IMG/VR virus record: IMGVR_UViG_3300021197_001995
Coordinates: 95,042 to 159,041 of that record
Strand: one strand, 5' to 3'
From: a virus
DNA length: 64,000 bases
The translations under genes were made by a program, and so were the position numbers. Below are positions 1-64,000 of the stretch, one piece after another; positions within the stretch are counted from its first letter, which is position 1, and the number at the start of each line of letters is the position of its first letter. The notes below the pieces were generated by a model. The model was not told the DNA's origin and searched no databases. It saw nothing but the letters and a program-made list of their open reading frames with translations.

Positions 1-4
1 ATTT

Positions 5-706
5 TTGGACGACTTTGTTCCTGCACTATTGGTTAGGTCATTTGGTGAGTTCCCCGGGGCTGACTTCCTTCGCGACATCACTTTCGTGGTAACTAATTTC
101 ACGGCGCCTCCATGTAAGAGAAAGGTAAAAGAAGGCATCCTGCGGCTGGCTAGCTTGCCAAAGCCAACAGGCGCGGTAACCAAGGGCAACTTAAAGGACG
201 CTTCAGAATACTTTATAATCCATCAAAAAGCGCCCGCTTGGACCAGAGCCCCTGGCTCGGGAGACAAAGACAAAGACTTAAAGAACGGAATTTTCCACAT
301 CAGAGCGTCACAAGACAGAGGGTTTGTAAAATCAATTAATTTTTCAAAAATTTCACAACCAGCGAGAGAAACATACATGATGTTTAGAAATGGTCACATG
401 TATGATGAGCTGCGATTTCCTCACAACGCCACAGTAGAAATGTATGGGAACAACATCTTCATGCCAAACATGCAAGTGTACATAAACCCCGATACGCTAG
501 GTTTCGGCGACCCCCGCGGTATAAATTCTTCCGCGCGCCGCCTAGGATTTGGGGGATATTACACTTCCGAATCCGTGACTACAACTTTTTCACAAGGAGA
601 GCTTACCACGACAATGCAGTTGTTCTTCAATTCTTTTCCAGACACAAAGAGTCAACCAAACCTTCCAGGCGCAGTTAAGAACTCAATAAAGGATCTGAAG
701 CAATGA
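5..706 (+). CDS. 5'-truncated putative tail/baseplate hub-like structural protein
   Basis: ORF runs in from the window edge. The C-terminal pattern 'ATVEMYGN..F.P...YIN...GGYY...SVTTTFSQGELTTTM' resembles baseplate hub / late control D-type proteins. Confidence 0.4.
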   Translation: MDDFVPALLVRSFGEFPGADFLRDITFVVTNFTAPPCKRKVKEGILRLASLPKPTGAVTKGNLKDASEYFIIHQKAPAWTRAPGSGDKDKDLKNGIFHIRASQDRGFVKSINFSKISQPARETYMMFRNGHMYDELRFPHNATVEMYGNNIFMPNMQVYINPDTLGFGDPRGINSSARRLGFGGYYTSESVTTTFSQGELTTTMQLFFNSFPDTKSQPNLPGAVKNSIKDLKQ

Positions 707-1872
707 CTGAAGAAAAGTTTTTAGGGGGGTCGACCGTGGATCTCCAACTAGAGTTTTCGGAAAGAAGAAAATTTCTTGACTTTTTTAGGTCGAAAGGGTA
801 TCCTTTGCTTGATACCTTGTACGACAAAAGGTTGTACGGATTTGTGAACCACTTGGGCGAAGTTGTAATGCCTACTCCGACCCCCAAAAGGTTTGGAACA
901 GACTCTGGATCCGTAACGGGGATTAATTATGTGGTGGATTTGTTTAATAAATTTCGAAAGATGTATGTCAACACTCCAGCACTAAAATTTCCGACCGCGG
1001 TTGCACAGCTCAAGCCGCGCAAAAGTTTTCAGAAGTTTGAGACAAGCTATAATGAGTATGAAATACTTTTAGTCAACAAGCTCCTTCCAATCTTGATTGA
1101 AAGGATCCCAGACCCTAGTCCCTCCTTGGCAAGGTTCCTCGATGTTCTTGAGGCCTCAATTTTCGACCCGGAGATGCAAGGCTACCCGATCACCCGATCA
1201 GGTTTTGCGTTGTCTAACCGGTCCACGGCTTATCACACTGGTTTATATGTCGATGTACTGTCGGGACAAGATACAAACCTAGACCAGCAAAAAGCTAATA
1301 TTCTGGCCGATCCGGATTTTGAATGTTATGTTAGTATGGCACACGAACACGGATTTCTCGTCGACGCCAACGCTCCATGGCGACTAGTGGCTGATCTTGA
1401 CTCGCCGATTGTAAAACGGAACATTATGAATGGAAGAGCCATCTCAGAGTTCAACGCGTTTTATCGTGATGTGTATACTATAAAGGTGGCGCATGACGAT
1501 TATTGGTCGCTTAAATCTTTCTGCGCAAAATTTTATGTAGAATTTTACAACCAGAACAACCAACCGTTATCATCTATGAGAAAGGATGTTACTACCGATC
1601 GTTACCTGGAATTCTTGATGACGTGTCACTTCAAAAACTTGTCGCTAATGTTTAATCTAGAGGGGAAAGAATCAGTTCTTTTTTCAAAAACTCTGAAAAA
1701 AGCACTTGACACAAACAGAATTTATGGGTTAACATCTAATGCTGGCGCCATCGGATTTATTGAATCCTTTGTCTCCTCACAAATACTAAAAAAATTGGAA
1801 AAAAATGAAAATACTTCAAACGCTGGACATCAACAACAAGTGCCAGGGGATTTACCACTCTTGCGAATTTAA
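703..1872 (+). CDS. hypothetical phage protein
   Basis: 389 aa ORF with ATGA overlap to the upstream gene; no recognisable motif. Confidence 0.7.
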   Translation: MTEEKFLGGSTVDLQLEFSERRKFLDFFRSKGYPLLDTLYDKRLYGFVNHLGEVVMPTPTPKRFGTDSGSVTGINYVVDLFNKFRKMYVNTPALKFPTAVAQLKPRKSFQKFETSYNEYEILLVNKLLPILIERIPDPSPSLARFLDVLEASIFDPEMQGYPITRSGFALSNRSTAYHTGLYVDVLSGQDTNLDQQKANILADPDFECYVSMAHEHGFLVDANAPWRLVADLDSPIVKRNIMNGRAISEFNAFYRDVYTIKVAHDDYWSLKSFCAKFYVEFYNQNNQPLSSMRKDVTTDRYLEFLMTCHFKNLSLMFNLEGKESVLFSKTLKKALDTNRIYGLTSNAGAIGFIESFVSSQILKKLEKNENTSNAGHQQQVPGDLPLLRI

Positions 1873-2938
1873 ATTCAAAGATTATGAAAATCTACTTTCG
1901 CAATACTCCTTGGCGTGGAAACACTCCCCAATTTTAAATGATGAAAACTACAGATACCTATTCTTATCATCGAAGAACGAGGATTTGTCTCTGTTTTCAC
2001 GAACTCAAGATAGTTATGGAGAACTTAAACAGGTACTCGAAGCTCAAAGAAGAGCATCGCTTACGGCGAAGATAGATCTAGAAGAGAAATGTTTCCTTGA
2101 CGTATTGCCGACCCATCAACTCTCCAAGTGGTTCGAGTTGCGAGAGGACGCCTTGCAGAATCTTTACAACGAGAAGCAACAAGAAGACGACTATGACATT
2201 CTACACAAGGCCCACGTCCTAACTTCGGAGATCGCTCATCAGGATTTAATGTTCGAGGGCAAGAAAGGCAGAGTTCAATACAACATCTTCGGCTCGGCAA
2301 CAGGAAGACTAACCACCAAGAAAGGTTCAGTACCCATCATGACTCTAAAGAAGGAAGATAGGCATAAAATTACCCCTCAGAACGATGCTTTCGTGGAACT
2401 AGACTTAAACGCTGCAGAGATACGTACGTTAATGGCTCTATCAGGCCGAGAACAGCCGCAGGAGGACATTCACGAGTGGGTCGTGGAGAATGTGTTCAAT
2501 GGAGAGATAGAACGCTCTAAAGCGAAGGTAGAGTTATTTGCATGGCTGTATAACCCTTCAAGTTCAAAATCCCAATTCGACAAATTTTTTTCTCGGCAAA
2601 TTTTTCGAGATTTTTTTGCCCCTGGAAACCAGACGCTGAAAACCCCATTTGGTAGAGTCTTGGCGGTAGACGAAAGAAAAGCGCAAAATTACTTGCTTCA
2701 ATCGACGACTTCTGATATAGTTATACAAAACGCATACAAGATTATGAAGATGCTAAAGGGCAAAAGGTCCAAAATAGCGTTTACACTGCACGATTCGATT
2801 ATTATTGACATGTGCAAAAAAGATGCTATAATGTTAAAAGAAATAAAAAAACAATTCGAAGAAACGCCATGGGGCCCTTTCCTGAGTACGTGCAATGTAG
2901 GGAAAAACTTTGGAAACTTAAAGGAGCTAAAGATTTGA
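1805..2938 (+). CDS. minimal family A DNA polymerase (polymerase domain)
   Basis: ATGRLT; motif A-like ELDLNAAEIR; motif B-like RSKAKVELFAWLY; TPFGR; NYLLQSTTSD; motif C-like LHDSI. Confidence 0.8.
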   Translation: MKILQTLDINNKCQGIYHSCEFKFKDYENLLSQYSLAWKHSPILNDENYRYLFLSSKNEDLSLFSRTQDSYGELKQVLEAQRRASLTAKIDLEEKCFLDVLPTHQLSKWFELREDALQNLYNEKQQEDDYDILHKAHVLTSEIAHQDLMFEGKKGRVQYNIFGSATGRLTTKKGSVPIMTLKKEDRHKITPQNDAFVELDLNAAEIRTLMALSGREQPQEDIHEWVVENVFNGEIERSKAKVELFAWLYNPSSSKSQFDKFFSRQIFRDFFAPGNQTLKTPFGRVLAVDERKAQNYLLQSTTSDIVIQNAYKIMKMLKGKRSKIAFTLHDSIIIDMCKKDAIMLKEIKKQFEETPWGPFLSTCNVGKNFGNLKELKI

Positions 2939-3792
2939 AAACAATTTTGGGCATAGGTACAGCAGGAAGTAATGTTGTGCGCCAACTCGGAGAATATAAA
3001 ACATACAAGCCGTATACGATTTGCACAGAAAATCAAAAAACTACGAAATACCATTTCAATTTACCATCACTCGACGGACCAGAAGAGTATGAAGAAATGA
3101 ACATGTCAAAGCTAACCAAATGGTTGGGTACAATCGAAAAAAGCTGCACAGTTTTTATCTGTGGAGCATCTAATTCATCGGGTATTACGTTACGAGCGCT
3201 CCACTCTCTGCACCAAAGAGGTGTAAAAATGGAAGTTGTGTATTTTATGCCTGAAACCGAGGTGTTATCTGAAGAGAAGACCCTGCAAGAACGCGCTTGT
3301 CGTGGTATTCTGCAAAATTATGCGCGCAGCGGCTTATTTGAAAAAATCTGTCTCGTATCCAACCTTCGGTTGGAGGAGATAGCGGGATCAACGAACGTAT
3401 TTGACTACTATAGCCAAATAAACCATGTGTTTACAAGCACTTACTACATGATGGATGTCTTTAGGAACACAAAGCCGATTACATCCACATTTAAGCGACC
3501 AAAGGAATCTTGCCGGATTACCACTATCGGACTGGGATCATTAGAGAAAGACGATTTAATGTTTTTTCCTTGCAATCGAGAGGTAGAAGTGGTATACTAT
3601 TATGGTATCAACGAAGAAAAGTTAAAGACGGAAGAAAACTTATTCAGAACAATAACCAACAAGGTAAAATCAAGAATCACCGATGAAACAAAGGTTTCGT
3701 TTGGGATTTATCCAACACAATACGAAGATGACTACATTTACGTGGAATACTTCTCACCAAAAATTCAACAAATAGTTGTTGACACAGAATAG
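2935..3792 (+). CDS. divergent tubulin/FtsZ-family (PhuZ/TubZ-like) protein
   Basis: T1-like ILGIGTAGSNVV; degenerate T4 loop CGASNSSG; FMPE, LVSN and YSQIN elements. Likely TTG start at 2935 (TTGA overlap with the polymerase stop; AAGGAG at 2921). Confidence 0.7.
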   Translation: MKTILGIGTAGSNVVRQLGEYKTYKPYTICTENQKTTKYHFNLPSLDGPEEYEEMNMSKLTKWLGTIEKSCTVFICGASNSSGITLRALHSLHQRGVKMEVVYFMPETEVLSEEKTLQERACRGILQNYARSGLFEKICLVSNLRLEEIAGSTNVFDYYSQINHVFTSTYYMMDVFRNTKPITSTFKRPKESCRITTIGLGSLEKDDLMFFPCNREVEVVYYYGINEEKLKTEENLFRTITNKVKSRITDETKVSFGIYPTQYEDDYIYVEYFSPKIQQIVVDTE

Positions 3793-3807
3793 AAAATATA
3801 GTATTAT
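3779..3807 (+). promoter_or_regulatory. sigma70-type promoter upstream of SSB
   Basis: TTGACA-17 nt-TATTAT. Confidence 0.75.
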
Positions 3808-3887
3808 ATAAACAGTTGGTCAGGATATTTGCTGACCTGCTATAGCCAAACGTGCAAAAAAGCAACATACCATAGGAGGTAATAACA

Positions 3888-4646
3888 ATGGCAATTAATT
3901 TAGACGCTATGAAAGCGAAACTCGATAAACTTAACGGAAAGGGAGACGGAAAGAAGAATTTCTGGCGCCCAGAGGACGGAGAAAGCAACATCCGTATCGT
4001 TTCCACGAAGGACGGCGACCCGTTCAAGGAAAAGTATTTCCACTATGGCGTGGGAGGTCAATCCTTCCTTTGTCCGAAGAGAAACTTTGGAGATGACTGT
4101 CCAACCTGCAACTTTGCGAACAAGTTGTGGAACGAAGGGACAGAGGATAGCAAGAGACAAGCAAAGGAGATGTTCGCAAAGCAACGCTTCTTTTCACCGG
4201 TTCTTGTCCGGGGGGAAGAGGATCAAGGAATCCGAGTCTGGGGATACGGCAAGATGGCTTATGAAAAGCTGCTAACGATCGTACTGGATCCGGATTATGG
4301 AGATATCACAGACCCAGAAACCGGCAACGACCTCAAGTTGATGTACGGAAAGCTTCCTGGTGCAAGTTTCCCTCGTACCGATATCCGACCTCGTCCTCGA
4401 AAGACTGCACTTTGTGACGATGCCGTCGGTGGAGACGAAAGATGCGCAGAGCTTTTGGAGACTATTCCAAACTTTGATGAAATCTTTGAACGTAAGACAA
4501 CCGAAGAGGTTCAATCTATTATGGACCAGTTCCTCTCAGGAGAGTCAGGAAACGCCGAGGTTCAGAAGTTTGGAACTAACACCTCAACGCCAACTGGACC
4601 TACAGATACAGTGGAAGCAGCGTTTAACGACCTGTTGAACGCGTAG
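3888..4646 (+). CDS. single-stranded DNA-binding protein (T4 gp32-like)
   Basis: FW.P..G...IR; Zn ligands H...C...CPTC; 'WGYGK...L.....DPDYGDITDPETGNDL'; acidic/hydrophobic tail FNDLLNA; adjacent to recA. Confidence 0.85.
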   Translation: MAINLDAMKAKLDKLNGKGDGKKNFWRPEDGESNIRIVSTKDGDPFKEKYFHYGVGGQSFLCPKRNFGDDCPTCNFANKLWNEGTEDSKRQAKEMFAKQRFFSPVLVRGEEDQGIRVWGYGKMAYEKLLTIVLDPDYGDITDPETGNDLKLMYGKLPGASFPRTDIRPRPRKTALCDDAVGGDERCAELLETIPNFDEIFERKTTEEVQSIMDQFLSGESGNAEVQKFGTNTSTPTGPTDTVEAAFNDLLNA

Positions 4647-4653
4647 GTGAAGA

Positions 4654-5787
4654 ATGGCAAAAGCTAAAGTTACCAAACTTAAAAAGGGCGCTTTAGATAT
4701 TGCTTCTATTCGAGGCATTATCAACAAGAAAGCCGGTAGAGAAGTTGCTCACTCACTTCAGGATAATAATCCAACAGAGGTGAATGAGTGGATTCCTACT
4801 GGCTCACGATGGCTTGACGCCATCATTTGCAAGGGCAGACACGCTGGCATCCCTGTGGGTAAAATCTCAGAGATAGCCGGCCTTCCCGGTACTGGTAAGT
4901 CATTCTTGGCTGCCCAGATTGCTGGGAACGCTCAAAAGATGGGTATTGATGTAGTGTACTTTGATTCAGAGTCCGCTATTGACCCTTCTTTTATGGAGCG
5001 CGCCGGTTGCGACTTAGACAGGCTTATGTATGTCCAAGCAGCATCTGTTGAGTTTGTCTTGGAAACCATCGAAGAACTACTAGCTACTGGTAACAAGTGG
5101 CTTTTCATTTGGGACTCTTTGGCTCTTACGCCCTCGATTTCTGATGTTGAAGGCGACTTCAATCCGCAGTCTTCTATGGCGGTAAAGCCTAGAATCTTGG
5201 CTAAGGGAATGTCTAAGTTGACTATCCCCATCGCTGATGCAAACGCTACTTTTCTAGTCCTCAATCAGTTGAAGACTAACCTAGGAGCGAGAACGCCAGC
5301 CCAAGCCATGACTGAACCATACACGACCCCAGGTGGAAAGGCTATGATTTATGCTTATTCACTTCGTGTTTGGCTCACCGCAAGAAAAGCCAAAGCTAGT
5401 TTCATCGTTGATGACAATGGTTTCCGCATTGGATCTGAAGTAAAGGTAAAGTTAGAGAAGTCTCGTTTCGGGACTCACGGCCGAACCTGCAACTTCAAGA
5501 TCCTGTGGGGAGATGATGCTGTTGGTGTCCAAGATGAAGAAAGTTGGTTCGATGCAATCCAAATCTCTGAAAGACTTGAACAGTCTGGTGCATGGTTTAC
5601 GCTAATCCACAATGATGGGTCTAAGGAAAAGTTCCAGCGCAAACAATGGGTCACTAAACTTGAGAGTGAAAAATTCAGAGAAAGTGTCTTGACTATTATT
5701 GAAGAAGATGTTATTATGAAGTTCAAGAATAGAGAAGGCAACGCAGGCGACTTCTACGAGCCGGATGAAATTCCGACCGAAGAGTAG
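4654..5787 (+). CDS. recA: RecA/UvsX recombinase
   Basis: Walker A GLPGTGKS, FDSESA, IWDS, LNQL, TPGGKA. Confidence 0.95.
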   Translation: MAKAKVTKLKKGALDIASIRGIINKKAGREVAHSLQDNNPTEVNEWIPTGSRWLDAIICKGRHAGIPVGKISEIAGLPGTGKSFLAAQIAGNAQKMGIDVVYFDSESAIDPSFMERAGCDLDRLMYVQAASVEFVLETIEELLATGNKWLFIWDSLALTPSISDVEGDFNPQSSMAVKPRILAKGMSKLTIPIADANATFLVLNQLKTNLGARTPAQAMTEPYTTPGGKAMIYAYSLRVWLTARKAKASFIVDDNGFRIGSEVKVKLEKSRFGTHGRTCNFKILWGDDAVGVQDEESWFDAIQISERLEQSGAWFTLIHNDGSKEKFQRKQWVTKLESEKFRESVLTIIEEDVIMKFKNREGNAGDFYEPDEIPTEE

Positions 5788-5796
5788 CCATCACAC

Positions 5797-5824
5797 AGCC
5801 CGCCTCTTCTGGCGGGCTTTTTTT
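5797..5824 (+). terminator. intrinsic terminator after recA
   Basis: AGCCCGCC-tcttct-GGCGGGCT followed by a T run. Confidence 0.85.
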
Positions 5825-5836
5825 ATGGAGAATAGT

Positions 5837-6799
5837 ATGAAGAGAGTAATGATAGTAGACGCGTACAACCAGTTCATCCGCGGATACATAGTAGACCCCA
5901 GCAAGAACCCAAACGGCTCCCCAATCGGCGGAATCAGGACTTTTATTAACATTTTTAATAAGTTGACGAGAGAGATTAAACCGGATCTGTTGGTGTTGGT
6001 TTGGGACGGCAAAGGCGGCTCTAAAAAACGGCGCTCAATGAACAAGAACTACAAGGGTGGGCGCAAACCACCCCGCACTAACTGGACCCAAGTTGGCATG
6101 GGTGAAGAGGAGATTCTAGACAATAAGGTATGGCAACAGATGAGAGTGATTGAATACCTCAATCAGACGCCAGTAATTCAATTTATGGAACCTTTAGTTG
6201 AGGCTGATGACGTAATTTCTTACGTCAAGAACACACCAATGTTCGACGAGTGGCAAAAGGTCATCGTTTCGGCTGATAAAGACTTTATTCAACTTTTGGA
6301 CGACAAGACGATTTTGCATCGCCCTATCCAGAAAGAGTATCTAAATAAGAATAGTGTGGTGGATAAATTCGACATTCACCCTACTAATTTCGCACTGGCT
6401 CGAGCCATAGTGGGTGACTCCTCGGATAACCTACCAGGAGTACCTAGAGTGGGCCTTCCGACAGTAGCAAAGAAATTTCCTTTCTTAAAAGAAGAGAAGA
6501 CACACTACTTAGATAGTATTCTAGAGGAATGCAACAAGCCGGAAAATAAACAAAAAGTGTATACAAACATTTTAGAATCAAAGGAGTTAATAGAAAACAA
6601 TTATGATATTATGCAGCTATCTTCGCCAATGCTATCTATACAAGCCAAACAAGGGATCGACGATACGTTTGAGCAGTATAAGCCACAGTACAATCAAACG
6701 GAAATGAGAAAAAGAATGCTCCAAGATGGAGTACTGACAGTTTCCACCACAGATCTCGAACAAAGATTTAATCACATTATCACTTCCTTTTCAGAGTGA
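5837..6799 (+). CDS. 5'-3' exonuclease / flap endonuclease (T4 RNase H-like)
   Basis: IVDAYN, WDG, YKGGR, EADDVI, SADKDF, GDSSDNLPGVPRVG. ATG at 5837 follows GGAG. Confidence 0.92.
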   Translation: MKRVMIVDAYNQFIRGYIVDPSKNPNGSPIGGIRTFINIFNKLTREIKPDLLVLVWDGKGGSKKRRSMNKNYKGGRKPPRTNWTQVGMGEEEILDNKVWQQMRVIEYLNQTPVIQFMEPLVEADDVISYVKNTPMFDEWQKVIVSADKDFIQLLDDKTILHRPIQKEYLNKNSVVDKFDIHPTNFALARAIVGDSSDNLPGVPRVGLPTVAKKFPFLKEEKTHYLDSILEECNKPENKQKVYTNILESKELIENNYDIMQLSSPMLSIQAKQGIDDTFEQYKPQYNQTEMRKRMLQDGVLTVSTTDLEQRFNHIITSFSE

Positions 6800-6835
6800 A
6801 ATCTGTTATTATATACTAGAAGAAAAGGAATAGAG

Positions 6836-8230
6836 ATGGATCAGGAAAAGAACTTTTCAAAGTTCGGAAAAACATTCCAAGAAGACCTCTGTCATTTAAT
6901 ATTAAATGATAGAAGCTTTGCTGACCAGATGTTTGAGGTTTTAGACCTCGGGTTTCTGGAGCTTAAGCATTTAAGGGTTTTCATTGGAAAGATAAAGGAG
7001 TATAGGAAAAGGTATGGAGTTCACCCCACATCTAACATCATGCATTCCATCATACGGACAGGTTTGGATGCAGAGCCCGAATCAGTCAAGGTGCGAATCA
7101 GAGAGTACTATGCCCGCGTCCTGGCCAATGGTCAAATACCAGAATCTTCTGACTACATCAAGGACACTGCTCTCGATTTTTGCAAAAAACAAAAACTCAA
7201 AGAAGCATTAATTAAATCAGTTGAGTTAATCAAGTCATCTTCATTTGACGATGTGTCTAGGGTTATCGATGAAGCTTTAAAGTTGGGATCTGATAACACG
7301 TTGGGTTACGACTATTTGGTGGACTTCGAGCAGCGATTCGTCAAAAAAGCCAGGAACCCAATCTCCACAGGGTGGCGAGACATTGATGACATAGCAAAGG
7401 GAGGCTTAGGAAAAGGTGAACTTGGTGTTGTTGTTGCTCCTACTGGTGCTGGTAAGTCAATGGTACTTGTCCATCTCGGGGCCCAAGCCCTCAAGCAGGG
7501 AAAGAATGTACTCCATTATACTTTGGAACTTGCTGATACTATTGTCGCTGGCCGTTACGATTCTGCTATTACTGGCGTGGAACTTAAGAACCTAACAGTA
7601 TTTAAAGAAAAGATCTACGATGAAATCAAAGAAATTCAGGGAAAACTGATAGTAAAGGAGTATCCAACTCGTAGTGCTAGTATCCAAACAATAAAAAACC
7701 ACGTTGAGAAGCTAAAACGACGAGATTTCGCCCCAGACATGATCATCGTTGACTACGGAGACCTAATTCGGCCAGAAAACGGCGGAAAAGATGAGAAAAG
7801 ACATCAACTCGAAACTATTTACGAAGAGTTGAGGGGAATCGCCCAAATTTGCGAGTGTCCACTGTGGACAGCATCGCAAACTAACCGGTCTGGTCTCAAC
7901 GCAGAAGTGATCACCATGGAATCAATCTCGGAGGCATTTAACAAGTGTTTCGTCGCAGATTTTATCTTCACCGTTTCGCGAACAGTTGAAGACAAAAACA
8001 CAAACACTGGCCGAATTTTTGTTGCAAAGAACAGAAACGGCCCTGATGGACTCGTGTATCCTCTATTTATGGATACAAGTAACGTAAAGATAAAGGTTTT
8101 GCCAAAAACCGGCGAAACTGTTAATGAAATAATACAAAAATCTTCTGCAACGAGGTTGGTTAACCTCAAAGAGAAGTACGCGGCATTCAAAAAAGAAGGA
8201 GGAAAGAATCAAAATGGAATTGTCAAATAG
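6836..8230 (+). CDS. replicative DNA helicase (DnaB / T4 gp41-like)
   Basis: Walker A APTGAGKS, YTLE, IIVDY, TASQTNR, KNRNG. Confidence 0.93.
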   Translation: MDQEKNFSKFGKTFQEDLCHLILNDRSFADQMFEVLDLGFLELKHLRVFIGKIKEYRKRYGVHPTSNIMHSIIRTGLDAEPESVKVRIREYYARVLANGQIPESSDYIKDTALDFCKKQKLKEALIKSVELIKSSSFDDVSRVIDEALKLGSDNTLGYDYLVDFEQRFVKKARNPISTGWRDIDDIAKGGLGKGELGVVVAPTGAGKSMVLVHLGAQALKQGKNVLHYTLELADTIVAGRYDSAITGVELKNLTVFKEKIYDEIKEIQGKLIVKEYPTRSASIQTIKNHVEKLKRRDFAPDMIIVDYGDLIRPENGGKDEKRHQLETIYEELRGIAQICECPLWTASQTNRSGLNAEVITMESISEAFNKCFVADFIFTVSRTVEDKNTNTGRIFVAKNRNGPDGLVYPLFMDTSNVKIKVLPKTGETVNEIIQKSSATRLVNLKEKYAAFKKEGGKNQNGIVK

Positions 8231-10076
8231 AATCTTGTCAGAAATCACAGTACACATGAAGTACGCCCGGTACCTGGATGATAAAAAGAGAAGGGAAACG
8301 TGGGAGGAACTAGTAACTAGGAACATGAACATGCACCTTAAGAAATTTCCCGAGATGGAACTTCAGATCGTAAAAGCTTATAAGAAGGTTTTCGAGAAAA
8401 AAGTTCTCCCTTCTATGAGATCTATGCAGTTTGGTGGAAAGCCAATTGAAGTAGCACCCAACAGAATCTTTAACTGCGCATTTATGCCAGCAGACGATTG
8501 GCGATGCTTCGGTGAAGCAATGTTTCTTCTGTTGGGGGGGACGGGTGTAGGATATTCCGTGCAAAAACATCATGTTGAAAAGTTGCCTGAGATTACTCGG
8601 CCAAACATGAACAGAACACGTAGATTTCTCGTAAATGATTCCATTGAAGGGTGGGCAGACGCAGTGAAAGCACTCGTTCGCTCTTATTTCCAGGGCGGTT
8701 CGCACCTTCGTTTTGACTTTACAGATATCCGACCAAAAGGCGCCGCCCTTGTGACTTCAGGTGGTAAAGCACCAGGTCCTCAGCCACTTCGAGAGTGTCT
8801 GGTAAAACTAGAAGGCATGTTGGTTCATAAAGAGAATGGAGACAAGCTATCGCCCATCGAAGTGCATGACATGATCTGCCACATCGCAGACGCAGTACTC
8901 GCAGGCGGCATCAGAAGAGCGGCTTTAATCTCTTTGTTTTCAGCAGACGATGAAGACATGATTGCTGCAAAAACAGGAAACTGGTGGGAAACCAACCCAC
9001 AACGAGGAAGAGCTAATAACTCGGTTGTATTGCTTCGCCACAAGATTGACAAAGAGTATTTTATGGGACTTTGGGACAGAGTAAAGGCTTCCGGCGCCGG
9101 CGAGCCTGGTTTTTATTTTTCGAATGATAAAGACTGGGGCACTAACCCTTGCTGTGAGATTGGTTTACGCCCATACCAATTCTGCAACTTGACAGAAGTA
9201 AATGTATCTAATGTGGAATCTCAAGAGGACCTCAACGAGAGAGTCAGGGCTGCAACCTTTATAGGAACGTTACAAGCTAGCTATACAGATTTCCACTATC
9301 TTCGTGATATATGGCGCAGAACGACAGAAAAGGACGCGCTAATAGGTGTATCCATGACTGGTATTGCCTCTGGCGCTGTTTTGGAGCTTGACATGAAAGA
9401 GGCAGCAAAGTGTGTAAAAACAGAAAACGACCGCGTTGCGAAGCTGATTGACATAAGACCGGCAGCACGTACAACCTGTGTCAAACCCGCGGGCACCACT
9501 AGTCTGACACTCGGTACGTCATCCGGAATTCACGCTTGGCACAATGAGCATTACATTAGAAGAATAAGGGTTGGAAAAAACGAACCAATCTATTCTTACC
9601 TAGAGATGAATCACCAGGAATTAGTCGAAGACGAATATTTCAGCCCCCATACAACGGCCGTTATCTCCATTCCGCAAAAAGCTCCTGACGGCTCCATCAT
9701 GAGAACAGAGTCAGCACTACAGTTGCTCAAGAGGGTAAAGCATGTTACTGATGAGTGGGTGAAGCCAGGCTTCCGCAAGGGACAAAACACTCACAACATT
9801 TCAGCAACTGTATCAATAAAAGAAGCAGAGTGGGCAGACGTGGGTGAGTGGATGTGGGAGAATAGAGCTAGTTACAACGGCCTGTCTGTCCTGCCTTACG
9901 ACGGAGGGTCCTATACCCAAGCACCCTTTGAAGACTGCTCTAAGGAGACTTATGAAGCAATGATGGCATCACTAAGCAGCATTGATCTTACCAGGGTGAC
10001 TGAATCGGAAGACAACACAAACCTTTCTGGCGAGATTGCCTGCGCCGGCGGCGCCTGCGAAATAAAATTTGTTTAA
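8214..10076 (+). CDS. nrdJ: class II (B12-dependent) ribonucleotide reductase
   Basis: PSMR, FNCAF, GGIRRAA, TNPCCEI, FCNL, TCVKPAGT; C-terminal CAGGAC redox pair. Confidence 0.93.
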   Translation: MELSNRILSEITVHMKYARYLDDKKRRETWEELVTRNMNMHLKKFPEMELQIVKAYKKVFEKKVLPSMRSMQFGGKPIEVAPNRIFNCAFMPADDWRCFGEAMFLLLGGTGVGYSVQKHHVEKLPEITRPNMNRTRRFLVNDSIEGWADAVKALVRSYFQGGSHLRFDFTDIRPKGAALVTSGGKAPGPQPLRECLVKLEGMLVHKENGDKLSPIEVHDMICHIADAVLAGGIRRAALISLFSADDEDMIAAKTGNWWETNPQRGRANNSVVLLRHKIDKEYFMGLWDRVKASGAGEPGFYFSNDKDWGTNPCCEIGLRPYQFCNLTEVNVSNVESQEDLNERVRAATFIGTLQASYTDFHYLRDIWRRTTEKDALIGVSMTGIASGAVLELDMKEAAKCVKTENDRVAKLIDIRPAARTTCVKPAGTTSLTLGTSSGIHAWHNEHYIRRIRVGKNEPIYSYLEMNHQELVEDEYFSPHTTAVISIPQKAPDGSIMRTESALQLLKRVKHVTDEWVKPGFRKGQNTHNISATVSIKEAEWADVGEWMWENRASYNGLSVLPYDGGSYTQAPFEDCSKETYEAMMASLSSIDLTRVTESEDNTNLSGEIACAGGACEIKFV

Positions 10077-10081
10077 AAGTG

Positions 10082-10110
10082 TTGACAAACCAAGTAAAAT
10101 AGATTATTAT
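10082..10110 (+). promoter_or_regulatory. sigma70-type promoter
   Basis: TTGACA-17-TATTAT. Confidence 0.7.
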
Positions 10111-10138
10111 TATAACACAACTCAGAAAAGGAGAAATA

Positions 10139-10414
10139 ATGAGTATTAACAGTAACCAAAAGAAATCAACAAAAGAAGAGCACCTCGCGAACTACATCAA
10201 GACGTTTGTAGCGCTTGAGGATGCGATGGAACCATTCAAGGAGCAGAGGAAAGATTTGCGCGAGTCCTACTCTGAGAACGGATGGCTCTCTAAAGAAGAC
10301 ATGCGACTGGCAGTCAAAGCCTATCGACTATACAAGTCAGAGACCGACATGGAGATCTTGACAGATTATGTAAACAAGTGTCAACGATCTATGGGGAGGT
10401 TCCCTGGTGCCTGA
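10139..10414 (+). CDS. small dsDNA-binding protein, GapR/DUF2312 or T4 DsbA-like
   Basis: Helical pattern 'L..YIK....LE.......EQRKDL...Y..NG.LSKEDMRLAVK'. Confidence 0.5.
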   Translation: MSINSNQKKSTKEEHLANYIKTFVALEDAMEPFKEQRKDLRESYSENGWLSKEDMRLAVKAYRLYKSETDMEILTDYVNKCQRSMGRFPGA

Positions 10415-10727
10415 TCTATCTTTATTAAAACCGGTCAACAGGCATTTGTTGATCGTCCCGCACGTGAAGAAAAACGAAACAAGCTCGGGAGTGCTTCTTC
10501 CTGAGGATTTCAAGCCCGCGGAAGATAGTTATATAGAAGCAACTGTGATAGACATCGCACAGGACTGTGATAAACAGTTCAGACACTTAAGTCATGGTAG
10601 TATTGATGACAACAAGATAGTTGTAGACAGAACAATGATTCAGGAGATAAAGATTAAAGGCAGCACTCATCACATAATTTTAGAAAATTATGTTGTAGGG
10701 ATTTATCGGAGGTCGGATGCGCGTTGA
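10407..10727 (+). CDS. groES: GroES-like co-chaperonin
   Basis: LKPVNRHLLIV...ETSSGVLLP...ATVIDI...IILENYVVG. Confidence 0.8.
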   Translation: MPDLSLLKPVNRHLLIVPHVKKNETSSGVLLPEDFKPAEDSYIEATVIDIAQDCDKQFRHLSHGSIDDNKIVVDRTMIQEIKIKGSTHHIILENYVVGIYRRSDAR

Positions 10728-11418
10728 GTTATTCGGAGACGGGATAGGTGCGGTTGAGTACATTTCACATATGGGTTCAGATCTCTCGGTTGTTAATGCA
10801 GCAAGGGTATCTTTCGGCTCGGAAAAAGAAGAAGTAGATGAAAAGGACATCAAACTTATCAACTACCTTATGGACCATAATCATAGCTCTCCTTTTGAGC
10901 ATTGTGCTGTCACATTTAGGTTCACGGTTCCTCTCTTCATACGTAGCCAACACCATCGCCACAGGACATGGGCCTATAATGAGATTAGCAGAAGGTATAC
11001 TTCCGTGGACATCAACTTCTATGAGCCGAAAAAATTCAGACAGCAACACGCTAGTAATAGGCAGGCTAGCACTGATGACTTGATCAATCCCACGCTTGAT
11101 TCTTCCTATCTAGACTATGGATATGAGGTCGCCGCCACCGCAGTCAAAACACATAATACTAGAAGCGTTTCGTTATATGGTGCACTGATAGCGTCCGGCG
11201 TATGCCGCGAGCAAGCCCGCGGCGTACTGCCTCAAAACCTCTACACGCAGTATTACGGAACGGTAAACCTTCACAACCTTTTGAAGTTTATTTCCCTGCG
11301 CAGCCACCAGGGAGCGCAGTGGGAAATACAGCAGGTAGCTGCAGCCTGTTTATCTATTGTGAAAGACAAGTTTCCAGAATCAGTGTCTGCCTATAAAAAA
11401 TACAAGATGGGCACCTGA
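10717..11418 (+). CDS. thyX: flavin-dependent thymidylate synthase
   Basis: HSSPFEH, RHRTWAYNEISRRY (RHRx7SxR), REQARGVLP, AQWEI. Confidence 0.96.
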   Translation: MRVELFGDGIGAVEYISHMGSDLSVVNAARVSFGSEKEEVDEKDIKLINYLMDHNHSSPFEHCAVTFRFTVPLFIRSQHHRHRTWAYNEISRRYTSVDINFYEPKKFRQQHASNRQASTDDLINPTLDSSYLDYGYEVAATAVKTHNTRSVSLYGALIASGVCREQARGVLPQNLYTQYYGTVNLHNLLKFISLRSHQGAQWEIQQVAAACLSIVKDKFPESVSAYKKYKMGT

Positions 11419-11448
11419 TGAACCTGAACAAGTACTGAGGAGAACACC

Positions 11449-13668
11449 ATGAGACTTATCACTATTCTATTACTATTGGCAGGGTGCACAGATGTCGTAT
11501 CTATGTCACCAGACCAGGGCTTTAGGGCCCTCGCTAGCGACGCTATTGTTCGCGATGTGCACATATTAGACTGGCAACCACCACCGCCCACCACACCACC
11601 ACTGACCAGAGAAGAAAGGTGCGCACAGACACCAATGCAGGAGTCACAGGCTTATTGTCAGTGTTACCCGCAGTGTTGTGATTCTCAAAGGTGGTACTGT
11701 CCCCCGAACCCACAACAAACAATTGACGTGATGCAGGTAGTGGTTGAGGTGTGTGACGACGATAAAAGCCCTTGCGTTTATGGTCCCGATCCCGATTGTC
11801 CACCTCCTGAAATAATCTCTCAGAGTGAATGTTATACCCAGTGGGAATGTCCTCCTGGGACAAGTGGGGAATTTATTAGGTGGTTTGAGTGTCAACTTGA
11901 GGACGGAACATTGGGGAGGCAACAAATTATCTGCGATAAAGGAAACTTGCAACATCTCCCTTGTAGACCGTGTGATCCTGAGGTTTGCGACAATTTGGAC
12001 AACGACTGTGACACCCTTGTAGATGAAGGCTTCTTTCCCTGTGAAACTACGTGCGGAGAGGGGGTGGGTGTCTGTATAGAAGGGAACGTGGAAGATTGCA
12101 CTGCTGAATTACCTGGAGAGGAAAGGTGTAACTATGAAGACGACGATTGCGACGGAGAAGTTGATGAAGGTCAACGTAATGTCTGCAATGAATGCGGCGC
12201 CGTGCCATCCGATACGTGTGACGGAGAAGATAACGATTGCGACGGCGCTACAGACGAAGAGCTAATTCGTGAGTGCGAAACTGCATGCGAACGTGGTCTT
12301 GAAGTCTGCGAAGAGGGCAATTGGATATCTTGCACAGCGGTCCAGCCGTCTGCAGAAGAGTGCGATGGTGCCGACAACGATTGCGACGGACAAATAGATG
12401 AGCAGCTTAATTGTCTGTGTGACATCAGCGACGTCGGCAACCTGATGCCTTGTAACGAGCCTCCCCTGCTGTGCGGCCAGGGCTTTAAAACCTGTGAATG
12501 CATAGATCCGGGTTGTCAAGAGATGAGATTAACAGATTGCGCTTCTCTGTGTACATACGTGCCCCTCCCAGAGCCACCAGTTTGTGATCCCCTTAGGGGC
12601 ATAGCTTTAGAAAGAGAGGAGTGCAATAATTTTGATGAGGACTGCGATCAGGTGATAGACGAAAATCTAGCGCAAGCATGCTATACAGGTCCCCCGGACA
12701 CTCTCCTAGTGGGCGTATGTCTCCCCGGGGAAGTTTTTTGTCACCAAGGTGCATGGGGAAACAATCGCGCCAACCAGTTCGAACCCGGATTGTGCACTGG
12801 GGAAATAACCCCTAGTGAAGAGATTTGTGACGGCGCCGATAATGATTGTGACGGAATAGTTGACTACGGAGAGGAAATAAGAGACACAGATATCTTATTC
12901 ATCGTGGACTGGTCCGGATCCATGGATCAAGAGATAGAGGCCGTTAGAACGGCACTTAATCGATTCGCCGCACAGTTTTCAGCAGAACAACAGCTTCAAT
13001 GGGGCCTGATCGTTGGCCCAAAAGAGTTTAGAGGCACGCAGGATGAAATGCTGGTACTTGTGTCTGACATTTCCCCTTTTGAAAACTTTCTGAGATCGTT
13101 CGCCGCATTAGGTATGGAGGGCATGGACACAGGAAACGAAATGCTCCTAGACGCTATCTATTTAGCAGTGAGAAACATTTCAGCTAGAGCCAACGTAGAT
13201 TTGGCCTCGACAGTGTGGTGGAGAAACACCGGGTCGATACCGCCGAAGGGTATCTTCGACATTACGTGGAGAGCAAACACTGACCGCGTCGTGGTTGTAT
13301 TTTCAGATGAAGAAGAGCAATCTTTCTTGCGAGACATTAACGACCCGGAAGGGCCGGCGCGCCCTATAGATAGGGGAGTGGTAGCGGAAGCGGTAAGACT
13401 CACTCCGAGTTTGAAATTTTATGCATTCGCGCCTGTGCCCATCTTCGGAAACCTGCGCCAACAGTGGGAAGATCTAACATTAGCGGGTAATGGCACTGTC
13501 TTTGAGCTGACAACTAGCCCAGCTAGCATGTACAACGACCTGATGTCGATTATCGACGAAGCGTGCCTACCTAGGGCTAATTCCCGGGCATCCACTACGA
13601 AGAGTAATTATTCGCTCGCTTCCCACTCTCACCATCGGTACGATTATAGACTTGGTCTATGCTATTAA
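11449..13668 (+). CDS. lipoprotein with Cys-rich (E.C.G.DNDCDG..DE) repeats and C-terminal vWA domain
   Basis: Lipobox LLLAGC; about six 'E.CDG.DNDCDG..DE' repeats of the type common in myxobacterial surface proteins; vWA MIDAS DWSGS and FSDE. Confidence 0.8.
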   Translation: MRLITILLLLAGCTDVVSMSPDQGFRALASDAIVRDVHILDWQPPPPTTPPLTREERCAQTPMQESQAYCQCYPQCCDSQRWYCPPNPQQTIDVMQVVVEVCDDDKSPCVYGPDPDCPPPEIISQSECYTQWECPPGTSGEFIRWFECQLEDGTLGRQQIICDKGNLQHLPCRPCDPEVCDNLDNDCDTLVDEGFFPCETTCGEGVGVCIEGNVEDCTAELPGEERCNYEDDDCDGEVDEGQRNVCNECGAVPSDTCDGEDNDCDGATDEELIRECETACERGLEVCEEGNWISCTAVQPSAEECDGADNDCDGQIDEQLNCLCDISDVGNLMPCNEPPLLCGQGFKTCECIDPGCQEMRLTDCASLCTYVPLPEPPVCDPLRGIALEREECNNFDEDCDQVIDENLAQACYTGPPDTLLVGVCLPGEVFCHQGAWGNNRANQFEPGLCTGEITPSEEICDGADNDCDGIVDYGEEIRDTDILFIVDWSGSMDQEIEAVRTALNRFAAQFSAEQQLQWGLIVGPKEFRGTQDEMLVLVSDISPFENFLRSFAALGMEGMDTGNEMLLDAIYLAVRNISARANVDLASTVWWRNTGSIPPKGIFDITWRANTDRVVVVFSDEEEQSFLRDINDPEGPARPIDRGVVAEAVRLTPSLKFYAFAPVPIFGNLRQQWEDLTLAGNGTVFELTTSPASMYNDLMSIIDEACLPRANSRASTTKSNYSLASHSHHRYDYRLGLCY

Positions 13669-14447
13669 AAAACCTAGTAATAGGAAACAGTGTAGAATCT
13701 GCAACGTACGCCTTTCTTAACGGTTATTATTTCTTGCATTCGTCAGGAAACAACCCTCTGTTTTTCGAGCCAGTGGGTTTTAAATTTTTAGGAAGCGAGA
13801 GGAAGGACTACACCTGGAGTAGATTGCAAACTTTTCTAGCTTTCCACGGCCTGTTATTAAATTATGAGAATATTTCAACTATAAGAATAAGAGATAACGA
13901 GGTAAAAGTAGTTTCAGATTCAGGCCTAGTCAGGTATGATTTCGGAATGTGCGAAATTTTTGATACAACAGGTATTGACCTGGAGAATGAAGTAACGAAG
14001 GCTTTGTCCCCTGTGTTCGTAGTTTACGACGACTTTGAGCTTGCGAATTTAGGAGGTAAACACTCCTACTTGGAGCCGAAGATTTCGAGAGGGTCACTTG
14101 CATGCCAAATACATTACTACACTTCCAGCCGCGTCGACGGAGCCCACTATGTAACAGATTGTGTTTCGGTATCAAACCTCACAAGAGAGCAATTATCTGA
14201 CTTCGAATATTCAGACTCTATGGCCAGATTTGCAGTCGAAAGGCACTTGACTTCTATAGGAATCCATGGTAATTTTATGGAGTACTACAAAAATGGTAGC
14301 CCGAAATACCGAAAACCAAAAGTTGTCCACAAAAAGAGGACGATCAGAAAGGAAGACATGTCCGAATACAAAGACTCTGAAAGTGTAAAATTTTTAACTT
14401 TGGAATTGGAAGGTATCTTTGATGATTTCTGCACTACAAGGTCGTAA
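13659..14447 (+). CDS. hypothetical protein (degenerate Rossmann-like N-terminus)
   Basis: 262 aa ORF overlapping both neighbours; starts NLVIGNS. Confidence 0.6.
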   Translation: MLLKNLVIGNSVESATYAFLNGYYFLHSSGNNPLFFEPVGFKFLGSERKDYTWSRLQTFLAFHGLLLNYENISTIRIRDNEVKVVSDSGLVRYDFGMCEIFDTTGIDLENEVTKALSPVFVVYDDFELANLGGKHSYLEPKISRGSLACQIHYYTSSRVDGAHYVTDCVSVSNLTREQLSDFEYSDSMARFAVERHLTSIGIHGNFMEYYKNGSPKYRKPKVVHKKRTIRKEDMSEYKDSESVKFLTLELEGIFDDFCTTRS

Positions 14448-15288
14448 TGTCGCAGGTGTCATACCTTTGGCTGGCTGGAGTAACACTTTCGATCTACCAT
14501 GGCCTGATTATCTACAGCCCCTCAGAGAAGGGTTCCTAGCCGTAGAGAGATCCGTATATGAATGTGCTTATGCCGGTTGCGACAGTATTTGGATAGTATG
14601 CAACGATGACGTAGCTCCACTGGTGAAGCAAAGGATAGGCGATTATGTTATGTCACCCCGGTACTTCGAAGAGAAAGACTTTGTAAAGAGAAGAGATTAT
14701 CATGAAAAGTGGATCCCTGTTTATTACACTCCCATTTCCCAGAAAGATAGAGACCGGAGAGATTCGCTAGGTTGGTCAATATTACACGGAGCGTTAACGT
14801 CTTTCATGATCTCAGACAAGATGAGCAGATGGGTAACACCTACAAAATACTTCGTGTCTTTTCCTTATGGGGTCTACCACCCGGGATTCATAAGGGATCA
14901 TAGGGATGCCATCCGAGGCCCAAATTCTTTCTTTCTTTCTCACGGCGGGCAGACAGTCAGAGACAACAAGTACCTGGCGTTTACATTCTTCCCGGAAGAT
15001 TGGCCGAAGTTTAAGTGGAACATTAAAAATCAGTGCACCGGAGGAGACAAGTCAATACCGTTCCAAGAAAGGTGGTCGAGTCGTCATTTTTCTCTTGACA
15101 AAATCTTCTCACTTAGTGTAATATCAATGGACAAGGTTGAAGAAGTGGAAGAGTACTACGACCTTGAATCTTGGCAGTCGTTACAGGAATACTACGCCTC
15201 AGAACTCAAGATACCAAGACCCACAAAGGGGTTTATGAAACCATACATCCTTAAAAGCGAGACAGAAAATGACAACGAAATACTTTGA
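14419..15288 (+). CDS. nucleotidyltransferase / GT-A fold-like protein
   Basis: N-terminal VAGVIPLAG...P..L.P......VERSVYE...AGCDSIWIV, typical of the NTP-transferase fold. Confidence 0.55.
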   Translation: MMISALQGRNVAGVIPLAGWSNTFDLPWPDYLQPLREGFLAVERSVYECAYAGCDSIWIVCNDDVAPLVKQRIGDYVMSPRYFEEKDFVKRRDYHEKWIPVYYTPISQKDRDRRDSLGWSILHGALTSFMISDKMSRWVTPTKYFVSFPYGVYHPGFIRDHRDAIRGPNSFFLSHGGQTVRDNKYLAFTFFPEDWPKFKWNIKNQCTGGDKSIPFQERWSSRHFSLDKIFSLSVISMDKVEEVEEYYDLESWQSLQEYYASELKIPRPTKGFMKPYILKSETENDNEIL

Positions 15289-15472
15289 AGCAGCATATAA
15301 CAGAATACCATACGACACAAAGCAAGAAATAGGTTTTCCTGATGCATTTATCTTCTTGACAAGAGAGCAAGAAAGGTTTATAATGGAACTGTTCCAAGAT
15401 GAGAGAGACACAATAAAGAAAGAACTTCTAGAAACAATAGAAGAAATGAAAGGTTTAATTAATGAACTCTAG
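15269..15472 (+). CDS. hypothetical protein
   Basis: 67 aa ORF overlapping both neighbours. Confidence 0.6.
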   Translation: MTTKYFEAAYNRIPYDTKQEIGFPDAFIFLTREQERFIMELFQDERDTIKKELLETIEEMKGLINEL

Positions 15473-18400
15473 GAAAGAAAGCTCAATACCATTTGTAGGG
15501 CTACACGCACATTCGGTCGCAGGATCGCCATTCGACGCACTTGGATATCCACAAGAGCATATGGACTTTGCTTATGAAAACGGCATGGATGCATTGGCAT
15601 TGACTGATCATGGCAACGCCAACGGCCTAGCTTATCAGGTTTTGCATGCAAAAAAGATGCAGAAAGAAGGAAAAGAGTTCAAGCCGATCTTCGGCTGTGA
15701 AGCATATTTCATCCCCTCCGTCGCAAAGTGGAAGGAAGAATACGAAACTATCAGAAGCGCCGCAAAGAAAAAGTCCGAGTACGAGGCTGACAATTCTGGC
15801 ACTACGGTCGAGGATGAAGCATCATCAAAGAAGAAGATCAAGTCGAGCCTCAACAGAAGAAGGCACTTGATACTTCTAGCCATGAACCAGACCGGTCTGC
15901 AAAACATTTTCAAAATGATTTCACAGTCCTACGCTGGTGACAACTTCTATCGATATCCCCGCGTAGATTATGCTATGCTCAAGAAACATGGCGAAGGTGT
16001 CATTGCGGCATCTGCTTGCCTTGGGGGTGTCTATGCTGGAAACTACTGGGAAAACCGAGACACTGGGCCTGATGCAATCTTGTCCTCCATGCGAAAGACA
16101 ACTCAAAAGATGCAGTCCATCTTTGGCGACCGCTGGTACGGAGAGCTTCAATGGAATAATGTTCCAGAGCAGCACGACTTGAATCAATATATTATTCAGA
16201 TGCACCAAGAATTCGGCATCGAGCTTATCTCAACGGCCGACTCCCATTATTACAACGCAGACGTGTGGAAAGACCGAGAGCTATACAAGCGCCTCGGCTG
16301 GCTCGGAAAAGGAAGGCCCGACTATCTGTCAGAAGAGCTGCCCCTATCCGTCGAAGAGGTAGGGTATGAACTTTACCCGAAGAACGGAGATCAAATGTGG
16401 GAATCTTACGTGAAGTATTCCAAGGAGTGTGGAGTCGAATATGATGATAAAATCATAAAAGACTCTATCACTAGGACACATCAAATAGCTCACGATAGAA
16501 TCGAGAAATTCCTACCAGATAACAAGGTTAGGCTCCCCGACTTCGTCGTACCAGAGGGTTCTACTGCTGGCCAAACTCTCGCAGCTTTGTGTGTCGAAGG
16601 CCTCCGATCTCTAGGATTACAAAGCAATCAGGATTATGTAGATAGGTTGAAACACGAAGTTGGCGTTATCGAGGAGCGAGGCTTCTCCAAGTACTTCCTG
16701 ACGATGAAGTCTATTGCTGACGTAGCTGTGGACAGGCAACTAGTTGGTGCAGGGCGCGGCTCTGCAGCAGGATCTTTAGTGGCATATGTTCTGAACATTA
16801 CCCAGGTTGACCCCATCAAGTATGGACTCCAATTCGAGAGGTTTTTGACCAAGGGCGGCGCGGGATATCCAGACATCGATTATGACGTATCTGACCCGAT
16901 GGTACTTAAAGAGGTCTTGATTGATCAATGGGGTGACAACTCTGTCGTGCCGATTACAAACTGGAACACGCTTCAGTTGCGGTCACTCATCAAGGACATC
17001 TCGAAATTCTACGGAATCGAGTTCACGGAGGCGAACAACGTCACTAGTAAAATGGTTTATGAGGCGACTCCTCGGGCTAAAGCAAAACACGGAATCACTT
17101 CCGGAGTATACGCCCCTACGTTTGAAGAGCTAGTGGAGTACTCCGAGTCTCTTCAAGCGTTTCTAGAGAAATACCCACACATCAGAACTCACATTGAGAA
17201 ACTGTATGGCCAGACACGCTCAGCCTCTCGCCATGCTGGTGGTGTTGTTGTAGGTGAGAACCTAGATCAGTGGATGCCGCTTATCAACTCAGGAGGAGTT
17301 CGACAAACACCTTGGTCCGAGGGTATGAACGTAAGACACCTTGAGCCCATGGGTTTCATCAAGTTTGACATTCTTGGCCTCGCTTCACTTCGTATGCTGG
17401 AGGGTGCTATCGAGCGTATCCTCAAACGGCATCACGGAATGGAGAACCCTACATTCGCAGACGTCAAAGACTTCTACAACAAGAATCTACATCCAGAGAA
17501 GATTGACCTGGATGACAGAGAGGTTTGGGAGAACGTCTTCCACAAAGGTAAGTGGGCAGGCATCTTCCAGTTCACAGAGGCAGGTGCTCAATCGTTCTGT
17601 AAGAACGCTAAGCCAGATAACATCATTGACTTGTCGGCCATCACATCTATCTATCGACCAGGCCCACTAGGTGCGGGAGTAGATAGAAAATACATTGGAG
17701 CGAAGTCGAACCCCGAGGATGTGGAGTATGTCAACAAGCATGTGAGAGAAGTGACGGAAGAGACATACGGCTTCCTTATTTTTCAGGAACAGATTGCAAT
17801 GCTGGCTCACAAACTAGGCAAGGACCTGTCCCTGGATGAAGGTAATAAGCTTAGAAAACTACTTACTAAGAAGGGTACTGGTGAAGTCCAGGCTCAGAAA
17901 GACAAAATCTTTGACAAGTTCAAGCGCGGATGCTTAGAGAAAGGAATGAAAGATTATGAAGCTAGAGAACTATGGGAAACATTTGAATACTTTTCCGGCT
18001 ACGGCTTTAATAAGTCTCACGCTGTATCCTACTGTGTGCTCTCTTATCAGTGTGCTTATCTTCTTAACTACTATCCATCAGAATGGCTAGCCGCCTTCTT
18101 GGATAAAGAGCCGGAGACAAGAAAAGAAAGAGCAATCGCAACAGCAAAGTCGCTGGGATATAACGTGGAACAACTCAATGTGAACACGTCAGGAGTCGGC
18201 TGGGAAATCAGCGATGATGGCAAGACTCTGATTCAGCCCCTGTCCTCTATCAAGGGTCTGGGCATCAAGGCTATTGAACAAATCATTGAGAACAGGCCGT
18301 TCAATACTATTGAGGAGTTCTTGTTCCATGAGAAGATTACTTATTCTAAACTAAACAAGAAGTCTATCTCGGCTCTGTGTCTTTCCCAGGCGCTAAATAC

Positions 18401-18896
18401 CTTGATGGATGACAGGTTTTCAGGTATGAAGCACTTTTTCAACGCAGTTGCCGAAGACCGCCCACGAAAAGAGAAGAAACTTTTAGAAAACATAGAACTA
18501 TATGAGCCAGAAGGTGACTTCTCGGAGGAGGAGAAGCTAGAATACTTGGTAAATCTTACGGGTGTGTTTCCAATCAACGCAGTGGTGACACCCAGGGTTA
18601 GACAAAAACTAGACGAACTTTATGTGCCCCCTATCTCAGAATATGATCCCGAACTTGGTGTGACTTGGTTTATCCCTCGGGAGTGCAAGCTCAAGAAATC
18701 AAAGAACGGAAAGAACTTCTATGTTGTGAAGGTAATCGACGACAACAACGAGATGACTGTGATTCGGTGTTGGGGTGTCGACCCAGAGAGAGACATTGTG
18801 CACATCAACAGGCCATACATGGCAAGACTAAATTACAATCAGCAGTGGGGATTCTCCACTTTCAGTATGAGAAAAATGTTCAAGTTATTAGCATGA
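15462..18896 (+). CDS. dnaE: DNA polymerase III alpha subunit with PHP domain
   Basis: LHAHS, TDHG, GCE, SAC, TADSH (PHP); GRGSAAGS; FERFL; PDIDYD; KFDILGL; GYGFNKSHA. Confidence 0.97.
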   Translation: MNSRKESSIPFVGLHAHSVAGSPFDALGYPQEHMDFAYENGMDALALTDHGNANGLAYQVLHAKKMQKEGKEFKPIFGCEAYFIPSVAKWKEEYETIRSAAKKKSEYEADNSGTTVEDEASSKKKIKSSLNRRRHLILLAMNQTGLQNIFKMISQSYAGDNFYRYPRVDYAMLKKHGEGVIAASACLGGVYAGNYWENRDTGPDAILSSMRKTTQKMQSIFGDRWYGELQWNNVPEQHDLNQYIIQMHQEFGIELISTADSHYYNADVWKDRELYKRLGWLGKGRPDYLSEELPLSVEEVGYELYPKNGDQMWESYVKYSKECGVEYDDKIIKDSITRTHQIAHDRIEKFLPDNKVRLPDFVVPEGSTAGQTLAALCVEGLRSLGLQSNQDYVDRLKHEVGVIEERGFSKYFLTMKSIADVAVDRQLVGAGRGSAAGSLVAYVLNITQVDPIKYGLQFERFLTKGGAGYPDIDYDVSDPMVLKEVLIDQWGDNSVVPITNWNTLQLRSLIKDISKFYGIEFTEANNVTSKMVYEATPRAKAKHGITSGVYAPTFEELVEYSESLQAFLEKYPHIRTHIEKLYGQTRSASRHAGGVVVGENLDQWMPLINSGGVRQTPWSEGMNVRHLEPMGFIKFDILGLASLRMLEGAIERILKRHHGMENPTFADVKDFYNKNLHPEKIDLDDREVWENVFHKGKWAGIFQFTEAGAQSFCKNAKPDNIIDLSAITSIYRPGPLGAGVDRKYIGAKSNPEDVEYVNKHVREVTEETYGFLIFQEQIAMLAHKLGKDLSLDEGNKLRKLLTKKGTGEVQAQKDKIFDKFKRGCLEKGMKDYEARELWETFEYFSGYGFNKSHAVSYCVLSYQCAYLLNYYPSEWLAAFLDKEPETRKERAIATAKSLGYNVEQLNVNTSGVGWEISDDGKTLIQPLSSIKGLGIKAIEQIIENRPFNTIEEFLFHEKITYSKLNKKSISALCLSQALNTLMDDRFSGMKHFFNAVAEDRPRKEKKLLENIELYEPEGDFSEEEKLEYLVNLTGVFPINAVVTPRVRQKLDELYVPPISEYDPELGVTWFIPRECKLKKSKNGKNFYVVKVIDDNNEMTVIRCWGVDPERDIVHINRPYMARLNYNQQWGFSTFSMRKMFKLLA

Positions 18897-18906
18897 GGAG
18901 GAATAG

Positions 18907-19086
18907 GTGAACAATTACACAATTAAGATACACAATGAAAAAGAAGACCTGTGGAAGGAGAGAGTGGTAGAAAAACTCACATTTCCAGAGGCAGCCATGG
19001 AAGCTTACAATACGCGGAGCAAGTTAGGCTATGCGTGGAAAGTAGTCAGTATTTGTAAAAACGAAAAGGAGAAGGAAAATGTCTAG
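18907..19086 (+). CDS. hypothetical protein (59 aa, not in ORF track)
   Basis: GTG start after GAGGAGG; open to the TAG at 19084-19086; fills the gap exactly. Confidence 0.6.
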   Translation: MNNYTIKIHNEKEDLWKERVVEKLTFPEAAMEAYNTRSKLGYAWKVVSICKNEKEKENV

Positions 19087-19726
19087 ACTAGCAGGTTTAT
19101 GTGCCAGGATGACCGTTGACCATTACAGGGAGACCTTAATAAACAAGGGGTACAAATTTTTTGAGAAGGGGGATTATAACCTCAACATTATCGGAGTTAG
19201 GAACGATTCCGGAAGCGCTAGCAAGTTCGACGACTTGATTAACGTCTTTTATAAAATTGATGGAGAATGGGTAGTAGACACTTATCCTGCCACCACAGAA
19301 CCAGGAACAAGAATCTTAAACAGACCGATCAATGATAAGGGTACTGCCATTTTGGTACCGGATCAATATCGCTCAACTTACAAAATCGACATCCACGGAG
19401 GAAAGAGAAAATATACTGCATTATGCCAGCGCGCCGGAAAAGTCAAAGTCTGGCGCGATGACAACCGCGATTCGACACCGGATTACGTTGGACCCGAAGA
19501 TGAAGGCATGTACGGGATCAACATTCACAGACAGTTTGGCTCTGACGAGAGAGAATATACAGGAGGAGTCTCCGCAGGTTGTCAGGTCTTTCAAAGTTCT
19601 GTAGACTTCTATGAATTCATGCATACTTGCAACATCTCCGCGGACAAGTGGAGCAACAAATTTACTTACACTCTGATTGAAGAGAAAGACTTAAAAACTA
19701 AGGGGGTTAATTATGACATCGTTTGA
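19079..19726 (+). CDS. YkuD / L,D-transpeptidase-fold cell-wall enzyme (possible endolysin)
   Basis: GINIH-x14-SAGC matches the YkuD H...S.GC catalytic motif. Confidence 0.6.
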   Translation: MSRLAGLCARMTVDHYRETLINKGYKFFEKGDYNLNIIGVRNDSGSASKFDDLINVFYKIDGEWVVDTYPATTEPGTRILNRPINDKGTAILVPDQYRSTYKIDIHGGKRKYTALCQRAGKVKVWRDDNRDSTPDYVGPEDEGMYGINIHRQFGSDEREYTGGVSAGCQVFQSSVDFYEFMHTCNISADKWSNKFTYTLIEEKDLKTKGVNYDIV

Positions 19727-20174
19727 AAGTGTAAAAGTTTATCGTACCAGGCCAATCGCTAAGCTGCCACAAAGGGCCCATGGTACTGACGCAGGAATGG
19801 ATTTCTTCTTCGCGCCGACCGAGGGAGCAGCCACCAGGATCAAGCCGGGCCAGAGTGTACTTTTGGAAACCGGAATCAAAATGCAGGTGCCTCCAGGGTG
19901 CATGCTTCAGATTATGAATAAATCAGGCATCGCAAGCAAGAAACACTTGATTACTGGTGCTTGTGTGGTTGACGAAGGTTACGACGGCGAAATTTTTGTT
20001 AATCTTCACAACGTAGGTAACGACGTCGAGTACATCGAACTTGGCCAAAAAATAGCCCAGGGAGTTTTCGTGAGAATTGAAAAACCAACTCTTACTCTCA
20101 TAGAAGAGGACAGCATCTACGATGGTTCTACTGACCGCGGCGATGGAGCACTCGGATCAACAGGAGACACATAA
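19713..20174 (+). CDS. dut: dUTPase (trimeric)
   Basis: DAGMD, KSG, VVDEGYDGEI, IAQG, RGDGALGSTG. Confidence 0.95.
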   Translation: MTSFESVKVYRTRPIAKLPQRAHGTDAGMDFFFAPTEGAATRIKPGQSVLLETGIKMQVPPGCMLQIMNKSGIASKKHLITGACVVDEGYDGEIFVNLHNVGNDVEYIELGQKIAQGVFVRIEKPTLTLIEEDSIYDGSTDRGDGALGSTGDT

Positions 20175-20422
20175 TGGGATTTGGAAGAAAGATTAAGAGA
20201 AAACAGATGTTAGTCGCAAGGAAACAATTTATGAAAAGCTTCAAGTCCAGTATGAGCAATTTCAAGAAGCAGATCAAGTGCACGGCCTGCGACCGCCCAC
20301 CAGAACCGGAAGAGAAGATAGATAATTGGCACATAAATAAAGAGTCAGAAAACATTGACTTAATATGTACGACCTGTTATAATGAAGGTGAATCAAAAAA
20401 GGAAAGTGATAATGAAAATTAG
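20174..20422 (+). CDS. hypothetical Zn-finger protein
   Basis: CTAC...CTTC. Confidence 0.6.
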   Translation: MGFGRKIKRKQMLVARKQFMKSFKSSMSNFKKQIKCTACDRPPEPEEKIDNWHINKESENIDLICTTCYNEGESKKESDNEN

Positions 20423-21440
20423 AGAATCAGTATGTTTCGACGACGTGCTTCTTGAGCCGCAAAAGAGTGCAATCAACAGCAGGGATGCTATAGATATAAG
20501 CACGTCGATAGGCCACCACCGCTTCAGGCTCCCAATAATTTCGTCACCAATGGACACCATCACCGAGTCAACGATGGCCCTTTCGATGGCCGCCTCTGGA
20601 GGCCTGGGTATCATACATAGATATAACACAATAAAAGACCAAGCAAACATTATTTCAGAAATGTCTTCTATCCATGAAAACATGGCCTCATCACACATTT
20701 CTTCCATTTCCGCCGCTGTCGGCGCCTCTTCTAATTTTATGGAGCGCGCTGCAACATTGTACGCCGCCGGAGCCAGAATCTTGTGCATCGACGTTGCTCA
20801 CGGCCATCATTCTCTCGTCGAACGAGCGCTGAAAACCTTGCGGGATTCTTATGGTGATAATGTCACTTTGATTGCAGGAAACGTCGCGACTGCAGAGGGG
20901 TTTAACGACCTTTCTTTGTGGGGCGCCGACGCAATTAGGGTTGGAATCGGAGGTGGCTCAATCTGCTCCACTAGGATACAAACAGGCCACGGCGTGCCAA
21001 CTCTCCAATCGGTGCTAGACTGCAGAACAGTAGACTCAGACGCAAAGATCATCGCCGACGGCGGAATCAAGAATGCTGGAGATATAGTCAAGGCCCTCGC
21101 CGCAGGTGCAGACTTTGCCATGCTTGGTTCAATGCTAGCGGGGACAAGGGAGACACCCGGACAACTCATAAACAATCAATACAAAGTATACAGGGGCATG
21201 GCCAGCCCAGAAGCTCAGATAGCGTGGAAGGGGGAGGCACGTTCCTTAGAAGGTGTTTCTACTACGGTACCACTTAAGGGAGACGTCGAAGACGTTTTAG
21301 GTAAGATCTCCAAGAACGTAAGGTCCGGCTTGTCATACACTGGAGCCTTAAACCTTTCAGAGTTCAGGGCCAAAGCCAGGTTTATCAAACAGTCTCCGTC
21401 AGCCCTTGTGGAAAGCAGGACTCACATTTTATCCAGATGA
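20412..21440 (+). CDS. guaB: IMP dehydrogenase / GMP reductase family enzyme (no CBS domain)
   Basis: FDDVLL, SSPMDT, GIIHR, IDVAHG, GIGGGSICSTR, IADGG, YRGMAS. GuaB versus GuaC cannot be resolved by eye. Confidence 0.88.
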   Translation: MKIRESVCFDDVLLEPQKSAINSRDAIDISTSIGHHRFRLPIISSPMDTITESTMALSMAASGGLGIIHRYNTIKDQANIISEMSSIHENMASSHISSISAAVGASSNFMERAATLYAAGARILCIDVAHGHHSLVERALKTLRDSYGDNVTLIAGNVATAEGFNDLSLWGADAIRVGIGGGSICSTRIQTGHGVPTLQSVLDCRTVDSDAKIIADGGIKNAGDIVKALAAGADFAMLGSMLAGTRETPGQLINNQYKVYRGMASPEAQIAWKGEARSLEGVSTTVPLKGDVEDVLGKISKNVRSGLSYTGALNLSEFRAKARFIKQSPSALVESRTHILSR

Positions 21441-21766
21441 TAGAAGATTTCAAACCGGTAACTTTTACTTTCAAGTGTCACGAGAAGGAGTCCGCGGACT
21501 TAAAAGTAAGACTAAAATATGACAAGCTTCAGCAGACTGAATTTTTTGTGTCCATTCTAAAGATGTACATAGACAATGACCCTTTGCTTCTGAGCGTAGT
21601 AGAGAGGATAAAAGGAGAGAAGAGCAAGATGGGAAAGAAAAAACTAAAGAACACTAAAAGAGACTTAGACTTAGGAAGGGAAATTATGAAGAATTTAGGA
21701 ATTACAGAATCAGACAAACAAAATGTTTTTGACTTGATCGAATCTGACTGGCCGGAACATGAATAA
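21437..21766 (+). CDS. hypothetical protein (possible ribbon-helix-helix-like)
   Basis: 109 aa ORF with ATGA overlap. Confidence 0.55.
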   Translation: MIEDFKPVTFTFKCHEKESADLKVRLKYDKLQQTEFFVSILKMYIDNDPLLLSVVERIKGEKSKMGKKKLKNTKRDLDLGREIMKNLGITESDKQNVFDLIESDWPEHE

Positions 21767-22004
21767 ATATGTACTGCCACAATGTGCCAAAAACTGCTTG
21801 AAAGCTGAAAAATCCTGCGATAAATCTGATTGCCGGATGTGGGTAAATTACGGAGAGGACGTCAATTGTTCCCTGGTTTCAATCTACACTAATGGCGCGA
21901 TGACTCTCGAAGAGGTAGCCAAGAGAATGGAGTTATCTTTCGTCAGGATCTCGCAGATAGAAAAGCAGGCAATAAATAAACTTTCAAAAAGGATAAAAAT
22001 CTGA
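21759..22004 (+). CDS. stand-alone sigma70 region-4 HTH protein with Cys-rich N-terminus
   Basis: MTLEEVAKRMELSFVRISQIEKQAINKL matches the region 4.2 pattern TLEEVG....VTRERIRQIE.KAL.KL. Confidence 0.8.
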   Translation: MNKYVLPQCAKNCLKAEKSCDKSDCRMWVNYGEDVNCSLVSIYTNGAMTLEEVAKRMELSFVRISQIEKQAINKLSKRIKI

Positions 22005-22023
22005 CGTTTATACTGCACCTAAA

Positions 22024-22030
22024 CTATTTA
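22024..22030 (+). promoter_or_regulatory. putative phage late-promoter motif CTAWTTA (representative copy)
   Basis: Same heptamer upstream of ORFs at 22024, 23482, 27012, 28546, 33821, 34542, 57723, 58978, 59365 and 62821; variant at 44969. Confidence 0.55.
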
Positions 22031-22083
22031 TAGTTGTATTATACCAATGGTCACCACTTTGAACAACAAGGAGATTATATAAA

Positions 22084-22632
22084 ATGAGTGATAAAAAACT
22101 GCTAAAAGAAAACACGATTCGCCGCTTCATGAAGCTTGCAAACGTGGAAGCCTTAACGGATAATTTCATCCAAACAAACGAGACCGTCGCGCCAGGCGTG
22201 GTTCTAAAAGAAGAGGCACCGATGGAAGATGAAATCGGCATGGAAGAAGAACCAGCTGAGGAAGAGATGGAAATGGAGATGGATGATGACATGGGCGACG
22301 AGATGGGCGGCGACATGGACGAGCCTGCTGCAGCCGACATCAGCCTGACAGAAGAAGAAGCACAACTTCTCATCGATCTTGGAGAGAGACTACAATCTGC
22401 TATGAGCGAAGGCTCAGAGGAAGAAGGTCTGGAAGACGACGACGAGGACTTTGATCTCGAAGACGACGACATGGGATCTGACCTTGATGCAGAGGACGAA
22501 GGCCCAGCTGAAGAGGAGCCAGAAGCCCCAGGAATGCGATCCGACGTTTATGAGAACAAAGAAGCGATTATAGAGGAGGTTCTTAAGAGAGTCACCAAAA
22601 GAATCGTATCTAAAAAGATGAATCGCAACTAG
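22084..22632 (+). CDS. highly acidic protein, putative head scaffold / internal protein
   Basis: D/E/M-rich low-complexity core; N-terminal 'LLKENTIRRFMKLA'; preceded by CTATTTA. Confidence 0.55.
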   Translation: MSDKKLLKENTIRRFMKLANVEALTDNFIQTNETVAPGVVLKEEAPMEDEIGMEEEPAEEEMEMEMDDDMGDEMGGDMDEPAAADISLTEEEAQLLIDLGERLQSAMSEGSEEEGLEDDDEDFDLEDDDMGSDLDAEDEGPAEEEPEAPGMRSDVYENKEAIIEEVLKRVTKRIVSKKMNRN

Positions 22633-22666
22633 AAAGTAAGAAGTGAAAGCTCGTTGGTAACATATA

Positions 22667-22696
22667 AAGCCCCGCCCTAAAAAGTGGGGTTTTTTA
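22667..22696 (+). terminator. intrinsic terminator
   Basis: AAGCCCCGC-loop-GTGGGGTT followed by a T run. Confidence 0.75.
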
Positions 22697-22792
22697 TTTA
22701 TCAACTAAAAGAATTAAAATCTGAAAAAAGAGTGGAAAAGACAACAAACTTCTGATAGTATAAATAAACATCAAAAAAGAGAGACCACAACA

Positions 22793-23485
22793 ATGATCGA
22801 AAGAGTAACATCTCAACCTGAGAAGAAGAAAAAACCTGGAAAGAAGGATAAAGCCAAAGAGAAAGACGATAATCAAATAGTTATAGTCAACAACATACAA
22901 CTGCCTCAACACAGTGACCAAGAACTCAGGACTATAAATCTCTACGGTGACATCACTGAACAAAAAGGCGCCGACGTGGTGGCCGCTCTATTATATTTAG
23001 AAAGTAACTCGCACACAGTAATGCAACAAGACCCCACGGATCCAGAAAGTAAAGACGTTATCGTTGCGAGATCTATCTCCATGATAATCTCCACCCATGG
23101 CGGCATAGCCTCCGACATGTTTTCCATCTTGGACATTATGGACTTGATAAAACAGCGCACATGTGACGTCGAGACCTTCGGCCTAGGCAAGGTAATGTCG
23201 GCCGGCGTGCCTATACTTGCTGCCGGCACACCCGGGAGACGTAAAGTCGGCCGAAATTGCCGCATAATGCTTCACAATGTGATGGCAGGAACAGGAGGGA
23301 CGATCTTTTCCATGGAAAATGAACTTGACGAGATAAGATGGGTCCAAGACCGATACATCGAGACTCTTGCGAGCTACACAAAACTTACGCCATCTAAAAT
23401 AAAAAAGCTTCTAAAGACCCAAAAAGACGTGTACATCTCGGCAGAAGAGGCTATAAAGATGGGAATTGCAGATGAGATCATCTAA
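22793..23485 (+). CDS. clpP: ClpP-family protease
   Basis: INLYGDI, STHGG, VMSAG (Ser), IMLHN (His), KDVYISAEEAIKMGIADEII (Asp). Confidence 0.9.
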   Translation: MIERVTSQPEKKKKPGKKDKAKEKDDNQIVIVNNIQLPQHSDQELRTINLYGDITEQKGADVVAALLYLESNSHTVMQQDPTDPESKDVIVARSISMIISTHGGIASDMFSILDIMDLIKQRTCDVETFGLGKVMSAGVPILAAGTPGRRKVGRNCRIMLHNVMAGTGGTIFSMENELDEIRWVQDRYIETLASYTKLTPSKIKKLLKTQKDVYISAEEAIKMGIADEII

Positions 23486-23505
23486 TTATACAGAGGAGAA
23501 GTAAG

Positions 23506-25374
23506 ATGGCATGGCACGAAGAATTTTTATCAGAGAATAACAAGAAATCTACCATATCAACCATGGGAGACCTTTTCAGTCTTATCGAAGAGGTCTTCGA
23601 GGTAGAGAAGGGTAGACTGTTTAAGTCGAACAAAGACCCAATCGCTCTGCTCAAAGAGCAATTCCTCAACGAACGAAAGTCTATGACTATGACCTTGGAT
23701 GCTATTCCTGAAATAGCAGTCACAGAATTAGGCTGGACTGATGTCACAGGCGCCGGCGGCGACAATCCAGTTAACGGCCCTGAGCGAAAAAAGCTGTTGC
23801 AGTTCTTGGAGAACATTCCAGGCGGAGACTTTGTAGAAAAGATTAAGTCACTTTCCAATTTCTATGACGATCCTGATGCTGCAATGCAAGAGATGTTTGG
23901 CGACGGGGGAAGCACTTCGACCGCACAACAGATAGCGGTAGCTTTATCTTATTTGGTCTTCTATAAGACGTTGACGAAGGTCATAGCGAATTTTAACGCT
24001 GCCTCTGCGGGCTTTAGTTTCGAAGCGTTCCTAGCTGTCTTGATGGAAGGCGAGCAAATACCAGCCAACACTGGGACTATTGCGGACTTTCTTTCTAGGA
24101 GTGACGGTACCGCCATGCCTGTAAGTCTGAAGTTGTATCAAGACGGAAACCTGCACGTTGGAGGTTCTTTCAGAGATCTCGTTGGAGATATAACGAACCC
24201 TAAATTTGATAACGATCTTATGCGTTATGTTGCCGTGACGAAAAGGTTCGAAGGCGGCCAGAAAGAAGGTCAGGACGTCAATGGTTTTTTGAAGTGGTAT
24301 AGGTTTGACTTTACTTTAGATAACATTTTCGATATACTGTCCAGGTCCTCAAAACACTCCAGATTATGTATTCAGTTGCCAAGAGGTGGCCAAGCTTTCA
24401 TAGACGATTTACCAGGCATCGCAGCGCCATCAGCAGAAGAGATGGAAAACAAATACGCCCTAGCTTTTCAAAAAGAAATGGACGTTATGAACGTGAAATT
24501 ACCAGAAGAACTGCAAGTTGATGAGTTATTCACGCAACAATTTCTTAAAAATCTAAGTTGGGCCACGCAACTAAGTGATAAATTTTTTGCACAATTCGAC
24601 CCTGATGCGAAGTTATCAGACGAACAAAAAGCTTCCCCCGATTACGAACCAAGAGCACCTTACGTAAAGAGGGGCACCTCTCCCATGTACGGCTCGGGAG
24701 CGCCTTTCCTCGCGCTAATAGACGTCGTACTAGGGACTCTAGCCCAAGTTAATGACACGCTACCTGAGCCTAGGTACAACCTGGAGGACAAGGCTATCAC
24801 AAACCGTATGAACGGTCTTGCTATCAGTATAGCAAGACGTGCCAAAGCTGCCAACAACGGTGGTGGCGCCGCTGATAAGATTAGCATACTAAAGCAGTAT
24901 TCTGCTACGAAAGAGACCTTGCGGCGCAATAAGCGTCTGAACTTAAAGAAGAACTGGTTCTCACCAGAGGAGTCGGCAAAACAATACAACGCTATGAGTA
25001 GAGAGCAGAAGCTGGCAGCCTTAGTGCAGACCCGAGGCTTTCTTTCAACAGAGCAGTTTGGTCTAACTCAGAACATGGTAGCAGAAATTGACACTTACAG
25101 CAACAGCCGCGTTCTTGGACCTAATCAAGATAAAGCATTCTTCGGAGTTATAAACGTTGGTAGGAAGAACACACAGAAAATGCTAAACAGAGTTACAGGA
25201 ATCCTTAACGAGTCCTTGTTTGACATTTTTGTGAACGTAAAATCAATACAAGACAACACCTATGCTTATATCGCCGGCGGCATGTCGGAAGACGCAAAAG
25301 CAGAAGAAGCAATTAAGGCTTCTGGAAATGTTATCTCAAAGACAGAAGAACTTCAATCAACAAAAGATAAATAA
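23506..25374 (+). CDS. hypothetical protein (probable virion/late protein)
   Basis: 622 aa ORF after CTAATTA with GAGGAG RBS. Contains 'FEAFLA...IAD...VSLKL', weakly PD-(D/E)XK-like. Confidence 0.6.
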   Translation: MAWHEEFLSENNKKSTISTMGDLFSLIEEVFEVEKGRLFKSNKDPIALLKEQFLNERKSMTMTLDAIPEIAVTELGWTDVTGAGGDNPVNGPERKKLLQFLENIPGGDFVEKIKSLSNFYDDPDAAMQEMFGDGGSTSTAQQIAVALSYLVFYKTLTKVIANFNAASAGFSFEAFLAVLMEGEQIPANTGTIADFLSRSDGTAMPVSLKLYQDGNLHVGGSFRDLVGDITNPKFDNDLMRYVAVTKRFEGGQKEGQDVNGFLKWYRFDFTLDNIFDILSRSSKHSRLCIQLPRGGQAFIDDLPGIAAPSAEEMENKYALAFQKEMDVMNVKLPEELQVDELFTQQFLKNLSWATQLSDKFFAQFDPDAKLSDEQKASPDYEPRAPYVKRGTSPMYGSGAPFLALIDVVLGTLAQVNDTLPEPRYNLEDKAITNRMNGLAISIARRAKAANNGGGAADKISILKQYSATKETLRRNKRLNLKKNWFSPEESAKQYNAMSREQKLAALVQTRGFLSTEQFGLTQNMVAEIDTYSNSRVLGPNQDKAFFGVINVGRKNTQKMLNRVTGILNESLFDIFVNVKSIQDNTYAYIAGGMSEDAKAEEAIKASGNVISKTEELQSTKDK

Positions 25375-25379
25375 ACCCC

Positions 25380-25408
25380 TTGACATTTCAACCGAAATGC
25401 ATTATAGT
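25380..25408 (+). promoter_or_regulatory. sigma70-type promoter of groEL
   Basis: TTGACA-17-TATAGT. Confidence 0.75.
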
Positions 25409-25438
25409 ATATACATACAAACATGAAAGCGAGTCAAA

Positions 25439-27007
25439 ATGACCACACAACTCAGCCACGGAACTGAACTCCGCAATAAAGTTCTTGAAGGCGTAAACAC
25501 TCTGGCGGATTATGTAGCAACAACGCTTGGACCAAAAGGTCAAAACGTACTCATTCACGAAAAGGGCCGAAGCCCGTTTGTGACTAAAGATGGAGTCACG
25601 GTCGCACAGAGTATAAACTTTGAAGACCCGCACGTTAATGCAGGAGCACAGGTTGTAAAGCAAGTTTCAGCCCAAACAAACGCGGAAGCTGGAGACGGTA
25701 CCACCACAAGTACCGTATTAGCCAGAGAAATACTTTCTCAAGCGAACAAACACATCGCTTCAGGGGTATCTCCCATAGAAATCAAAAGAGGCCTAGAACA
25801 GTGCATGCTCGAAGCGACAGAGATAGTGAAGGAAATCTCTACACCGATCTCGTCCGTAGAAGATGTAAAGCACATCGCAACCATCTCGGCAAATAACGAC
25901 GAAACTATTGGAACGCTTGTCGCCACCGCAGTAGATAAGGTAGGCAAGAACGGCTCCATCACAATCGAAGAAGCACGTAGTCATGAAACGAGTTTAGATC
26001 TTGTGGAAGGATTTAGATTCTCTGGCGGATATGCAGCCACCGCATTTGTTACGGATGAAAGAAGGGGTGTTTGCAGATATGAGAACCCAATGTTCTTTAT
26101 TACTGACTCAAAGGTAGAACAGATAAACCAAATACTGCCGGCATTAGAACTAGCAGCCCGAGAAGGGCAGCCGTTTGTTATAGTTGCAGATGAAATAGAA
26201 GGTCAAGCGCTTGCTGCACTAATTATGAATACCGTTCGAGGTTCTATGAAGGTTGTGGCAATCAAAGCGCCACACTATGGTGAGCAAAGAAGAGCGATCA
26301 TGAGTGACCTAGCGGTCTCAACCGGGGCAACATTCTTCCAACAAAAGATGGGGAACAAGTTGACTGAGGTTTCTTTGAGTGATTTTGGTAAAGCAACCAG
26401 TATAGAAATCACAAAGAACATGACGACGGTTGTTGACGGGGAGGGTTCACATGAAGAAATCGACCAGACAATTGAAAAGGTTAAGGAAGAAATCAAACAA
26501 ACTGATGACATCCATGAAGCAGGGCGACTCCAAGATCGTGTTACTCGCCTCTCTTCTGGTGTTGCTATTATCCGCGTGGGTGCATCATCTCAAGTAGAGA
26601 TGATAGAAAAGAAGCACCGGATTGAAGATGCGTTAGAAGCCGTCAGATCTGCTCAGAAAGAAGGAGTGGTCCCTGGAGGTGGAACCACCTTATTGCGTAT
26701 CGCATCCGCCGTAGCTCCAAACTTCGTAAATGAAGACCAAGCTACAGCGCTCTCAATTTTCCGCCGGGCCCTCGCGGCACCATTCAGAAAGATGGCAAGC
26801 AATGCAGGAATGTCGCCGGAAGTAGCGATGTTGACAGTTCAGGAATGTAAAGAATCCGAGGGTATTGATTTCTCCACTGGAGACAAGGTTGACCTCTTAC
26901 AGGCTGGGATTATCGACCCTGCAAAAGTAACCCGCTGCGCCCTTAAGAATGCAGTATCAGTTTCTTCCACTCTTTTATTAACTAATCATAGTATTGTACA
27001 AGGGTAG
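25439..27007 (+). CDS. groEL: chaperonin GroEL
   Basis: TLGPKG, TKDGVTVA, AGDGTTT, GVVPGGG, GIIDPAKV. Confidence 0.97.
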   Translation: MTTQLSHGTELRNKVLEGVNTLADYVATTLGPKGQNVLIHEKGRSPFVTKDGVTVAQSINFEDPHVNAGAQVVKQVSAQTNAEAGDGTTTSTVLAREILSQANKHIASGVSPIEIKRGLEQCMLEATEIVKEISTPISSVEDVKHIATISANNDETIGTLVATAVDKVGKNGSITIEEARSHETSLDLVEGFRFSGGYAATAFVTDERRGVCRYENPMFFITDSKVEQINQILPALELAAREGQPFVIVADEIEGQALAALIMNTVRGSMKVVAIKAPHYGEQRRAIMSDLAVSTGATFFQQKMGNKLTEVSLSDFGKATSIEITKNMTTVVDGEGSHEEIDQTIEKVKEEIKQTDDIHEAGRLQDRVTRLSSGVAIIRVGASSQVEMIEKKHRIEDALEAVRSAQKEGVVPGGGTTLLRIASAVAPNFVNEDQATALSIFRRALAAPFRKMASNAGMSPEVAMLTVQECKESEGIDFSTGDKVDLLQAGIIDPAKVTRCALKNAVSVSSTLLLTNHSIVQG

Positions 27008-27041
27008 TTGACTAATTAGTGATAAGCGGGAGGGCTGAATT

Positions 27042-27305
27042 ATGTTTGAACAACAGGACATCATGGAATTATCTAACAAAATAGACAAGGTCTGCAACGG
27101 CATAGAAGTGGTGAGAGACAAACAGGAAGAAATGTCGGAAGATGTAGCAAAAATAAAAGAGGCAGTTTATAATCCAGACAACGGTCTTTACGCTAGGCTG
27201 AGGGAACTGGAAACCTGGAAGCAAACATCATCCAGAATGATTTGGACGCTTTTTACGACGGTTATTGGTTTAATAGGTGCCTTCGTCCTGAAGAGTATAG
27301 GGTGA
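27042..27305 (+). CDS. coiled-coil protein with C-terminal TM helix (holin/XhlA-like)
   Basis: Coiled coil followed by MIWTLFTTVIGLIGAFVL. Confidence 0.5.
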   Translation: MFEQQDIMELSNKIDKVCNGIEVVRDKQEEMSEDVAKIKEAVYNPDNGLYARLRELETWKQTSSRMIWTLFTTVIGLIGAFVLKSIG

Positions 27306-27308
27306 GGC

Positions 27309-27593
27309 ATGCTGGTCGAGCTTAAAAAATTATCCATAACAAACAACGGATACAATAGAGTTATCTCTTTAGATAGGTTCTATGTGAACTCTAACAGTAT
27401 TCTGTCCTTATCTGACTATTCCGGCGCTAAAGAATTTCTCCTGAAGGAGAGTCCTGAAAACTATTCTAAAAAAGCTTATTCGATCCTGAAGTTTACCGAG
27501 GGTGCCAACATCGAAGAGATTATTGTTCTAGGAACAGCGGAAGAGCTATTTAAGGCGATTAACGGATCCGGGAAGATGTTGTTAAATGACTGA
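27309..27593 (+). CDS. hypothetical protein
   Basis: 94 aa ORF with GAGG RBS. Confidence 0.6.
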   Translation: MLVELKKLSITNNGYNRVISLDRFYVNSNSILSLSDYSGAKEFLLKESPENYSKKAYSILKFTEGANIEEIIVLGTAEELFKAINGSGKMLLND

Positions 27594-27834
27594 TAGAATA
27601 CTAATTTATGGCAGAAGCAACTGCCCTTTCTGCCTATACGCTCAGGATTTTTGCATAGCAAATAGCTTAGAGTTTAAGTTCTTGGATTATATACACGACG
27701 AAGAATTTCTAGAAGAGTGTAAGGAGTTCTATGATCACCCAACTGTTCCGATTGTTTTATCAAACGATTTAGATTCTGGATTGGTCAAAAAAATCGGAGG
27801 CTATACTGACCTGTTAGACAGGTCAAATGAGTAA
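27586..27834 (+). CDS. glutaredoxin
   Basis: CPFC, TVP, IGGYTDL. Confidence 0.92.
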   Translation: MTDRILIYGRSNCPFCLYAQDFCIANSLEFKFLDYIHDEEFLEECKEFYDHPTVPIVLSNDLDSGLVKKIGGYTDLLDRSNE

Positions 27835-28159
27835 AGAAACCCCAGTGAAAGTAGAAGTCCTTAAGACTATCTATGATGCAATGATACCAGCTTATCATCG
27901 ACTAAACTCATTAACACAAGATGTAACGTCAGGAACTTACCCTTTATCTGATTCCGAGAGGGCTTCGTTGCTGGACGCAACGGCATGTGCCACCACCCTA
28001 AAAGCAATCTTTGAAGAGTACTTATCTCAGGCTCTCGAAAGTTCTGTTGATACACTCTACTTGCCCAATGCGGAATTCAAGAGTGTATTAACTATGTCAA
28101 AAGTAGTAGAGGCGTCACAAAGAGCGACCTACTCCAACGCAGCAATTTGGTCACACTAA
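27827..28159 (+). CDS. hypothetical protein
   Basis: 110 aa ORF within the operon. Confidence 0.6.
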   Translation: MSKETPVKVEVLKTIYDAMIPAYHRLNSLTQDVTSGTYPLSDSERASLLDATACATTLKAIFEEYLSQALESSVDTLYLPNAEFKSVLTMSKVVEASQRATYSNAAIWSH

Positions 28160-28497
28160 TGTCAGTATATTTTGGCGTCTTTCTTTTTTTCTTGGGTCAA
28201 ACGCTGGGATGGTTTCAGTTAAACACCCAATATTTATCAGAATGGTGGCAGAATAGGCCCATCGCAGCCGCATTCATAATGGGTGTGCCAACATCTATAT
28301 CTTTTTGGTATGCCTGGAGAATTATAGTCGAAGCAACGGGGTCTGTATGGACCGCAAGATTCATCGGCTCATCCGCAGGTTTAATACTGTTTCCTATTTT
28401 GACATGGTTCCTTCTTGGTGAATCAATGCTAACGACAAAAACCATGATCTGTTTTTCTTTGGCAGTGTTGATAATTCTAATTCAGCTTTTCTATTAA
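28159..28497 (+). CDS. 4-TM membrane protein (DMT/SMR-like)
   Basis: Four hydrophobic segments; 'LTWFLLGE' resembles DMT family loops. Confidence 0.6.
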   Translation: MSVYFGVFLFFLGQTLGWFQLNTQYLSEWWQNRPIAAAFIMGVPTSISFWYAWRIIVEATGSVWTARFIGSSAGLILFPILTWFLLGESMLTTKTMICFSLAVLIILIQLFY

Positions 28498-28576
28498 TCT
28501 TCGTCTGAAATCAATTAAATCTTAAACCCTTAAGTTACTCCTTGACTATTTATAGTAAAAAGGTTATAATACTAGT

Positions 28577-30448
28577 ATGAACTTCAACAACACATGGCGA
28601 AACTATGTTCGCACACCAATAAAATCTAAAAACGTCATCCTGATGGAGGAGGGCTATAGGTTAGCTAACTTGTTAGCAGAAAGCAAAAAGAAACTAGCCA
28701 AGGGAAAGTTTGAAATAACAAACGAGTTCGGAGTGGTGGATATCCTAGCGACACAACTGAAAAGTCAGTTCGGGCCCCAGGGTATGTCAAAATACATAAT
28801 GTTTGCCTGCAAATGTATGGAAGAATTTTATCAAAAATTTACAATCAAAAACCCAGAAGGTAAACATGTTATGAAAGACGGTTACACTGCGACGACCTTC
28901 TTTGACCAAGTGATGGGTTTAGTCACTGACTTCCATAGAAATCAGCAGAGAATCGATGAGAAAGACATAAACAAGTATACTTTTGATACCCTCACTCAAA
29001 AATTGCAAGCCTTACCGCAGTCCGCCGGCGAAAGAAAGAGGTACATGAAAGACAAAGAGTTGGCGAAAAAAGACTCAGAACTAGTCTACAGCGATAACGG
29101 CATTTTTGCTGTGCGGCCGCTCACAACACAGTCTTCGTGCTACTACGGTCAAAACCCCCGACTAACAAATTGGTGTATCTCGACGAAATCTAAACTAAAT
29201 TATTTTAAAAGATACACCGAACAAGAAGGTAAAGCGTTTGTTATAGCTTATTTTTCAGGTATCCCAGAGGGCAACAAAGACCACTTGATTACTTTAGAGT
29301 TTGATCAAGACGGCGATTTAACAATGATATGGGATGCTCCAAACAAATCGCAGGATCCGGATGATATTTACGAAATCGTAGAGAGACACCTCAAGGGCTT
29401 GCAAGAAAAGGAATCTGCCGACGCTATAGCGAATTTTAGAGATGAGCCGAAGTCGATGACAGATGCAGGATTAGAATCAAAGGCCTTCTCGATAGTAGAA
29501 GAAATTCTGAGGGAGTCAAAGGAATGGATACAACACAACCCGCCACCAGATCCTGAGCAGGCGACAGAGAGGCGCTGCCAAGAAGCAGAACGAATGGCCA
29601 ACGAAGAGTACGAGTTTGTTAGTCCGCACTGGGAACTGGGAAACCGAGAACCAGGCGAACCGCCTTCTGTTATGTTCTACGCGAACCTGGAGGTACTCTG
29701 GGACATAGACACACCGGAGTACGAGGATGCCACAGGTAACGTGTTATTGAACAAAGACTATCGTTTCTGGAGAGACTTCGAGTCTAAATTTTCAGAGAAT
29801 TTGCAAAAAATGGGCCCACCATGGTCTGACATGTCCGGAGAGGTAAACTGCTATACTGAAGATAACTATGCTAAATTGGAGCTTAGATTCGACGGGTACG
29901 ATTCTTACCATGGAGAAGATGCAGAAGGTTTCGAGGCCTTTTGTGCAGAAGACTGTAGGGCCCTGGAGAACCGCGGTGCCCAGATGCAAGAGCTTATGGC
30001 AGCAATGCTGAACGCAGAGGCGGGCGTAGATAGAAACAGAGACGAAGATGAAGACGACGATTTGCTTGAGAACAAATTCTACCAAGGCTTAGAATCACAA
30101 CTACTCGGAGAAGAAAAAGGCCGTTCAAGACAGAGAGGCATTTATAAGTTCTATTGCATGATTGCTTACAGTTTGACAGCTGAGGGAGAAAAGACTCGTG
30201 GCCTCGACGACATTTTAGCAGACATGCGCGCGCTACCAAACGTCACAATCGTTACAGTAGCTATAAGAAACCAGAAGGTAGCCGACGGCCGATACATCGC
30301 AGGTTTGGCTATAAAATTCATACCATCAACACCTGGGGACATGAACACTCCAGAAAATGTAAAAGCCCGAATAGTCAGAGACATTAAGAGGTTAGAGAAC
30401 GTCCGTTCTTTGTTTAAGCTCTCTTCCGGAATTATAAGATTGGAGTAG
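28577..30448 (+). CDS. hypothetical protein (probable late/virion protein)
   Basis: 623 aa; YG....WCIS motif; preceded by CTATTTA. Confidence 0.6.
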   Translation: MNFNNTWRNYVRTPIKSKNVILMEEGYRLANLLAESKKKLAKGKFEITNEFGVVDILATQLKSQFGPQGMSKYIMFACKCMEEFYQKFTIKNPEGKHVMKDGYTATTFFDQVMGLVTDFHRNQQRIDEKDINKYTFDTLTQKLQALPQSAGERKRYMKDKELAKKDSELVYSDNGIFAVRPLTTQSSCYYGQNPRLTNWCISTKSKLNYFKRYTEQEGKAFVIAYFSGIPEGNKDHLITLEFDQDGDLTMIWDAPNKSQDPDDIYEIVERHLKGLQEKESADAIANFRDEPKSMTDAGLESKAFSIVEEILRESKEWIQHNPPPDPEQATERRCQEAERMANEEYEFVSPHWELGNREPGEPPSVMFYANLEVLWDIDTPEYEDATGNVLLNKDYRFWRDFESKFSENLQKMGPPWSDMSGEVNCYTEDNYAKLELRFDGYDSYHGEDAEGFEAFCAEDCRALENRGAQMQELMAAMLNAEAGVDRNRDEDEDDDLLENKFYQGLESQLLGEEKGRSRQRGIYKFYCMIAYSLTAEGEKTRGLDDILADMRALPNVTIVTVAIRNQKVADGRYIAGLAIKFIPSTPGDMNTPENVKARIVRDIKRLENVRSLFKLSSGIIRLE

Positions 30449-30449
30449 A

Positions 30450-31061
30450 ATGAAAAAAACGCCGCAAGAGTTCAAGAGGGAAAATTTAAAAGAACTCTTA
30501 GAAAAGACACTCAAAGCTCAGTCACTAAAATTGCAACCACTAGACATAACAGTAAAAGAATCTTGTAACAGCGATTTCACCTCTGTTAGTTTGGCCATAA
30601 GTGAAACAACTGGTGGGATACAGAGGCGCACAGAGGTAACAGAAGAGAAAGCAAAAGGTTTCGTCGACGGAATGTTCAAGGCATGCCACGCGCAATATGT
30701 TGAAGGTAGCCCTAGCTTGAGGAATCTAAGGCTTGTGGATTACCAAGTCAATCCAAGTTTCAAAAAATCAACGGCCGCCATCGGGTCTGACGCGTCAACA
30801 GAGGTGGTCATTACCGTCGACGTCATCGACCGCGGCAGCTCAGAATTTAGTTGTACATCCAGATCTATTCTTCACTCAAGTCTTGTCGCGACGCTCAACG
30901 CTTTCGAATTTTATATTAACTGCGATGGCGCCTTCGAAAAGTTGAACTTGATAATAGCTGATGCTAACGCGCGCAATCGAAGTGACATAGCACAGAAGTG
31001 CATGTTTGATCTAAGTCGACTAACCGAGGTAAATACTTATGAAAAGAAGAAGAAAAGTTGA
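30450..31061 (+). CDS. stand-alone LeuA-type allosteric (dimerisation) domain-like protein
   Basis: GFVDGMFKA...LRLVDYQV...GSDASTEV.ITV...SRSILHSSL.ATLNA parallels the isopropylmalate synthase regulatory domain. Confidence 0.55.
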   Translation: MKKTPQEFKRENLKELLEKTLKAQSLKLQPLDITVKESCNSDFTSVSLAISETTGGIQRRTEVTEEKAKGFVDGMFKACHAQYVEGSPSLRNLRLVDYQVNPSFKKSTAAIGSDASTEVVITVDVIDRGSSEFSCTSRSILHSSLVATLNAFEFYINCDGAFEKLNLIIADANARNRSDIAQKCMFDLSRLTEVNTYEKKKKS

Positions 31062-31193
31062 CTGGCCCACGGCGCTTGCTGCGGCGCTATTTACAGCAGC
31101 TCTGTTTCTTTGGAGAAATAATTAACAAACACAGAAACATCCTGCTGATCTTGTGGCTCTCCTGCCTAGTTATTGTGGGGGTGCTATCTTATT

Positions 31194-31508
31194 ATGGACC
31201 AGTCCACATCGAAAATCAAAGGGCTAGCGATAGGTGATTTAGTCACTCACATTCTCTATGGAAAAGAATGGATCGGTGTGATCCTGGAATTCAAAGAAGA
31301 GGAAGGTAAGGTCAAGCAGCGTCACGGAGAGAAAGCCCTTGTGCAAATCCAGCCAGGTACCAAGTTCGAGGGATTTTTCGATAAGAAGGTTTCAGATGAA
31401 AATAGGATGCATGCAAACTTGGGCTTCATTTCTACAAGCTGGCTGTTTAAATTGGAGATTAAGAATGGAAGTATTAGACCTTCACGGGACAAGACACCAC
31501 CAGGTTGA
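31194..31508 (+). CDS. SH3/KOW-like small protein (IGDLV family)
   Basis: IGDLV...GVILE...ALV pattern. Confidence 0.6.
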   Translation: MDQSTSKIKGLAIGDLVTHILYGKEWIGVILEFKEEEGKVKQRHGEKALVQIQPGTKFEGFFDKKVSDENRMHANLGFISTSWLFKLEIKNGSIRPSRDKTPPG

Positions 31509-31686
31509 CGAGGCAGTCAGGAAGTTTTTAAACTTCGCGCATCTCCCGTGCCAAATAATAACAGGGCACTCTGACGAGATGAAATCCCTCGTAGAAAAAA
31601 CAGTGAGAGAGTATGGATGGTACACTAGCGAGAAAGATAGCTACAACACTGGTACTCTGATTATAACAGAAAGAAAAAGAAAATAG
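31465..31686 (+). CDS. stand-alone Smr domain protein
   Basis: VLDLHG...IITGHS...NTG; ATG at 31465 after GGAG. Confidence 0.8.
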   Translation: MEVLDLHGTRHHQVDEAVRKFLNFAHLPCQIITGHSDEMKSLVEKTVREYGWYTSEKDSYNTGTLIITERKRK

Positions 31687-31689
31687 TTA

Positions 31690-31718
31690 TTGACTTTTCC
31701 ATGAATCTAAGCTATAAT
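31690..31718 (+). promoter_or_regulatory. sigma70-type promoter
   Basis: TTGACT-17-TATAAT. Confidence 0.8.
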
Positions 31719-31750
31719 TTATAAACAATCACAACATCAAGGAAATCTCC

Positions 31751-32680
31751 GTGAAGCAGAACTACGGCTATGCCTGTATCAACATGACATTATCCGATGT
31801 GCCCAAGTCAAAGCGCATCATGACCAACCGTTCTATGATTAAGAGAACATTTAAAGCTAAAGGTATCAAGTACGCATCAGAACTTGCGCTTGACAACATC
31901 ATGGACTTGCTCAAAATTTTGAAGTGGAATGAAAAAAACGACATCAAGTTCTATCGCATGTCCTCTGACATCTTCCCGTGGGCCTCAGAGTATGAGTACA
32001 GTTCACTTCCGGACATTGGGGAGATTAGAAGGCGCCTCAAGTTGATTGGTGAATACGCCACGAGAAACGGCCACAGACTGACGTTTCACCCTGGGCCTTA
32101 CAATTGCCTTGGCTCACCCCACAAGAACGTCGTAGAGAAGGCATACAAGGACTTAAACATGCACTCTCGTATCTTTGACATGATGGGATTCGAACCGAGT
32201 CACTACAACAAGATAAACATTCATGTTGGCGGCACTTACGGCGACAAGGAAAAGACGGCAGCCAGATTCATCGAGAACTTCCACAGACCTGGCGGCCTCG
32301 ATGAGAATACTAAGAAACGTTTCACGTTAGAAAATGACGACAAAGCTTCAATGTGGAGCACAAAGGAGATTTATGAAAAAATTCATCACAAAACTGGAAT
32401 CCCGATTGTTTTCGATTACCATCACCATAGATTCTGCACCGGAGGACTCACAGAAGGGGAAGCAGTCAAGCTCGCAGCCAGAACCTGGCCGCCCTGGATC
32501 ACTCCCGTTGTTCACGTCTCGGAGTCGAAAGCTCTTGAATACGGCGACCCAAAAATTCGCAAACAAGCTCATTCAGATTTTATCGAAAGACCAGTAGATA
32601 ATCATGGACAGATGCACGACATCATGTTAGAGTGCAAAAAGAAAGAGCTGGCCCTCTTGAAGCTACGCAAAGTAAAATAA
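31751..32680 (+). CDS. uvsE: UV DNA damage endonuclease
   Basis: GYACIN, YRMSSDIFP, RLTFHPG, NIHVGG, LENDD, FDYHHH, HVSE, AHSD, MLECK.KE. Confidence 0.95.
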   Translation: MKQNYGYACINMTLSDVPKSKRIMTNRSMIKRTFKAKGIKYASELALDNIMDLLKILKWNEKNDIKFYRMSSDIFPWASEYEYSSLPDIGEIRRRLKLIGEYATRNGHRLTFHPGPYNCLGSPHKNVVEKAYKDLNMHSRIFDMMGFEPSHYNKINIHVGGTYGDKEKTAARFIENFHRPGGLDENTKKRFTLENDDKASMWSTKEIYEKIHHKTGIPIVFDYHHHRFCTGGLTEGEAVKLAARTWPPWITPVVHVSESKALEYGDPKIRKQAHSDFIERPVDNHGQMHDIMLECKKKELALLKLRKVK

Positions 32681-32696
32681 AAACAATAAATAAGTA

Positions 32697-32725
32697 TTGA
32701 CAAAATTATAGTAAGGTACTATAAT
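32697..32725 (+). promoter_or_regulatory. sigma70-type promoter
   Basis: TTGACA-17-TATAAT (perfect consensus). Confidence 0.85.
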
Positions 32726-32770
32726 CATTATAGATAAGCAGTTATCACAAACACAAACAAAGGAGAAAAA

Positions 32771-33259
32771 ATGACTGTAACAATTATTGACACCATCAAC
32801 AATCTTGATGTAACCGACGAGACAATCGTCACACTGACATACGAAGACAAGCACGAGGGTTGGCATTCAACCGGAGACTTGGAGGAGAATGCAGTCCGAG
32901 AGACAGACACAGCAGACCGAGTCGCTGATTTAATCACCGATACCCAGCTTGCAGTAAGAACGTCGTTCGGGGACACGAACGCCCTTGAAGCAATGAGGGA
33001 TGCTGATTTTTTGGAGGATTATGGCCGCGGCGAATTTGCATTCCAACAGTTCATTGCGGAAACAATCAGGGAGAACCCACACGACTTGGATGAATTTGTA
33101 GAGTTTTCAACAGAACAGTACGACCACAAGAGAGGTTGCTGTACTGTGTCTGCTGAATTTACGACTACCGTCGCAAACTTAAAGGAAAACATTGACGCTG
33201 CTTCTGGTTGGGGAGTTTCTATTCCAATCGAAGGTGGCGAGTTCACGACGACAATCTAA
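32771..33259 (+). CDS. hypothetical acidic protein
   Basis: 162 aa ORF with AAGGAG RBS. Confidence 0.7.
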   Translation: MTVTIIDTINNLDVTDETIVTLTYEDKHEGWHSTGDLEENAVRETDTADRVADLITDTQLAVRTSFGDTNALEAMRDADFLEDYGRGEFAFQQFIAETIRENPHDLDEFVEFSTEQYDHKRGCCTVSAEFTTTVANLKENIDAASGWGVSIPIEGGEFTTTI

Positions 33260-33260
33260 A

Positions 33261-33812
33261 ATGAAAAGACCAGAAGTAAAAATCTTTACAGGACCAATGT
33301 TCGGCGGCAAGACGACTAAGATGTTAGCAGCTCTTGAACGCTTTTCCTATCAGAACAGGAAAACAATCCTGTTCAAACCGAACATAGACAAGAGATATTC
33401 TGATGGTAAGGTGGTAACGCACAAGGGACAGACTCATAACTCAGTCTTGGTGTCCACGGGTTCGGAGATTCTTAAAAAGGCTCGCAACGTCGATGTTGTA
33501 GCCGTTGACGAGATGTTCATGATCCCTGGGTCTGCCCAAGCGTTACTCGCTCTTTTCAAAAAAGGTAAAACAATATTAGCGTCCACACTACAGCTATCTT
33601 CTCAACCTACAGGATACACTGCATTTGAAGAAGTAAAAGAGCTAATGCCGTGGGCAACAAGTATAGAGGTCTGCCCTGCCGTGTGTTACAAATGCAGCAG
33701 GGACGCCTATTATACCGAGAGATTGTGTAAGGAAGATAAAGAAGTGTTAGTAGGCGGCGCAGAATCGTATCAGCCCGTGTGTTACAGACACTCGCTTATG
33801 TTAGAAAGTTAA
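33261..33812 (+). CDS. tdk: thymidine kinase
   Basis: GPMFGGKTT, DKRY, VDE, Zn site C..C, VGGAESYQPVCYRH. Confidence 0.93.
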   Translation: MKRPEVKIFTGPMFGGKTTKMLAALERFSYQNRKTILFKPNIDKRYSDGKVVTHKGQTHNSVLVSTGSEILKKARNVDVVAVDEMFMIPGSAQALLALFKKGKTILASTLQLSSQPTGYTAFEEVKELMPWATSIEVCPAVCYKCSRDAYYTERLCKEDKEVLVGGAESYQPVCYRHSLMLES

Positions 33813-33831
33813 TCAGCACCCTATTTAAAGT

Positions 33832-34077
33832 ATGGACGACTTTGAGAAGGGAGACCGAGTCATTTTACTTGATAGACCGTTAGGACACGCCACAAAGATA
33901 CGAGGAGTTATCGTTGGTTTTGTTGGCGAAAGTTTGTTTAATGTTTTATTGACAAATGGATACGGTAAGGGTAAAATAAGAAGACTCAAATCATTTGAGC
34001 TAAGAAAGGAAGATAATTGTGTCTTTGGACAACGTGACAAAAATCAGAAATGGGAAACATTTGAAGACGATAATTGA
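33832..34077 (+). CDS. SH3/KOW-like small protein
   Basis: FEKGDRV...GVIVG...FNVLL. Confidence 0.55.
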   Translation: MDDFEKGDRVILLDRPLGHATKIRGVIVGFVGESLFNVLLTNGYGKGKIRRLKSFELRKEDNCVFGQRDKNQKWETFEDDN

Positions 34078-34297
34078 GGAAGAGTATCGAACATCTGAAT
34101 TCCATGAAATAGACAACCTGAACACAAAAACGATAACGGAAGCTGTCAACTCATACGAGAAAACTTTCGTTGCAATTAGAGAGGCCCTAGAGAATAATGA
34201 ACAATATTGTTGTGATGATGAAAATGATAGGCTATCAATTGCCCAAGTCGTCGTTGATTCGCTTAGACAAAATAGTCTCATTCGCAAGGAACACTAA
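34019..34297 (+). CDS. hypothetical protein
   Basis: 92 aa ORF. Confidence 0.55.
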   Translation: MSLDNVTKIRNGKHLKTIIEEEYRTSEFHEIDNLNTKTITEAVNSYEKTFVAIREALENNEQYCCDDENDRLSIAQVVVDSLRQNSLIRKEH

Positions 34298-34545
34298 TGA
34301 AAAGGGGTGAAGCGATACGTTGCATCGACGATTATGACTTATTCGAGAAGAACGTCAACGGAGAGGAAGGCTGCTTCATTAAGTTTAGTGAAGCAAACAA
34401 CAAGTATCTTGTTTGGTTCCCTTGTAATGGGGAATGGGCCGAACTAAAAGAAGAACAATTTGAAATGGTAAACAAGCCAGGATACATCCCTAGTAAATAC
34501 CGAAAGTTCGTAGAGCACATCAAAACTTTAGAATACACATACTAA
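34297..34545 (+). CDS. SH3-like hypothetical protein
   Basis: MKRGE.I...G.F......YLVWF...W......FE. Confidence 0.55.
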   Translation: MKRGEAIRCIDDYDLFEKNVNGEEGCFIKFSEANNKYLVWFPCNGEWAELKEEQFEMVNKPGYIPSKYRKFVEHIKTLEYTY

Positions 34546-34552
34546 TTATTAT

Positions 34553-34756
34553 GTGAAATCAAAGCAAGTAAAATGCAACAAGACCTACTGGTCAACCCGC
34601 CACAAAGAAAAGTGTGTCTGTATCTCCATCGCCCGTTGGCTAGTGGAGTTACAATTCAGAGACCCTGCCAAATCAGGATGGTACCACTGTCAAGAGATAG
34701 AAGAAGTACCAAAATCACAAGAAAAAGTTATTGACATTACAGACTTAATAAGGTAG
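34553..34756 (+). CDS. hypothetical protein
   Basis: 67 aa ORF starting 4 nt after CTAATTA. Confidence 0.5.
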   Translation: MKSKQVKCNKTYWSTRHKEKCVCISIARWLVELQFRDPAKSGWYHCQEIEEVPKSQEKVIDITDLIR

Positions 34757-34759
34757 AAT
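34731..34759 (+). promoter_or_regulatory. sigma70-type promoter heading the cassette array
   Basis: TTGACA-17-TAGAAT. Confidence 0.75.
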
Positions 34760-34765
34760 AGTATT

Positions 34766-34933
34766 ATGGAATTTGGATTTATCTTTTTAATTCTCGCGAT
34801 TCTGTTTTTGCGGAACAGGATCAAGGCAGCAATCCTTCAAAGCCAGAAGGAAGATTTTGTCAGAGAAGTTATTCGCCGCGTTGACCAAAAAAAGAAACTG
34901 GATGAGCTTTATGGAAGAAATGAAGATAGGTGA
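34766..34933 (+). CDS. small membrane protein (55 aa, probably leaderless)
   Basis: MEFGFIFLILAILFL...; ends NEDR* with a 14-nt overlap onto the first MKIGDLV cassette. Confidence 0.55.
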   Translation: MEFGFIFLILAILFLRNRIKAAILQSQKEDFVREVIRRVDQKKKLDELYGRNEDR

Positions 34934-35138
34934 CTTGGTGATTGACACTTGGCTGAACCAAGTAGCCCTCCTTATCTCTGAGCCCAGAGCATCCCTCGAC
35001 TCACAAGAAGACCAAAAGCGTTTAGGCGTCATGGCTGGAGATGAGTATTACGTTGTAGACGTACTCTTGGCCGACGGAACTAGAGATCTTGCACTCTGTG
35101 ATGACCTGGAGGCTATCAGTGAACATAGATGTGGGTGA
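34920..35138 (+). CDS. MKVGDLV-family cassette protein
   Basis: MKIGDLV...YVVDVLL...LEAISEHRCG*. Confidence 0.75.
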   Translation: MKIGDLVIDTWLNQVALLISEPRASLDSQEDQKRLGVMAGDEYYVVDVLLADGTRDLALCDDLEAISEHRCG

Positions 35139-35286
35139 CTTTGTGCAGTACCGCGCCGCGTCAGGCGAGGTAATGGGTTACGGAATCATTGTCAAAGTGA
35201 CTGAGTATTGGCACATACTTGTGGACCAACACACAGGCAAGAGAGAGCATTGGTGTAACACTTTAATGAGAAAGATTGTACCGTGA
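35119..35286 (+). CDS. MKVGDLV-family cassette protein
   Basis: GTG start after GGAGG; NIDVGDFV...GIIV. Confidence 0.7.
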   Translation: MNIDVGDFVQYRAASGEVMGYGIIVKVTEYWHILVDQHTGKREHWCNTLMRKIVP

Positions 35287-35420
35287 TTGATGGATTTTTA
35301 TTTGAATTTCAAATGGGAGAGATTCTAGACGCAGTGAGGTTGACTCTTTGTACCATAGGGCTCCTCACTGGCATAGGCCTTTGGGTACATGCAACTTATT
35401 TCAGGGAAGAAAAGCAATGA
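35283..35420 (+). CDS. small membrane peptide (45 aa) inserted in the array
   Basis: GTGA and ATGA overlaps on either side; hydrophobic LTLCTIGLLTGIGLWV. Confidence 0.45.
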   Translation: MIDGFLFEFQMGEILDAVRLTLCTIGLLTGIGLWVHATYFREEKQ

Positions 35421-35599
35421 AAATTGGCGATCTAGTACGATGGCGCGCCGATGATGGAATGGGCATCATTTTGCAGACCCGAATCGTCAGCAAAATCACC
35501 GGAAGTTCTATCGTTTATGTGCTTTGGTTTGACGGAAATACAACGGGACCGATAGAAAACGACCATGATGAACTGGAGTTGGTAAGTGAAAGTCGGTGA
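35417..35599 (+). CDS. MKVGDLV-family cassette protein
   Basis: MKIGDLVRW...GIIL...YVLW...LELVSESR*. Confidence 0.8.
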   Translation: MKIGDLVRWRADDGMGIILQTRIVSKITGSSIVYVLWFDGNTTGPIENDHDELELVSESR

Positions 35600-35753
35600 T
35601 TTGGTGAAACAAACACCGCGCTGGTCTCCCTCGCGTTTTGGTATTGTAACTCATGACCTGAAGAACGACAGGTGTATGGTCCTTTTCTTTGACACCAACA
35701 CTCAATACGATATGGACAAAAATTTGTTGGAGCTAGTCAGTGAAGGTCGGTGA
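35586..35753 (+). CDS. MKVGDLV-family cassette protein (55 aa, not in ORF track)
   Basis: MKVGDLVKQ...GIV...MVLF...LELVSEGR*. Confidence 0.8.
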   Translation: MKVGDLVKQTPRWSPSRFGIVTHDLKNDRCMVLFFDTNTQYDMDKNLLELVSEGR

Positions 35754-35919
35754 TTTGATTGAATGGGGTATGCACTCGGTATGCCCGAAAGCTATAGTGA
35801 TTGGTTTTGATGGCGATTTCGCAAAGCTTTTCTGGCTTCCGAATCCGAGGTTCAGTAACGGGGGTAGAGTGTCACTGGTTGAAAAGCAAGAATTGGAGGT
35901 AATCAGTGAAAGTCGGTGA
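35740..35919 (+). CDS. MKVGDLV-family cassette protein (59 aa, not in ORF track)
   Basis: MKVGDLIEW...AIVIG...KLFW...LEVISESR*. Confidence 0.8.
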   Translation: MKVGDLIEWGMHSVCPKAIVIGFDGDFAKLFWLPNPRFSNGGRVSLVEKQELEVISESR

Positions 35920-36067
35920 CTTGGTGAGGTTATACCGCAACCATGACACGATTGGCATTGTCATCAGTATACTGCAAGGTAACGGGTATTTCGACGTTTT
36001 AAGGACAGACGGAGTGACAATCTTCGTCCACGAGTCATCTCTGGAGATAATCAGTGAAAGTCGGTGA
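35906..36067 (+). CDS. MKVGDLV-family cassette protein (53 aa, not in ORF track)
   Basis: MKVGDLVRL...GIVI...YFDVL...LEIISESR*. Confidence 0.8.
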   Translation: MKVGDLVRLYRNHDTIGIVISILQGNGYFDVLRTDGVTIFVHESSLEIISESR

Positions 36068-36248
36068 TTTAGTTTGTATAGCACTGCCAGCAAAGGAAAA
36101 AGGAAAGCCTGTTGGAATCATTCTCGGGTTCAGTGTTGACTGGCTTATCAACAGGTATGCTACCCCTGACTATAGAATACTGTGGAACCATGGTGGAATT
36201 AGCACCGCTTCAGAAATGCATTTGAGGAAATTAAATGAAAGTCGGTGA
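36054..36248 (+). CDS. MKVGDLV-family cassette protein
   Basis: MKVGDLV...GIIL...YRILW...LNESR*. Confidence 0.8.
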   Translation: MKVGDLVCIALPAKEKGKPVGIILGFSVDWLINRYATPDYRILWNHGGISTASEMHLRKLNESR

Positions 36249-36420
36249 TTTAGTAAAAGACAACCACCCAACAGGACAGGGGCGGACAGGAATAGTCATA
36301 GCCTCAGTACCACATTCAACCGCTCTAAATAAAGTGTTCAGGGTCTTGTGGCAAAACGGCAAAGTTGGCGACAACATCTGGGACTACGACTTGAAGCTAC
36401 TCAACGAAAAAAGGCCTTGA
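36235..36420 (+). CDS. MKVGDLV-family cassette protein
   Basis: MKVGDLV...GIVI...FRVLW...LLNEKRP*; the stop overlaps a -35 box. Confidence 0.8.
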   Translation: MKVGDLVKDNHPTGQGRTGIVIASVPHSTALNKVFRVLWQNGKVGDNIWDYDLKLLNEKRP

Positions 36421-36445
36421 CTTTCAATGACTTACCTGCTATACT
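36417..36445 (+). promoter_or_regulatory. sigma70-type promoter inside the array
   Basis: TTGACT-ttcaatgacttacctgc-TATACT. Confidence 0.8.
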
Positions 36446-36472
36446 TATAGTATAGAGAAATGGAGAAGTCAA

Positions 36473-36664
36473 ATGAAAATCGGTGATTTGGTGATGTGGC
36501 TAGACCCTTGGAAGACTAAACGCCATGGGTTGGTATTCGCGGTGATCCTGACTGATCCTGATAAGCCATGGCGAGGCAAAGAAGACTATTACGATGTGTT
36601 GGTTGACGGCAAGATTGAATTTTGCCACAGAAAAAACCTGGAGGTGCTTAGTGAAAGTCGGTGA
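36473..36664 (+). CDS. MKVGDLV-family cassette protein
   Basis: MKIGDLV...YDVLV...LEVLSESR*. Confidence 0.8.
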   Translation: MKIGDLVMWLDPWKTKRHGLVFAVILTDPDKPWRGKEDYYDVLVDGKIEFCHRKNLEVLSESR

Positions 36665-36839
36665 TTTGGTGCAGAACGGCCAAGGACACACAGGCATCGT
36701 GACAGGCATTGGCTATGCTGGCAACTGTCCGAGTTATCATGAATGTCCTTTCTTGAACCCGGATATTCACGTCGTAACCAGCCATGGCAAGAGATTGTGG
36801 AGCTACAAAGCATTGGAGGTTATCAGTGAAAGTCGGTGA
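36651..36839 (+). CDS. MKVGDLV-family cassette protein
   Basis: GTG start in the junction; ...LEVISESR*. Confidence 0.8.
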   Translation: MKVGDLVQNGQGHTGIVTGIGYAGNCPSYHECPFLNPDIHVVTSHGKRLWSYKALEVISESR

Positions 36840-37032
36840 CCTAGTGAAGAAGAGATGGGGCAAGATTGAACCACATCAGGCGGGGACAGTCGGCATCGTA
36901 ACCGGAAAGCACGTTGAACAACGCGGGCCCAACCCTGCGTTCCATGGCTACTGGCTTATGGTTATGTATCCGGGCCATCCTGTTTATCGTGAACGACCTG
37001 GTGAGTATGAGGTGATAAGTGAAAGTCGGTGA
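36826..37032 (+). CDS. MKVGDLV-family cassette protein
   Basis: GTG start in the junction; ...YEVISESR*. Confidence 0.8.
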   Translation: MKVGDLVKKRWGKIEPHQAGTVGIVTGKHVEQRGPNPAFHGYWLMVMYPGHPVYRERPGEYEVISESR

Positions 37033-37219
37033 TTTGGTGGAATCCCACAAGGGAGCACGCGGCATTGTTGTTGAGAGTGAACTGATGTATCCGAAACATC
37101 GCGACTCTCCGGTTGGTAGAGTCCGAGTTCATTGGCAAACTGAACCACCAGAGTGGACTCACCCCGGCCTATTCTTTAGTGTAATGTCGCTCAGGAAGAT
37201 AACCAATGAAAGTCGGTGA
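37019..37219 (+). CDS. MKVGDLV-family cassette protein
   Basis: MKVGDLV...GIVV...VRVHW...TNESR*. Confidence 0.8.
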   Translation: MKVGDLVESHKGARGIVVESELMYPKHRDSPVGRVRVHWQTEPPEWTHPGLFFSVMSLRKITNESR

Positions 37220-37418
37220 TGTTGTGGCCTGGACACCAACCAGGGGTGTCTTCGGCCACCAGAAGGTTAAATTTGTCGGGATTGTGACGGGCGAGCGAGT
37301 AGAAAACAAATTCGGCGAGCCAGACCGGGTACCTGTGATTTGGAGTGAATCAACGATACCAATGATGACTGATGTAAGAGACGTAAAAGTTATTGAGGCA
37401 TTCAATGAAAGTCGGTGA
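37206..37418 (+). CDS. MKVGDLV-family cassette protein
   Basis: MKVGDVV...GIV...VIW...FNESR*. Confidence 0.8.
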   Translation: MKVGDVVAWTPTRGVFGHQKVKFVGIVTGERVENKFGEPDRVPVIWSESTIPMMTDVRDVKVIEAFNESR

Positions 37419-37587
37419 TTTAGTTCAGTGGTACACGGAGTATGCTGATTGTACCACCACAGACTTAGGTGTCGTCCGCCAAGTTATGGTAGATCAGGTC
37501 TTTATTGTATGGCAAACTGGAGACGGAAATGGCTGGTTCAGTCAAGGACATCCAAGCATAGGAGTTATTAATCATGCAGCCGGGTGA
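37405..37587 (+). CDS. MKVGDLV-family cassette protein
   Basis: MKVGDLV...GVV...FIVW...INHAAG*. Confidence 0.8.
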   Translation: MKVGDLVQWYTEYADCTTTDLGVVRQVMVDQVFIVWQTGDGNGWFSQGHPSIGVINHAAG

Positions 37588-37768
37588 CTTGGTGGTGTGG
37601 AAATGGAATGGTAAATCACAACTTCACAAAACAGGAATCATTGTTTCAGACTACCTCCAGTGCCAAGATTTTGATGGGAATCATTATAAAAATGTTTACT
37701 GGTTCGATAATCAATGGGTCCGACCAATCAGACCAGAGTATTTAGAGGTTCTCAATGAAAGTCGGTGA
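37574..37768 (+). CDS. MKVGDLV-family cassette protein
   Basis: MQPGDLV...GIIV...VYW...LEVLNESR*. Confidence 0.8.
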   Translation: MQPGDLVVWKWNGKSQLHKTGIIVSDYLQCQDFDGNHYKNVYWFDNQWVRPIRPEYLEVLNESR

Positions 37769-37955
37769 CTTGGTAAGAGAAAAAGGACTTCAGGAGCGGA
37801 CTGGTATCATTGTAGAAGATACCTTCACCAGCCGATATGATGGTGGCCGAGCGAGAATATACAAAGTGCTGTGGAACAAGTTGAGTCCAGCATCACCTAC
37901 CTTGACTAGTGGCGCGTGGGCTAATCAGTTGGAGGTCATCAATGAAAGTCGGTGA
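37755..37955 (+). CDS. MKVGDLV-family cassette protein
   Basis: MKVGDLV...GIIV...YKVLW...LEVINESR*. Confidence 0.8.
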   Translation: MKVGDLVREKGLQERTGIIVEDTFTSRYDGGRARIYKVLWNKLSPASPTLTSGAWANQLEVINESR

Positions 37956-38142
37956 TTTGGTGAGGTTATCTCGCGGTGTAGGTAACCATTTTGACTTGGA
38001 AAGTTATGTTGCCATTTTAGTTAAGAAGCGACCAAGAGCCGACTCTTATGAGTACGACTGGATCGTTCTGACGGATGGTAGGTACATTGCACTAGGCAGA
38101 CAAATAGAACACTCCGCGAGGATACTCAGTGAAAGTCGGTGA
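37942..38142 (+). CDS. MKVGDLV-family cassette protein
   Basis: MKVGDLV...AILV...WIVL...ILSESR*. Confidence 0.8.
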   Translation: MKVGDLVRLSRGVGNHFDLESYVAILVKKRPRADSYEYDWIVLTDGRYIALGRQIEHSARILSESR

Positions 38143-38329
38143 TATTGTGAGGTGGTCCCCCATAGAGGCAGCATACCATAAATCTTGTTTTGGTTCAGCC
38201 GGTTTAGACTTGACAAGTGATAGAAAATGTGGTATTATCGTAGATAGAAATCCTTATGTGTTCTTTGTTCTTTGGCAAGACAAAGAACTTTTAGCACAAA
38301 AACCAAACACAATCGAGGTAATCAGATGA
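38129..38329 (+). CDS. MKVGDLV-family cassette protein
   Basis: MKVGDIV...GIIV...FVLW...IEVIR*; contains an internal TTGACA-17-TATTAT at 38210-38238. Confidence 0.8.
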   Translation: MKVGDIVRWSPIEAAYHKSCFGSAGLDLTSDRKCGIIVDRNPYVFFVLWQDKELLAQKPNTIEVIR

Positions 38330-38517
38330 AAAAACTAATCTTATCAACACTTCTCATTTTAACTGCCGGATGTGTTGAAGCACCAGAACGAGCAGAATAT
38401 AAATACGCATCCGAAGAAGCCTGGGACCATTGTTATGATAGTTGCCCTGGTTCTGACTGTCCTTGTATTCTTGGAGAAGGTTACACATGGTACATCAGCC
38501 CCGAGGTCGGAGAGTGA
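38326..38517 (+). CDS. small Cys-rich lipoprotein inserted in the array
   Basis: MKKLILSTLLILTAGC lipobox. Confidence 0.7.
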   Translation: MKKLILSTLLILTAGCVEAPERAEYKYASEEAWDHCYDSCPGSDCPCILGEGYTWYISPEVGE

Positions 38518-38729
38518 AAATTAAAGTAGGAGACTTAGTAAACATCAGGCCACACCTCGCCGGCGATGCTCACTCAGGCGAATCGAACAGTGTGATGATA
38601 CTCGAATCGAAAGTGGGTATTGTCAAGAGTAGGCTAAATGGAAACGGGTACTACGATGTCTTACTCAGTAGCGGCAAGGTTGTCTTTACCGCATACGCAA
38701 ACTTGGAGGTCATAAATGAAAGTCGGTGA
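38514..38729 (+). CDS. MKVGDLV-family cassette protein
   Basis: MKIKVGDLV...GIV...YYDVLL...LEVINESR*. Confidence 0.8.
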   Translation: MKIKVGDLVNIRPHLAGDAHSGESNSVMILESKVGIVKSRLNGNGYYDVLLSSGKVVFTAYANLEVINESR

Positions 38730-38892
38730 TTTAGTGAAATACGATCATCACAACTGGTCTGACTGGTACGGAATCATACTTCGCGAAATACCAGGAACCG
38801 ATGAGAGAAGAATGGTTATGTGGAACAGGGACAATAGCGTGATAACATCGACACCGAAAAGGGATTTGGAGCTAGTCAATGAAAGTCGGTGA
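38716..38892 (+). CDS. MKVGDLV-family cassette protein (58 aa, not in ORF track)
   Basis: MKVGDLVKY...GIIL...MVMW...LELVNESR*. Confidence 0.8.
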   Translation: MKVGDLVKYDHHNWSDWYGIILREIPGTDERRMVMWNRDNSVITSTPKRDLELVNESR

Positions 38893-39088
38893 TTTGGTCG
38901 CGCTGTCAGCGTATGGCAAGAAAGTAAAACGAACAGGTTGGGTTCAACCTGGTGACGTAGGGATTATCAAGAAGGTTAGGAACAGTATCTGGCTAACTTA
39001 TGAGATTATGTGGAATCGAAGTCGGTGGGAGTACTCCTACCATCATCAACACTGTTTTGACCGCAAAGATTTAAAGTTTGTTAAGTAG
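38879..39088 (+). CDS. MKVGDLV-family cassette protein (last in the array)
   Basis: MKVGDLV...GII...YEIMW...DLKFVK*. Confidence 0.8.
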   Translation: MKVGDLVALSAYGKKVKRTGWVQPGDVGIIKKVRNSIWLTYEIMWNRSRWEYSYHHQHCFDRKDLKFVK

Positions 39089-39098
39089 TTAATTTTAC

Positions 39099-39127
39099 TT
39101 GACTTTTTCTACCAACAGTGTTATTAT
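39099..39127 (+). promoter_or_regulatory. sigma70-type promoter
   Basis: TTGACT-17-TATTAT. Confidence 0.7.
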
Positions 39128-39153
39128 AGTATTAACAAGATGATGGAGGAATT

Positions 39154-39336
39154 ATGAAATTCGAGATTGGTGAAATTGTTGAAATCGAATATGGCGATTG
39201 CAACGCTGGCAAGAAAGCCGTTCTTTTGCAGTTTAATGATGACAAAGTGTTTGGCACCGGCGAGTTGGTTAAAATCATGTTCATCGGAGAGAACAAGCCA
39301 ACCTATACACTTTTAGATAGGATTGCAAAGCTATGA
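39154..39336 (+). CDS. KOW/SH3-like small protein
   Basis: FEIGEIVEIEYG..AGKKAV (KOW-like). Confidence 0.65.
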   Translation: MKFEIGEIVEIEYGDCNAGKKAVLLQFNDDKVFGTGELVKIMFIGENKPTYTLLDRIAKL

Positions 39337-40010
39337 TGACGCACCAAGAAACAAGTACCATGTTTGACTACCTCAACTCGGTCAGTGAAAAAATGACTTA
39401 TGGGGATTCCCAGTTCATGAAGTCTCTACACTGGCACTTTCAAAAGAACGGTGATCTTTCTGGTGGCCAAGACTACCACCTTGAGAAACTCGGGACTAAG
39501 TATAGTATGGAAGAGCTTTCAAGACAAGAACAGTTTGAGCAGAACTACAGCGACGAACTTAGACTCGCCGCGCTCAGGTGTGCTAGATATTATGATGTGC
39601 AACATCCTCGATACTATGGAAATATTGTTGATAAAGTTCTTAATGACCCATCGAACCACACGCTCAATTACAACGAGTTTAACAAAATGTGCAACAACAA
39701 GTATGCTAAGAAGATTCTGGCAGCATACGATACGCCACACAAGTTTTCATCCGGTGACATGGTTCAAATTCGCTCGAACAACAGGATAGACATCGCAAAC
39801 ACGAACACCAAGGACGGTCACGTCGCCAAAGGCACCCGGTCAACGTGGCGGCTGGCCAACAAGATTTGCATGGTTCTTGAAGTGGATTCAAGACCCATTA
39901 CTAGGCCAGCAAAGGGCGCAAGGATTTATAAGGTTCTAATTATTGATGAGACGTCTCCAGTTTACGCTCACGAATCAGACTTGAAGAAGGTCCGGAGGTC
40001 AAAGAAATGA
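39333..40010 (+). CDS. hypothetical protein with C-terminal SH3-like domain
   Basis: FSSGDMVQ...YKVL...ESDLKK. Confidence 0.65.
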   Translation: MMTHQETSTMFDYLNSVSEKMTYGDSQFMKSLHWHFQKNGDLSGGQDYHLEKLGTKYSMEELSRQEQFEQNYSDELRLAALRCARYYDVQHPRYYGNIVDKVLNDPSNHTLNYNEFNKMCNNKYAKKILAAYDTPHKFSSGDMVQIRSNNRIDIANTNTKDGHVAKGTRSTWRLANKICMVLEVDSRPITRPAKGARIYKVLIIDETSPVYAHESDLKKVRRSKK

Positions 40011-40435
40011 ACAAGGTTATCCATGCAATCTCCTTTCTACACCAGGGGGAGAGGGTAGTTGTTGAAGCTACCATTTTCGGTAAGTTTAAGGTTCCAGTTA
40101 CGGAAGTGGTGAACGGAACACTCAAAACAAAAATGAGAAACCTAACCGCAAAGCAGGTCATTGAACATGACATAATTAAAAACTGTGATCCAACCTTTTA
40201 TCTGAAGAACAATGAAAGGTTGAGAGTTTACCCCGGTGGTGACCCTTCTTACTTGCCTGCACAGTCAGACGGTATCGCGATAAAACATGACGACGCGAAC
40301 AAGATCTTGTTACCCAAGGTTAAGAAAAAGATCCTTGACAAACCATCAACTAATGGTTACAATAGTTATCAACAAGCAGGTTTAGATATGTATGGCTGGT
40401 GGCCAGAGGACTTTAATGATGGAAACGCAGACTAA
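40007..40435 (+). CDS. hypothetical protein
   Basis: 142 aa ORF with ATGA overlap. Confidence 0.6.
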   Translation: MNKVIHAISFLHQGERVVVEATIFGKFKVPVTEVVNGTLKTKMRNLTAKQVIEHDIIKNCDPTFYLKNNERLRVYPGGDPSYLPAQSDGIAIKHDDANKILLPKVKKKILDKPSTNGYNSYQQAGLDMYGWWPEDFNDGNAD

Positions 40436-40679
40436 ATTAGAGCCGGGAGACTTGGTTTTCACCCACCCACAAGACAACCCCGAGCACATTAAAAGACTAC
40501 CATCTTATGCTCACCTCACGCCGTATCTTGTTTTGTCAGAAGAATTGGCTCCAAACGGAGAAGCCATAAGACAGCAATCGTGGTACAAGATAATGTCAAC
40601 CAGTAGAATAACAGGAGACGTTAAAATTATTCAACTACCAGAGAACATGCTTACGAGGTTTGAAGAATTAAATGAGTGA
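40416..40679 (+). CDS. SH3-like small protein
   Basis: LEPGDLV...WYKIM...ENML. Confidence 0.55.
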   Translation: MMETQTKLEPGDLVFTHPQDNPEHIKRLPSYAHLTPYLVLSEELAPNGEAIRQQSWYKIMSTSRITGDVKIIQLPENMLTRFEELNE

Positions 40680-40968
40680 GGTCTATAATTTAAGAATTGG
40701 AGACATGTTGTGGAATACAAAAGACTCGACAGGCGAGTCCGCAAACATTATCGGTTTGGTTTACAAGCTGACTCCGAAGTACGCTTACTACGCTATCTGT
40801 GCGAGGCTGAGAAACGAACCCGATGGGGACCATTTCATCACAAAGGATCATAAGGTGAAGAAGTCTAAACTTTACGAATCAATCAAAAACAACCAAGTAG
40901 AGGTAAGCTATGCAGGTGGCACAAAGAGACGAAGAAAAATCACAGACATCACAGCTCAAAACTGGTGA
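40672..40968 (+). CDS. SH3-like small protein
   Basis: LRIGDML...IGLV. Confidence 0.55.
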   Translation: MSEVYNLRIGDMLWNTKDSTGESANIIGLVYKLTPKYAYYAICARLRNEPDGDHFITKDHKVKKSKLYESIKNNQVEVSYAGGTKRRRKITDITAQNW

Positions 40969-41119
40969 CATCGTGAGGTTCAGTGATCTTCGGCTTCCCT
41001 TGTTTCACGACCAGACCGGCATTGTTTTGGAATTTTTTAACGAAGGGTTCGATGCTCTAGTTTTATTGAATGATGGCGGTTTATTCCTTGACAGAGTGGA
41101 GGCTTTTGTGGTATTATGA
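40910..41119 (+). CDS. SH3-like small protein
   Basis: LKTGDIV...GIVL; start uncertain. Confidence 0.5.
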   Translation: MQVAQRDEEKSQTSQLKTGDIVRFSDLRLPLFHDQTGIVLEFFNEGFDALVLLNDGGLFLDRVEAFVVL

Positions 41120-41122
41120 ATT

Positions 41123-41362
41123 ATGGTTAAACAAAAAATCGACATTGGAGACTTGGTGGAAGTAGACCCGCCTGCACCTGGAAAAAGATACCAAGGCGTT
41201 GTAGTAGAGCGCAAGACTATCAATCCGAACTTCGATGATCCGAATCGATTATTCCACCCAGACGAGTATCATTGCAAGGTTTTGATTATCAACTCAGACG
41301 CAGATAATGACCAACGCTGGGTGCGAACTAAGTGGTTGAAATTATTGTCAAAATCTTCTTGA
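41123..41362 (+). CDS. SH3-like small protein
   Basis: IDIGDLVEV...GVVV...CKVL...WLKLL. Confidence 0.6.
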   Translation: MVKQKIDIGDLVEVDPPAPGKRYQGVVVERKTINPNFDDPNRLFHPDEYHCKVLIINSDADNDQRWVRTKWLKLLSKSS

Positions 41363-41400
41363 CATTTCCTATAAACTCTGATAATATATAAGTATAAAGA

Positions 41401-41625
41401 ATGGAGAAACCCTTGACCGACCCGTATGAAATCCACCCCGAATGTCCGCCTACCGAAAAAAAACCTAATAATTACTTGACTTTAGAGCAAGTTAATGGTA
41501 TTATAGATAAAGAGATTGAGGTAATACTTTCCTGGAAATCAAACCCGTGGGGATTTACAAGAGACGACTTCATCGAAACACTCGAAGAGATCAAAGAAAC
41601 AATGGAGACAGAATGTCACAACTAG
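41401..41625 (+). CDS. hypothetical protein
   Basis: ORF after TTGACA-17-TAATAT (41359). Confidence 0.5.
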   Translation: MEKPLTDPYEIHPECPPTEKKPNNYLTLEQVNGIIDKEIEVILSWKSNPWGFTRDDFIETLEEIKETMETECHN

Positions 41626-42194
41626 CGAATAACGTATACAGAATGGAGAACGCCGAACTAATCGGCCTTGCAAAGAACCGCTTCCTAGACAGCGAAACGC
41701 AATTAAAGATCGCAGAGCACCCGTACCGCAGAGCAAAAATCTACTTAGCAGAGAACGCAGGACTGTGCCCCGCTGCGAGGGATCATCTCTGGAACATGCG
41801 AGGTTATGTTCTGAAGACAGAACTGCTTACTTTTGGGCACTACGTGGGTCAAGATGAGTTCTATCACGAGATGTATACTGACCATGGAGACAAGATGCGC
41901 TGGCGATCCCCTTGGAGACTGCACCGGTGCTTTGTCGGAGGTTATGGAAGAACAAGAAATGGTTGGGGTAATTCCGAAGGCCCTCGCGGCTGCCCTCCAG
42001 AAATTCTGGAAGACATTTATGAGAAGGACGTTGCTTCAAAGAATGCTGCGTCAGACTGGAATGCACGCTCAACTTTGAGAGGCTTGTTGAGTAATCCAAA
42101 CCTCCCAACTGACGTTGTGGTGAAGGTTTCAGCCTCACATCCGGATTCAGACATAAGAAACATGGCACTTAGACGCCTCGGAACACTAAAATAA
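41613..42194 (+). CDS. hypothetical helical-repeat protein (LRV/HEAT-like)
   Basis: LAKNR, LAEN, LLSNPNLP repeats; ATG at 41613 after GGAG. Confidence 0.55.
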   Translation: MSQLANNVYRMENAELIGLAKNRFLDSETQLKIAEHPYRRAKIYLAENAGLCPAARDHLWNMRGYVLKTELLTFGHYVGQDEFYHEMYTDHGDKMRWRSPWRLHRCFVGGYGRTRNGWGNSEGPRGCPPEILEDIYEKDVASKNAASDWNARSTLRGLLSNPNLPTDVVVKVSASHPDSDIRNMALRRLGTLK

Positions 42195-42209
42195 AATTGC
42201 ATTTTGTTA

Positions 42210-42238
42210 TTGACAAAATGTACCCACTATAGTATACT
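42210..42238 (+). promoter_or_regulatory. sigma70-type promoter
   Basis: TTGACA-17-TATACT. Confidence 0.8.
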
Positions 42239-42286
42239 AGTTATAGATAGATAAGACAAAAACAGCAAAACTACAAGGAGATCCCC

Positions 42287-43354
42287 ATGGCTGTTGATTT
42301 CGCGACATTTTCTAAAATTGTTAACCATGTAACCGCAGTGCGTAAGCCTGTCCTACTTCGAGGCCGTCACGGCATCGGCAAGTCCACCGTTGTGTATCAG
42401 TTCGCTGATTCGCAGGGCATGGAGATTGTCGAACGACGTGCTTCTCAGATGACCGAGGGTGACTTGGTTGGTCTTCCAACCATTGAAGACAATTCTACAA
42501 CTTTCAACCCGCCAGACTGGTTCAAGGCTGCTTGTGACCGACCTGTTGTTTTGTTTCTCGACGAAGTTGACCGCGCTACTCTGGAGGTCCGCCAGGGTAT
42601 CTTCGAGCTTACTGATTCACGTAAGCTGAACGGTCACACTCTCCACCCAGACACGCTCGTTTTCGCAGCAGTCAATGGTGGCGACCACGGATCACAATAC
42701 CAAGTAGGTGAGATGGACCCAGCAGAACTAGACCGCTGGACAGTATTCGACATCGAACCTACAGTGGAGGACTGGCTGTCTTGGGCCAAGGACTCAGAGA
42801 TTTCTTCTGAGGTTTGGAATTTTATCAACCAGAACCGACCCCACCTCGAACACACAGATGACTTCGAGCCGAACAAGGTTTACCCTTCTCGTCGCTCGTG
42901 GGAACGTCTTGACCGATGCTTGGCTCAAGCCGGCCTGTTGGAGGAGTCCAGTCCTACACTTTACAATCTTACGTCAGCGTTTGTTGGCTTCGAGGCTGCC
43001 GTCGCTTTCAACGATTTCATTCTCAACTATGACCGACAGGTTACGACTGAGGACATCTTGGTCAAGGGTGATTTCGCCAAGGTTGCGGATTTCGGTATCA
43101 ACGACCACACTGCTATCATCGACAAGTTCGAGGCAGAGGAAATCTTCAAGGATGAGTTGGTTCAAGAGCAGGTTGATAACTTGGCTCGATACTTTGTGAT
43201 GCTTCCTTCTGAGGTTGCCATGAAACTCTGGACTGTCATGGGCAAGGGTGATGTTAACAATACTGTCAAGCTGCACAAATCAGAAGTAGACGGAGAATCT
43301 GTGTCAAAGCACTTCGTCAAGCTGATTAACGGCTCGGAAAATGACGTCAACTAA
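42287..43354 (+). CDS. MoxR-family AAA+ ATPase
   Basis: Walker A GRHGIGKS, Walker B LFLDEVDR, AAVN, MDPAELDRW, PSRRSW. Confidence 0.9.
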   Translation: MAVDFATFSKIVNHVTAVRKPVLLRGRHGIGKSTVVYQFADSQGMEIVERRASQMTEGDLVGLPTIEDNSTTFNPPDWFKAACDRPVVLFLDEVDRATLEVRQGIFELTDSRKLNGHTLHPDTLVFAAVNGGDHGSQYQVGEMDPAELDRWTVFDIEPTVEDWLSWAKDSEISSEVWNFINQNRPHLEHTDDFEPNKVYPSRRSWERLDRCLAQAGLLEESSPTLYNLTSAFVGFEAAVAFNDFILNYDRQVTTEDILVKGDFAKVADFGINDHTAIIDKFEAEEIFKDELVQEQVDNLARYFVMLPSEVAMKLWTVMGKGDVNNTVKLHKSEVDGESVSKHFVKLINGSENDVN

Positions 43355-43357
43355 TAG

Positions 43358-43386
43358 TTGACAAATGCCATGAAATGTGGTATAGT
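43358..43386 (+). promoter_or_regulatory. sigma70-type promoter
   Basis: TTGACA-17-TATAGT. Confidence 0.8.
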
Positions 43387-43412
43387 ATATTATACAAACA
43401 ATGGAGGCTGTT

Positions 43413-44648
43413 ATGTCTGACAATAAAGAATTTGACCTCAACATGAACACCGCTCGTCTTCTCATGGACGAGCCGTTCTTTGCTGCAATCTCTCGCAGGA
43501 TTGATAAGCGAGCATCTACTGCAATCCCCACCGCTGGAGTGATGGTGAATCCCGACACCGCCCAGTTTGAGATGCTTTACAACCCAGCGTTCTTTACAGA
43601 TTTGACAGACCTTGAGCGCACCGACGTGCTCAAGCATGAATTTTATCACGTTCTGTTTGAGCACGTCACTGGTCGCTTCCCAGATGGCGTCAACATGAAG
43701 CTATGGAACATTGCCACAGACCTGGCTATCAACTCTCACCTTCACAATCTACCCAAGGGCGGACTAATTCCTGGCGAAGCCGGAACACCATTCGCAGACT
43801 TACCTAAAGGTGAGTCAGCAGAGTGGTACATGGCCAACATGCCAGACTTCAACAAGGACAAAGAAGACCAAGACGGACAGAAGGGTGAAGGTGGAGAGCA
43901 AGAGGGTGAAGGTGGTCAAGGCGGAGAGTCAGGCTCCAACCCTGGAGAGGGCGATGGTATACCTGATACACTTGACGACCACTCAGGATGGCAAGAGTGC
44001 TCTCAAGAGGTCAAGGAAATGGCCAAGGAACGCCTTAAGGATGCTGTCCGCAAGGCCGCCAATGAAGCAAGTGCCTCGAACCGTTGGGGCTCGGTATCTT
44101 CTGAAGTCCGCAAGGAAGTGATGAAGATGCTGGATACCAAGATTGACTGGCGTAAAGTTCTACGATACTTCGTCAAGTCATCACAACGAGCCGACCGTTC
44201 GAGTTCAATCAAGCGTATTAATCGTCGTTATGCTTACATTCATCCTGGTCGCAAGTCTGCTCGTGTAGCGCGCGTAGCAGTTTCAGTTGACCAGTCGGGC
44301 TCAGTGGACGATAACATGCTTGCTTTGTTCTTCGCAGAGCTTAACAAGTTGGCATCCGTTGCCGAGTTCGTGGTTGTGCCGTTCGACACTCGTGTTGATG
44401 AGAGCAAGATATTCACCTGGCGTAAGGGACAGAGCAAGGCTCCAGAGCGTGTGTTGCAAGGCGGCACAGACTTCAATGCTCCAACGGAGTATGTCAACAA
44501 GCAAGGTTTCGATGGTCACATTGTCTTAACCGACATGGGCGCGCCCAAGCCCAAGCCTAGCAAGTGCCAGCGCATGTGGATGACTACAAAACAGTATGCA
44601 GATTCTTATCACTTCGACACCAAAGAGAGGGTCGTGGCGATAGATTAA
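43413..44648 (+). CDS. metallopeptidase-like + vWA protein (DUF2201-type MoxR partner)
   Basis: HEFYH (HExxH), WNIATDLAIN, LDDH..W, MIDAS DQSGS, GGTDF, LTD. Confidence 0.88.
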   Translation: MSDNKEFDLNMNTARLLMDEPFFAAISRRIDKRASTAIPTAGVMVNPDTAQFEMLYNPAFFTDLTDLERTDVLKHEFYHVLFEHVTGRFPDGVNMKLWNIATDLAINSHLHNLPKGGLIPGEAGTPFADLPKGESAEWYMANMPDFNKDKEDQDGQKGEGGEQEGEGGQGGESGSNPGEGDGIPDTLDDHSGWQECSQEVKEMAKERLKDAVRKAANEASASNRWGSVSSEVRKEVMKMLDTKIDWRKVLRYFVKSSQRADRSSSIKRINRRYAYIHPGRKSARVARVAVSVDQSGSVDDNMLALFFAELNKLASVAEFVVVPFDTRVDESKIFTWRKGQSKAPERVLQGGTDFNAPTEYVNKQGFDGHIVLTDMGAPKPKPSKCQRMWMTTKQYADSYHFDTKERVVAID

Positions 44649-44659
44649 ATCCACCCGGG

Positions 44660-44950
44660 TTGAACGGACCAACAGGGGTCTGGTTCTGGTGGTGTCGGTT
44701 GGTCAATCTTTGATTCCCTGAGTGTCTACGGGCATCGAAAGCTATACAGTGAATCAAAGCAACCGGCGGATTCTTGGAAATTAAATAGGAAATCGGCGCG
44801 ATTGTCTATAACCGCGTCCGCGTTGTCGTTAATCCGGTGTAAGAGGCTATCTATTATCGAAGCCCATCCTGAACTCGATGTAACAGAATAAAATAAGACA
44901 TAGGCTGGCGAACGTCAAGGCGGTGAGGACAGCCTGACCCAAGAATCCCA
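44660..44950 (+). ncRNA. candidate structured non-coding RNA
   Basis: About 300 nt with no ORF in the track and several perfect helices (GACCAAC/GTTGGTC, CTTTGATTC/GAATCAAAG, GGATTCTTGG/CCAAGAATCC, AGGCTG/CAGCCT) plus a cUACGg tetraloop. Confidence 0.55.
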
Positions 44951-44979
44951 CTTTTATGTCCGAGCGTCATATTTAGTAT

Positions 44980-45225
44980 ATGATTGCTTTCAAACCAGGG
45001 GACTTGGTAGCCTGTTTTATTACTAACACACAGGTCTATGAAGAATTACTAATGTGGGGGATCGTCCTGCGAGTAACTAGAGAATTGAAAGACGTTCTGG
45101 TGCTCGACAACATGGGCAACACACATTGGTACCCATCTCACCGCTGGCAGAAATTATCTAAACAAAAATCAAAGAAAACACTTGACATTACAGGCATACT
45201 AGCGTATAATAGTAGTACAAGTTAG
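44980..45225 (+). CDS. SH3-like small protein
   Basis: FKPGDLV...GIVL...VLVL. Confidence 0.6.
   Translation: MIAFKPGDLVACFITNTQVYEELLMWGIVLRVTRELKDVLVLDNMGNTHWYPSHRWQKLSKQKSKKTLDITGILAYNSSTS
45182..45210 (+). promoter_or_regulatory. sigma70-type promoter
   Basis: TTGACA-17-TATAAT. Confidence 0.8.
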
Positions 45226-45318
45226 GAGAAAAAACATGATTAGAGTTACCTTAGTGTTAGCTATTATAAATTTCATCGCCGGAATCTTCGGCATCACAAT
45301 CCCTGAAAAGGGGGACTC

Positions 45319-45888
45319 ATGGGATCAGTAAATCCAGTGTGCCTCGCAGAAATAATTGACTTACACAAGAGAGAAAAAAACAAAGATGGTGTGAGCCCAT
45401 GGCTCAACTCAAGGAACGAATCTTTCAGACATCTCGATACCCCGCAGGATAAAGGTACAGTCGGAGTTAAGCTGTACATGGCCCACTTGCTCAGCCGCGG
45501 CTACGAGGTTGAGATTGTAAGTGACCAGGGAGACATAAGGTACAGGAAGCCCGGAGGTGCCTGGATCAAGGATGAAGTCAAAACAGCTAGTGCATCTATA
45601 AAAGTCCTAAAGAGTGGAGATTGGAGTTCTTACCATTGGTTTAATCAAGTCAGGCCCAATCAAGAAGGTTGGGACGGGGTGACACTGGTTTCCGTTTGGC
45701 CAAACCATACAGAAATCTATAGATTATCGAGGGAGGATTATCTGCGAAGCAAGATGATCGGATCTGCTGGCATCAGTTCGGGCCACACAGGGACAGAAGA
45801 ACTCGACCAGGTTAAACTGATTAGCAACAGCAACACTTTCAACTATGACGAGTGGAGTTGTATCTACACAGACAAGGAGACAAAGTGA
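45319..45888 (+). CDS. PD-(D/E)XK restriction endonuclease-like protein
   Basis: KGTVG...GDI...DEVKTAS...FNQVR; coupled to the methyltransferase. Confidence 0.6.
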   Translation: MGSVNPVCLAEIIDLHKREKNKDGVSPWLNSRNESFRHLDTPQDKGTVGVKLYMAHLLSRGYEVEIVSDQGDIRYRKPGGAWIKDEVKTASASIKVLKSGDWSSYHWFNQVRPNQEGWDGVTLVSVWPNHTEIYRLSREDYLRSKMIGSAGISSGHTGTEELDQVKLISNSNTFNYDEWSCIYTDKETK

Positions 45889-46931
45889 CAGACAGTAAAA
45901 GATTGAGAGGTTTGGTCGAAAGTGTACTTTCGTCTGCAAACGCAGACATGCCAGAAGAAGAAGCTGAACGACTGGCTAAAACGATGATGACTGCAATAGG
46001 AAGTGAGTTCTTCTACGGGCAAATTGGAAACAATGTGAAAGCCGGCCACCGCAACAAGCAGTCTTACGCAAACAAGCGAACGTCAGGCAAGGAGCAGTAT
46101 TACACTAGCCAAAACGTCGTGGACATCTGCCTGGAAGAAGTGCAGAAACATGTAGATTTGTCCTCCGTGAATCTTGTTGAACCTTGCGGCGGTACCGGCG
46201 AGTTCATCGACGGTCTGATTCGACTTGGAGTGGATGAGAACAACATAACTTCGTTCGATATTGAGCCAAAGCACGAGCTGGTTAAGCAGGGCGATTATCT
46301 AGAACAAGACCTTTCAGGCGTCACCAACCTGGTTTCGATCACGAACCCACCATTCGGACGTGCCTCGTCACTAGCAAAGAAGTTTTTCAATCACGATGCT
46401 AAGTTCTGCACTCACATCTGTTACTTGATACCGAAGGCTTGGAGGAAGTGGTCTGTGCACAATTCTCTTGATAAGAATTTCCATTTGGTAGCAGACATAG
46501 ACCTTCCTCAGAACTGCTTTTATCTTGCGGACGGCACGAGGAAAGAGAAAGACGTGCTAAACACTGTGTTTCAGATCTGGGAGAAGAGAGATTACCAGCG
46601 ACCAAAGATTAAGATACCAGATCACAAGTTGATACAGAAGGTGATACCTGAGATGGCCAAAGGCAATTTGAAAGTGGTTAAAGGTGCTAACTTTTCAATC
46701 GTCGCGTTCGGACATTCAGCGGGGCGATGTGAGGAAGTCACCGAGCCAGTCGTACCATACAAGACAACGACTATGTACTTGAAGATAAAAGATGAAAAAG
46801 TTAAAGACGCGCTAAGAAAGGTTGATCTTTCCAAGTTTTACAATAATGTGTCGTATGTACAAGCACTATCAATTCAGGAGATTAACTATGCTCTGAATGA
46901 GTTCTTTGGACTGTCGAATTTTAAATTTTAG
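45885..46931 (+). CDS. DNA amino-methyltransferase (N6-A / N4-C)
   Basis: QYYT, motif I EPCGGTGEF, motif IV TNPPFG; GTGA overlap with the upstream nuclease. Confidence 0.88.
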   Translation: MTDSKRLRGLVESVLSSANADMPEEEAERLAKTMMTAIGSEFFYGQIGNNVKAGHRNKQSYANKRTSGKEQYYTSQNVVDICLEEVQKHVDLSSVNLVEPCGGTGEFIDGLIRLGVDENNITSFDIEPKHELVKQGDYLEQDLSGVTNLVSITNPPFGRASSLAKKFFNHDAKFCTHICYLIPKAWRKWSVHNSLDKNFHLVADIDLPQNCFYLADGTRKEKDVLNTVFQIWEKRDYQRPKIKIPDHKLIQKVIPEMAKGNLKVVKGANFSIVAFGHSAGRCEEVTEPVVPYKTTTMYLKIKDEKVKDALRKVDLSKFYNNVSYVQALSIQEINYALNEFFGLSNFKF

Positions 46932-47003
46932 ACTCAGATAATACTTGACTTTTCCATAAATACCTGATACTATTAGTATATACAGAATAGAGAAAGGTCA
47001 CAA

Positions 47004-47234
47004 ATGATTCGCTCCAAAGCAGAGAAGCCGCCACAAAAGCTAGAGATAGATCTTACTGGACCAGAAGGTAACGCTTATGTTCTCATGGGTTACGCAGAGA
47101 GGTGGGGCAGACAACTAGGTTATAGTAGCCATAAAATCAAGAGCATAATTGACGAGATGAAGTTGACCAACTACGAAGGCTTGCTTTACACTTTTGACCG
47201 CGAGTTCGGAAGTTTTGTGACGTTATGGAGATAA
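47004..47234 (+). CDS. hypothetical phage protein
   Basis: IDLTGPEGNAYVLMG; follows TTGACT-17-TACTAT (46945). Confidence 0.7.
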   Translation: MIRSKAEKPPQKLEIDLTGPEGNAYVLMGYAERWGRQLGYSSHKIKSIIDEMKLTNYEGLLYTFDREFGSFVTLWR

Positions 47235-47964
47235 AAGTAGGAGATACAGTGACCATGGACCCGGGCTGTCAGCCTCCTGGTCTTTATGGGGTGGGCCTAA
47301 TCGTGCGTATTTTCCCCTGTGAGGACAACTGGTCTGGTCCTTCTCGTGCAACTGTTTATTGGCAAGCCAACGGTAAACCGCGCTTTGGTAGGTGCTCAAC
47401 TCGATACTTGTTAAGGTGGGTGAAATGATAAAAGTAGGTGACTTGGTAAGAATGCCCCCTAATCCTTCGTATTGGTGGGGAGGGCAAGTTGGTATAATTG
47501 ATATTGTAGAACCAGAGGGCAGCAGTTATGTTCAGTATCGTGTATGTGTTCCAGGTATCGGTTTCGCTCGCTTTGGCGATGTGACATTTGTGGAGGTGCT
47601 GAGTGAGAGTCGGTGATTTAGTGAGATATAATTATGACAGTCTCTGGGTAGGAAGAGTCGTGGAGCTTGGCGCGACGATGCACAAAGTTGCGTGGAACGA
47701 GAATCTGATTCATGGCAACGTAACTGAGTGGGTACCCAAGCACGCCCTGGAGATAGTGGATGAATAAGGGAGACATAGTGAGATACAAGCCTTGGCCTCA
47801 CGTAGAACTGCACGCGTCAGGATGCACAGGTGTGGTCACCCGCGGACGATATATCCTCGACGGCAATGAGTATGCAATAGTTGACGTTGTGTGGTCGAAA
47901 GACAGGCCACAGTGCCCAGCAGGTAAGGTCATGTGGGAATTTGAAGATGAATTGGAGAAAATAA

Positions 47965-48288
47965 ATGGATAAGAGAGAACCTTTTGAAGTGGGCGAAGAC
48001 CCGGTAAAAGCACGACGAAGGATAATGACGCAAGGCGTCAACATCCTGCATTCGCTCGTGGAATCATACAACGAAGGATTATTAGATGACCCTACTAGTG
48101 CTGCTAATCTTTGCACAATGTTTGCACTTGTTGCAGAAGGTAAGGTGACTGGCAACTTCGATGACGAAACCGGTTGCACAAAATGGAGCCTTACAGACAA
48201 TTACATGGCACGTCTTCGAGAGGCAGAAGAGATGATTTTGGGGTCAAAAATAATTAAAGGACCATGGGAGAAAACTGTTGACAATTAG
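47965..48288 (+). CDS. hypothetical protein
   Basis: 107 aa ORF; its 3' end overlaps TTGACA-17-TATAAT (48278-48306). Confidence 0.6.
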   Translation: MDKREPFEVGEDPVKARRRIMTQGVNILHSLVESYNEGLLDDPTSAANLCTMFALVAEGKVTGNFDDETGCTKWSLTDNYMARLREAEEMILGSKIIKGPWEKTVDN

Positions 48289-48334
48289 CTAAAACCCTGT
48301 TATAATTATATTATAACAATTGAGGAGCATTTAG

Positions 48335-48535
48335 ATGGAAGCCGTTTGTATTGATTGTCACACTGACTTTAACCCAAAGCGACTTGAGCTTGGGTATCGC
48401 ACTTGTCTTGATTGTGGTTCAACCCGCGCCCTCCGCGAGATGAATCGCAAGGCAAAGTGCTCTGCGCCTGCTTATAACAAGGGCGCATACCAGTATGTTG
48501 GCTCAGTTGAGGCTGCAAGGGGAGTGGGGCGATGA
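48335..48535 (+). CDS. Zn-finger protein (DksA/TraR C4-like)
   Basis: CIDC...PKRLELG..TCLDC. Confidence 0.6.
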   Translation: MEAVCIDCHTDFNPKRLELGYRTCLDCGSTRALREMNRKAKCSAPAYNKGAYQYVGSVEAARGVGR

Positions 48536-49054
48536 AGGTTGGAGACGTCGTCTGTTTGTCTGAATATGGTATTGCCAGAGACTTCAACAGGACTATCACG
48601 AACGATGATCCTTATCAGGTCGGCGTGATCGTGAAGGAGTTCCCTGGCGAGTATCCTTACAGGGTTCATTGGATGAAAGCTACCAATGCTCGCCGGTTTC
48701 TGGTCAATTCACACTCAAGACGGGAGTTGAAGTATGCAGGTCGGTAGCTTGATTAAATATTATGGCAACTGGACCGACATTGGCGTCGTATTATGGGTAA
48801 ACACCGAAGGCGGAACAGTCAAGGTCCACACCAATAATAAGATCTGCTGGTGGGTTATTAGCGGCTGCGAGGTAATCAGTGAAAGTCGGTGATTTAGTGA
48901 CATTCAAGGATACCTTCTATCGAGAGTCTTACGGCGCCGGCGTGGTACTTGAAAAGTACCACTCTTCAGATGACTATGGATTCGTGGTTCTCTTCTGCCG
49001 AGATGAGAAGGTCCATGTGCGCCAAGAAGAATTGAAAATAATCAATAAAAGTCC

Positions 49055-49083
49055 TTGACTTTCAATGGTTTAGCTGCTATACT
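49055..49083 (+). promoter_or_regulatory. sigma70-type promoter, near-copy of the one at 36417
   Basis: TTGACT-ttcaatggtttagctgc-TATACT. Confidence 0.8.
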
Positions 49084-49298
49084 ATTAGAGTAGAAACAAT
49101 CGAGAAAGGTTATTTTTCTATGGCTGGTAAAGCAAGAATGAGATTTATTGCGAGGTCGAACCGACTTTGCTTTGAGCGTGACAGTGGACACTATGCAGGG
49201 CAAGCTATCTACGGCGTTGACTGTATTTATTGTCACGAGTATTTTCCCAATGTAAAGAAGCCAGAGCTTGGCGGTCATGTATGCAGGAGTTGTAAGTA

Positions 49299-49646
49299 AT
49301 GGGTTATCGTAGCGAGGTTGCATTTGCATGTGATCCAATCATTAAAGATGTGGTTGAGACTGTGGCAGAGTGGGACAAAGAATTAAAAGAATTGATTGAC
49401 TATGCCGACGATTTATCAAACGACGACCATGGGCGCTGGAGATTCGAGGATGTCAAGTGGTATGAAGGCTATCCCGACGTACAAATCATAGAAAACATTA
49501 TGGTAATGTGTGACAATGTAGACGTTTCCGGTCTTGCATACGATTCATACGGCTTCATCCGCATCGGAGAAGAGTATGAAGACATTGAGCAGAAGGGTGA
49601 TACATCTGCGTTTGACCTTTACGTCAACAGGAGCATAGAAATATGA
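49299..49646 (+). CDS. hypothetical phage protein
   Basis: MGYRSEV...VKWYEGY...FIRIGEE. Confidence 0.7.
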   Translation: MGYRSEVAFACDPIIKDVVETVAEWDKELKELIDYADDLSNDDHGRWRFEDVKWYEGYPDVQIIENIMVMCDNVDVSGLAYDSYGFIRIGEEYEDIEQKGDTSAFDLYVNRSIEI

Positions 49647-49894
49647 TTAAAGAAGGTACAATCGTAAAGGGCAATAGGAATAATAAGACAGTTTCAGGCG
49701 TTATCACCAAGACGAAGACACTCAAGCGTAAATCAGCAGCTTATGGTCGAAGCGAGGTCGAGCTTGAAATCACGTTGGCAGAGGTTCTCTTTCAGAAAGA
49801 AGGTTACGAGCGAGCCATCTATGCTTATGTTGAAAATGAGTTTCACATTATCAAGGACAGTAAAGACGCACCAGCAGGATTGGAGTTAGCATGA
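49643..49894 (+). CDS. SH3-like hypothetical protein
   Basis: IKEGTIV...GVI. Confidence 0.55.
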   Translation: MIKEGTIVKGNRNNKTVSGVITKTKTLKRKSAAYGRSEVELEITLAEVLFQKEGYERAIYAYVENEFHIIKDSKDAPAGLELA

Positions 49895-50060
49895 ACGAAG
49901 ACACATTAACCGAAGCATTCAACGTCGCTGCTATCGTAGCACTACTCAATCATAAATTCGCTGTAAATTATGATAACGAAGACAAGGCAGAAGTCTTGAC
50001 AGAAGTGTTAAATGATGTTAAACTATTACTACAACCAACAACGAACAATGAGGTTCACTA

Positions 50061-50549
50061 ATGAAGTATAAATCTTTTATCAACAAACTCAAGAAGCGGC
50101 TCGGCACCAAAGACTTAGACATAAGTGCCTCAGAATGGGGTGTCAACGGACGCAAAGAGTGGCTTGTGTATGACGGAACCGTTGCATCATGGCGTGTTGA
50201 GCCAAGCGACTTCCGCGACCCGGACTCTCCTCGATGCGTGACTGGCTTTCACACGAAAGGAGTGGGCCAAGAGTCTGACCCACACACTGACTATTTCCCT
50301 GGCACCTGGTGGCAAAACGCAACGCAGTTGGTTGATAGATTAAAATCACCACCAGCAAAGTATCCAGCCGGCTCACTCGTTCGGGGCAAGGATAACAAAA
50401 GAGCCAAGCGATTTGGCTACGCTGGGAAGCACGCACTTGTAACCAAGGCAGACGATGCCCGTTATCTTGGACTACAGTTTGTCGGTGATGAAGTCCCGGC
50501 TTCTTACCACAACTGTTATCCAGCACGAGATTTTGAGTTGGTTTCGTAA
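50061..50549 (+). CDS. hypothetical protein with C-terminal SH3-like domain
   Basis: YPAGSLV...ALV...RDFELV. Confidence 0.6.
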   Translation: MKYKSFINKLKKRLGTKDLDISASEWGVNGRKEWLVYDGTVASWRVEPSDFRDPDSPRCVTGFHTKGVGQESDPHTDYFPGTWWQNATQLVDRLKSPPAKYPAGSLVRGKDNKRAKRFGYAGKHALVTKADDARYLGLQFVGDEVPASYHNCYPARDFELVS

Positions 50550-50734
50550 TGGCGAGCAAGGAAATCATGCGCTTCCGCTATCGAATCGGTAAAGATGCGA
50601 GTCTCGAAGTAATTGCAACAGAGAAGATTTGTCTGAAGAGAAAAGAAGAATTGATAGCTGAACACAATGGGAACATTAAGATCTCAAAAATGGTGCCAGC
50701 TTCAACCCATCCGTGTGGAGCACCTCACGTTTGA
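50549..50734 (+). CDS. hypothetical protein
   Basis: 61 aa ORF with TAATG overlap. Confidence 0.5.
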   Translation: MASKEIMRFRYRIGKDASLEVIATEKICLKRKEELIAEHNGNIKISKMVPASTHPCGAPHV

Positions 50735-50807
50735 GGGCTACTAGCTCAACTGGCAGAGCATCGGACTTTTAATCCGCAGGTTCAGGGTTCGAGTCCCTGG
50801 TGGCCCA
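50735..50807 (+). tRNA. tRNA-Lys(UUU)
   Basis: Acceptor GGGCTAC/GTGGCCC; anticodon arm CGGA-CTTTTAA-TCCG; T-loop GTTCGAG. Confidence 0.93.
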
Positions 50808-50820
50808 CAAAATTATAACT

Positions 50821-50892
<72 letters not shown>

Positions 50893-50900
50893 TATTTTAT

Positions 50901-50977
<77 letters not shown>

Positions 50978-51218
50978 AGGAGATAGGTTGAAAGATTATC
51001 TTATCTGGTACAGAAAGCCGTATGACACACACGACAGGGTTTGCGGCACCGCTAGAAATTACGAAGCAGCAGAAAAATTAGCAGAGTCTATCTTTTTAGA
51101 TCTACGCTCAAGAAGAAAAGAAGTGTTGTCGGCTGGCGTCAAGCGATCTCTTGCCGGCACATTGTATTCTGATGATGATTTTGATCTACGTTGGGTCGTA
51201 AAAAAAGATAAATAGTTA

Positions 51219-51247
51219 TTGACAAATCGTTGAAAACTTGATATACT
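51219..51247 (+). promoter_or_regulatory. sigma70-type promoter
   Basis: TTGACA-17-TATACT. Confidence 0.8.
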
Positions 51248-51270
51248 GTAAGTATAGAAAATAAAGAATT

Positions 51271-51344
<74 letters not shown>

Positions 51345-51454
51345 CAAATATTAAATGGAGAAGTAGATGTTAGACTTTTTGGGAAGTGTTATGACGATCG
51401 CAGCCGGCTTGTGGGTCGGCCAACTGTTAATCGACTGGTATAGGAGAAAATAAG

Positions 51455-51646
51455 ATGTTCCTAGAAACACACACGGGCGAATACATTAACGTCGACCGGC
51501 GTTATTTGGAAAAGGCAACAAGAACCGAATTGGTTTCGTTTTTAGAACTCAGAGGTTCCGCATGTTATGATGACGAGTCAACGGAGTTGTTAAGAGAAGC
51601 TGCCCTCGACGACTATGACTGCGAGTATGACGGAGCACCACGATGA
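51455..51646 (+). CDS. hypothetical protein
   Basis: 63 aa ORF with AGGAG RBS. Confidence 0.6.
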   Translation: MFLETHTGEYINVDRRYLEKATRTELVSFLELRGSACYDDESTELLREAALDDYDCEYDGAPR

Positions 51647-51909
51647 CAACCTCTAATAGAGAAATTGGGAATTTGTTCGATAAGTATAATCCAAACAAAA
51701 TAAGGTCAGGAGACAGAGTAGTCGTAAAGGTAGGCTCGGCGCCTTACCAGGCACGAGTCGTTGGACTTGAAATAGATATTAAAAATCAAAAAGTGTTTGC
51801 AAATTTAAAATTGTTTGACACAACAAAAAGGAATCCAATCCGCGTAGATGTCGCTGATTGCACCTCAGCCGGCCCACTTTACCCCGGACACCACAACAAT
51901 GGAGAATAA
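51643..51909 (+). CDS. SH3-like small protein
   Basis: IRSGDRVVV...ARVV. Confidence 0.55.
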   Translation: MTTSNREIGNLFDKYNPNKIRSGDRVVVKVGSAPYQARVVGLEIDIKNQKVFANLKLFDTTKRNPIRVDVADCTSAGPLYPGHHNNGE

Positions 51910-51913
51910 CAAG

Positions 51914-52135
51914 ATGAAAAAAGAGAAGACTGAACATAGCAATGCAAGCTACCGCCGCACAGCGCGCCAACTTGTGGACATGTCAGACCCCAAGAGAAAG
52001 GAAATGCTCAAGGGGTTTCCGTCGGACCTACGCTGCAAAATTGTAGAAGAGATGGTAAACATCCGACTCACGAGAATGAGAGACAAAGAAACCGGCTTAA
52101 TCCGACCACCAATGGCTGAAGAGAGTAAGAGATAG
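51914..52135 (+). CDS. hypothetical protein
   Basis: ORF after GGAG. Confidence 0.5.
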   Translation: MKKEKTEHSNASYRRTARQLVDMSDPKRKEMLKGFPSDLRCKIVEEMVNIRLTRMRDKETGLIRPPMAEESKR

Positions 52136-52136
52136 T

Positions 52137-52394
52137 ATGAAACCAGTAGTAAATTCATTAGTAGCAGAAGCATGGGCACTTGGCAACCCCGCGAAGAATC
52201 ACAAGGGAACATTCCACACAGATGGAAAGAGGATCTATTCTTACGAGCTGCAACTCGGAGACACCTCAGAGGACGGAAAGAAGATTGTGAAGGACTACAC
52301 CGCACGAGGTAGCTACGGATTCAGGACAATGACGACATCCCAGCACGTCGGACTACTTCGATACATCCACGGACATGACACCATCGTGGTTTAG
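52137..52394 (+). CDS. hypothetical phage protein
   Basis: DGKRIYSY...TTSQHV. Confidence 0.65.
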   Translation: MKPVVNSLVAEAWALGNPAKNHKGTFHTDGKRIYSYELQLGDTSEDGKKIVKDYTARGSYGFRTMTTSQHVGLLRYIHGHDTIVV

Positions 52395-52412
52395 CATTCG
52401 GCGGTATTTTTT

Positions 52413-52637
52413 ATGAAAGATAAACTCAAGGTCGGAGACATGGTGATATATGATCACAAATCGGTTAACCCTTATACTGGAGTCATAAAAAGCATTGAAA
52501 CTGACAAGTGGGGATACCAGAACAATGTCTTCATACATTGGCAAGGGAGATGTCCGCATGTATACACTGACTTGCACGGATTTTCAGGCTTCAACATTCG
52601 TAACCGTCCTCACGAGTTTCTCCTCATCAGGCAGTAA
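52413..52637 (+). CDS. MKVGDLV-family-like small protein
   Basis: LKVGDMV...GVI...VFIHW. Confidence 0.65.
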   Translation: MKDKLKVGDMVIYDHKSVNPYTGVIKSIETDKWGYQNNVFIHWQGRCPHVYTDLHGFSGFNIRNRPHEFLLIRQ

Positions 52638-52645
52638 GACTTTTT

Positions 52646-52900
52646 ATGAAACATGAACTCAAGCCGGGTGAGCTAGTACAAATCTGGGACCACTCGCCCG
52701 ATGAAGTGTCCGGCTCGACGATTACAGAACGCGGATCGATAGGTTACCTTGTCAGACCAGGCATACAAAAGGGTTCTATTATCAGTGGTGTAATTTGGGA
52801 GGTGATTTGTTTCGGCCAAGATCCACCAGTAACGCACAATGTGCACGAGTCGTGGTTAAGGGTGATTCACACCTCATCGGACATAAAAAAAAAGACATAG
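52646..52900 (+). CDS. SH3-like small protein
   Basis: LKPGELV...GYLV...WEVI...ESWLRVI. Confidence 0.6.
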   Translation: MKHELKPGELVQIWDHSPDEVSGSTITERGSIGYLVRPGIQKGSIISGVIWEVICFGQDPPVTHNVHESWLRVIHTSSDIKKKT

Positions 52901-52905
52901 ACCCC

Positions 52906-52945
52906 TAAAATAGTTCTTGACTTTTGGTTAAAACCTTGATAGTAT
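52906..52945 (+). promoter_or_regulatory. sigma70-type promoter with shared upstream element TAAAATAGTTC
   Basis: TAAAATAGTTC-TTGACT-17-TAGTAT; the same leader occurs at 53737 and 54535. Confidence 0.75.
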
Positions 52946-52991
52946 GTATATAGAAACAATGAGGAATTAACCAAAAACAAAGGATTTTATT

Positions 52992-53297
52992 ATGAAGTGG
53001 TTATATAAATTGGAATGCGACCTTGATCTCAACATGCCAACAGCTTGGAGCGGCTTCGTCAAAGCGAAGACGAAGAACGAAGCGCACAAGGCAATCTTGA
53101 CAAAGCTGGGTGTTGACAAGATGCCGACAAATACCATCGTAGCGACTCAAGCGGATTTAATCGCCGGCAAGGCACCCAAGAAACTCCGCCGTGTCTCTGT
53201 CTCGAAGCCAGCACCGAAGGTTAAGGCATTCGAGGATGTCGGGATGACGTTCGACCAAGCCGAAGCTCTATTGAAGCAGTTCGGACTGAAAAACTAA
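52992..53297 (+). CDS. hypothetical protein
   Basis: 101 aa ORF with AAGGA RBS. Confidence 0.65.
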   Translation: MKWLYKLECDLDLNMPTAWSGFVKAKTKNEAHKAILTKLGVDKMPTNTIVATQADLIAGKAPKKLRRVSVSKPAPKVKAFEDVGMTFDQAEALLKQFGLKN

Positions 53298-53736
53298 AAA
53301 GGTGGAAGCCTTTATCGAAGACGCGTCAAACTTTGAAACCGTAATGTTTTATGGTTTGATGTGCGTTACTTTTCTTTTATTTCTTTGGTCTGTGAGAATG
53401 TGAATGAGTTTGTGGAGAACGATGAAGGGCAAGTTAATGTTGACCTTTCCTTATACAGTGTTTGTGGGTCGATCGCCCAAGTGGGAATTGTCCCATCGAC
53501 GTTACGACTTGGTGTTATCGGAAGATACGACAACCCCATACAGTATCCTACGCGTGGGCCCATTAGAATTTTTCATTCGACCGGCCGCGCGCGAATTGGA
53601 TTGGTTTTAAGATGGATTGGGTCGCTCTTGGTTCGTTGCTTGCCGTGTTTACAGGTTGTTTGATTTTTACATTCACAATCTCGATGAGACGTTGATTTGA
53701 CGATGCCAATCGCCGGTATTTTTTTTGCAAACAGAC

Positions 53737-53776
53737 TAAAATAGTTCTTGACAAAAGCTAATAAACCGGGTATAAT
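53737..53776 (+). promoter_or_regulatory. sigma70-type promoter
   Basis: TAAAATAGTTC-TTGACA-17-TATAAT. Confidence 0.85.
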
Positions 53777-53804
53777 GGTAACATAAACAATTAAGGAATA
53801 ACAA

Positions 53805-54035
53805 ATGTTGAAGATAGTTTTGATTGTAGCGTTACTTGCTTCAATCGGTTGCGATGAAGAAAAAATGTCATGCACTTCCACAGTGGAATGCACAGATGAT
53901 AAAGAGATGGTGTGTGACTTGCCGGTAACACATGAATATCCTAATGGCGAAGTGATAGAAGTAAGAGCTTGCACGTATGTCACTTATGAGAATTGCCTTG
54001 AACAAACGATTTGTAAGCCAAAGGATAGCAAATGA
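53805..54035 (+). CDS. small Cys-rich lipoprotein
   Basis: MLKIVLIVALLASIGC lipobox; six further Cys. Confidence 0.7.
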   Translation: MLKIVLIVALLASIGCDEEKMSCTSTVECTDDKEMVCDLPVTHEYPNGEVIEVRACTYVTYENCLEQTICKPKDSK

Positions 54036-54310
54036 AAACAGTAGAAGAAATGATTAACGCGTATAAGAACATGCTTGATCATCCATCATCCATGTCGTTT
54101 TATCGAGAAGCGAAGTATCAATACATCGACATGGCTAAGGGCGGTGACGGTGGTGACCTAGGCTTCGAGCGCAACGGCGAAACTACTTGCCGTGGTATCA
54201 ACTATAAAGGATACCCCGATTCATTCTTTCGCGAAGTAAGCGAGCGAATGGGTTGGTTGCCACGTAAGGAAACCATCACGCTTGAGGCGTATTCAGCCGA
54301 CCCTATTTAG
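54032..54310 (+). CDS. hypothetical protein
   Basis: 92 aa ORF with ATGA overlap. Confidence 0.65.
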   Translation: MKTVEEMINAYKNMLDHPSSMSFYREAKYQYIDMAKGGDGGDLGFERNGETTCRGINYKGYPDSFFREVSERMGWLPRKETITLEAYSADPI

Positions 54311-54511
54311 GGTCGCACCGTGGGGAACATAGACCAGAGACGTAATGATTCAGGATTAGCATTGTTGTCAAGTGCCCCAAACGCGGCACATTGTTGTCAA
54401 GCTAACCGAAGTTCAACGTCGTGGTTGCGTAAGCGTGGGAACGATTCCCAGGTAGGCTATGTTTAGTTGTGGGAAGTTGGGAACCCACAGCATTTGTGTC
54501 GGTCGTGACAC
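54298..54511 (+). ncRNA. candidate structured non-coding RNA
   Basis: Hairpins CGACCCT/AGGGTCG, TGGGAA/TTCCCA, TGTGGG/CCCACA and GTGTC/GACAC; long-range AACATAG/CTATGTT; direct repeat CATTGTTGTCAAG x2. Confidence 0.45.
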
Positions 54512-54534
54512 TAAAATAAAAAGACACTTGACCT

Positions 54535-54574
54535 TAAAATAGTTCTTGACTTTTGGTCGAAGTCTTGGTATAAT
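54535..54574 (+). promoter_or_regulatory. sigma70-type promoter
   Basis: TAAAATAGTTC-TTGACT-17-TATAAT. Confidence 0.85.
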
Positions 54575-54642
54575 ACTTGTATAGAGAATGAGGGATTGGC
54601 TTTCTTTCTTTATAAAACAAACTACCTCGAAAGGGTAACATT

Positions 54643-54888
54643 ATGAAGCGCATCGTATCAAACATTCAAAACCTAGGTTTCACCATCATGAACGCGGAGA
54701 GCAACGATAAGAAGCAATCAGCCGGTGGCATCATCCTTGACCAGACACTCGTCAATGGTCACTCACAGGGCGTTAGCGTCCGACTTATCAACGGAGGCCG
54801 CAAGTCGGCAGCCGTGAAGCTCGACAAGCAGGCACTAACCAACCTGCTTGAGGCGGTAAATGAAGTGCTTTCAACAGAGCAGGCTTAA
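54643..54888 (+). CDS. hypothetical protein, paralogue of 56679-56915
   Basis: Shares SNI.NLG.T..N, DQT..NG and RLINGGRKSAA.KLD with the minus-strand copy. Confidence 0.8.
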   Translation: MKRIVSNIQNLGFTIMNAESNDKKQSAGGIILDQTLVNGHSQGVSVRLINGGRKSAAVKLDKQALTNLLEAVNEVLSTEQA

Positions 54889-55113
54889 CCTAGGTCGTAC
54901 AAGGCTTATGGCGTTGTGCCTTGCTTTCACAAAACAACGCCACCATTTGACTTGAACCAATAACGAATCGCGGAGATTAAAAGAAATAATGTTTAACACA
55001 TCATCAAGAGTAGTAAGAGTAAGAGATCAATCATTCATTGCGAATAGAGCAGTGATACGAATGACAACACGACCTAGCACACCAACACCAACCGCGAACA
55101 AAGGAAACAAATA

Positions 55114-55308
55114 ATGTTTATCGAATCAAACGCAGCAACTCACCCACGCCACAAGAATGGCTTGGCACTCGAACAACGTAGAGCTGGAAAGGAAACTCTT
55201 ATTCAGTGGAGCAATGGTGACCAGCAATGGTGTAACACTAAAGACCTGGACTATCAAGGTTCAGACATGACCCTTATCGGAGGCGCGGAGTATGTTAACA
55301 ATGGCTAG
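55114..55308 (+). CDS. SH3-like hypothetical protein
   Basis: GLALE...TLIQWSNG.QQW...DL. Confidence 0.55.
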   Translation: MFIESNAATHPRHKNGLALEQRRAGKETLIQWSNGDQQWCNTKDLDYQGSDMTLIGGAEYVNNG

Positions 55309-55619
55309 AAGAAAGAATAGTTCAGTTAGTTCATCATGGGCTAAAACAAAGAAGCGTTAAAGCAGTAGCGAATAACCCCTAAGTGTCACAAGGTAGAAAA
55401 AGCTTTAAAGAAATTCTTTTATGGGTTTGAAAAAAGTGTTTCCTTGTGGGCTTAGGTGGTATAGGGTGTAAGTGGGTGTGATTAAATACATAGACGCTGT
55501 GAATTGTCAACGTCAAAAAAAGAACGCCTCGCGTTAGAAAAAAAACACTTGACAAAGAAAAAACGTCAAGATGTTAACGGCTTGGAGGACACGCGGAGAG
55601 TATGCCGCGATGTAATGAA

Positions 55620-56050
55620 AAGACCTACACGCCAGGCACGTAGCCGGTGTAGGCAAATGTGGGCAGGTGCAGCACATGTAGGCAGAGATGCGCATGTGTG
55701 GGTGTTGACCCCACAGGTAGGGAAATGTAGGTGTAAGACACACAATGTGTTGAATGTACGCATTTTATCCTACCTGTGGGGGAACGTAGGCCCAGGACCC
55801 ACATGTAAGGTAATGTAGGCAAGGTAGTTTTAAAACCTACAGGTAGGATATCGTTCTCACGGATACACTTGATGTGGGACGTTGCAACACTTTATCCTAC
55901 CTGTAGGCCCATGTAGGGAGATGTAGGCAAGGTAGGTAGGTGTAGGTTTTGTCTGGCCCTAGGGCGAGTTAAACTAACCCCTTGAAATCATTAGGTTTTT
56001 AAAATTGGGGTTTTGCTGATTTTGATGTAGGGTAATGTAGGTGTAATACA
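55620..56050. repeat. cluster of GTAGG/CCTAC short repeats (left)
   Basis: More than a dozen (T)GTAGG or CCTAC copies in both orientations, e.g. ATGTAGGCAAGGTAG x2 and TTTATCCTACCTGT x2. Confidence 0.8.
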
Positions 56051-56157
56051 TACAAAGATGCCCCATGGCGCCTGGCGACGCACATGGGGCTGGTGGGGAC
56101 TTTGAAGGGTTCTATTTTTTCTTGGTTTTCGCCCATGAGGAGGCGACTTTTGAACGT

Positions 56158-56328
56158 CTAGCCATGGTTGAACCCCCAATCGTAGCGCGAGGCCTTCGTT
56201 TTGCGCTTGGGTTTATCAAGCCAGCCTTCAAACATACGCGAGTCGCCTAGGCCTCGGCCATTGGCGAGCTGGTAAGCGATACCCGGTAGGGACGGGTCAA
56301 CATATCGTCGGTTGATCAACTTATCCAT
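56158..56328 (-). CDS. hypothetical protein (56 aa, not in ORF track)
   Basis: MDKLINRRYVDPSLPG...NHG*; overlaps the stop of the upstream minus-strand gene. Confidence 0.5.
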   Translation of the reverse strand: MDKLINRRYVDPSLPGIAYQLANGRGLGDSRMFEGWLDKPKRKTKASRYDWGFNHG

Positions 56329-56518
56329 GTGCGCGCACCCCCTGGCGATGCAAGAAGGCGCATCCGTCGGCGTTGAACGCCTTCTTGAGCAGCTCGCGGC
56401 TTAAGCTTTCATTGCCCGTTAACCAAACGGCGTTGGCCTCGCGCAGCATGCGAGCTTTGGGCGATCCAGGCACGACCATGTAATTTGCGCCCTTATAAGC
56501 GACACTGATATATTCCAT
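56321..56518 (-). CDS. hypothetical protein
   Basis: MEYISVAYKG...; AGAGGA RBS on the minus strand. Confidence 0.6.
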   Translation of the reverse strand: MEYISVAYKGANYMVVPGSPKARMLREANAVWLTGNESLSRELLKKAFNADGCAFLHRQGVRAHG

Positions 56519-56645
56519 CTTCAATCCTCTAAACAGGCCCAATCATAGGCCGGCAACATGCATTCCGCGAATGCTAATATAAAACTAACTAAAACAAATT
56601 CTAAAAACACCGGTTTTCCTTTTCAGTCGTTGGTGTGCTAAATGT

Positions 56646-56667
56646 GTGGGGCTCTTTCGAGCCCCGC
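56646..56667 (-). terminator. GNRA-capped hairpin downstream of the minus-strand paralogue
   Basis: GCGGGGCTC-GAAA-GAGCCCCAC on the minus strand; U-tract is weak. Confidence 0.5.
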
Positions 56668-56678
56668 AGGGCTATGAC

Positions 56679-56915
56679 CTAGAAGTCGCCTTCAGTAGCA
56701 AGAATCTCCTGAAGAGCTTCCGCCAAGTCAACAATCGCAGCGCGGTCCAACTTTGCAGCGGCGGACTTGCGACCCCCGTTGATAAGCCGGAAGGATACGA
56801 CCGCCGACTTACCATTCAAGATGGTTTGGTCGATAGTCATGCCAGCCTTTTCGTCCTCGTTGAGAACGGTCATGCCGAGATTGATAATGTTGCTTTTCTG
56901 CTTACGTAATGCCAT
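56679..56915 (-). CDS. hypothetical protein, paralogue of 54643-54888
   Basis: MALRKQKSNIINLG...RLINGGRKSAAAKLD; AAGGTG RBS. Confidence 0.8.
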   Translation of the reverse strand: MALRKQKSNIINLGMTVLNEDEKAGMTIDQTILNGKSAVVSFRLINGGRKSAAAKLDRAAIVDLAEALQEILATEGDF

Positions 56916-56994
56916 GATAGACACCTTTCATTTTTGCGCTATTGCGCGGTTAATACCCGTAACGATGACCACCATCGTTTTCAGGTTATACCTT

Positions 56995-57023
56995 ATTATA
57001 CCAAATAAGGTTGGAGTTGTCAA
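56995..57023 (-). promoter_or_regulatory. perfect sigma70 promoter on the minus strand
   Basis: TTGACA-17-TATAAT with extended TG on the reverse complement. Confidence 0.85.
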
Positions 57024-57219
57024 GAGAAAAGTGAAGTTTTTTTACTTTTTTTTCACTTTAATTTTTTCTCTCTCTCGCCTCCTTATAGTATAATTATACC
57101 ATTTTTTCGAGGAGAAAGCCAATTCCAGCCGTAAGCCCTTGAAATCATTGAGTAAATCCCTTCGCCCTTGAATTTCAAAACGTGACCGTAAGAACTTCAA
57201 TGATTCCGCATACTTAGAG

Positions 57220-57660
57220 CACCTACACCAGAGGAAAGGTAGGTAAAGGTAACCGTTACACCTACACATACCGACATGTATCCGGAATAAAATGATCTTT
57301 TTTTTCTTTTTTTTCACTTTTATTTAGCGTTAGAATGTTAACGGTGGTACACTTGGCTACGTTTACCTACATTCACCTACACTTACCTACACCATCCGAC
57401 ATGTAGGACAAGGTGCGAGAATGTAAGAAGAGTAAAAACAATAACCTAACAACGTAGGGAAAGGTAGGTAGATGTAGGATGTGGGATAGATACATACAGT
57501 GTAAGCAAAGGTAGGATAATAACATACAGTTAATTAATTAACTTGTAAACAAATGTAATCAAATGTAGGTGAAACACATACGTGTAGGTGGGGGTACCCC
57601 CTCCCCCCCGGTGTAGGCATAGGTAGCCGAATGTAAGTCCCATACCTACATGTAGGGTAA
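57220..57660. repeat. cluster of GTAGG/CCTAC repeats (right) with GGGGGTACCCCC palindrome
   Basis: CCTACATTCACCTACACTTACCTACACC, GGTAGGTAGATGTAGG, CCTACATGTAGG palindrome; GGGGGTACCCCC at 57590-57601 followed by a C tract. Confidence 0.75.
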
Positions 57661-57800
57661 TGTGGGCGGCCAGATACACGCAATACACCCAGGGAAATTT
57701 TGCCAGATTCGGAACTCACATACTAATTACTACCAGTGAGGGGTCGAGAATGTATAAAACACAAGATGCAACAAAAATGAAAAAGGAGAATAAACATCCC

Positions 57801-58238
57801 ATGAAAATTACCAGGAAAAATTTAGAGAGAATTGTAAAAGAAGAGATTGAGAGAACTATAAAAGAAATAGAATATATGGGTGACGTGGCGGCAGCGACTG
57901 GGTTCGCGCATCAAAAACAAGCGTTTGACCATGGCTCTGAGTCTGATCGTAAAGATGCTACGGCTTTAATTCGCGATATTGCGACTGCTCAAACGATGGG
58001 TGCAGCCATAGTGGCCATGTCCGGCTTGGTCGCCGGGCCTCTGTTGAATTCGGCCAGTTTGGGCGCCCAAAAAGCGGCCATTCAAACTATAGCGGGCGTT
58101 TACAAAAAAATCCCTGTGCGCGGGCAGAAGAAAATGTACGACCTCGCGTTCAAAGCGTTCAAGAATCCGAAAAACGGAGACTGGGCGAGGAGCCTCGCCC
58201 ATGCGCTAAATAAGATATCGAAAGGAGTACCAAAATGA
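57801..58238 (+). CDS. hypothetical protein with MKIT..LERI..EE leader (putative virion internal protein)
   Basis: MKITRKNLERIVKEEIE; AAGGAG RBS; CTAATTA at 57723. Confidence 0.65.
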   Translation: MKITRKNLERIVKEEIERTIKEIEYMGDVAAATGFAHQKQAFDHGSESDRKDATALIRDIATAQTMGAAIVAMSGLVAGPLLNSASLGAQKAAIQTIAGVYKKIPVRGQKKMYDLAFKAFKNPKNGDWARSLAHALNKISKGVPK

Positions 58239-58432
58239 AAATTACCAAAAAAATATTAGAAAGAATTATTAACGAGGAGCTTAAAAAATTAATCGAACAA
58301 GAGATTAATATGTCCGGAGGAGATATACCAGTCGGTGGTGAGGGAAACAAAGCAACCATTGAAGGGTTGGACGATAGCTTGCGATCAATACACGAAAAGT
58401 TAGATCGATTACTGGGAGCGATGAGTTCTTAA
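58235..58432 (+). CDS. hypothetical protein with MKIT..LERI..EE leader
   Basis: MKITKKILERIINEELKKLIE. Confidence 0.65.
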   Translation: MKITKKILERIINEELKKLIEQEINMSGGDIPVGGEGNKATIEGLDDSLRSIHEKLDRLLGAMSS

Positions 58433-58479
58433 CTTTAAAGCTAGTTGTACCTAGATAAACACTACCAGGAGAGATAACC

Positions 58480-58914
58480 ATGAAACTTCGCTTGTACATA
58501 CCAATCTTGGCTTCTATGATGGCTTTATCATGCGGATCATCGGGCCCAACCTCGGGAAACTCCAATACTGAGGTAGTTGTCACATATAACGGACAAGAAG
58601 AACTCAGAAAAAATTCGCGTTACATTAGTGAAAATCATTTGCGGTCGCTATTAGACCGAGGTAATGATACAATTGTAATTTTTGGCGCGGACTGGTGTGC
58701 TCCTTGTCGATTAACACGACGAGTTATTGAAGAAGCAAAGCTAAACGTTAAGGTGTATCATCTTGATCTTGACGAACCTTGGGTTACACAGCTTGCTGGC
58801 ATCATGGGAATAAAAACAATACCTGTTATGTTTCATACTGGAAAGGCAAAAGAAACTATTGCAATCAGAGTAGGGCCAGAAAGTATTGTTTCATATTTGG
58901 TTAGAACGTTTTAG
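58480..58914 (+). CDS. thioredoxin-like lipoprotein
   Basis: Lipobox MMALSC; FGADWCAPC; IKTIP. Confidence 0.85.
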   Translation: MKLRLYIPILASMMALSCGSSGPTSGNSNTEVVVTYNGQEELRKNSRYISENHLRSLLDRGNDTIVIFGADWCAPCRLTRRVIEEAKLNVKVYHLDLDEPWVTQLAGIMGIKTIPVMFHTGKAKETIAIRVGPESIVSYLVRTF

Positions 58915-59005
58915 CCTCCCGTTGCAAGCGCTAGTGCAAAAAAATACCGCAAAAAATCGCCGGAAACTGGGGTTCACCTATTTATTATAAGGGAGAATAC
59001 CTAAA

Positions 59006-59314
59006 ATGTTTAAAAAAATCTCGATTTGCGGCGCCTTGCTTGTTCTTTCCTGTGCCGCTGAAGAAAACCCAAGCTACCACGATGCTGACATGGGCCCGGA
59101 TGCATCCGATGTTGCTCAATTGCCGCCTGATGATGTGTGGGTCTGCTATAGTCCCGGTAGCCAGTTTCACGGAAAGCAATGTGATGAGAAACAAGAACCC
59201 GGACAATGCTTGACAAACGGTGATTCAAGTAAATTCTGTTGGAGGCTTGATCTCGAAGAGTGTGCTTCCGGCTCTGCAGACCTTCTTTATAACGAAATTT
59301 GCCAACATTTCTAG
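59006..59314 (+). CDS. Cys-rich lipoprotein
   Basis: LLVLSC lipobox; six further Cys. Confidence 0.6.
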   Translation: MFKKISICGALLVLSCAAEENPSYHDADMGPDASDVAQLPPDDVWVCYSPGSQFHGKQCDEKQEPGQCLTNGDSSKFCWRLDLEECASGSADLLYNEICQHF

Positions 59315-59428
59315 GTTGATTTTCAGAATCGCGAATGATTCGTTGCCCTTAAAAGCTTCAAACACTATTTACTATGTTGGCTTAACCACAAAAGCATTAT
59401 AATTTAACGAACCCAAGGAGAAAACGCC

Positions 59429-62299
59429 GTGATAACCACAAAAATCGAAAACAAAAACAAAAACAATTTTAAAATGATAATGGAAAACTTCAGGAATTGG
59501 TCTGACAAAACCCCACAAGAGGTGGCAGAGGAAGAAATAATCCAGCTTTCAAATAAATTTCTTTGTAAGAAGTTCGGATTCGGCAAAAACAGGGAACTCT
59601 TCGAACAGTGGGCGGTGCACTCAATAAACGATTATGGAAGACTTATACTCAACATCGAGGCTGTCGATTACATCAAAGACACTGAGCTGGCTGAAAAGAG
59701 CAGTTTTCATCGGCGATTTCTTGAGGTTTGTTGCTTGAGGAACGAAATTTTGCTGAATAACGTGCCAGATTCTGTCAATAGCTTGGCGGAAGGGTTGAAG
59801 CTTAAGTCTCCTTTGTTGCTTGAAGGTCCCGAGGCTTTCGCGAAACCGGTGGTATCGAAAATTGTGCAGGCCGTCGGCGGTGCAGTGGGCAAAGGCGCCC
59901 CGAAAGCGGCGTCGTCTACAGCAACGGCAACCTTTGGGCGCGCTGCAAGGGGCGCGATCGATGATATTACAGCTCATATCAACGCCAATGGCTATGACGA
60001 TGCAGTCATGGGGATTGTCAAACAAGCAAACCAAATTATTGTAAAAAACTCGGGGACTAGAAACCTTACCAAGGCAGAGCAGGCGATTGTCAAACAGGCT
60101 AATACCATTCTAAAAAACGCTGGCCGTAGTCATGACGTCAAATCCGCGGCGGGTACCTTACTCGGGCGCATCGGTAAAGAGGGTGCAACGAAATTAAACA
60201 AACTCAAAGATCTGCAGAGGTTGGCAGCGCCAGGGGCCAATAGAGCGACCAAGGCAGCTGCGAATGCAGCAGAGAAAACAGTGCGCGCATCCGCGAAAGC
60301 AGGCATTGGGATCCCCACTCAGGTGGCCAACGCACTAGGAGACATGACCGTAAAAAAGATGGTTCTTGATGCAGCGGTGCAAGTCTTAAGTAGAACCTCT
60401 GGCGCGGTGGTCAATGGGCTACTGACGAAGACGGGCCTCAAGGCCATGGCAAAGGCCTGGGGGAAATTAGATCTAACGGGCAAAGCCGGCGTGGCAGTTC
60501 TAGCTCAAGGCGCGATGACAGTACCTATCTATCTTGCTCTTCGCAAGGATAACACGAAGCTGCCTCCATTAGGACCTTCTCTAGGCGGCGCGGAAGGTTC
60601 TGGCCCTAAAGGTCCAGTATCCAACGATCAAGGCATGATCGCCCAAATTCAAACAAACGGTGGCGTTCCTGGCATGCCTTCGTTGGAAAATTATTTAGCG
60701 GCCGAGGGAGTTGATCTCGGAACACTTAGCGCAGAAACCTTTCCCCCTTACTTGGCCGCGTATTTAGAAGAAGCCGGAATTGATACTGCTAAGTTTCTCA
60801 GTGCCCTGAAAAGCGGTGATCAAGGACTCAATCAGATGATACAGAATATATTAGATACGATTCTTGGCGGGCGCGCTCCGAGCGCAGGACCTGCAGCATC
60901 ACCACAGGCTGGTGCGGCATCTGGCGCAGGACCTGCAGCATCACCACAGGCTGGTGCGGCATCTGGCGCAGGACCTGCAGCATCACCACAGGCTGGTGCG
61001 GCATCTGGCTCAGGATCTGCATCATCATCACAGGCTGGCGGAGCGAGAGGTCGCAGTTACTATCAGAGGAAAGCCAAAATCCAGAGAAGATTGATTAGCC
61101 AGCTAAACGCTAGCGGGAGGCTGATGCAAGAAGAAACCACAGAGGACTCAATTACATTGCGTAAAATTCAGAACGTCCTCAAAGGTCTAGGTTATAACTT
61201 AGGTACTTTTGGACCTAATAAAGATGGAGTTGACGGAAAGTATGGTCAAAGCACTCATGATGCGATTGTTAAGTTCCAAACAGACTACCCAGAAACAAGA
61301 CCAAAGGGTGAAAAACCTGACGGACTTATTGGTCCTAATACTTTTCCGGTTCTCTTTAGGAAAGGGTCCAAGGATGGGACTATATCCTCTAGAGCACAAA
61401 AAAAGAACGCGGCTGTTAAGGGAAGGAAAGTCGCCGACGCGGCTGAAGGCGCCTATACAAATAGAGAAAAAGCCACTTCGTCTTTTGTAAAGTCTATGCA
61501 GCAGTGGATTGAGCGCGCTGCGGAAGGAAATGGACTCATCCGAGGCCATAGAAATTTTATTGAGGCCAACAGAGATGTAATGAGCGGTATAGAGCTCAAA
61601 AATAGCGCTGGTTTTTGGACCGCGTACCTTACGGCGGATAAGAAGCGACTTAAAAAGATTATCGATCCCAACAAACATGAGCTTTTCAGCCGCGTTATGG
61701 GCAACTTCTCTCCAAAAAAGCTCAAGAAGAAATATCCACAACTAGAAAAGCTTTCCAATAAATTTTCCGCAGCGATGGCAAAGTACCAAGATGCTAGCGA
61801 TGCCCAAAGCGCCGCGTCAGAGCCAGCTAACATCGCAAGGCGCATGCGGGATCAGCAGGGTGCTGACTCAAAGGAACTTGAGAAAACAAGTAAAAATCCT
61901 CCTAGGATGGCCATCAAATTAGCCGATCTTAAAGGACTGATGATCTTTTTTATGGAGAAACAACAAATGATTCCTGGCAAAAAAGAGCGGGCCGGCCAGC
62001 CTGTTAAAATTGGCGAGGTCGGAAAGCACGCCAAAGGGACCCGTCGGGATCCAGACGCGGATCGCAAGGGGGCAAAAGAACTTTATCTTGGGGGATTTAT
62101 AAAAAAATATGGAATTCCTGGAAAGACTTTTGAGCCCCAAGCCCAAGGAAAAACATCTGAAAAAATGAAAAACATGTGCATCAAGATTCACAAGATCATA
62201 GTTAAAAAGTTAAAAATCACCGATGCAGACCTTAATAAGTTTGATGGCAACCGAAGCAACGAAAAGGCTATTGATGGCTATGGTGATGGTGAGAAATGA
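59429..62299 (+). CDS. large Ala/Gly/Lys-rich protein with peptidoglycan-binding domain
   Basis: IQNVLKGLGYNLG...DGKYGQSTHDAIVKFQ...DGLIGPNT (PG_binding_1-like); internal 14-aa repeats. Confidence 0.75.
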   Translation: MITTKIENKNKNNFKMIMENFRNWSDKTPQEVAEEEIIQLSNKFLCKKFGFGKNRELFEQWAVHSINDYGRLILNIEAVDYIKDTELAEKSSFHRRFLEVCCLRNEILLNNVPDSVNSLAEGLKLKSPLLLEGPEAFAKPVVSKIVQAVGGAVGKGAPKAASSTATATFGRAARGAIDDITAHINANGYDDAVMGIVKQANQIIVKNSGTRNLTKAEQAIVKQANTILKNAGRSHDVKSAAGTLLGRIGKEGATKLNKLKDLQRLAAPGANRATKAAANAAEKTVRASAKAGIGIPTQVANALGDMTVKKMVLDAAVQVLSRTSGAVVNGLLTKTGLKAMAKAWGKLDLTGKAGVAVLAQGAMTVPIYLALRKDNTKLPPLGPSLGGAEGSGPKGPVSNDQGMIAQIQTNGGVPGMPSLENYLAAEGVDLGTLSAETFPPYLAAYLEEAGIDTAKFLSALKSGDQGLNQMIQNILDTILGGRAPSAGPAASPQAGAASGAGPAASPQAGAASGAGPAASPQAGAASGSGSASSSQAGGARGRSYYQRKAKIQRRLISQLNASGRLMQEETTEDSITLRKIQNVLKGLGYNLGTFGPNKDGVDGKYGQSTHDAIVKFQTDYPETRPKGEKPDGLIGPNTFPVLFRKGSKDGTISSRAQKKNAAVKGRKVADAAEGAYTNREKATSSFVKSMQQWIERAAEGNGLIRGHRNFIEANRDVMSGIELKNSAGFWTAYLTADKKRLKKIIDPNKHELFSRVMGNFSPKKLKKKYPQLEKLSNKFSAAMAKYQDASDAQSAASEPANIARRMRDQQGADSKELEKTSKNPPRMAIKLADLKGLMIFFMEKQQMIPGKKERAGQPVKIGEVGKHAKGTRRDPDADRKGAKELYLGGFIKKYGIPGKTFEPQAQGKTSEKMKNMCIKIHKIIVKKLKITDADLNKFDGNRSNEKAIDGYGDGEK
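60882..61040 (+). repeat. 42-bp in-frame tandem repeat (GAGPAASPQAGAAS) x about 3.8
   Basis: Units start at 60882, 60924, 60966 and 61008 (last unit diverged). Confidence 0.95.
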
Positions 62300-62312
62300 G
62301 ATAATAAGTTAA

Positions 62313-62555
62313 ATGTGTATAATTTGTATAGAAATGGACAAAAATAAACTTACGCCATGGGAAGCCAAGAGAAATCTTGGCGAAATGGTGAATAAAATAG
62401 ACGAAGATCATGTCAGAGAAGTAGAGAATAAGATTTCAGACGCAATTTTTGATGAAATCAACCTCAACTACGGAGAAACTATACAACAAACTCTTGACTT
62501 TTGCGACTTTTGCGACTGTTACCCTTGTGGTTGCCACTGGAGAAGCTATGAATGA
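62313..62555 (+). CDS. hypothetical Cys-rich protein
   Basis: MCIIC...EAKRNL.EM...CDFCDCYPCGC. Confidence 0.6.
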   Translation: MCIICIEMDKNKLTPWEAKRNLGEMVNKIDEDHVREVENKISDAIFDEINLNYGETIQQTLDFCDFCDCYPCGCHWRSYE

Positions 62556-62815
62556 CCAAATTTGTTAAAAATTCTTTAATTTTTTGTCTTTTTTGTCTTT
62601 TTTTGCTTTCCGGAGCAGTGGCTAGCCCAAAATCGTCGAACACAAAGATGAAATTTTATGATTTTGACGATTTGCTAATAAATGGTCAGTATCGTAAGCC
62701 TCAAGTTCTTTATATTGACTCCAGAGAGAAGCTTAAATTCGAAAAACTCTTGAAATTAAAAAAAGATTTCCTTCCAAAATTAAAAAACACCCAAAAAGAC
62801 CCTTCTTTGCGTTAA
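62552..62815 (+). CDS. secreted protein resembling myxobacterial gliding motility protein CglF/GltF
   Basis: Signal peptide followed by 'YDFDD..I.G...KP...Y...R.K..F..L.KL..DF.P.L', which I recognise as the CglF/GltF pattern (from memory, not searched). Confidence 0.6.
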   Translation: MTKFVKNSLIFCLFCLFLLSGAVASPKSSNTKMKFYDFDDLLINGQYRKPQVLYIDSREKLKFEKLLKLKKDFLPKLKNTQKDPSLR

Positions 62816-62851
62816 AAAAACTAATTACTTTGGATCTAAGAGGAAAACGCA

Positions 62852-63778
62852 GTGAAAATTACCAAAAAAAATAAAAATGATGACAATTTGCTAGAAATAG
62901 CGCCCATCATCGTCGGCGCATACGCAGGATTGTCTTATCTTGCTGGTATTATTGCCTGGGAGGCTGCTTATTCAGTGTTCAACCCCATAGGCGACGGCAC
63001 CAGGACTGCGGCCATAAAAGAGCGCGCCAGAGGCTCCATGCTCGGGGCTTACAGTGAATTTAGAGACTGGTACCGAAAGAATTATCCTAATGGGCCAAGA
63101 CAACTTAAAAAACAAGGCCTTAAGTTGAGTCCCGCTATAAAATGGGTCCCTTCAACTTCCTGGATTGATAAATTGAGAAAAATACCTGGGACATATGAAC
63201 TTAAGGGTAGTGAAGACGAGAAATTTAGCTGGGTTTTTAGAACTGAGTGGATTGCGTATCAAAAAAACAGCAAAACAAAGATAGGTGACAATCACGTTAT
63301 GGGAGATTATTACCGGCAAGTCTCTGATCATGATTTTACACCAGGCGGGGACGATGAGAAGAGGGTCCTTGCGCAAACAGCAAGAGCAATGAGCAGATCT
63401 GCTGAAAAAGCCAGGAAATTTGAAGCAAGACTCCAAAAAGAAAACCCGGAGGCCTGGAGGGCTCTTCAGTTAAGTAAAAGTAAAATAAAAAAGCAAATGC
63501 AAGCTGCCGGCACGAAAGAAGCAGCAATAATGATAACAAACAAACTTAATCTAACTAAACCACACAAAAAAATTTCCAAAGCAATTAGTGCCGCGGCAAA
63601 AGAAGCGCAATCTATCTCAGCCCAAAAGGCATCACTTGCTTCAAAATCTGTCAAACCGGAAGAGCCGACCGGCGCGCCTCAGGGTGATGCTGAGCGCCTG
63701 GCGTCCTTATTCGAGTCGTATTATCAAGAAAATTCAGAAATTGTAAAAAAGATCGATGATCGTAAAATGACTCCTTAA
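62852..63778 (+). CDS. hypothetical protein (putative virion protein)
   Basis: MKITKK leader, LLE followed by a hydrophobic segment; CTAATTA at 62821. Confidence 0.6.
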   Translation: MKITKKNKNDDNLLEIAPIIVGAYAGLSYLAGIIAWEAAYSVFNPIGDGTRTAAIKERARGSMLGAYSEFRDWYRKNYPNGPRQLKKQGLKLSPAIKWVPSTSWIDKLRKIPGTYELKGSEDEKFSWVFRTEWIAYQKNSKTKIGDNHVMGDYYRQVSDHDFTPGGDDEKRVLAQTARAMSRSAEKARKFEARLQKENPEAWRALQLSKSKIKKQMQAAGTKEAAIMITNKLNLTKPHKKISKAISAAAKEAQSISAQKASLASKSVKPEEPTGAPQGDAERLASLFESYYQENSEIVKKIDDRKMTP

Positions 63779-64000
63779 GTTTTCTATAGTTTAATAGTAA
63801 CATAGTATACAGAGTTAGTCAACAGTAAAGTTGGTGAAATTAGTGTTTATTAACTTTAAACAATAATTATTTAGTACCCATCCCTTGCCGGGGCCCAACA
63901 ATAATAAAAGCATTTACGTTGAACAAAGATTTTTTGAAAAACCAAGCAAAGCTTATTTAAAAAGAATTTTCTAATCAGTACACCAAGGTTTTCAACTTCA

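Follow-up and report, generated by a model that had tools for sequence, protein, structure and literature searches.

An array of barrel-protein mini-genes in a phage genome is joined by a dual-coding repeat that probably also serves recombination

The window analysed here, 64,000 nucleotides of a 159-kb virus record that is 88% complete, contains 21 paralogous genes of one family, each encoding 53–72 amino acids, which lie head to tail between positions 34920 and 39088 (Table 1). The source of the array is an uncultured marine phage. A first-pass annotation of the same DNA had described about 19 such mini-genes; the array and the size range are confirmed, but 21 genes were counted rather than 19. 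Within the array, 16 junctions have an overlap of exactly 14 nt, one has an overlap of 20 nt and four have overlaps of 4 nt, and the 52-nt gap between W8 and W9 (36421–36472) is a promoter-bearing spacer. Between 33 and 50 kb the plus strand is dense with consensus sigma-70 promoters, of which those at 34731, 36417 and 38210 head sub-arrays, and host RNA polymerase would be expected to transcribe the array genes early.

Table 1 Features of the mini-gene array and of the second cluster in the window
Feature	Position	Strand	Remarks
Sigma-70-like promoter	34731..34759	+	TTGACA-17-TAGAAT; 11/12 consensus positions; before first sub-array
Cassette W1	34920..35138	+	72 aa; 20-nt overlap with W2, variant junction; HMM E 3e-14
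Cassette W2	35119..35286	+	55 aa; MNIDVGDFV...; HMM E 9e-10
Non-family hydrophobic ORF	35283..35420	+	45 aa; in array; 4-nt overlap on each side
Cassette W3	35417..35599	+	60 aa
Cassette W4	35586..35753	+	55 aa; 95% nt identity to cassettes of G006 and G009
Cassette W5	35740..35919	+	59 aa; junction variant GTGAAGGTC
Cassette W6	35906..36067	+	53 aa; AlphaFold pLDDT 93.5
Cassette W7	36054..36248	+	64 aa
Cassette W8	36235..36420	+	61 aa; closes sub-array 1; free end ..NEKRP
Sigma-70-like promoter	36417..36445	+	TTGACT-17-TATACT, TG-extended; in 52-nt spacer
Cassette W9	36473..36664	+	63 aa; start free of upstream-gene overlap (ATGAAAATCGGTGAT)
Cassette W10	36651..36839	+	62 aa
Cassette W11	36826..37032	+	68 aa
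Cassette W12	37019..37219	+	66 aa
Cassette W13	37206..37418	+	70 aa; AlphaFold pLDDT 82.7
Cassette W14	37405..37587	+	60 aa
Cassette W15	37574..37768	+	64 aa; MQPGDLV; variant junction, overlap still 14 nt
Cassette W16	37755..37955	+	66 aa
Cassette W17	37942..38142	+	66 aa; in G006 directly after W4 orthologue
Cassette W18	38129..38329	+	66 aa; free end ..IEVIR
Sigma-70-like promoter	38210..38238	+	TTGACA-17-TATTAT; within W18, ahead of lipoprotein-like ORF
Non-family lipoprotein-like ORF	38326..38517	+	63 aa; signal peptide and LTAGC lipobox; 4-nt overlaps
Cassette W19	38514..38729	+	71 aa; MKIKVGDLV
Cassette W20	38716..38892	+	58 aa; 90% nt identity to G006 cassette with other neighbours
Cassette W21	38879..39088	+	69 aa; final gene of array
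Sigma-70-like promoter	39099..39127	+	3' of array
Second cluster, part 1	47225..47972	+	4 family members; one 14-nt junction
Members of part 1	47225-47428, 47425-47616, 47603-47767, 47760-47972	+
Second cluster, part 2	48532..49058	+	3 members; two 14-nt junctions
Members of part 2	48532-48747, 48734-48892, 48879-49058	+	exact core at 48880

The genes are joined by a conserved junction of about 33 nt with the consensus TGGAGGTnATCA-RTG-AAA-GTC-GGT-GAY-TTR-GT, which itself contains no promoter, promoters being present in a few spacers only. Its core, TGAAAGTCGGTGA, is exact in 14 array junctions, each at a position already listed in the first-pass annotation, and a 15th exact copy belongs to the second cluster; allowing up to two mismatches gave 22 matches, compared with 1.9 expected from shuffles. 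Of the 16 junctions with 14-nt overlaps, two have a variant sequence, with AAG at 35740 and ATGCAGCCGGGTGA at 37574. The three readings proposed earlier are right: the same bases encode ..LEVI(S/N)ESR* in the upstream gene, provide GGAGG plus RTG, and encode MKVGDLV in the downstream gene. In structural terms, the upstream protein receives its last strand and a dispensable tail from the junction, the message its ribosome-binding site and start codon, and the next protein its conserved first strand. Because the upstream TGA stop sits within the invariant Gly–Asp codons GGT-GAY, the overlap is fixed at 14 nt, from which a start-to-start spacing of 3n+1 follows arithmetically; the spacing rule put forward earlier thus holds, but not as an independent observation. 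The array genes are probably translationally coupled; given that 14 nt is not the optimal spacing for termination–reinitiation (review PMC12548453), such coupling is plausible but unproven.

The dispensability of the ESR tail, presumed in the first pass, is supported: the tail is not retained at free ends, where genes that overlap no following gene have variable tails of 0–6 residues, and it is the lowest-confidence part of both AlphaFold models described below (block pLDDT 67 and 86). Some of the junction's conservation follows directly from its duties: GGT, from which the TGA stop is formed, is found at 100% of overlapped starts; GAG, needed for GGAGG, is used in 98% of cases, and codons that yield Arg in the upstream tail in 93%. 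These are real constraints, as expected of a static set of paralogues in which dual-coding amino-acid requirements and the ribosome-binding site alone keep the junction and no shuffling occurs. Codon fixation nevertheless exceeds amino-acid need, as the first-pass annotation had suspected. At overlapped starts, Val-3 is encoded by GTC eight times as often as by GTA, although both preserve Val and the upstream Arg, and at starts without an upstream gene GTC still makes up 49–66% at Val-3 (background, 20%; Val-7, 0–3%). Amino acids explain neither the excess nor its persistence at such starts, and together with the loss of the ESR tail at free ends this argues against a static set.

The extra conservation could instead reflect a signal in the RNA, such as a translational-repressor operator or an initiation enhancer common to all mRNAs of the family, with recombination at the junction being incidental. 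Such a signal would fit the centring of conservation on the initiation region, the codon bias at starts without an upstream gene and the use of GTG as start codon, which is frequent at overlapped junctions but not elsewhere (47% versus 10%). A model for RegA-type regulators had no match here, but as it matched no control genome either, this result is uninformative. However, RNAalifold predicted 0 pairs in 14 junctions and hence no conserved hairpin, and an RNA signal leaves the mosaic pattern described below unexplained. We consider it unlikely as the main account, and it is compatible with the explanation favoured here rather than exclusive of it.

The cassettes encode variants of one small barrel. 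AlphaFold modelled W6 with five strands and W13 with the same topology, and a Foldseek search with the W6 model returned YorP (SPbeta prophage, 2heq), Spt5/NusG KOW and PHF1 Tudor at TM 0.75–0.9 and E ~5e-3, so that models and matches confirm the SH3/KOW/Tudor-like fold that had been read from the protein pattern. These are likewise five-strand barrels of ~50–60 residues, but they are generic small barrels that give no functional information, and in sequence the family differs from them, matching neither KOW (PF00467) nor another Pfam family significantly (0 of 10 cassettes, even at E up to 1). The family is also without a match in PHROG, and its database relatives, which fall into ~3,370 clusters at 50% identity, are unnamed viral proteins only; the genomes examined carry 12–25 copies each. 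Orthologous cassettes have a dN/dS of 0.18, which indicates evolution under purifying selection and speaks against the label 'hypervariable' in the sense of fast mutation. Diversity resides between old paralogues: cassettes within the window share 24–49% amino-acid identity, and recent duplicates are absent.

The relatives compared are all metagenome assemblies. At least 118 IMG/VR contigs contain the junction 19-mer, and a survey of 118 junction-bearing loci, the window and two syntenic loci yielded 690 cassettes, with 267 neighbouring pairs overlapping by 14 nt. A DnaE-type polymerase was present in all 12 contigs in which a polymerase gene could be located; these belong to one clade, their DnaE being 39–73% identical to that of the window. 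In complete relatives the family is located near the genome ends.

These comparisons showed that, as the first-pass annotation had envisaged, cassettes have been deleted, have changed their order and have moved between lineages, and that the breakpoints fall within the repeat. Contigs L019 and L022, 99.5–100% identical across 11 kb, differ by one 176-nt cassette; in L019 the 20-nt direct repeat ATGAAAGTCGGTGATTTGGT stands on either side of it, whereas L022 has a single copy. Relatives G006 and G009 have 98.3% identical DnaE (dS 0.08), yet cassettes that are 92–99% identical occupy different positions. Between the window and these two relatives, DnaE is 72% identical and synonymous sites are saturated (pS 0.82), whereas single cassettes are 83–97% identical in nucleotides and scrambled in order, with identity that begins and ends inside junctions; for W4, similarity stops in both flanking junctions. 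Among 35 cassette pairs at 80–98% nucleotide identity, some of them non-independent because some contigs are near-duplicates, 22 had no similar flank, 11 had one and 2 had both. The promoter spacer module of the 36417 region is itself mobile, with two copies in G009. A static set is therefore already contradicted by the precise one-cassette indel and by the reordering, as well as by cassettes much less diverged than the genome backbone; we regard it as extremely improbable, and misassembled contigs alone would revive it.

Misassembly deserves consideration, given that every comparison sequence is a metagenome contig and that each genome contains many copies of the repeat: assemblers might have switched between co-occurring strains at the common repeat. 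But the repeat is just 20–33 nt, a length that the final k-mers of usual assemblers exceed and that reads exceed by far. Moreover, independent metagenomes yielded contigs with the same order of cassettes (L036 and L083 over 13 kb; L020 and L066 over 3.7 kb), L100 aligns with G009 along its full 3.9 kb, and G006 and G009 have the W7–W6 adjacency in common. We give an assembly artefact hardly any credence.

In the explanation that we consider likely, these are early, coupled barrel genes whose dual-coding junction doubles as an ordinary substrate for homologous recombination. The array would comprise early-expressed, diverged paralogues of one five-strand barrel protein, and because each genome contains the 20–33-nt repeat ~15–20 times and related phages share it, it offers short homology for recombination. 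Crossovers between junctions would delete, insert, reorder or exchange whole genes while preserving frame, ribosome-binding site and coupling. Recombination may be driven by RecA or by homology: the phage encodes RecA (4654–5787), as noted in the first pass, whereas the SSB listed with it there had no Pfam-model match.

Breakpoints precisely within a conserved site, single cassettes that travel between lineages, nucleotide conservation beyond coding needs and the many ORFs adjoining the array that belong to no known family would also suit a dedicated, integron-like system, whose recombinase or nuclease would recognise the junction to excise or insert cassettes as circles. Yet searches of the 159-kb record (88% complete) found no tyrosine integrase (PF00589; controls matched), HNH or GIY-YIG nuclease; the junction has no conserved hairpin; and a single repeat copy remains after the deletion, the outcome expected of plain homologous recombination. 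A site-specific system is very unlikely, and the idea of an integron- or CRISPR-like library is not supported, as none of these three enzyme types was found in that record and the junction has no attC-like hairpin. The first-pass interpretation as a whole is partly supported.

What emerges is a very large family of ~60-residue barrels, as yet unnamed, with thousands of variants in large marine phages whose clade is little known. Its inferred early expression, its location near the genome ends, its rapid turnover and its movement between lineages are features that one would expect of genes for host takeover or counter-defence, which makes the family a ready library for functional screening; the cassette proteins may bind host or defence proteins. 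A bolder and doubtful extension is that selection maintains the junction as a site of exchange, through which a whole DnaE-type marine phage clade pools thousands of binder mini-genes, swapped in frame by a universal coding adaptor of 20–33 nt, and re-assorts its counter-defence or host-takeover repertoires without a dedicated recombinase.

Among known systems, the array resembles an integron in its row of small cassettes in the same orientation, in cassette content and order that differ among relatives and perhaps in transcription from the promoters that head each sub-array; it differs in that no integrase and no attC-type folded site were found, the cassettes are paralogues of one fold and the junction is translated. 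Unlike those of CRISPR, the 'spacers' here are complete ORFs under purifying selection, and both the upstream and the downstream gene read through the repeat, each in its own frame. In the poxvirus 'genomic accordion', recombination alters the copy number of a tandem gene array, giving recent identical duplicates of one gene, whereas the paralogues here are old and no such duplicates are seen.

The closest known mechanism is the shuffling that promoter-early stem-loop (PeSL) cassettes mediate in hyperplastic regions of T4-type phage genomes, for which excised mini-circles have been demonstrated (Arbiol et al. 2010, PMC2839356; Comeau et al. 2014, PMC4122927). In both cases, short conserved repeats lie between small genes in regions rich in sigma-70 promoters, and homologous recombination at the repeats inserts, deletes or replaces whole genes among close relatives, as in the indel and the G006/G009 reordering described above; the PeSL-flanked genes are non-essential and early. 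By contrast, PeSLs are non-coding, consist of a promoter and a terminator hairpin and flank unrelated genes of unknown function, whereas all cassettes here belong to one protein family, and the repeat has neither hairpin nor promoter but is coding in two frames and carries a ribosome-binding site with start and stop codons. Repeat-mediated modular shuffling, known from non-coding PeSL motifs, here operates through a two-frame coding sequence that is also a translation start signal, so that every crossover would give intact, expressed genes.

The array in the final 64 kb of this 159-kb IMG/VR virus record, which is rated 88% complete, is a genuine family array. The first-pass annotation put it at about 19 small genes, but reading the open reading frames (ORFs) gives 21 (cassettes W1–W21, in order), encoding proteins of 53–72 amino acids (aa). 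The exact 13-mer TGAAAGTCGGTGA is present at all 14 positions reported for it, with a fifteenth exact copy at 48880, and allowing up to two mismatches yields 22 matches, compared with 1.9 expected from shuffles. The junctions, at which the start of one cassette overlaps the stop of the one before, show an overlap of exactly 14 nt in 16 cases, two of which vary in sequence while retaining this geometry; the remaining overlaps are 20 nt at one junction and 4 nt at four, and a single 52-nt spacer holds a promoter. The '3n+1' spacing of starts holds, but as an arithmetic consequence of the fixed overlap length it is not a separate observation. Two ORFs unrelated to the family also lie within the array, one hydrophobic and one lipoprotein-like (signal peptide, LTAGC lipobox, Cys-rich); the latter has 4-nt overlaps on both sides and a consensus promoter ahead of it, within cassette W18. 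Searching with an HMM built from the array revealed further family members downstream.

Coordinates of features in the window and in related phages
Feature	Sequence	Position	Remark
RecA	window	4654–5787
GMP-reductase/IMPDH-like enzyme, ClpP, GroEL-type chaperonin	window	20382–27007	clustered
Cassette array	window	34920–39088	+ strand
Promoters dividing the array into operons	window	34731; 36417; 38210; 39099
Hydrophobic 45-aa ORF	window	35283–35420	inside array
Promoter spacer and end of W8	window	36320–36494
Lipoprotein-like 63-aa ORF	window	38326–38517	inside array
225-aa protein	window	39333–40010	directly after array
225-aa protein, orthologue	L128	9962–10648
Weaker family relatives	window	~40.9–41.4 kb; 52.4 kb	array HMM
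Perfect TTGACA-17-TATAAT	window	45182; 48278	+ strand, within 33000–50000
359-aa ORF	window	45852–46931
Second cluster, seven family members	window	47225–49058	array HMM
tRNA-Arg segment	window	51253–51347
Split DnaE	G001	221681–225166
Split DnaE	G002	183861–187346
Split DnaE	G003	167928–171371	one in-frame TAG

The 19-mer TGAAAGTCGGTGAYTTRGT from the junction occurs in at least 118 IMG/VR contigs. Queries with the array, a single cassette and a single junction against 50,697 cultured-phage records gave chance-level matches only (megablast, tblastn and blastn), so that the junction is absent from the cultured phages. Searching bacterial and archaeal genomes for the junction returned lone chance-like matches and a small number of Tara MAG contigs that are probably mis-binned, with no host signal. 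All 12 junction contigs amenable to a polymerase search encode a relative of the window's DnaE-type polymerase, at 62–73% identity in genomes of 185–204 kb and 39–40% in genomes of 273–293 kb, indicating that the junction has been preserved base for base throughout a deep clade of phages. In the 273–293-kb relatives, DnaE matches as two separate pieces (query residues 10–104 and ~92/111 to ~1110), which could reflect an intein, an intron or a recoding event.

The proposal that cassettes are shuffled is supported by comparison with relatives. Two loci from different metagenomes, L019 and L022, are 99.5–100% identical over 11 kb and differ solely by one 176-nt cassette, which the 20-mer ATGAAAGTCGGTGATTTGGT flanks on both sides in L019; L022 has one copy. 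Reordering is seen between the genomes G006 and G009, in which DnaE is 98.3% identical (dS 0.08) and a 4-kb flank 98.7% identical: their arrays are mosaics, with 92–99% identical cassettes at other positions beside other neighbours. Relative to the window, DnaE in these two genomes is 72% identical with saturated synonymous sites (pS 0.82), and thymidine kinase (TK) and UvdE are ~70% identical, while single cassettes are 83–97% identical (dS 0–0.78) and follow a changed order (window, 4-5-6-7-8 ... 10-11 ... 17-18-20; G006, 4-17 ... 20 ... 7-6 ... 18 ... 10; G009, 4 ... 8 ... 11 ... 10 ... 17-7-6). A syntenic locus found through a flanking protein (L127; 60% aa identity) has six cassettes in common with the window, with W10 and W11 swapped.

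In base-by-base alignments, identity starts and stops within junctions. In one case, the variant start codon (GTGAAG) that came with the upstream cassette now heads a different downstream cassette, locating the crossover within the GTCGGTGATTTGGT portion of the junction. Across all loci, 35 cassette pairs of 80–98% nucleotide identity had testable flanks on both sides; the flanks match on neither side in 22, on one side in 11 and on both sides in 2, some pairs being non-independent. Assembly chimeras are an unlikely source of these rearrangements, because the repeat is far shorter than the reads and identical cassette orders were found again in independent metagenomes. The promoter spacer, together with the end of W8, has two copies in G009 (locus L237; 85–87% identity) and thus behaves as a mobile module too. 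Separately, a tRNA-Arg segment shares 91% identity with relatives, against ~70% for the genes that flank it; in G006 and G009 (L239 and L237) it lies between TK and UvdE and not in the tRNA cluster, indicating that it was relocated or exchanged.

We extracted 690 cassettes from 118 junction-bearing loci together with the window and two syntenic loci; among their neighbouring pairs are overlaps of 14 nt (n = 267), 4 nt (n = 27) and 20 nt (n = 10). At overlapped starts GGT is invariant (100%) because it supplies the upstream TGA stop, and the Glu seven codons before the end is GAG in 98% because GAG forms GGAGG. Codons that yield the upstream Arg (GTC and GTA) make up 93% at Val-3, where GTC exceeds GTA by 8 to 1 even though background usage of both codon pairs favours GTA. 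Starts without an upstream gene also use GTC (49–66%), GGT (65–73%) and AAA (75–81%) above backgrounds of 20%, 30% and 52%, a bias that persists once every search-pattern match is removed; at Val-7 GTC reaches just 0–3%. The preference for GTC over GTA and the bias at these free starts support the earlier suggestion of conservation beyond amino-acid needs. The ESR tail, presumed dispensable, is indeed so: where no following gene is overlapped, the protein ends 0–6 variable residues past the last strand, making the tail a by-product of overlap and not a required part of the protein. Usual coupling spacings are −4, −1 or −8, not a 14-nt overlap, and longer overlaps reduce coupling (PMC12548453). 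The fixed 14-nt geometry is a family trait that results from the stop falling within the invariant Gly-Asp codons. A search for conserved RNA structure at the junction found none; these bases may nonetheless also act at the RNA level.

AlphaFold, given 24 paralogues as the alignment, predicts a five-strand barrel for W6 (pLDDT 93.5) and, for the divergent W13, the same topology with longer loops (pLDDT 82.7), the first loop and the tail being the least confident stretches. In Foldseek, the W6 model matches YorP of prophage SPbeta, Spt5/NusG KOW and PHF1 Tudor domains (TM 0.75–0.9, E ~5e-3) and, in the viral library, many unnamed proteins of 50–60 aa (33–40% identity). The two models and the Foldseek matches confirm the shared SH3/KOW/Tudor-like barrel that had been proposed. 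The C-terminal domain of a 225-aa protein encoded directly after the array weakly matches the cassette HMM (E 0.002 in the L128 orthologue), indicating that the barrel also exists fused to a larger protein. Pfam and PHROGs gave no significant match for 10 cassettes; weak Tad2-like (E 0.09) and Ski2-barrel matches were not significant and were discarded. Searching 1.84 billion representative proteins with a family profile returned 3,370 clusters at E ≤ 1e-3, nearly all of 50–75 aa, from Tara, ENA and JGI metagenomes, the best label being 'hypothetical protein', and ESM Atlas neighbours are viral hypothetical proteins throughout. The family is undescribed and very large. Pooling 24 pairs of orthologous cassettes gives a dN/dS of 0.18, so the cassettes are real genes under purifying selection; this does not support 'hypervariable' in the sense of fast mutation, and DGR-type hypermutation is rejected on the same ground. 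Recent 'accordion' duplication is rejected as well, as paralogues within the window are only 24–49% identical.

The array's neighbourhood encodes a DnaE-type polymerase, a GroEL-like chaperonin, ClpP, UvdE, TK and a GMP-reductase-like enzyme, and the window also encodes RecA, which the first-pass annotation had noted. A 359-aa ORF carries an NPPF motif typical of N6-adenine DNA methyltransferases, with no Pfam match at E ≤ 0.01. The plus strand between 33 and 50 kb of the window is unusually dense in near-consensus sigma-70 promoters: we found 59, compared with 25 expected, and 17 of the 59, on the plus strand, match the consensus at 10 or more of its 12 positions. This density fits, and suggests, early transcription of the region by the host RNA polymerase. 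Family members number 5–25 in each of ten relatives (12–25 in the five rated complete) and lie mostly near genome ends in the first five examined. Given the putative early expression, the genome-end position, rapid turnover and exchange between lineages, the cassettes may encode host-takeover or counter-defence binders.

The idea of an integron- or CRISPR-like library is rejected. The 159-kb record yielded neither a tyrosine integrase nor an HNH or GIY-YIG nuclease. Together with the deletion product L022, which retains exactly one repeat copy, this makes general homologous recombination over identical stretches of 20–33 nt, both inside a single genome and between relatives in a co-infection, the simplest reading, with the phage RecA as a candidate catalyst. 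Frequent exchange would itself keep junctions uniform, and conservation beyond coding needs can thus be explained without selection 'for' evolvability. The closest known mechanism is the modular shuffling at promoter-early stem-loops (PeSL) of T4-type phages (PMC2839356, PMC4122927). Here, by contrast, the repeat lies within coding sequence, is read in two frames while doubling as a translation start signal, and joins cassettes that all belong to one fold family.
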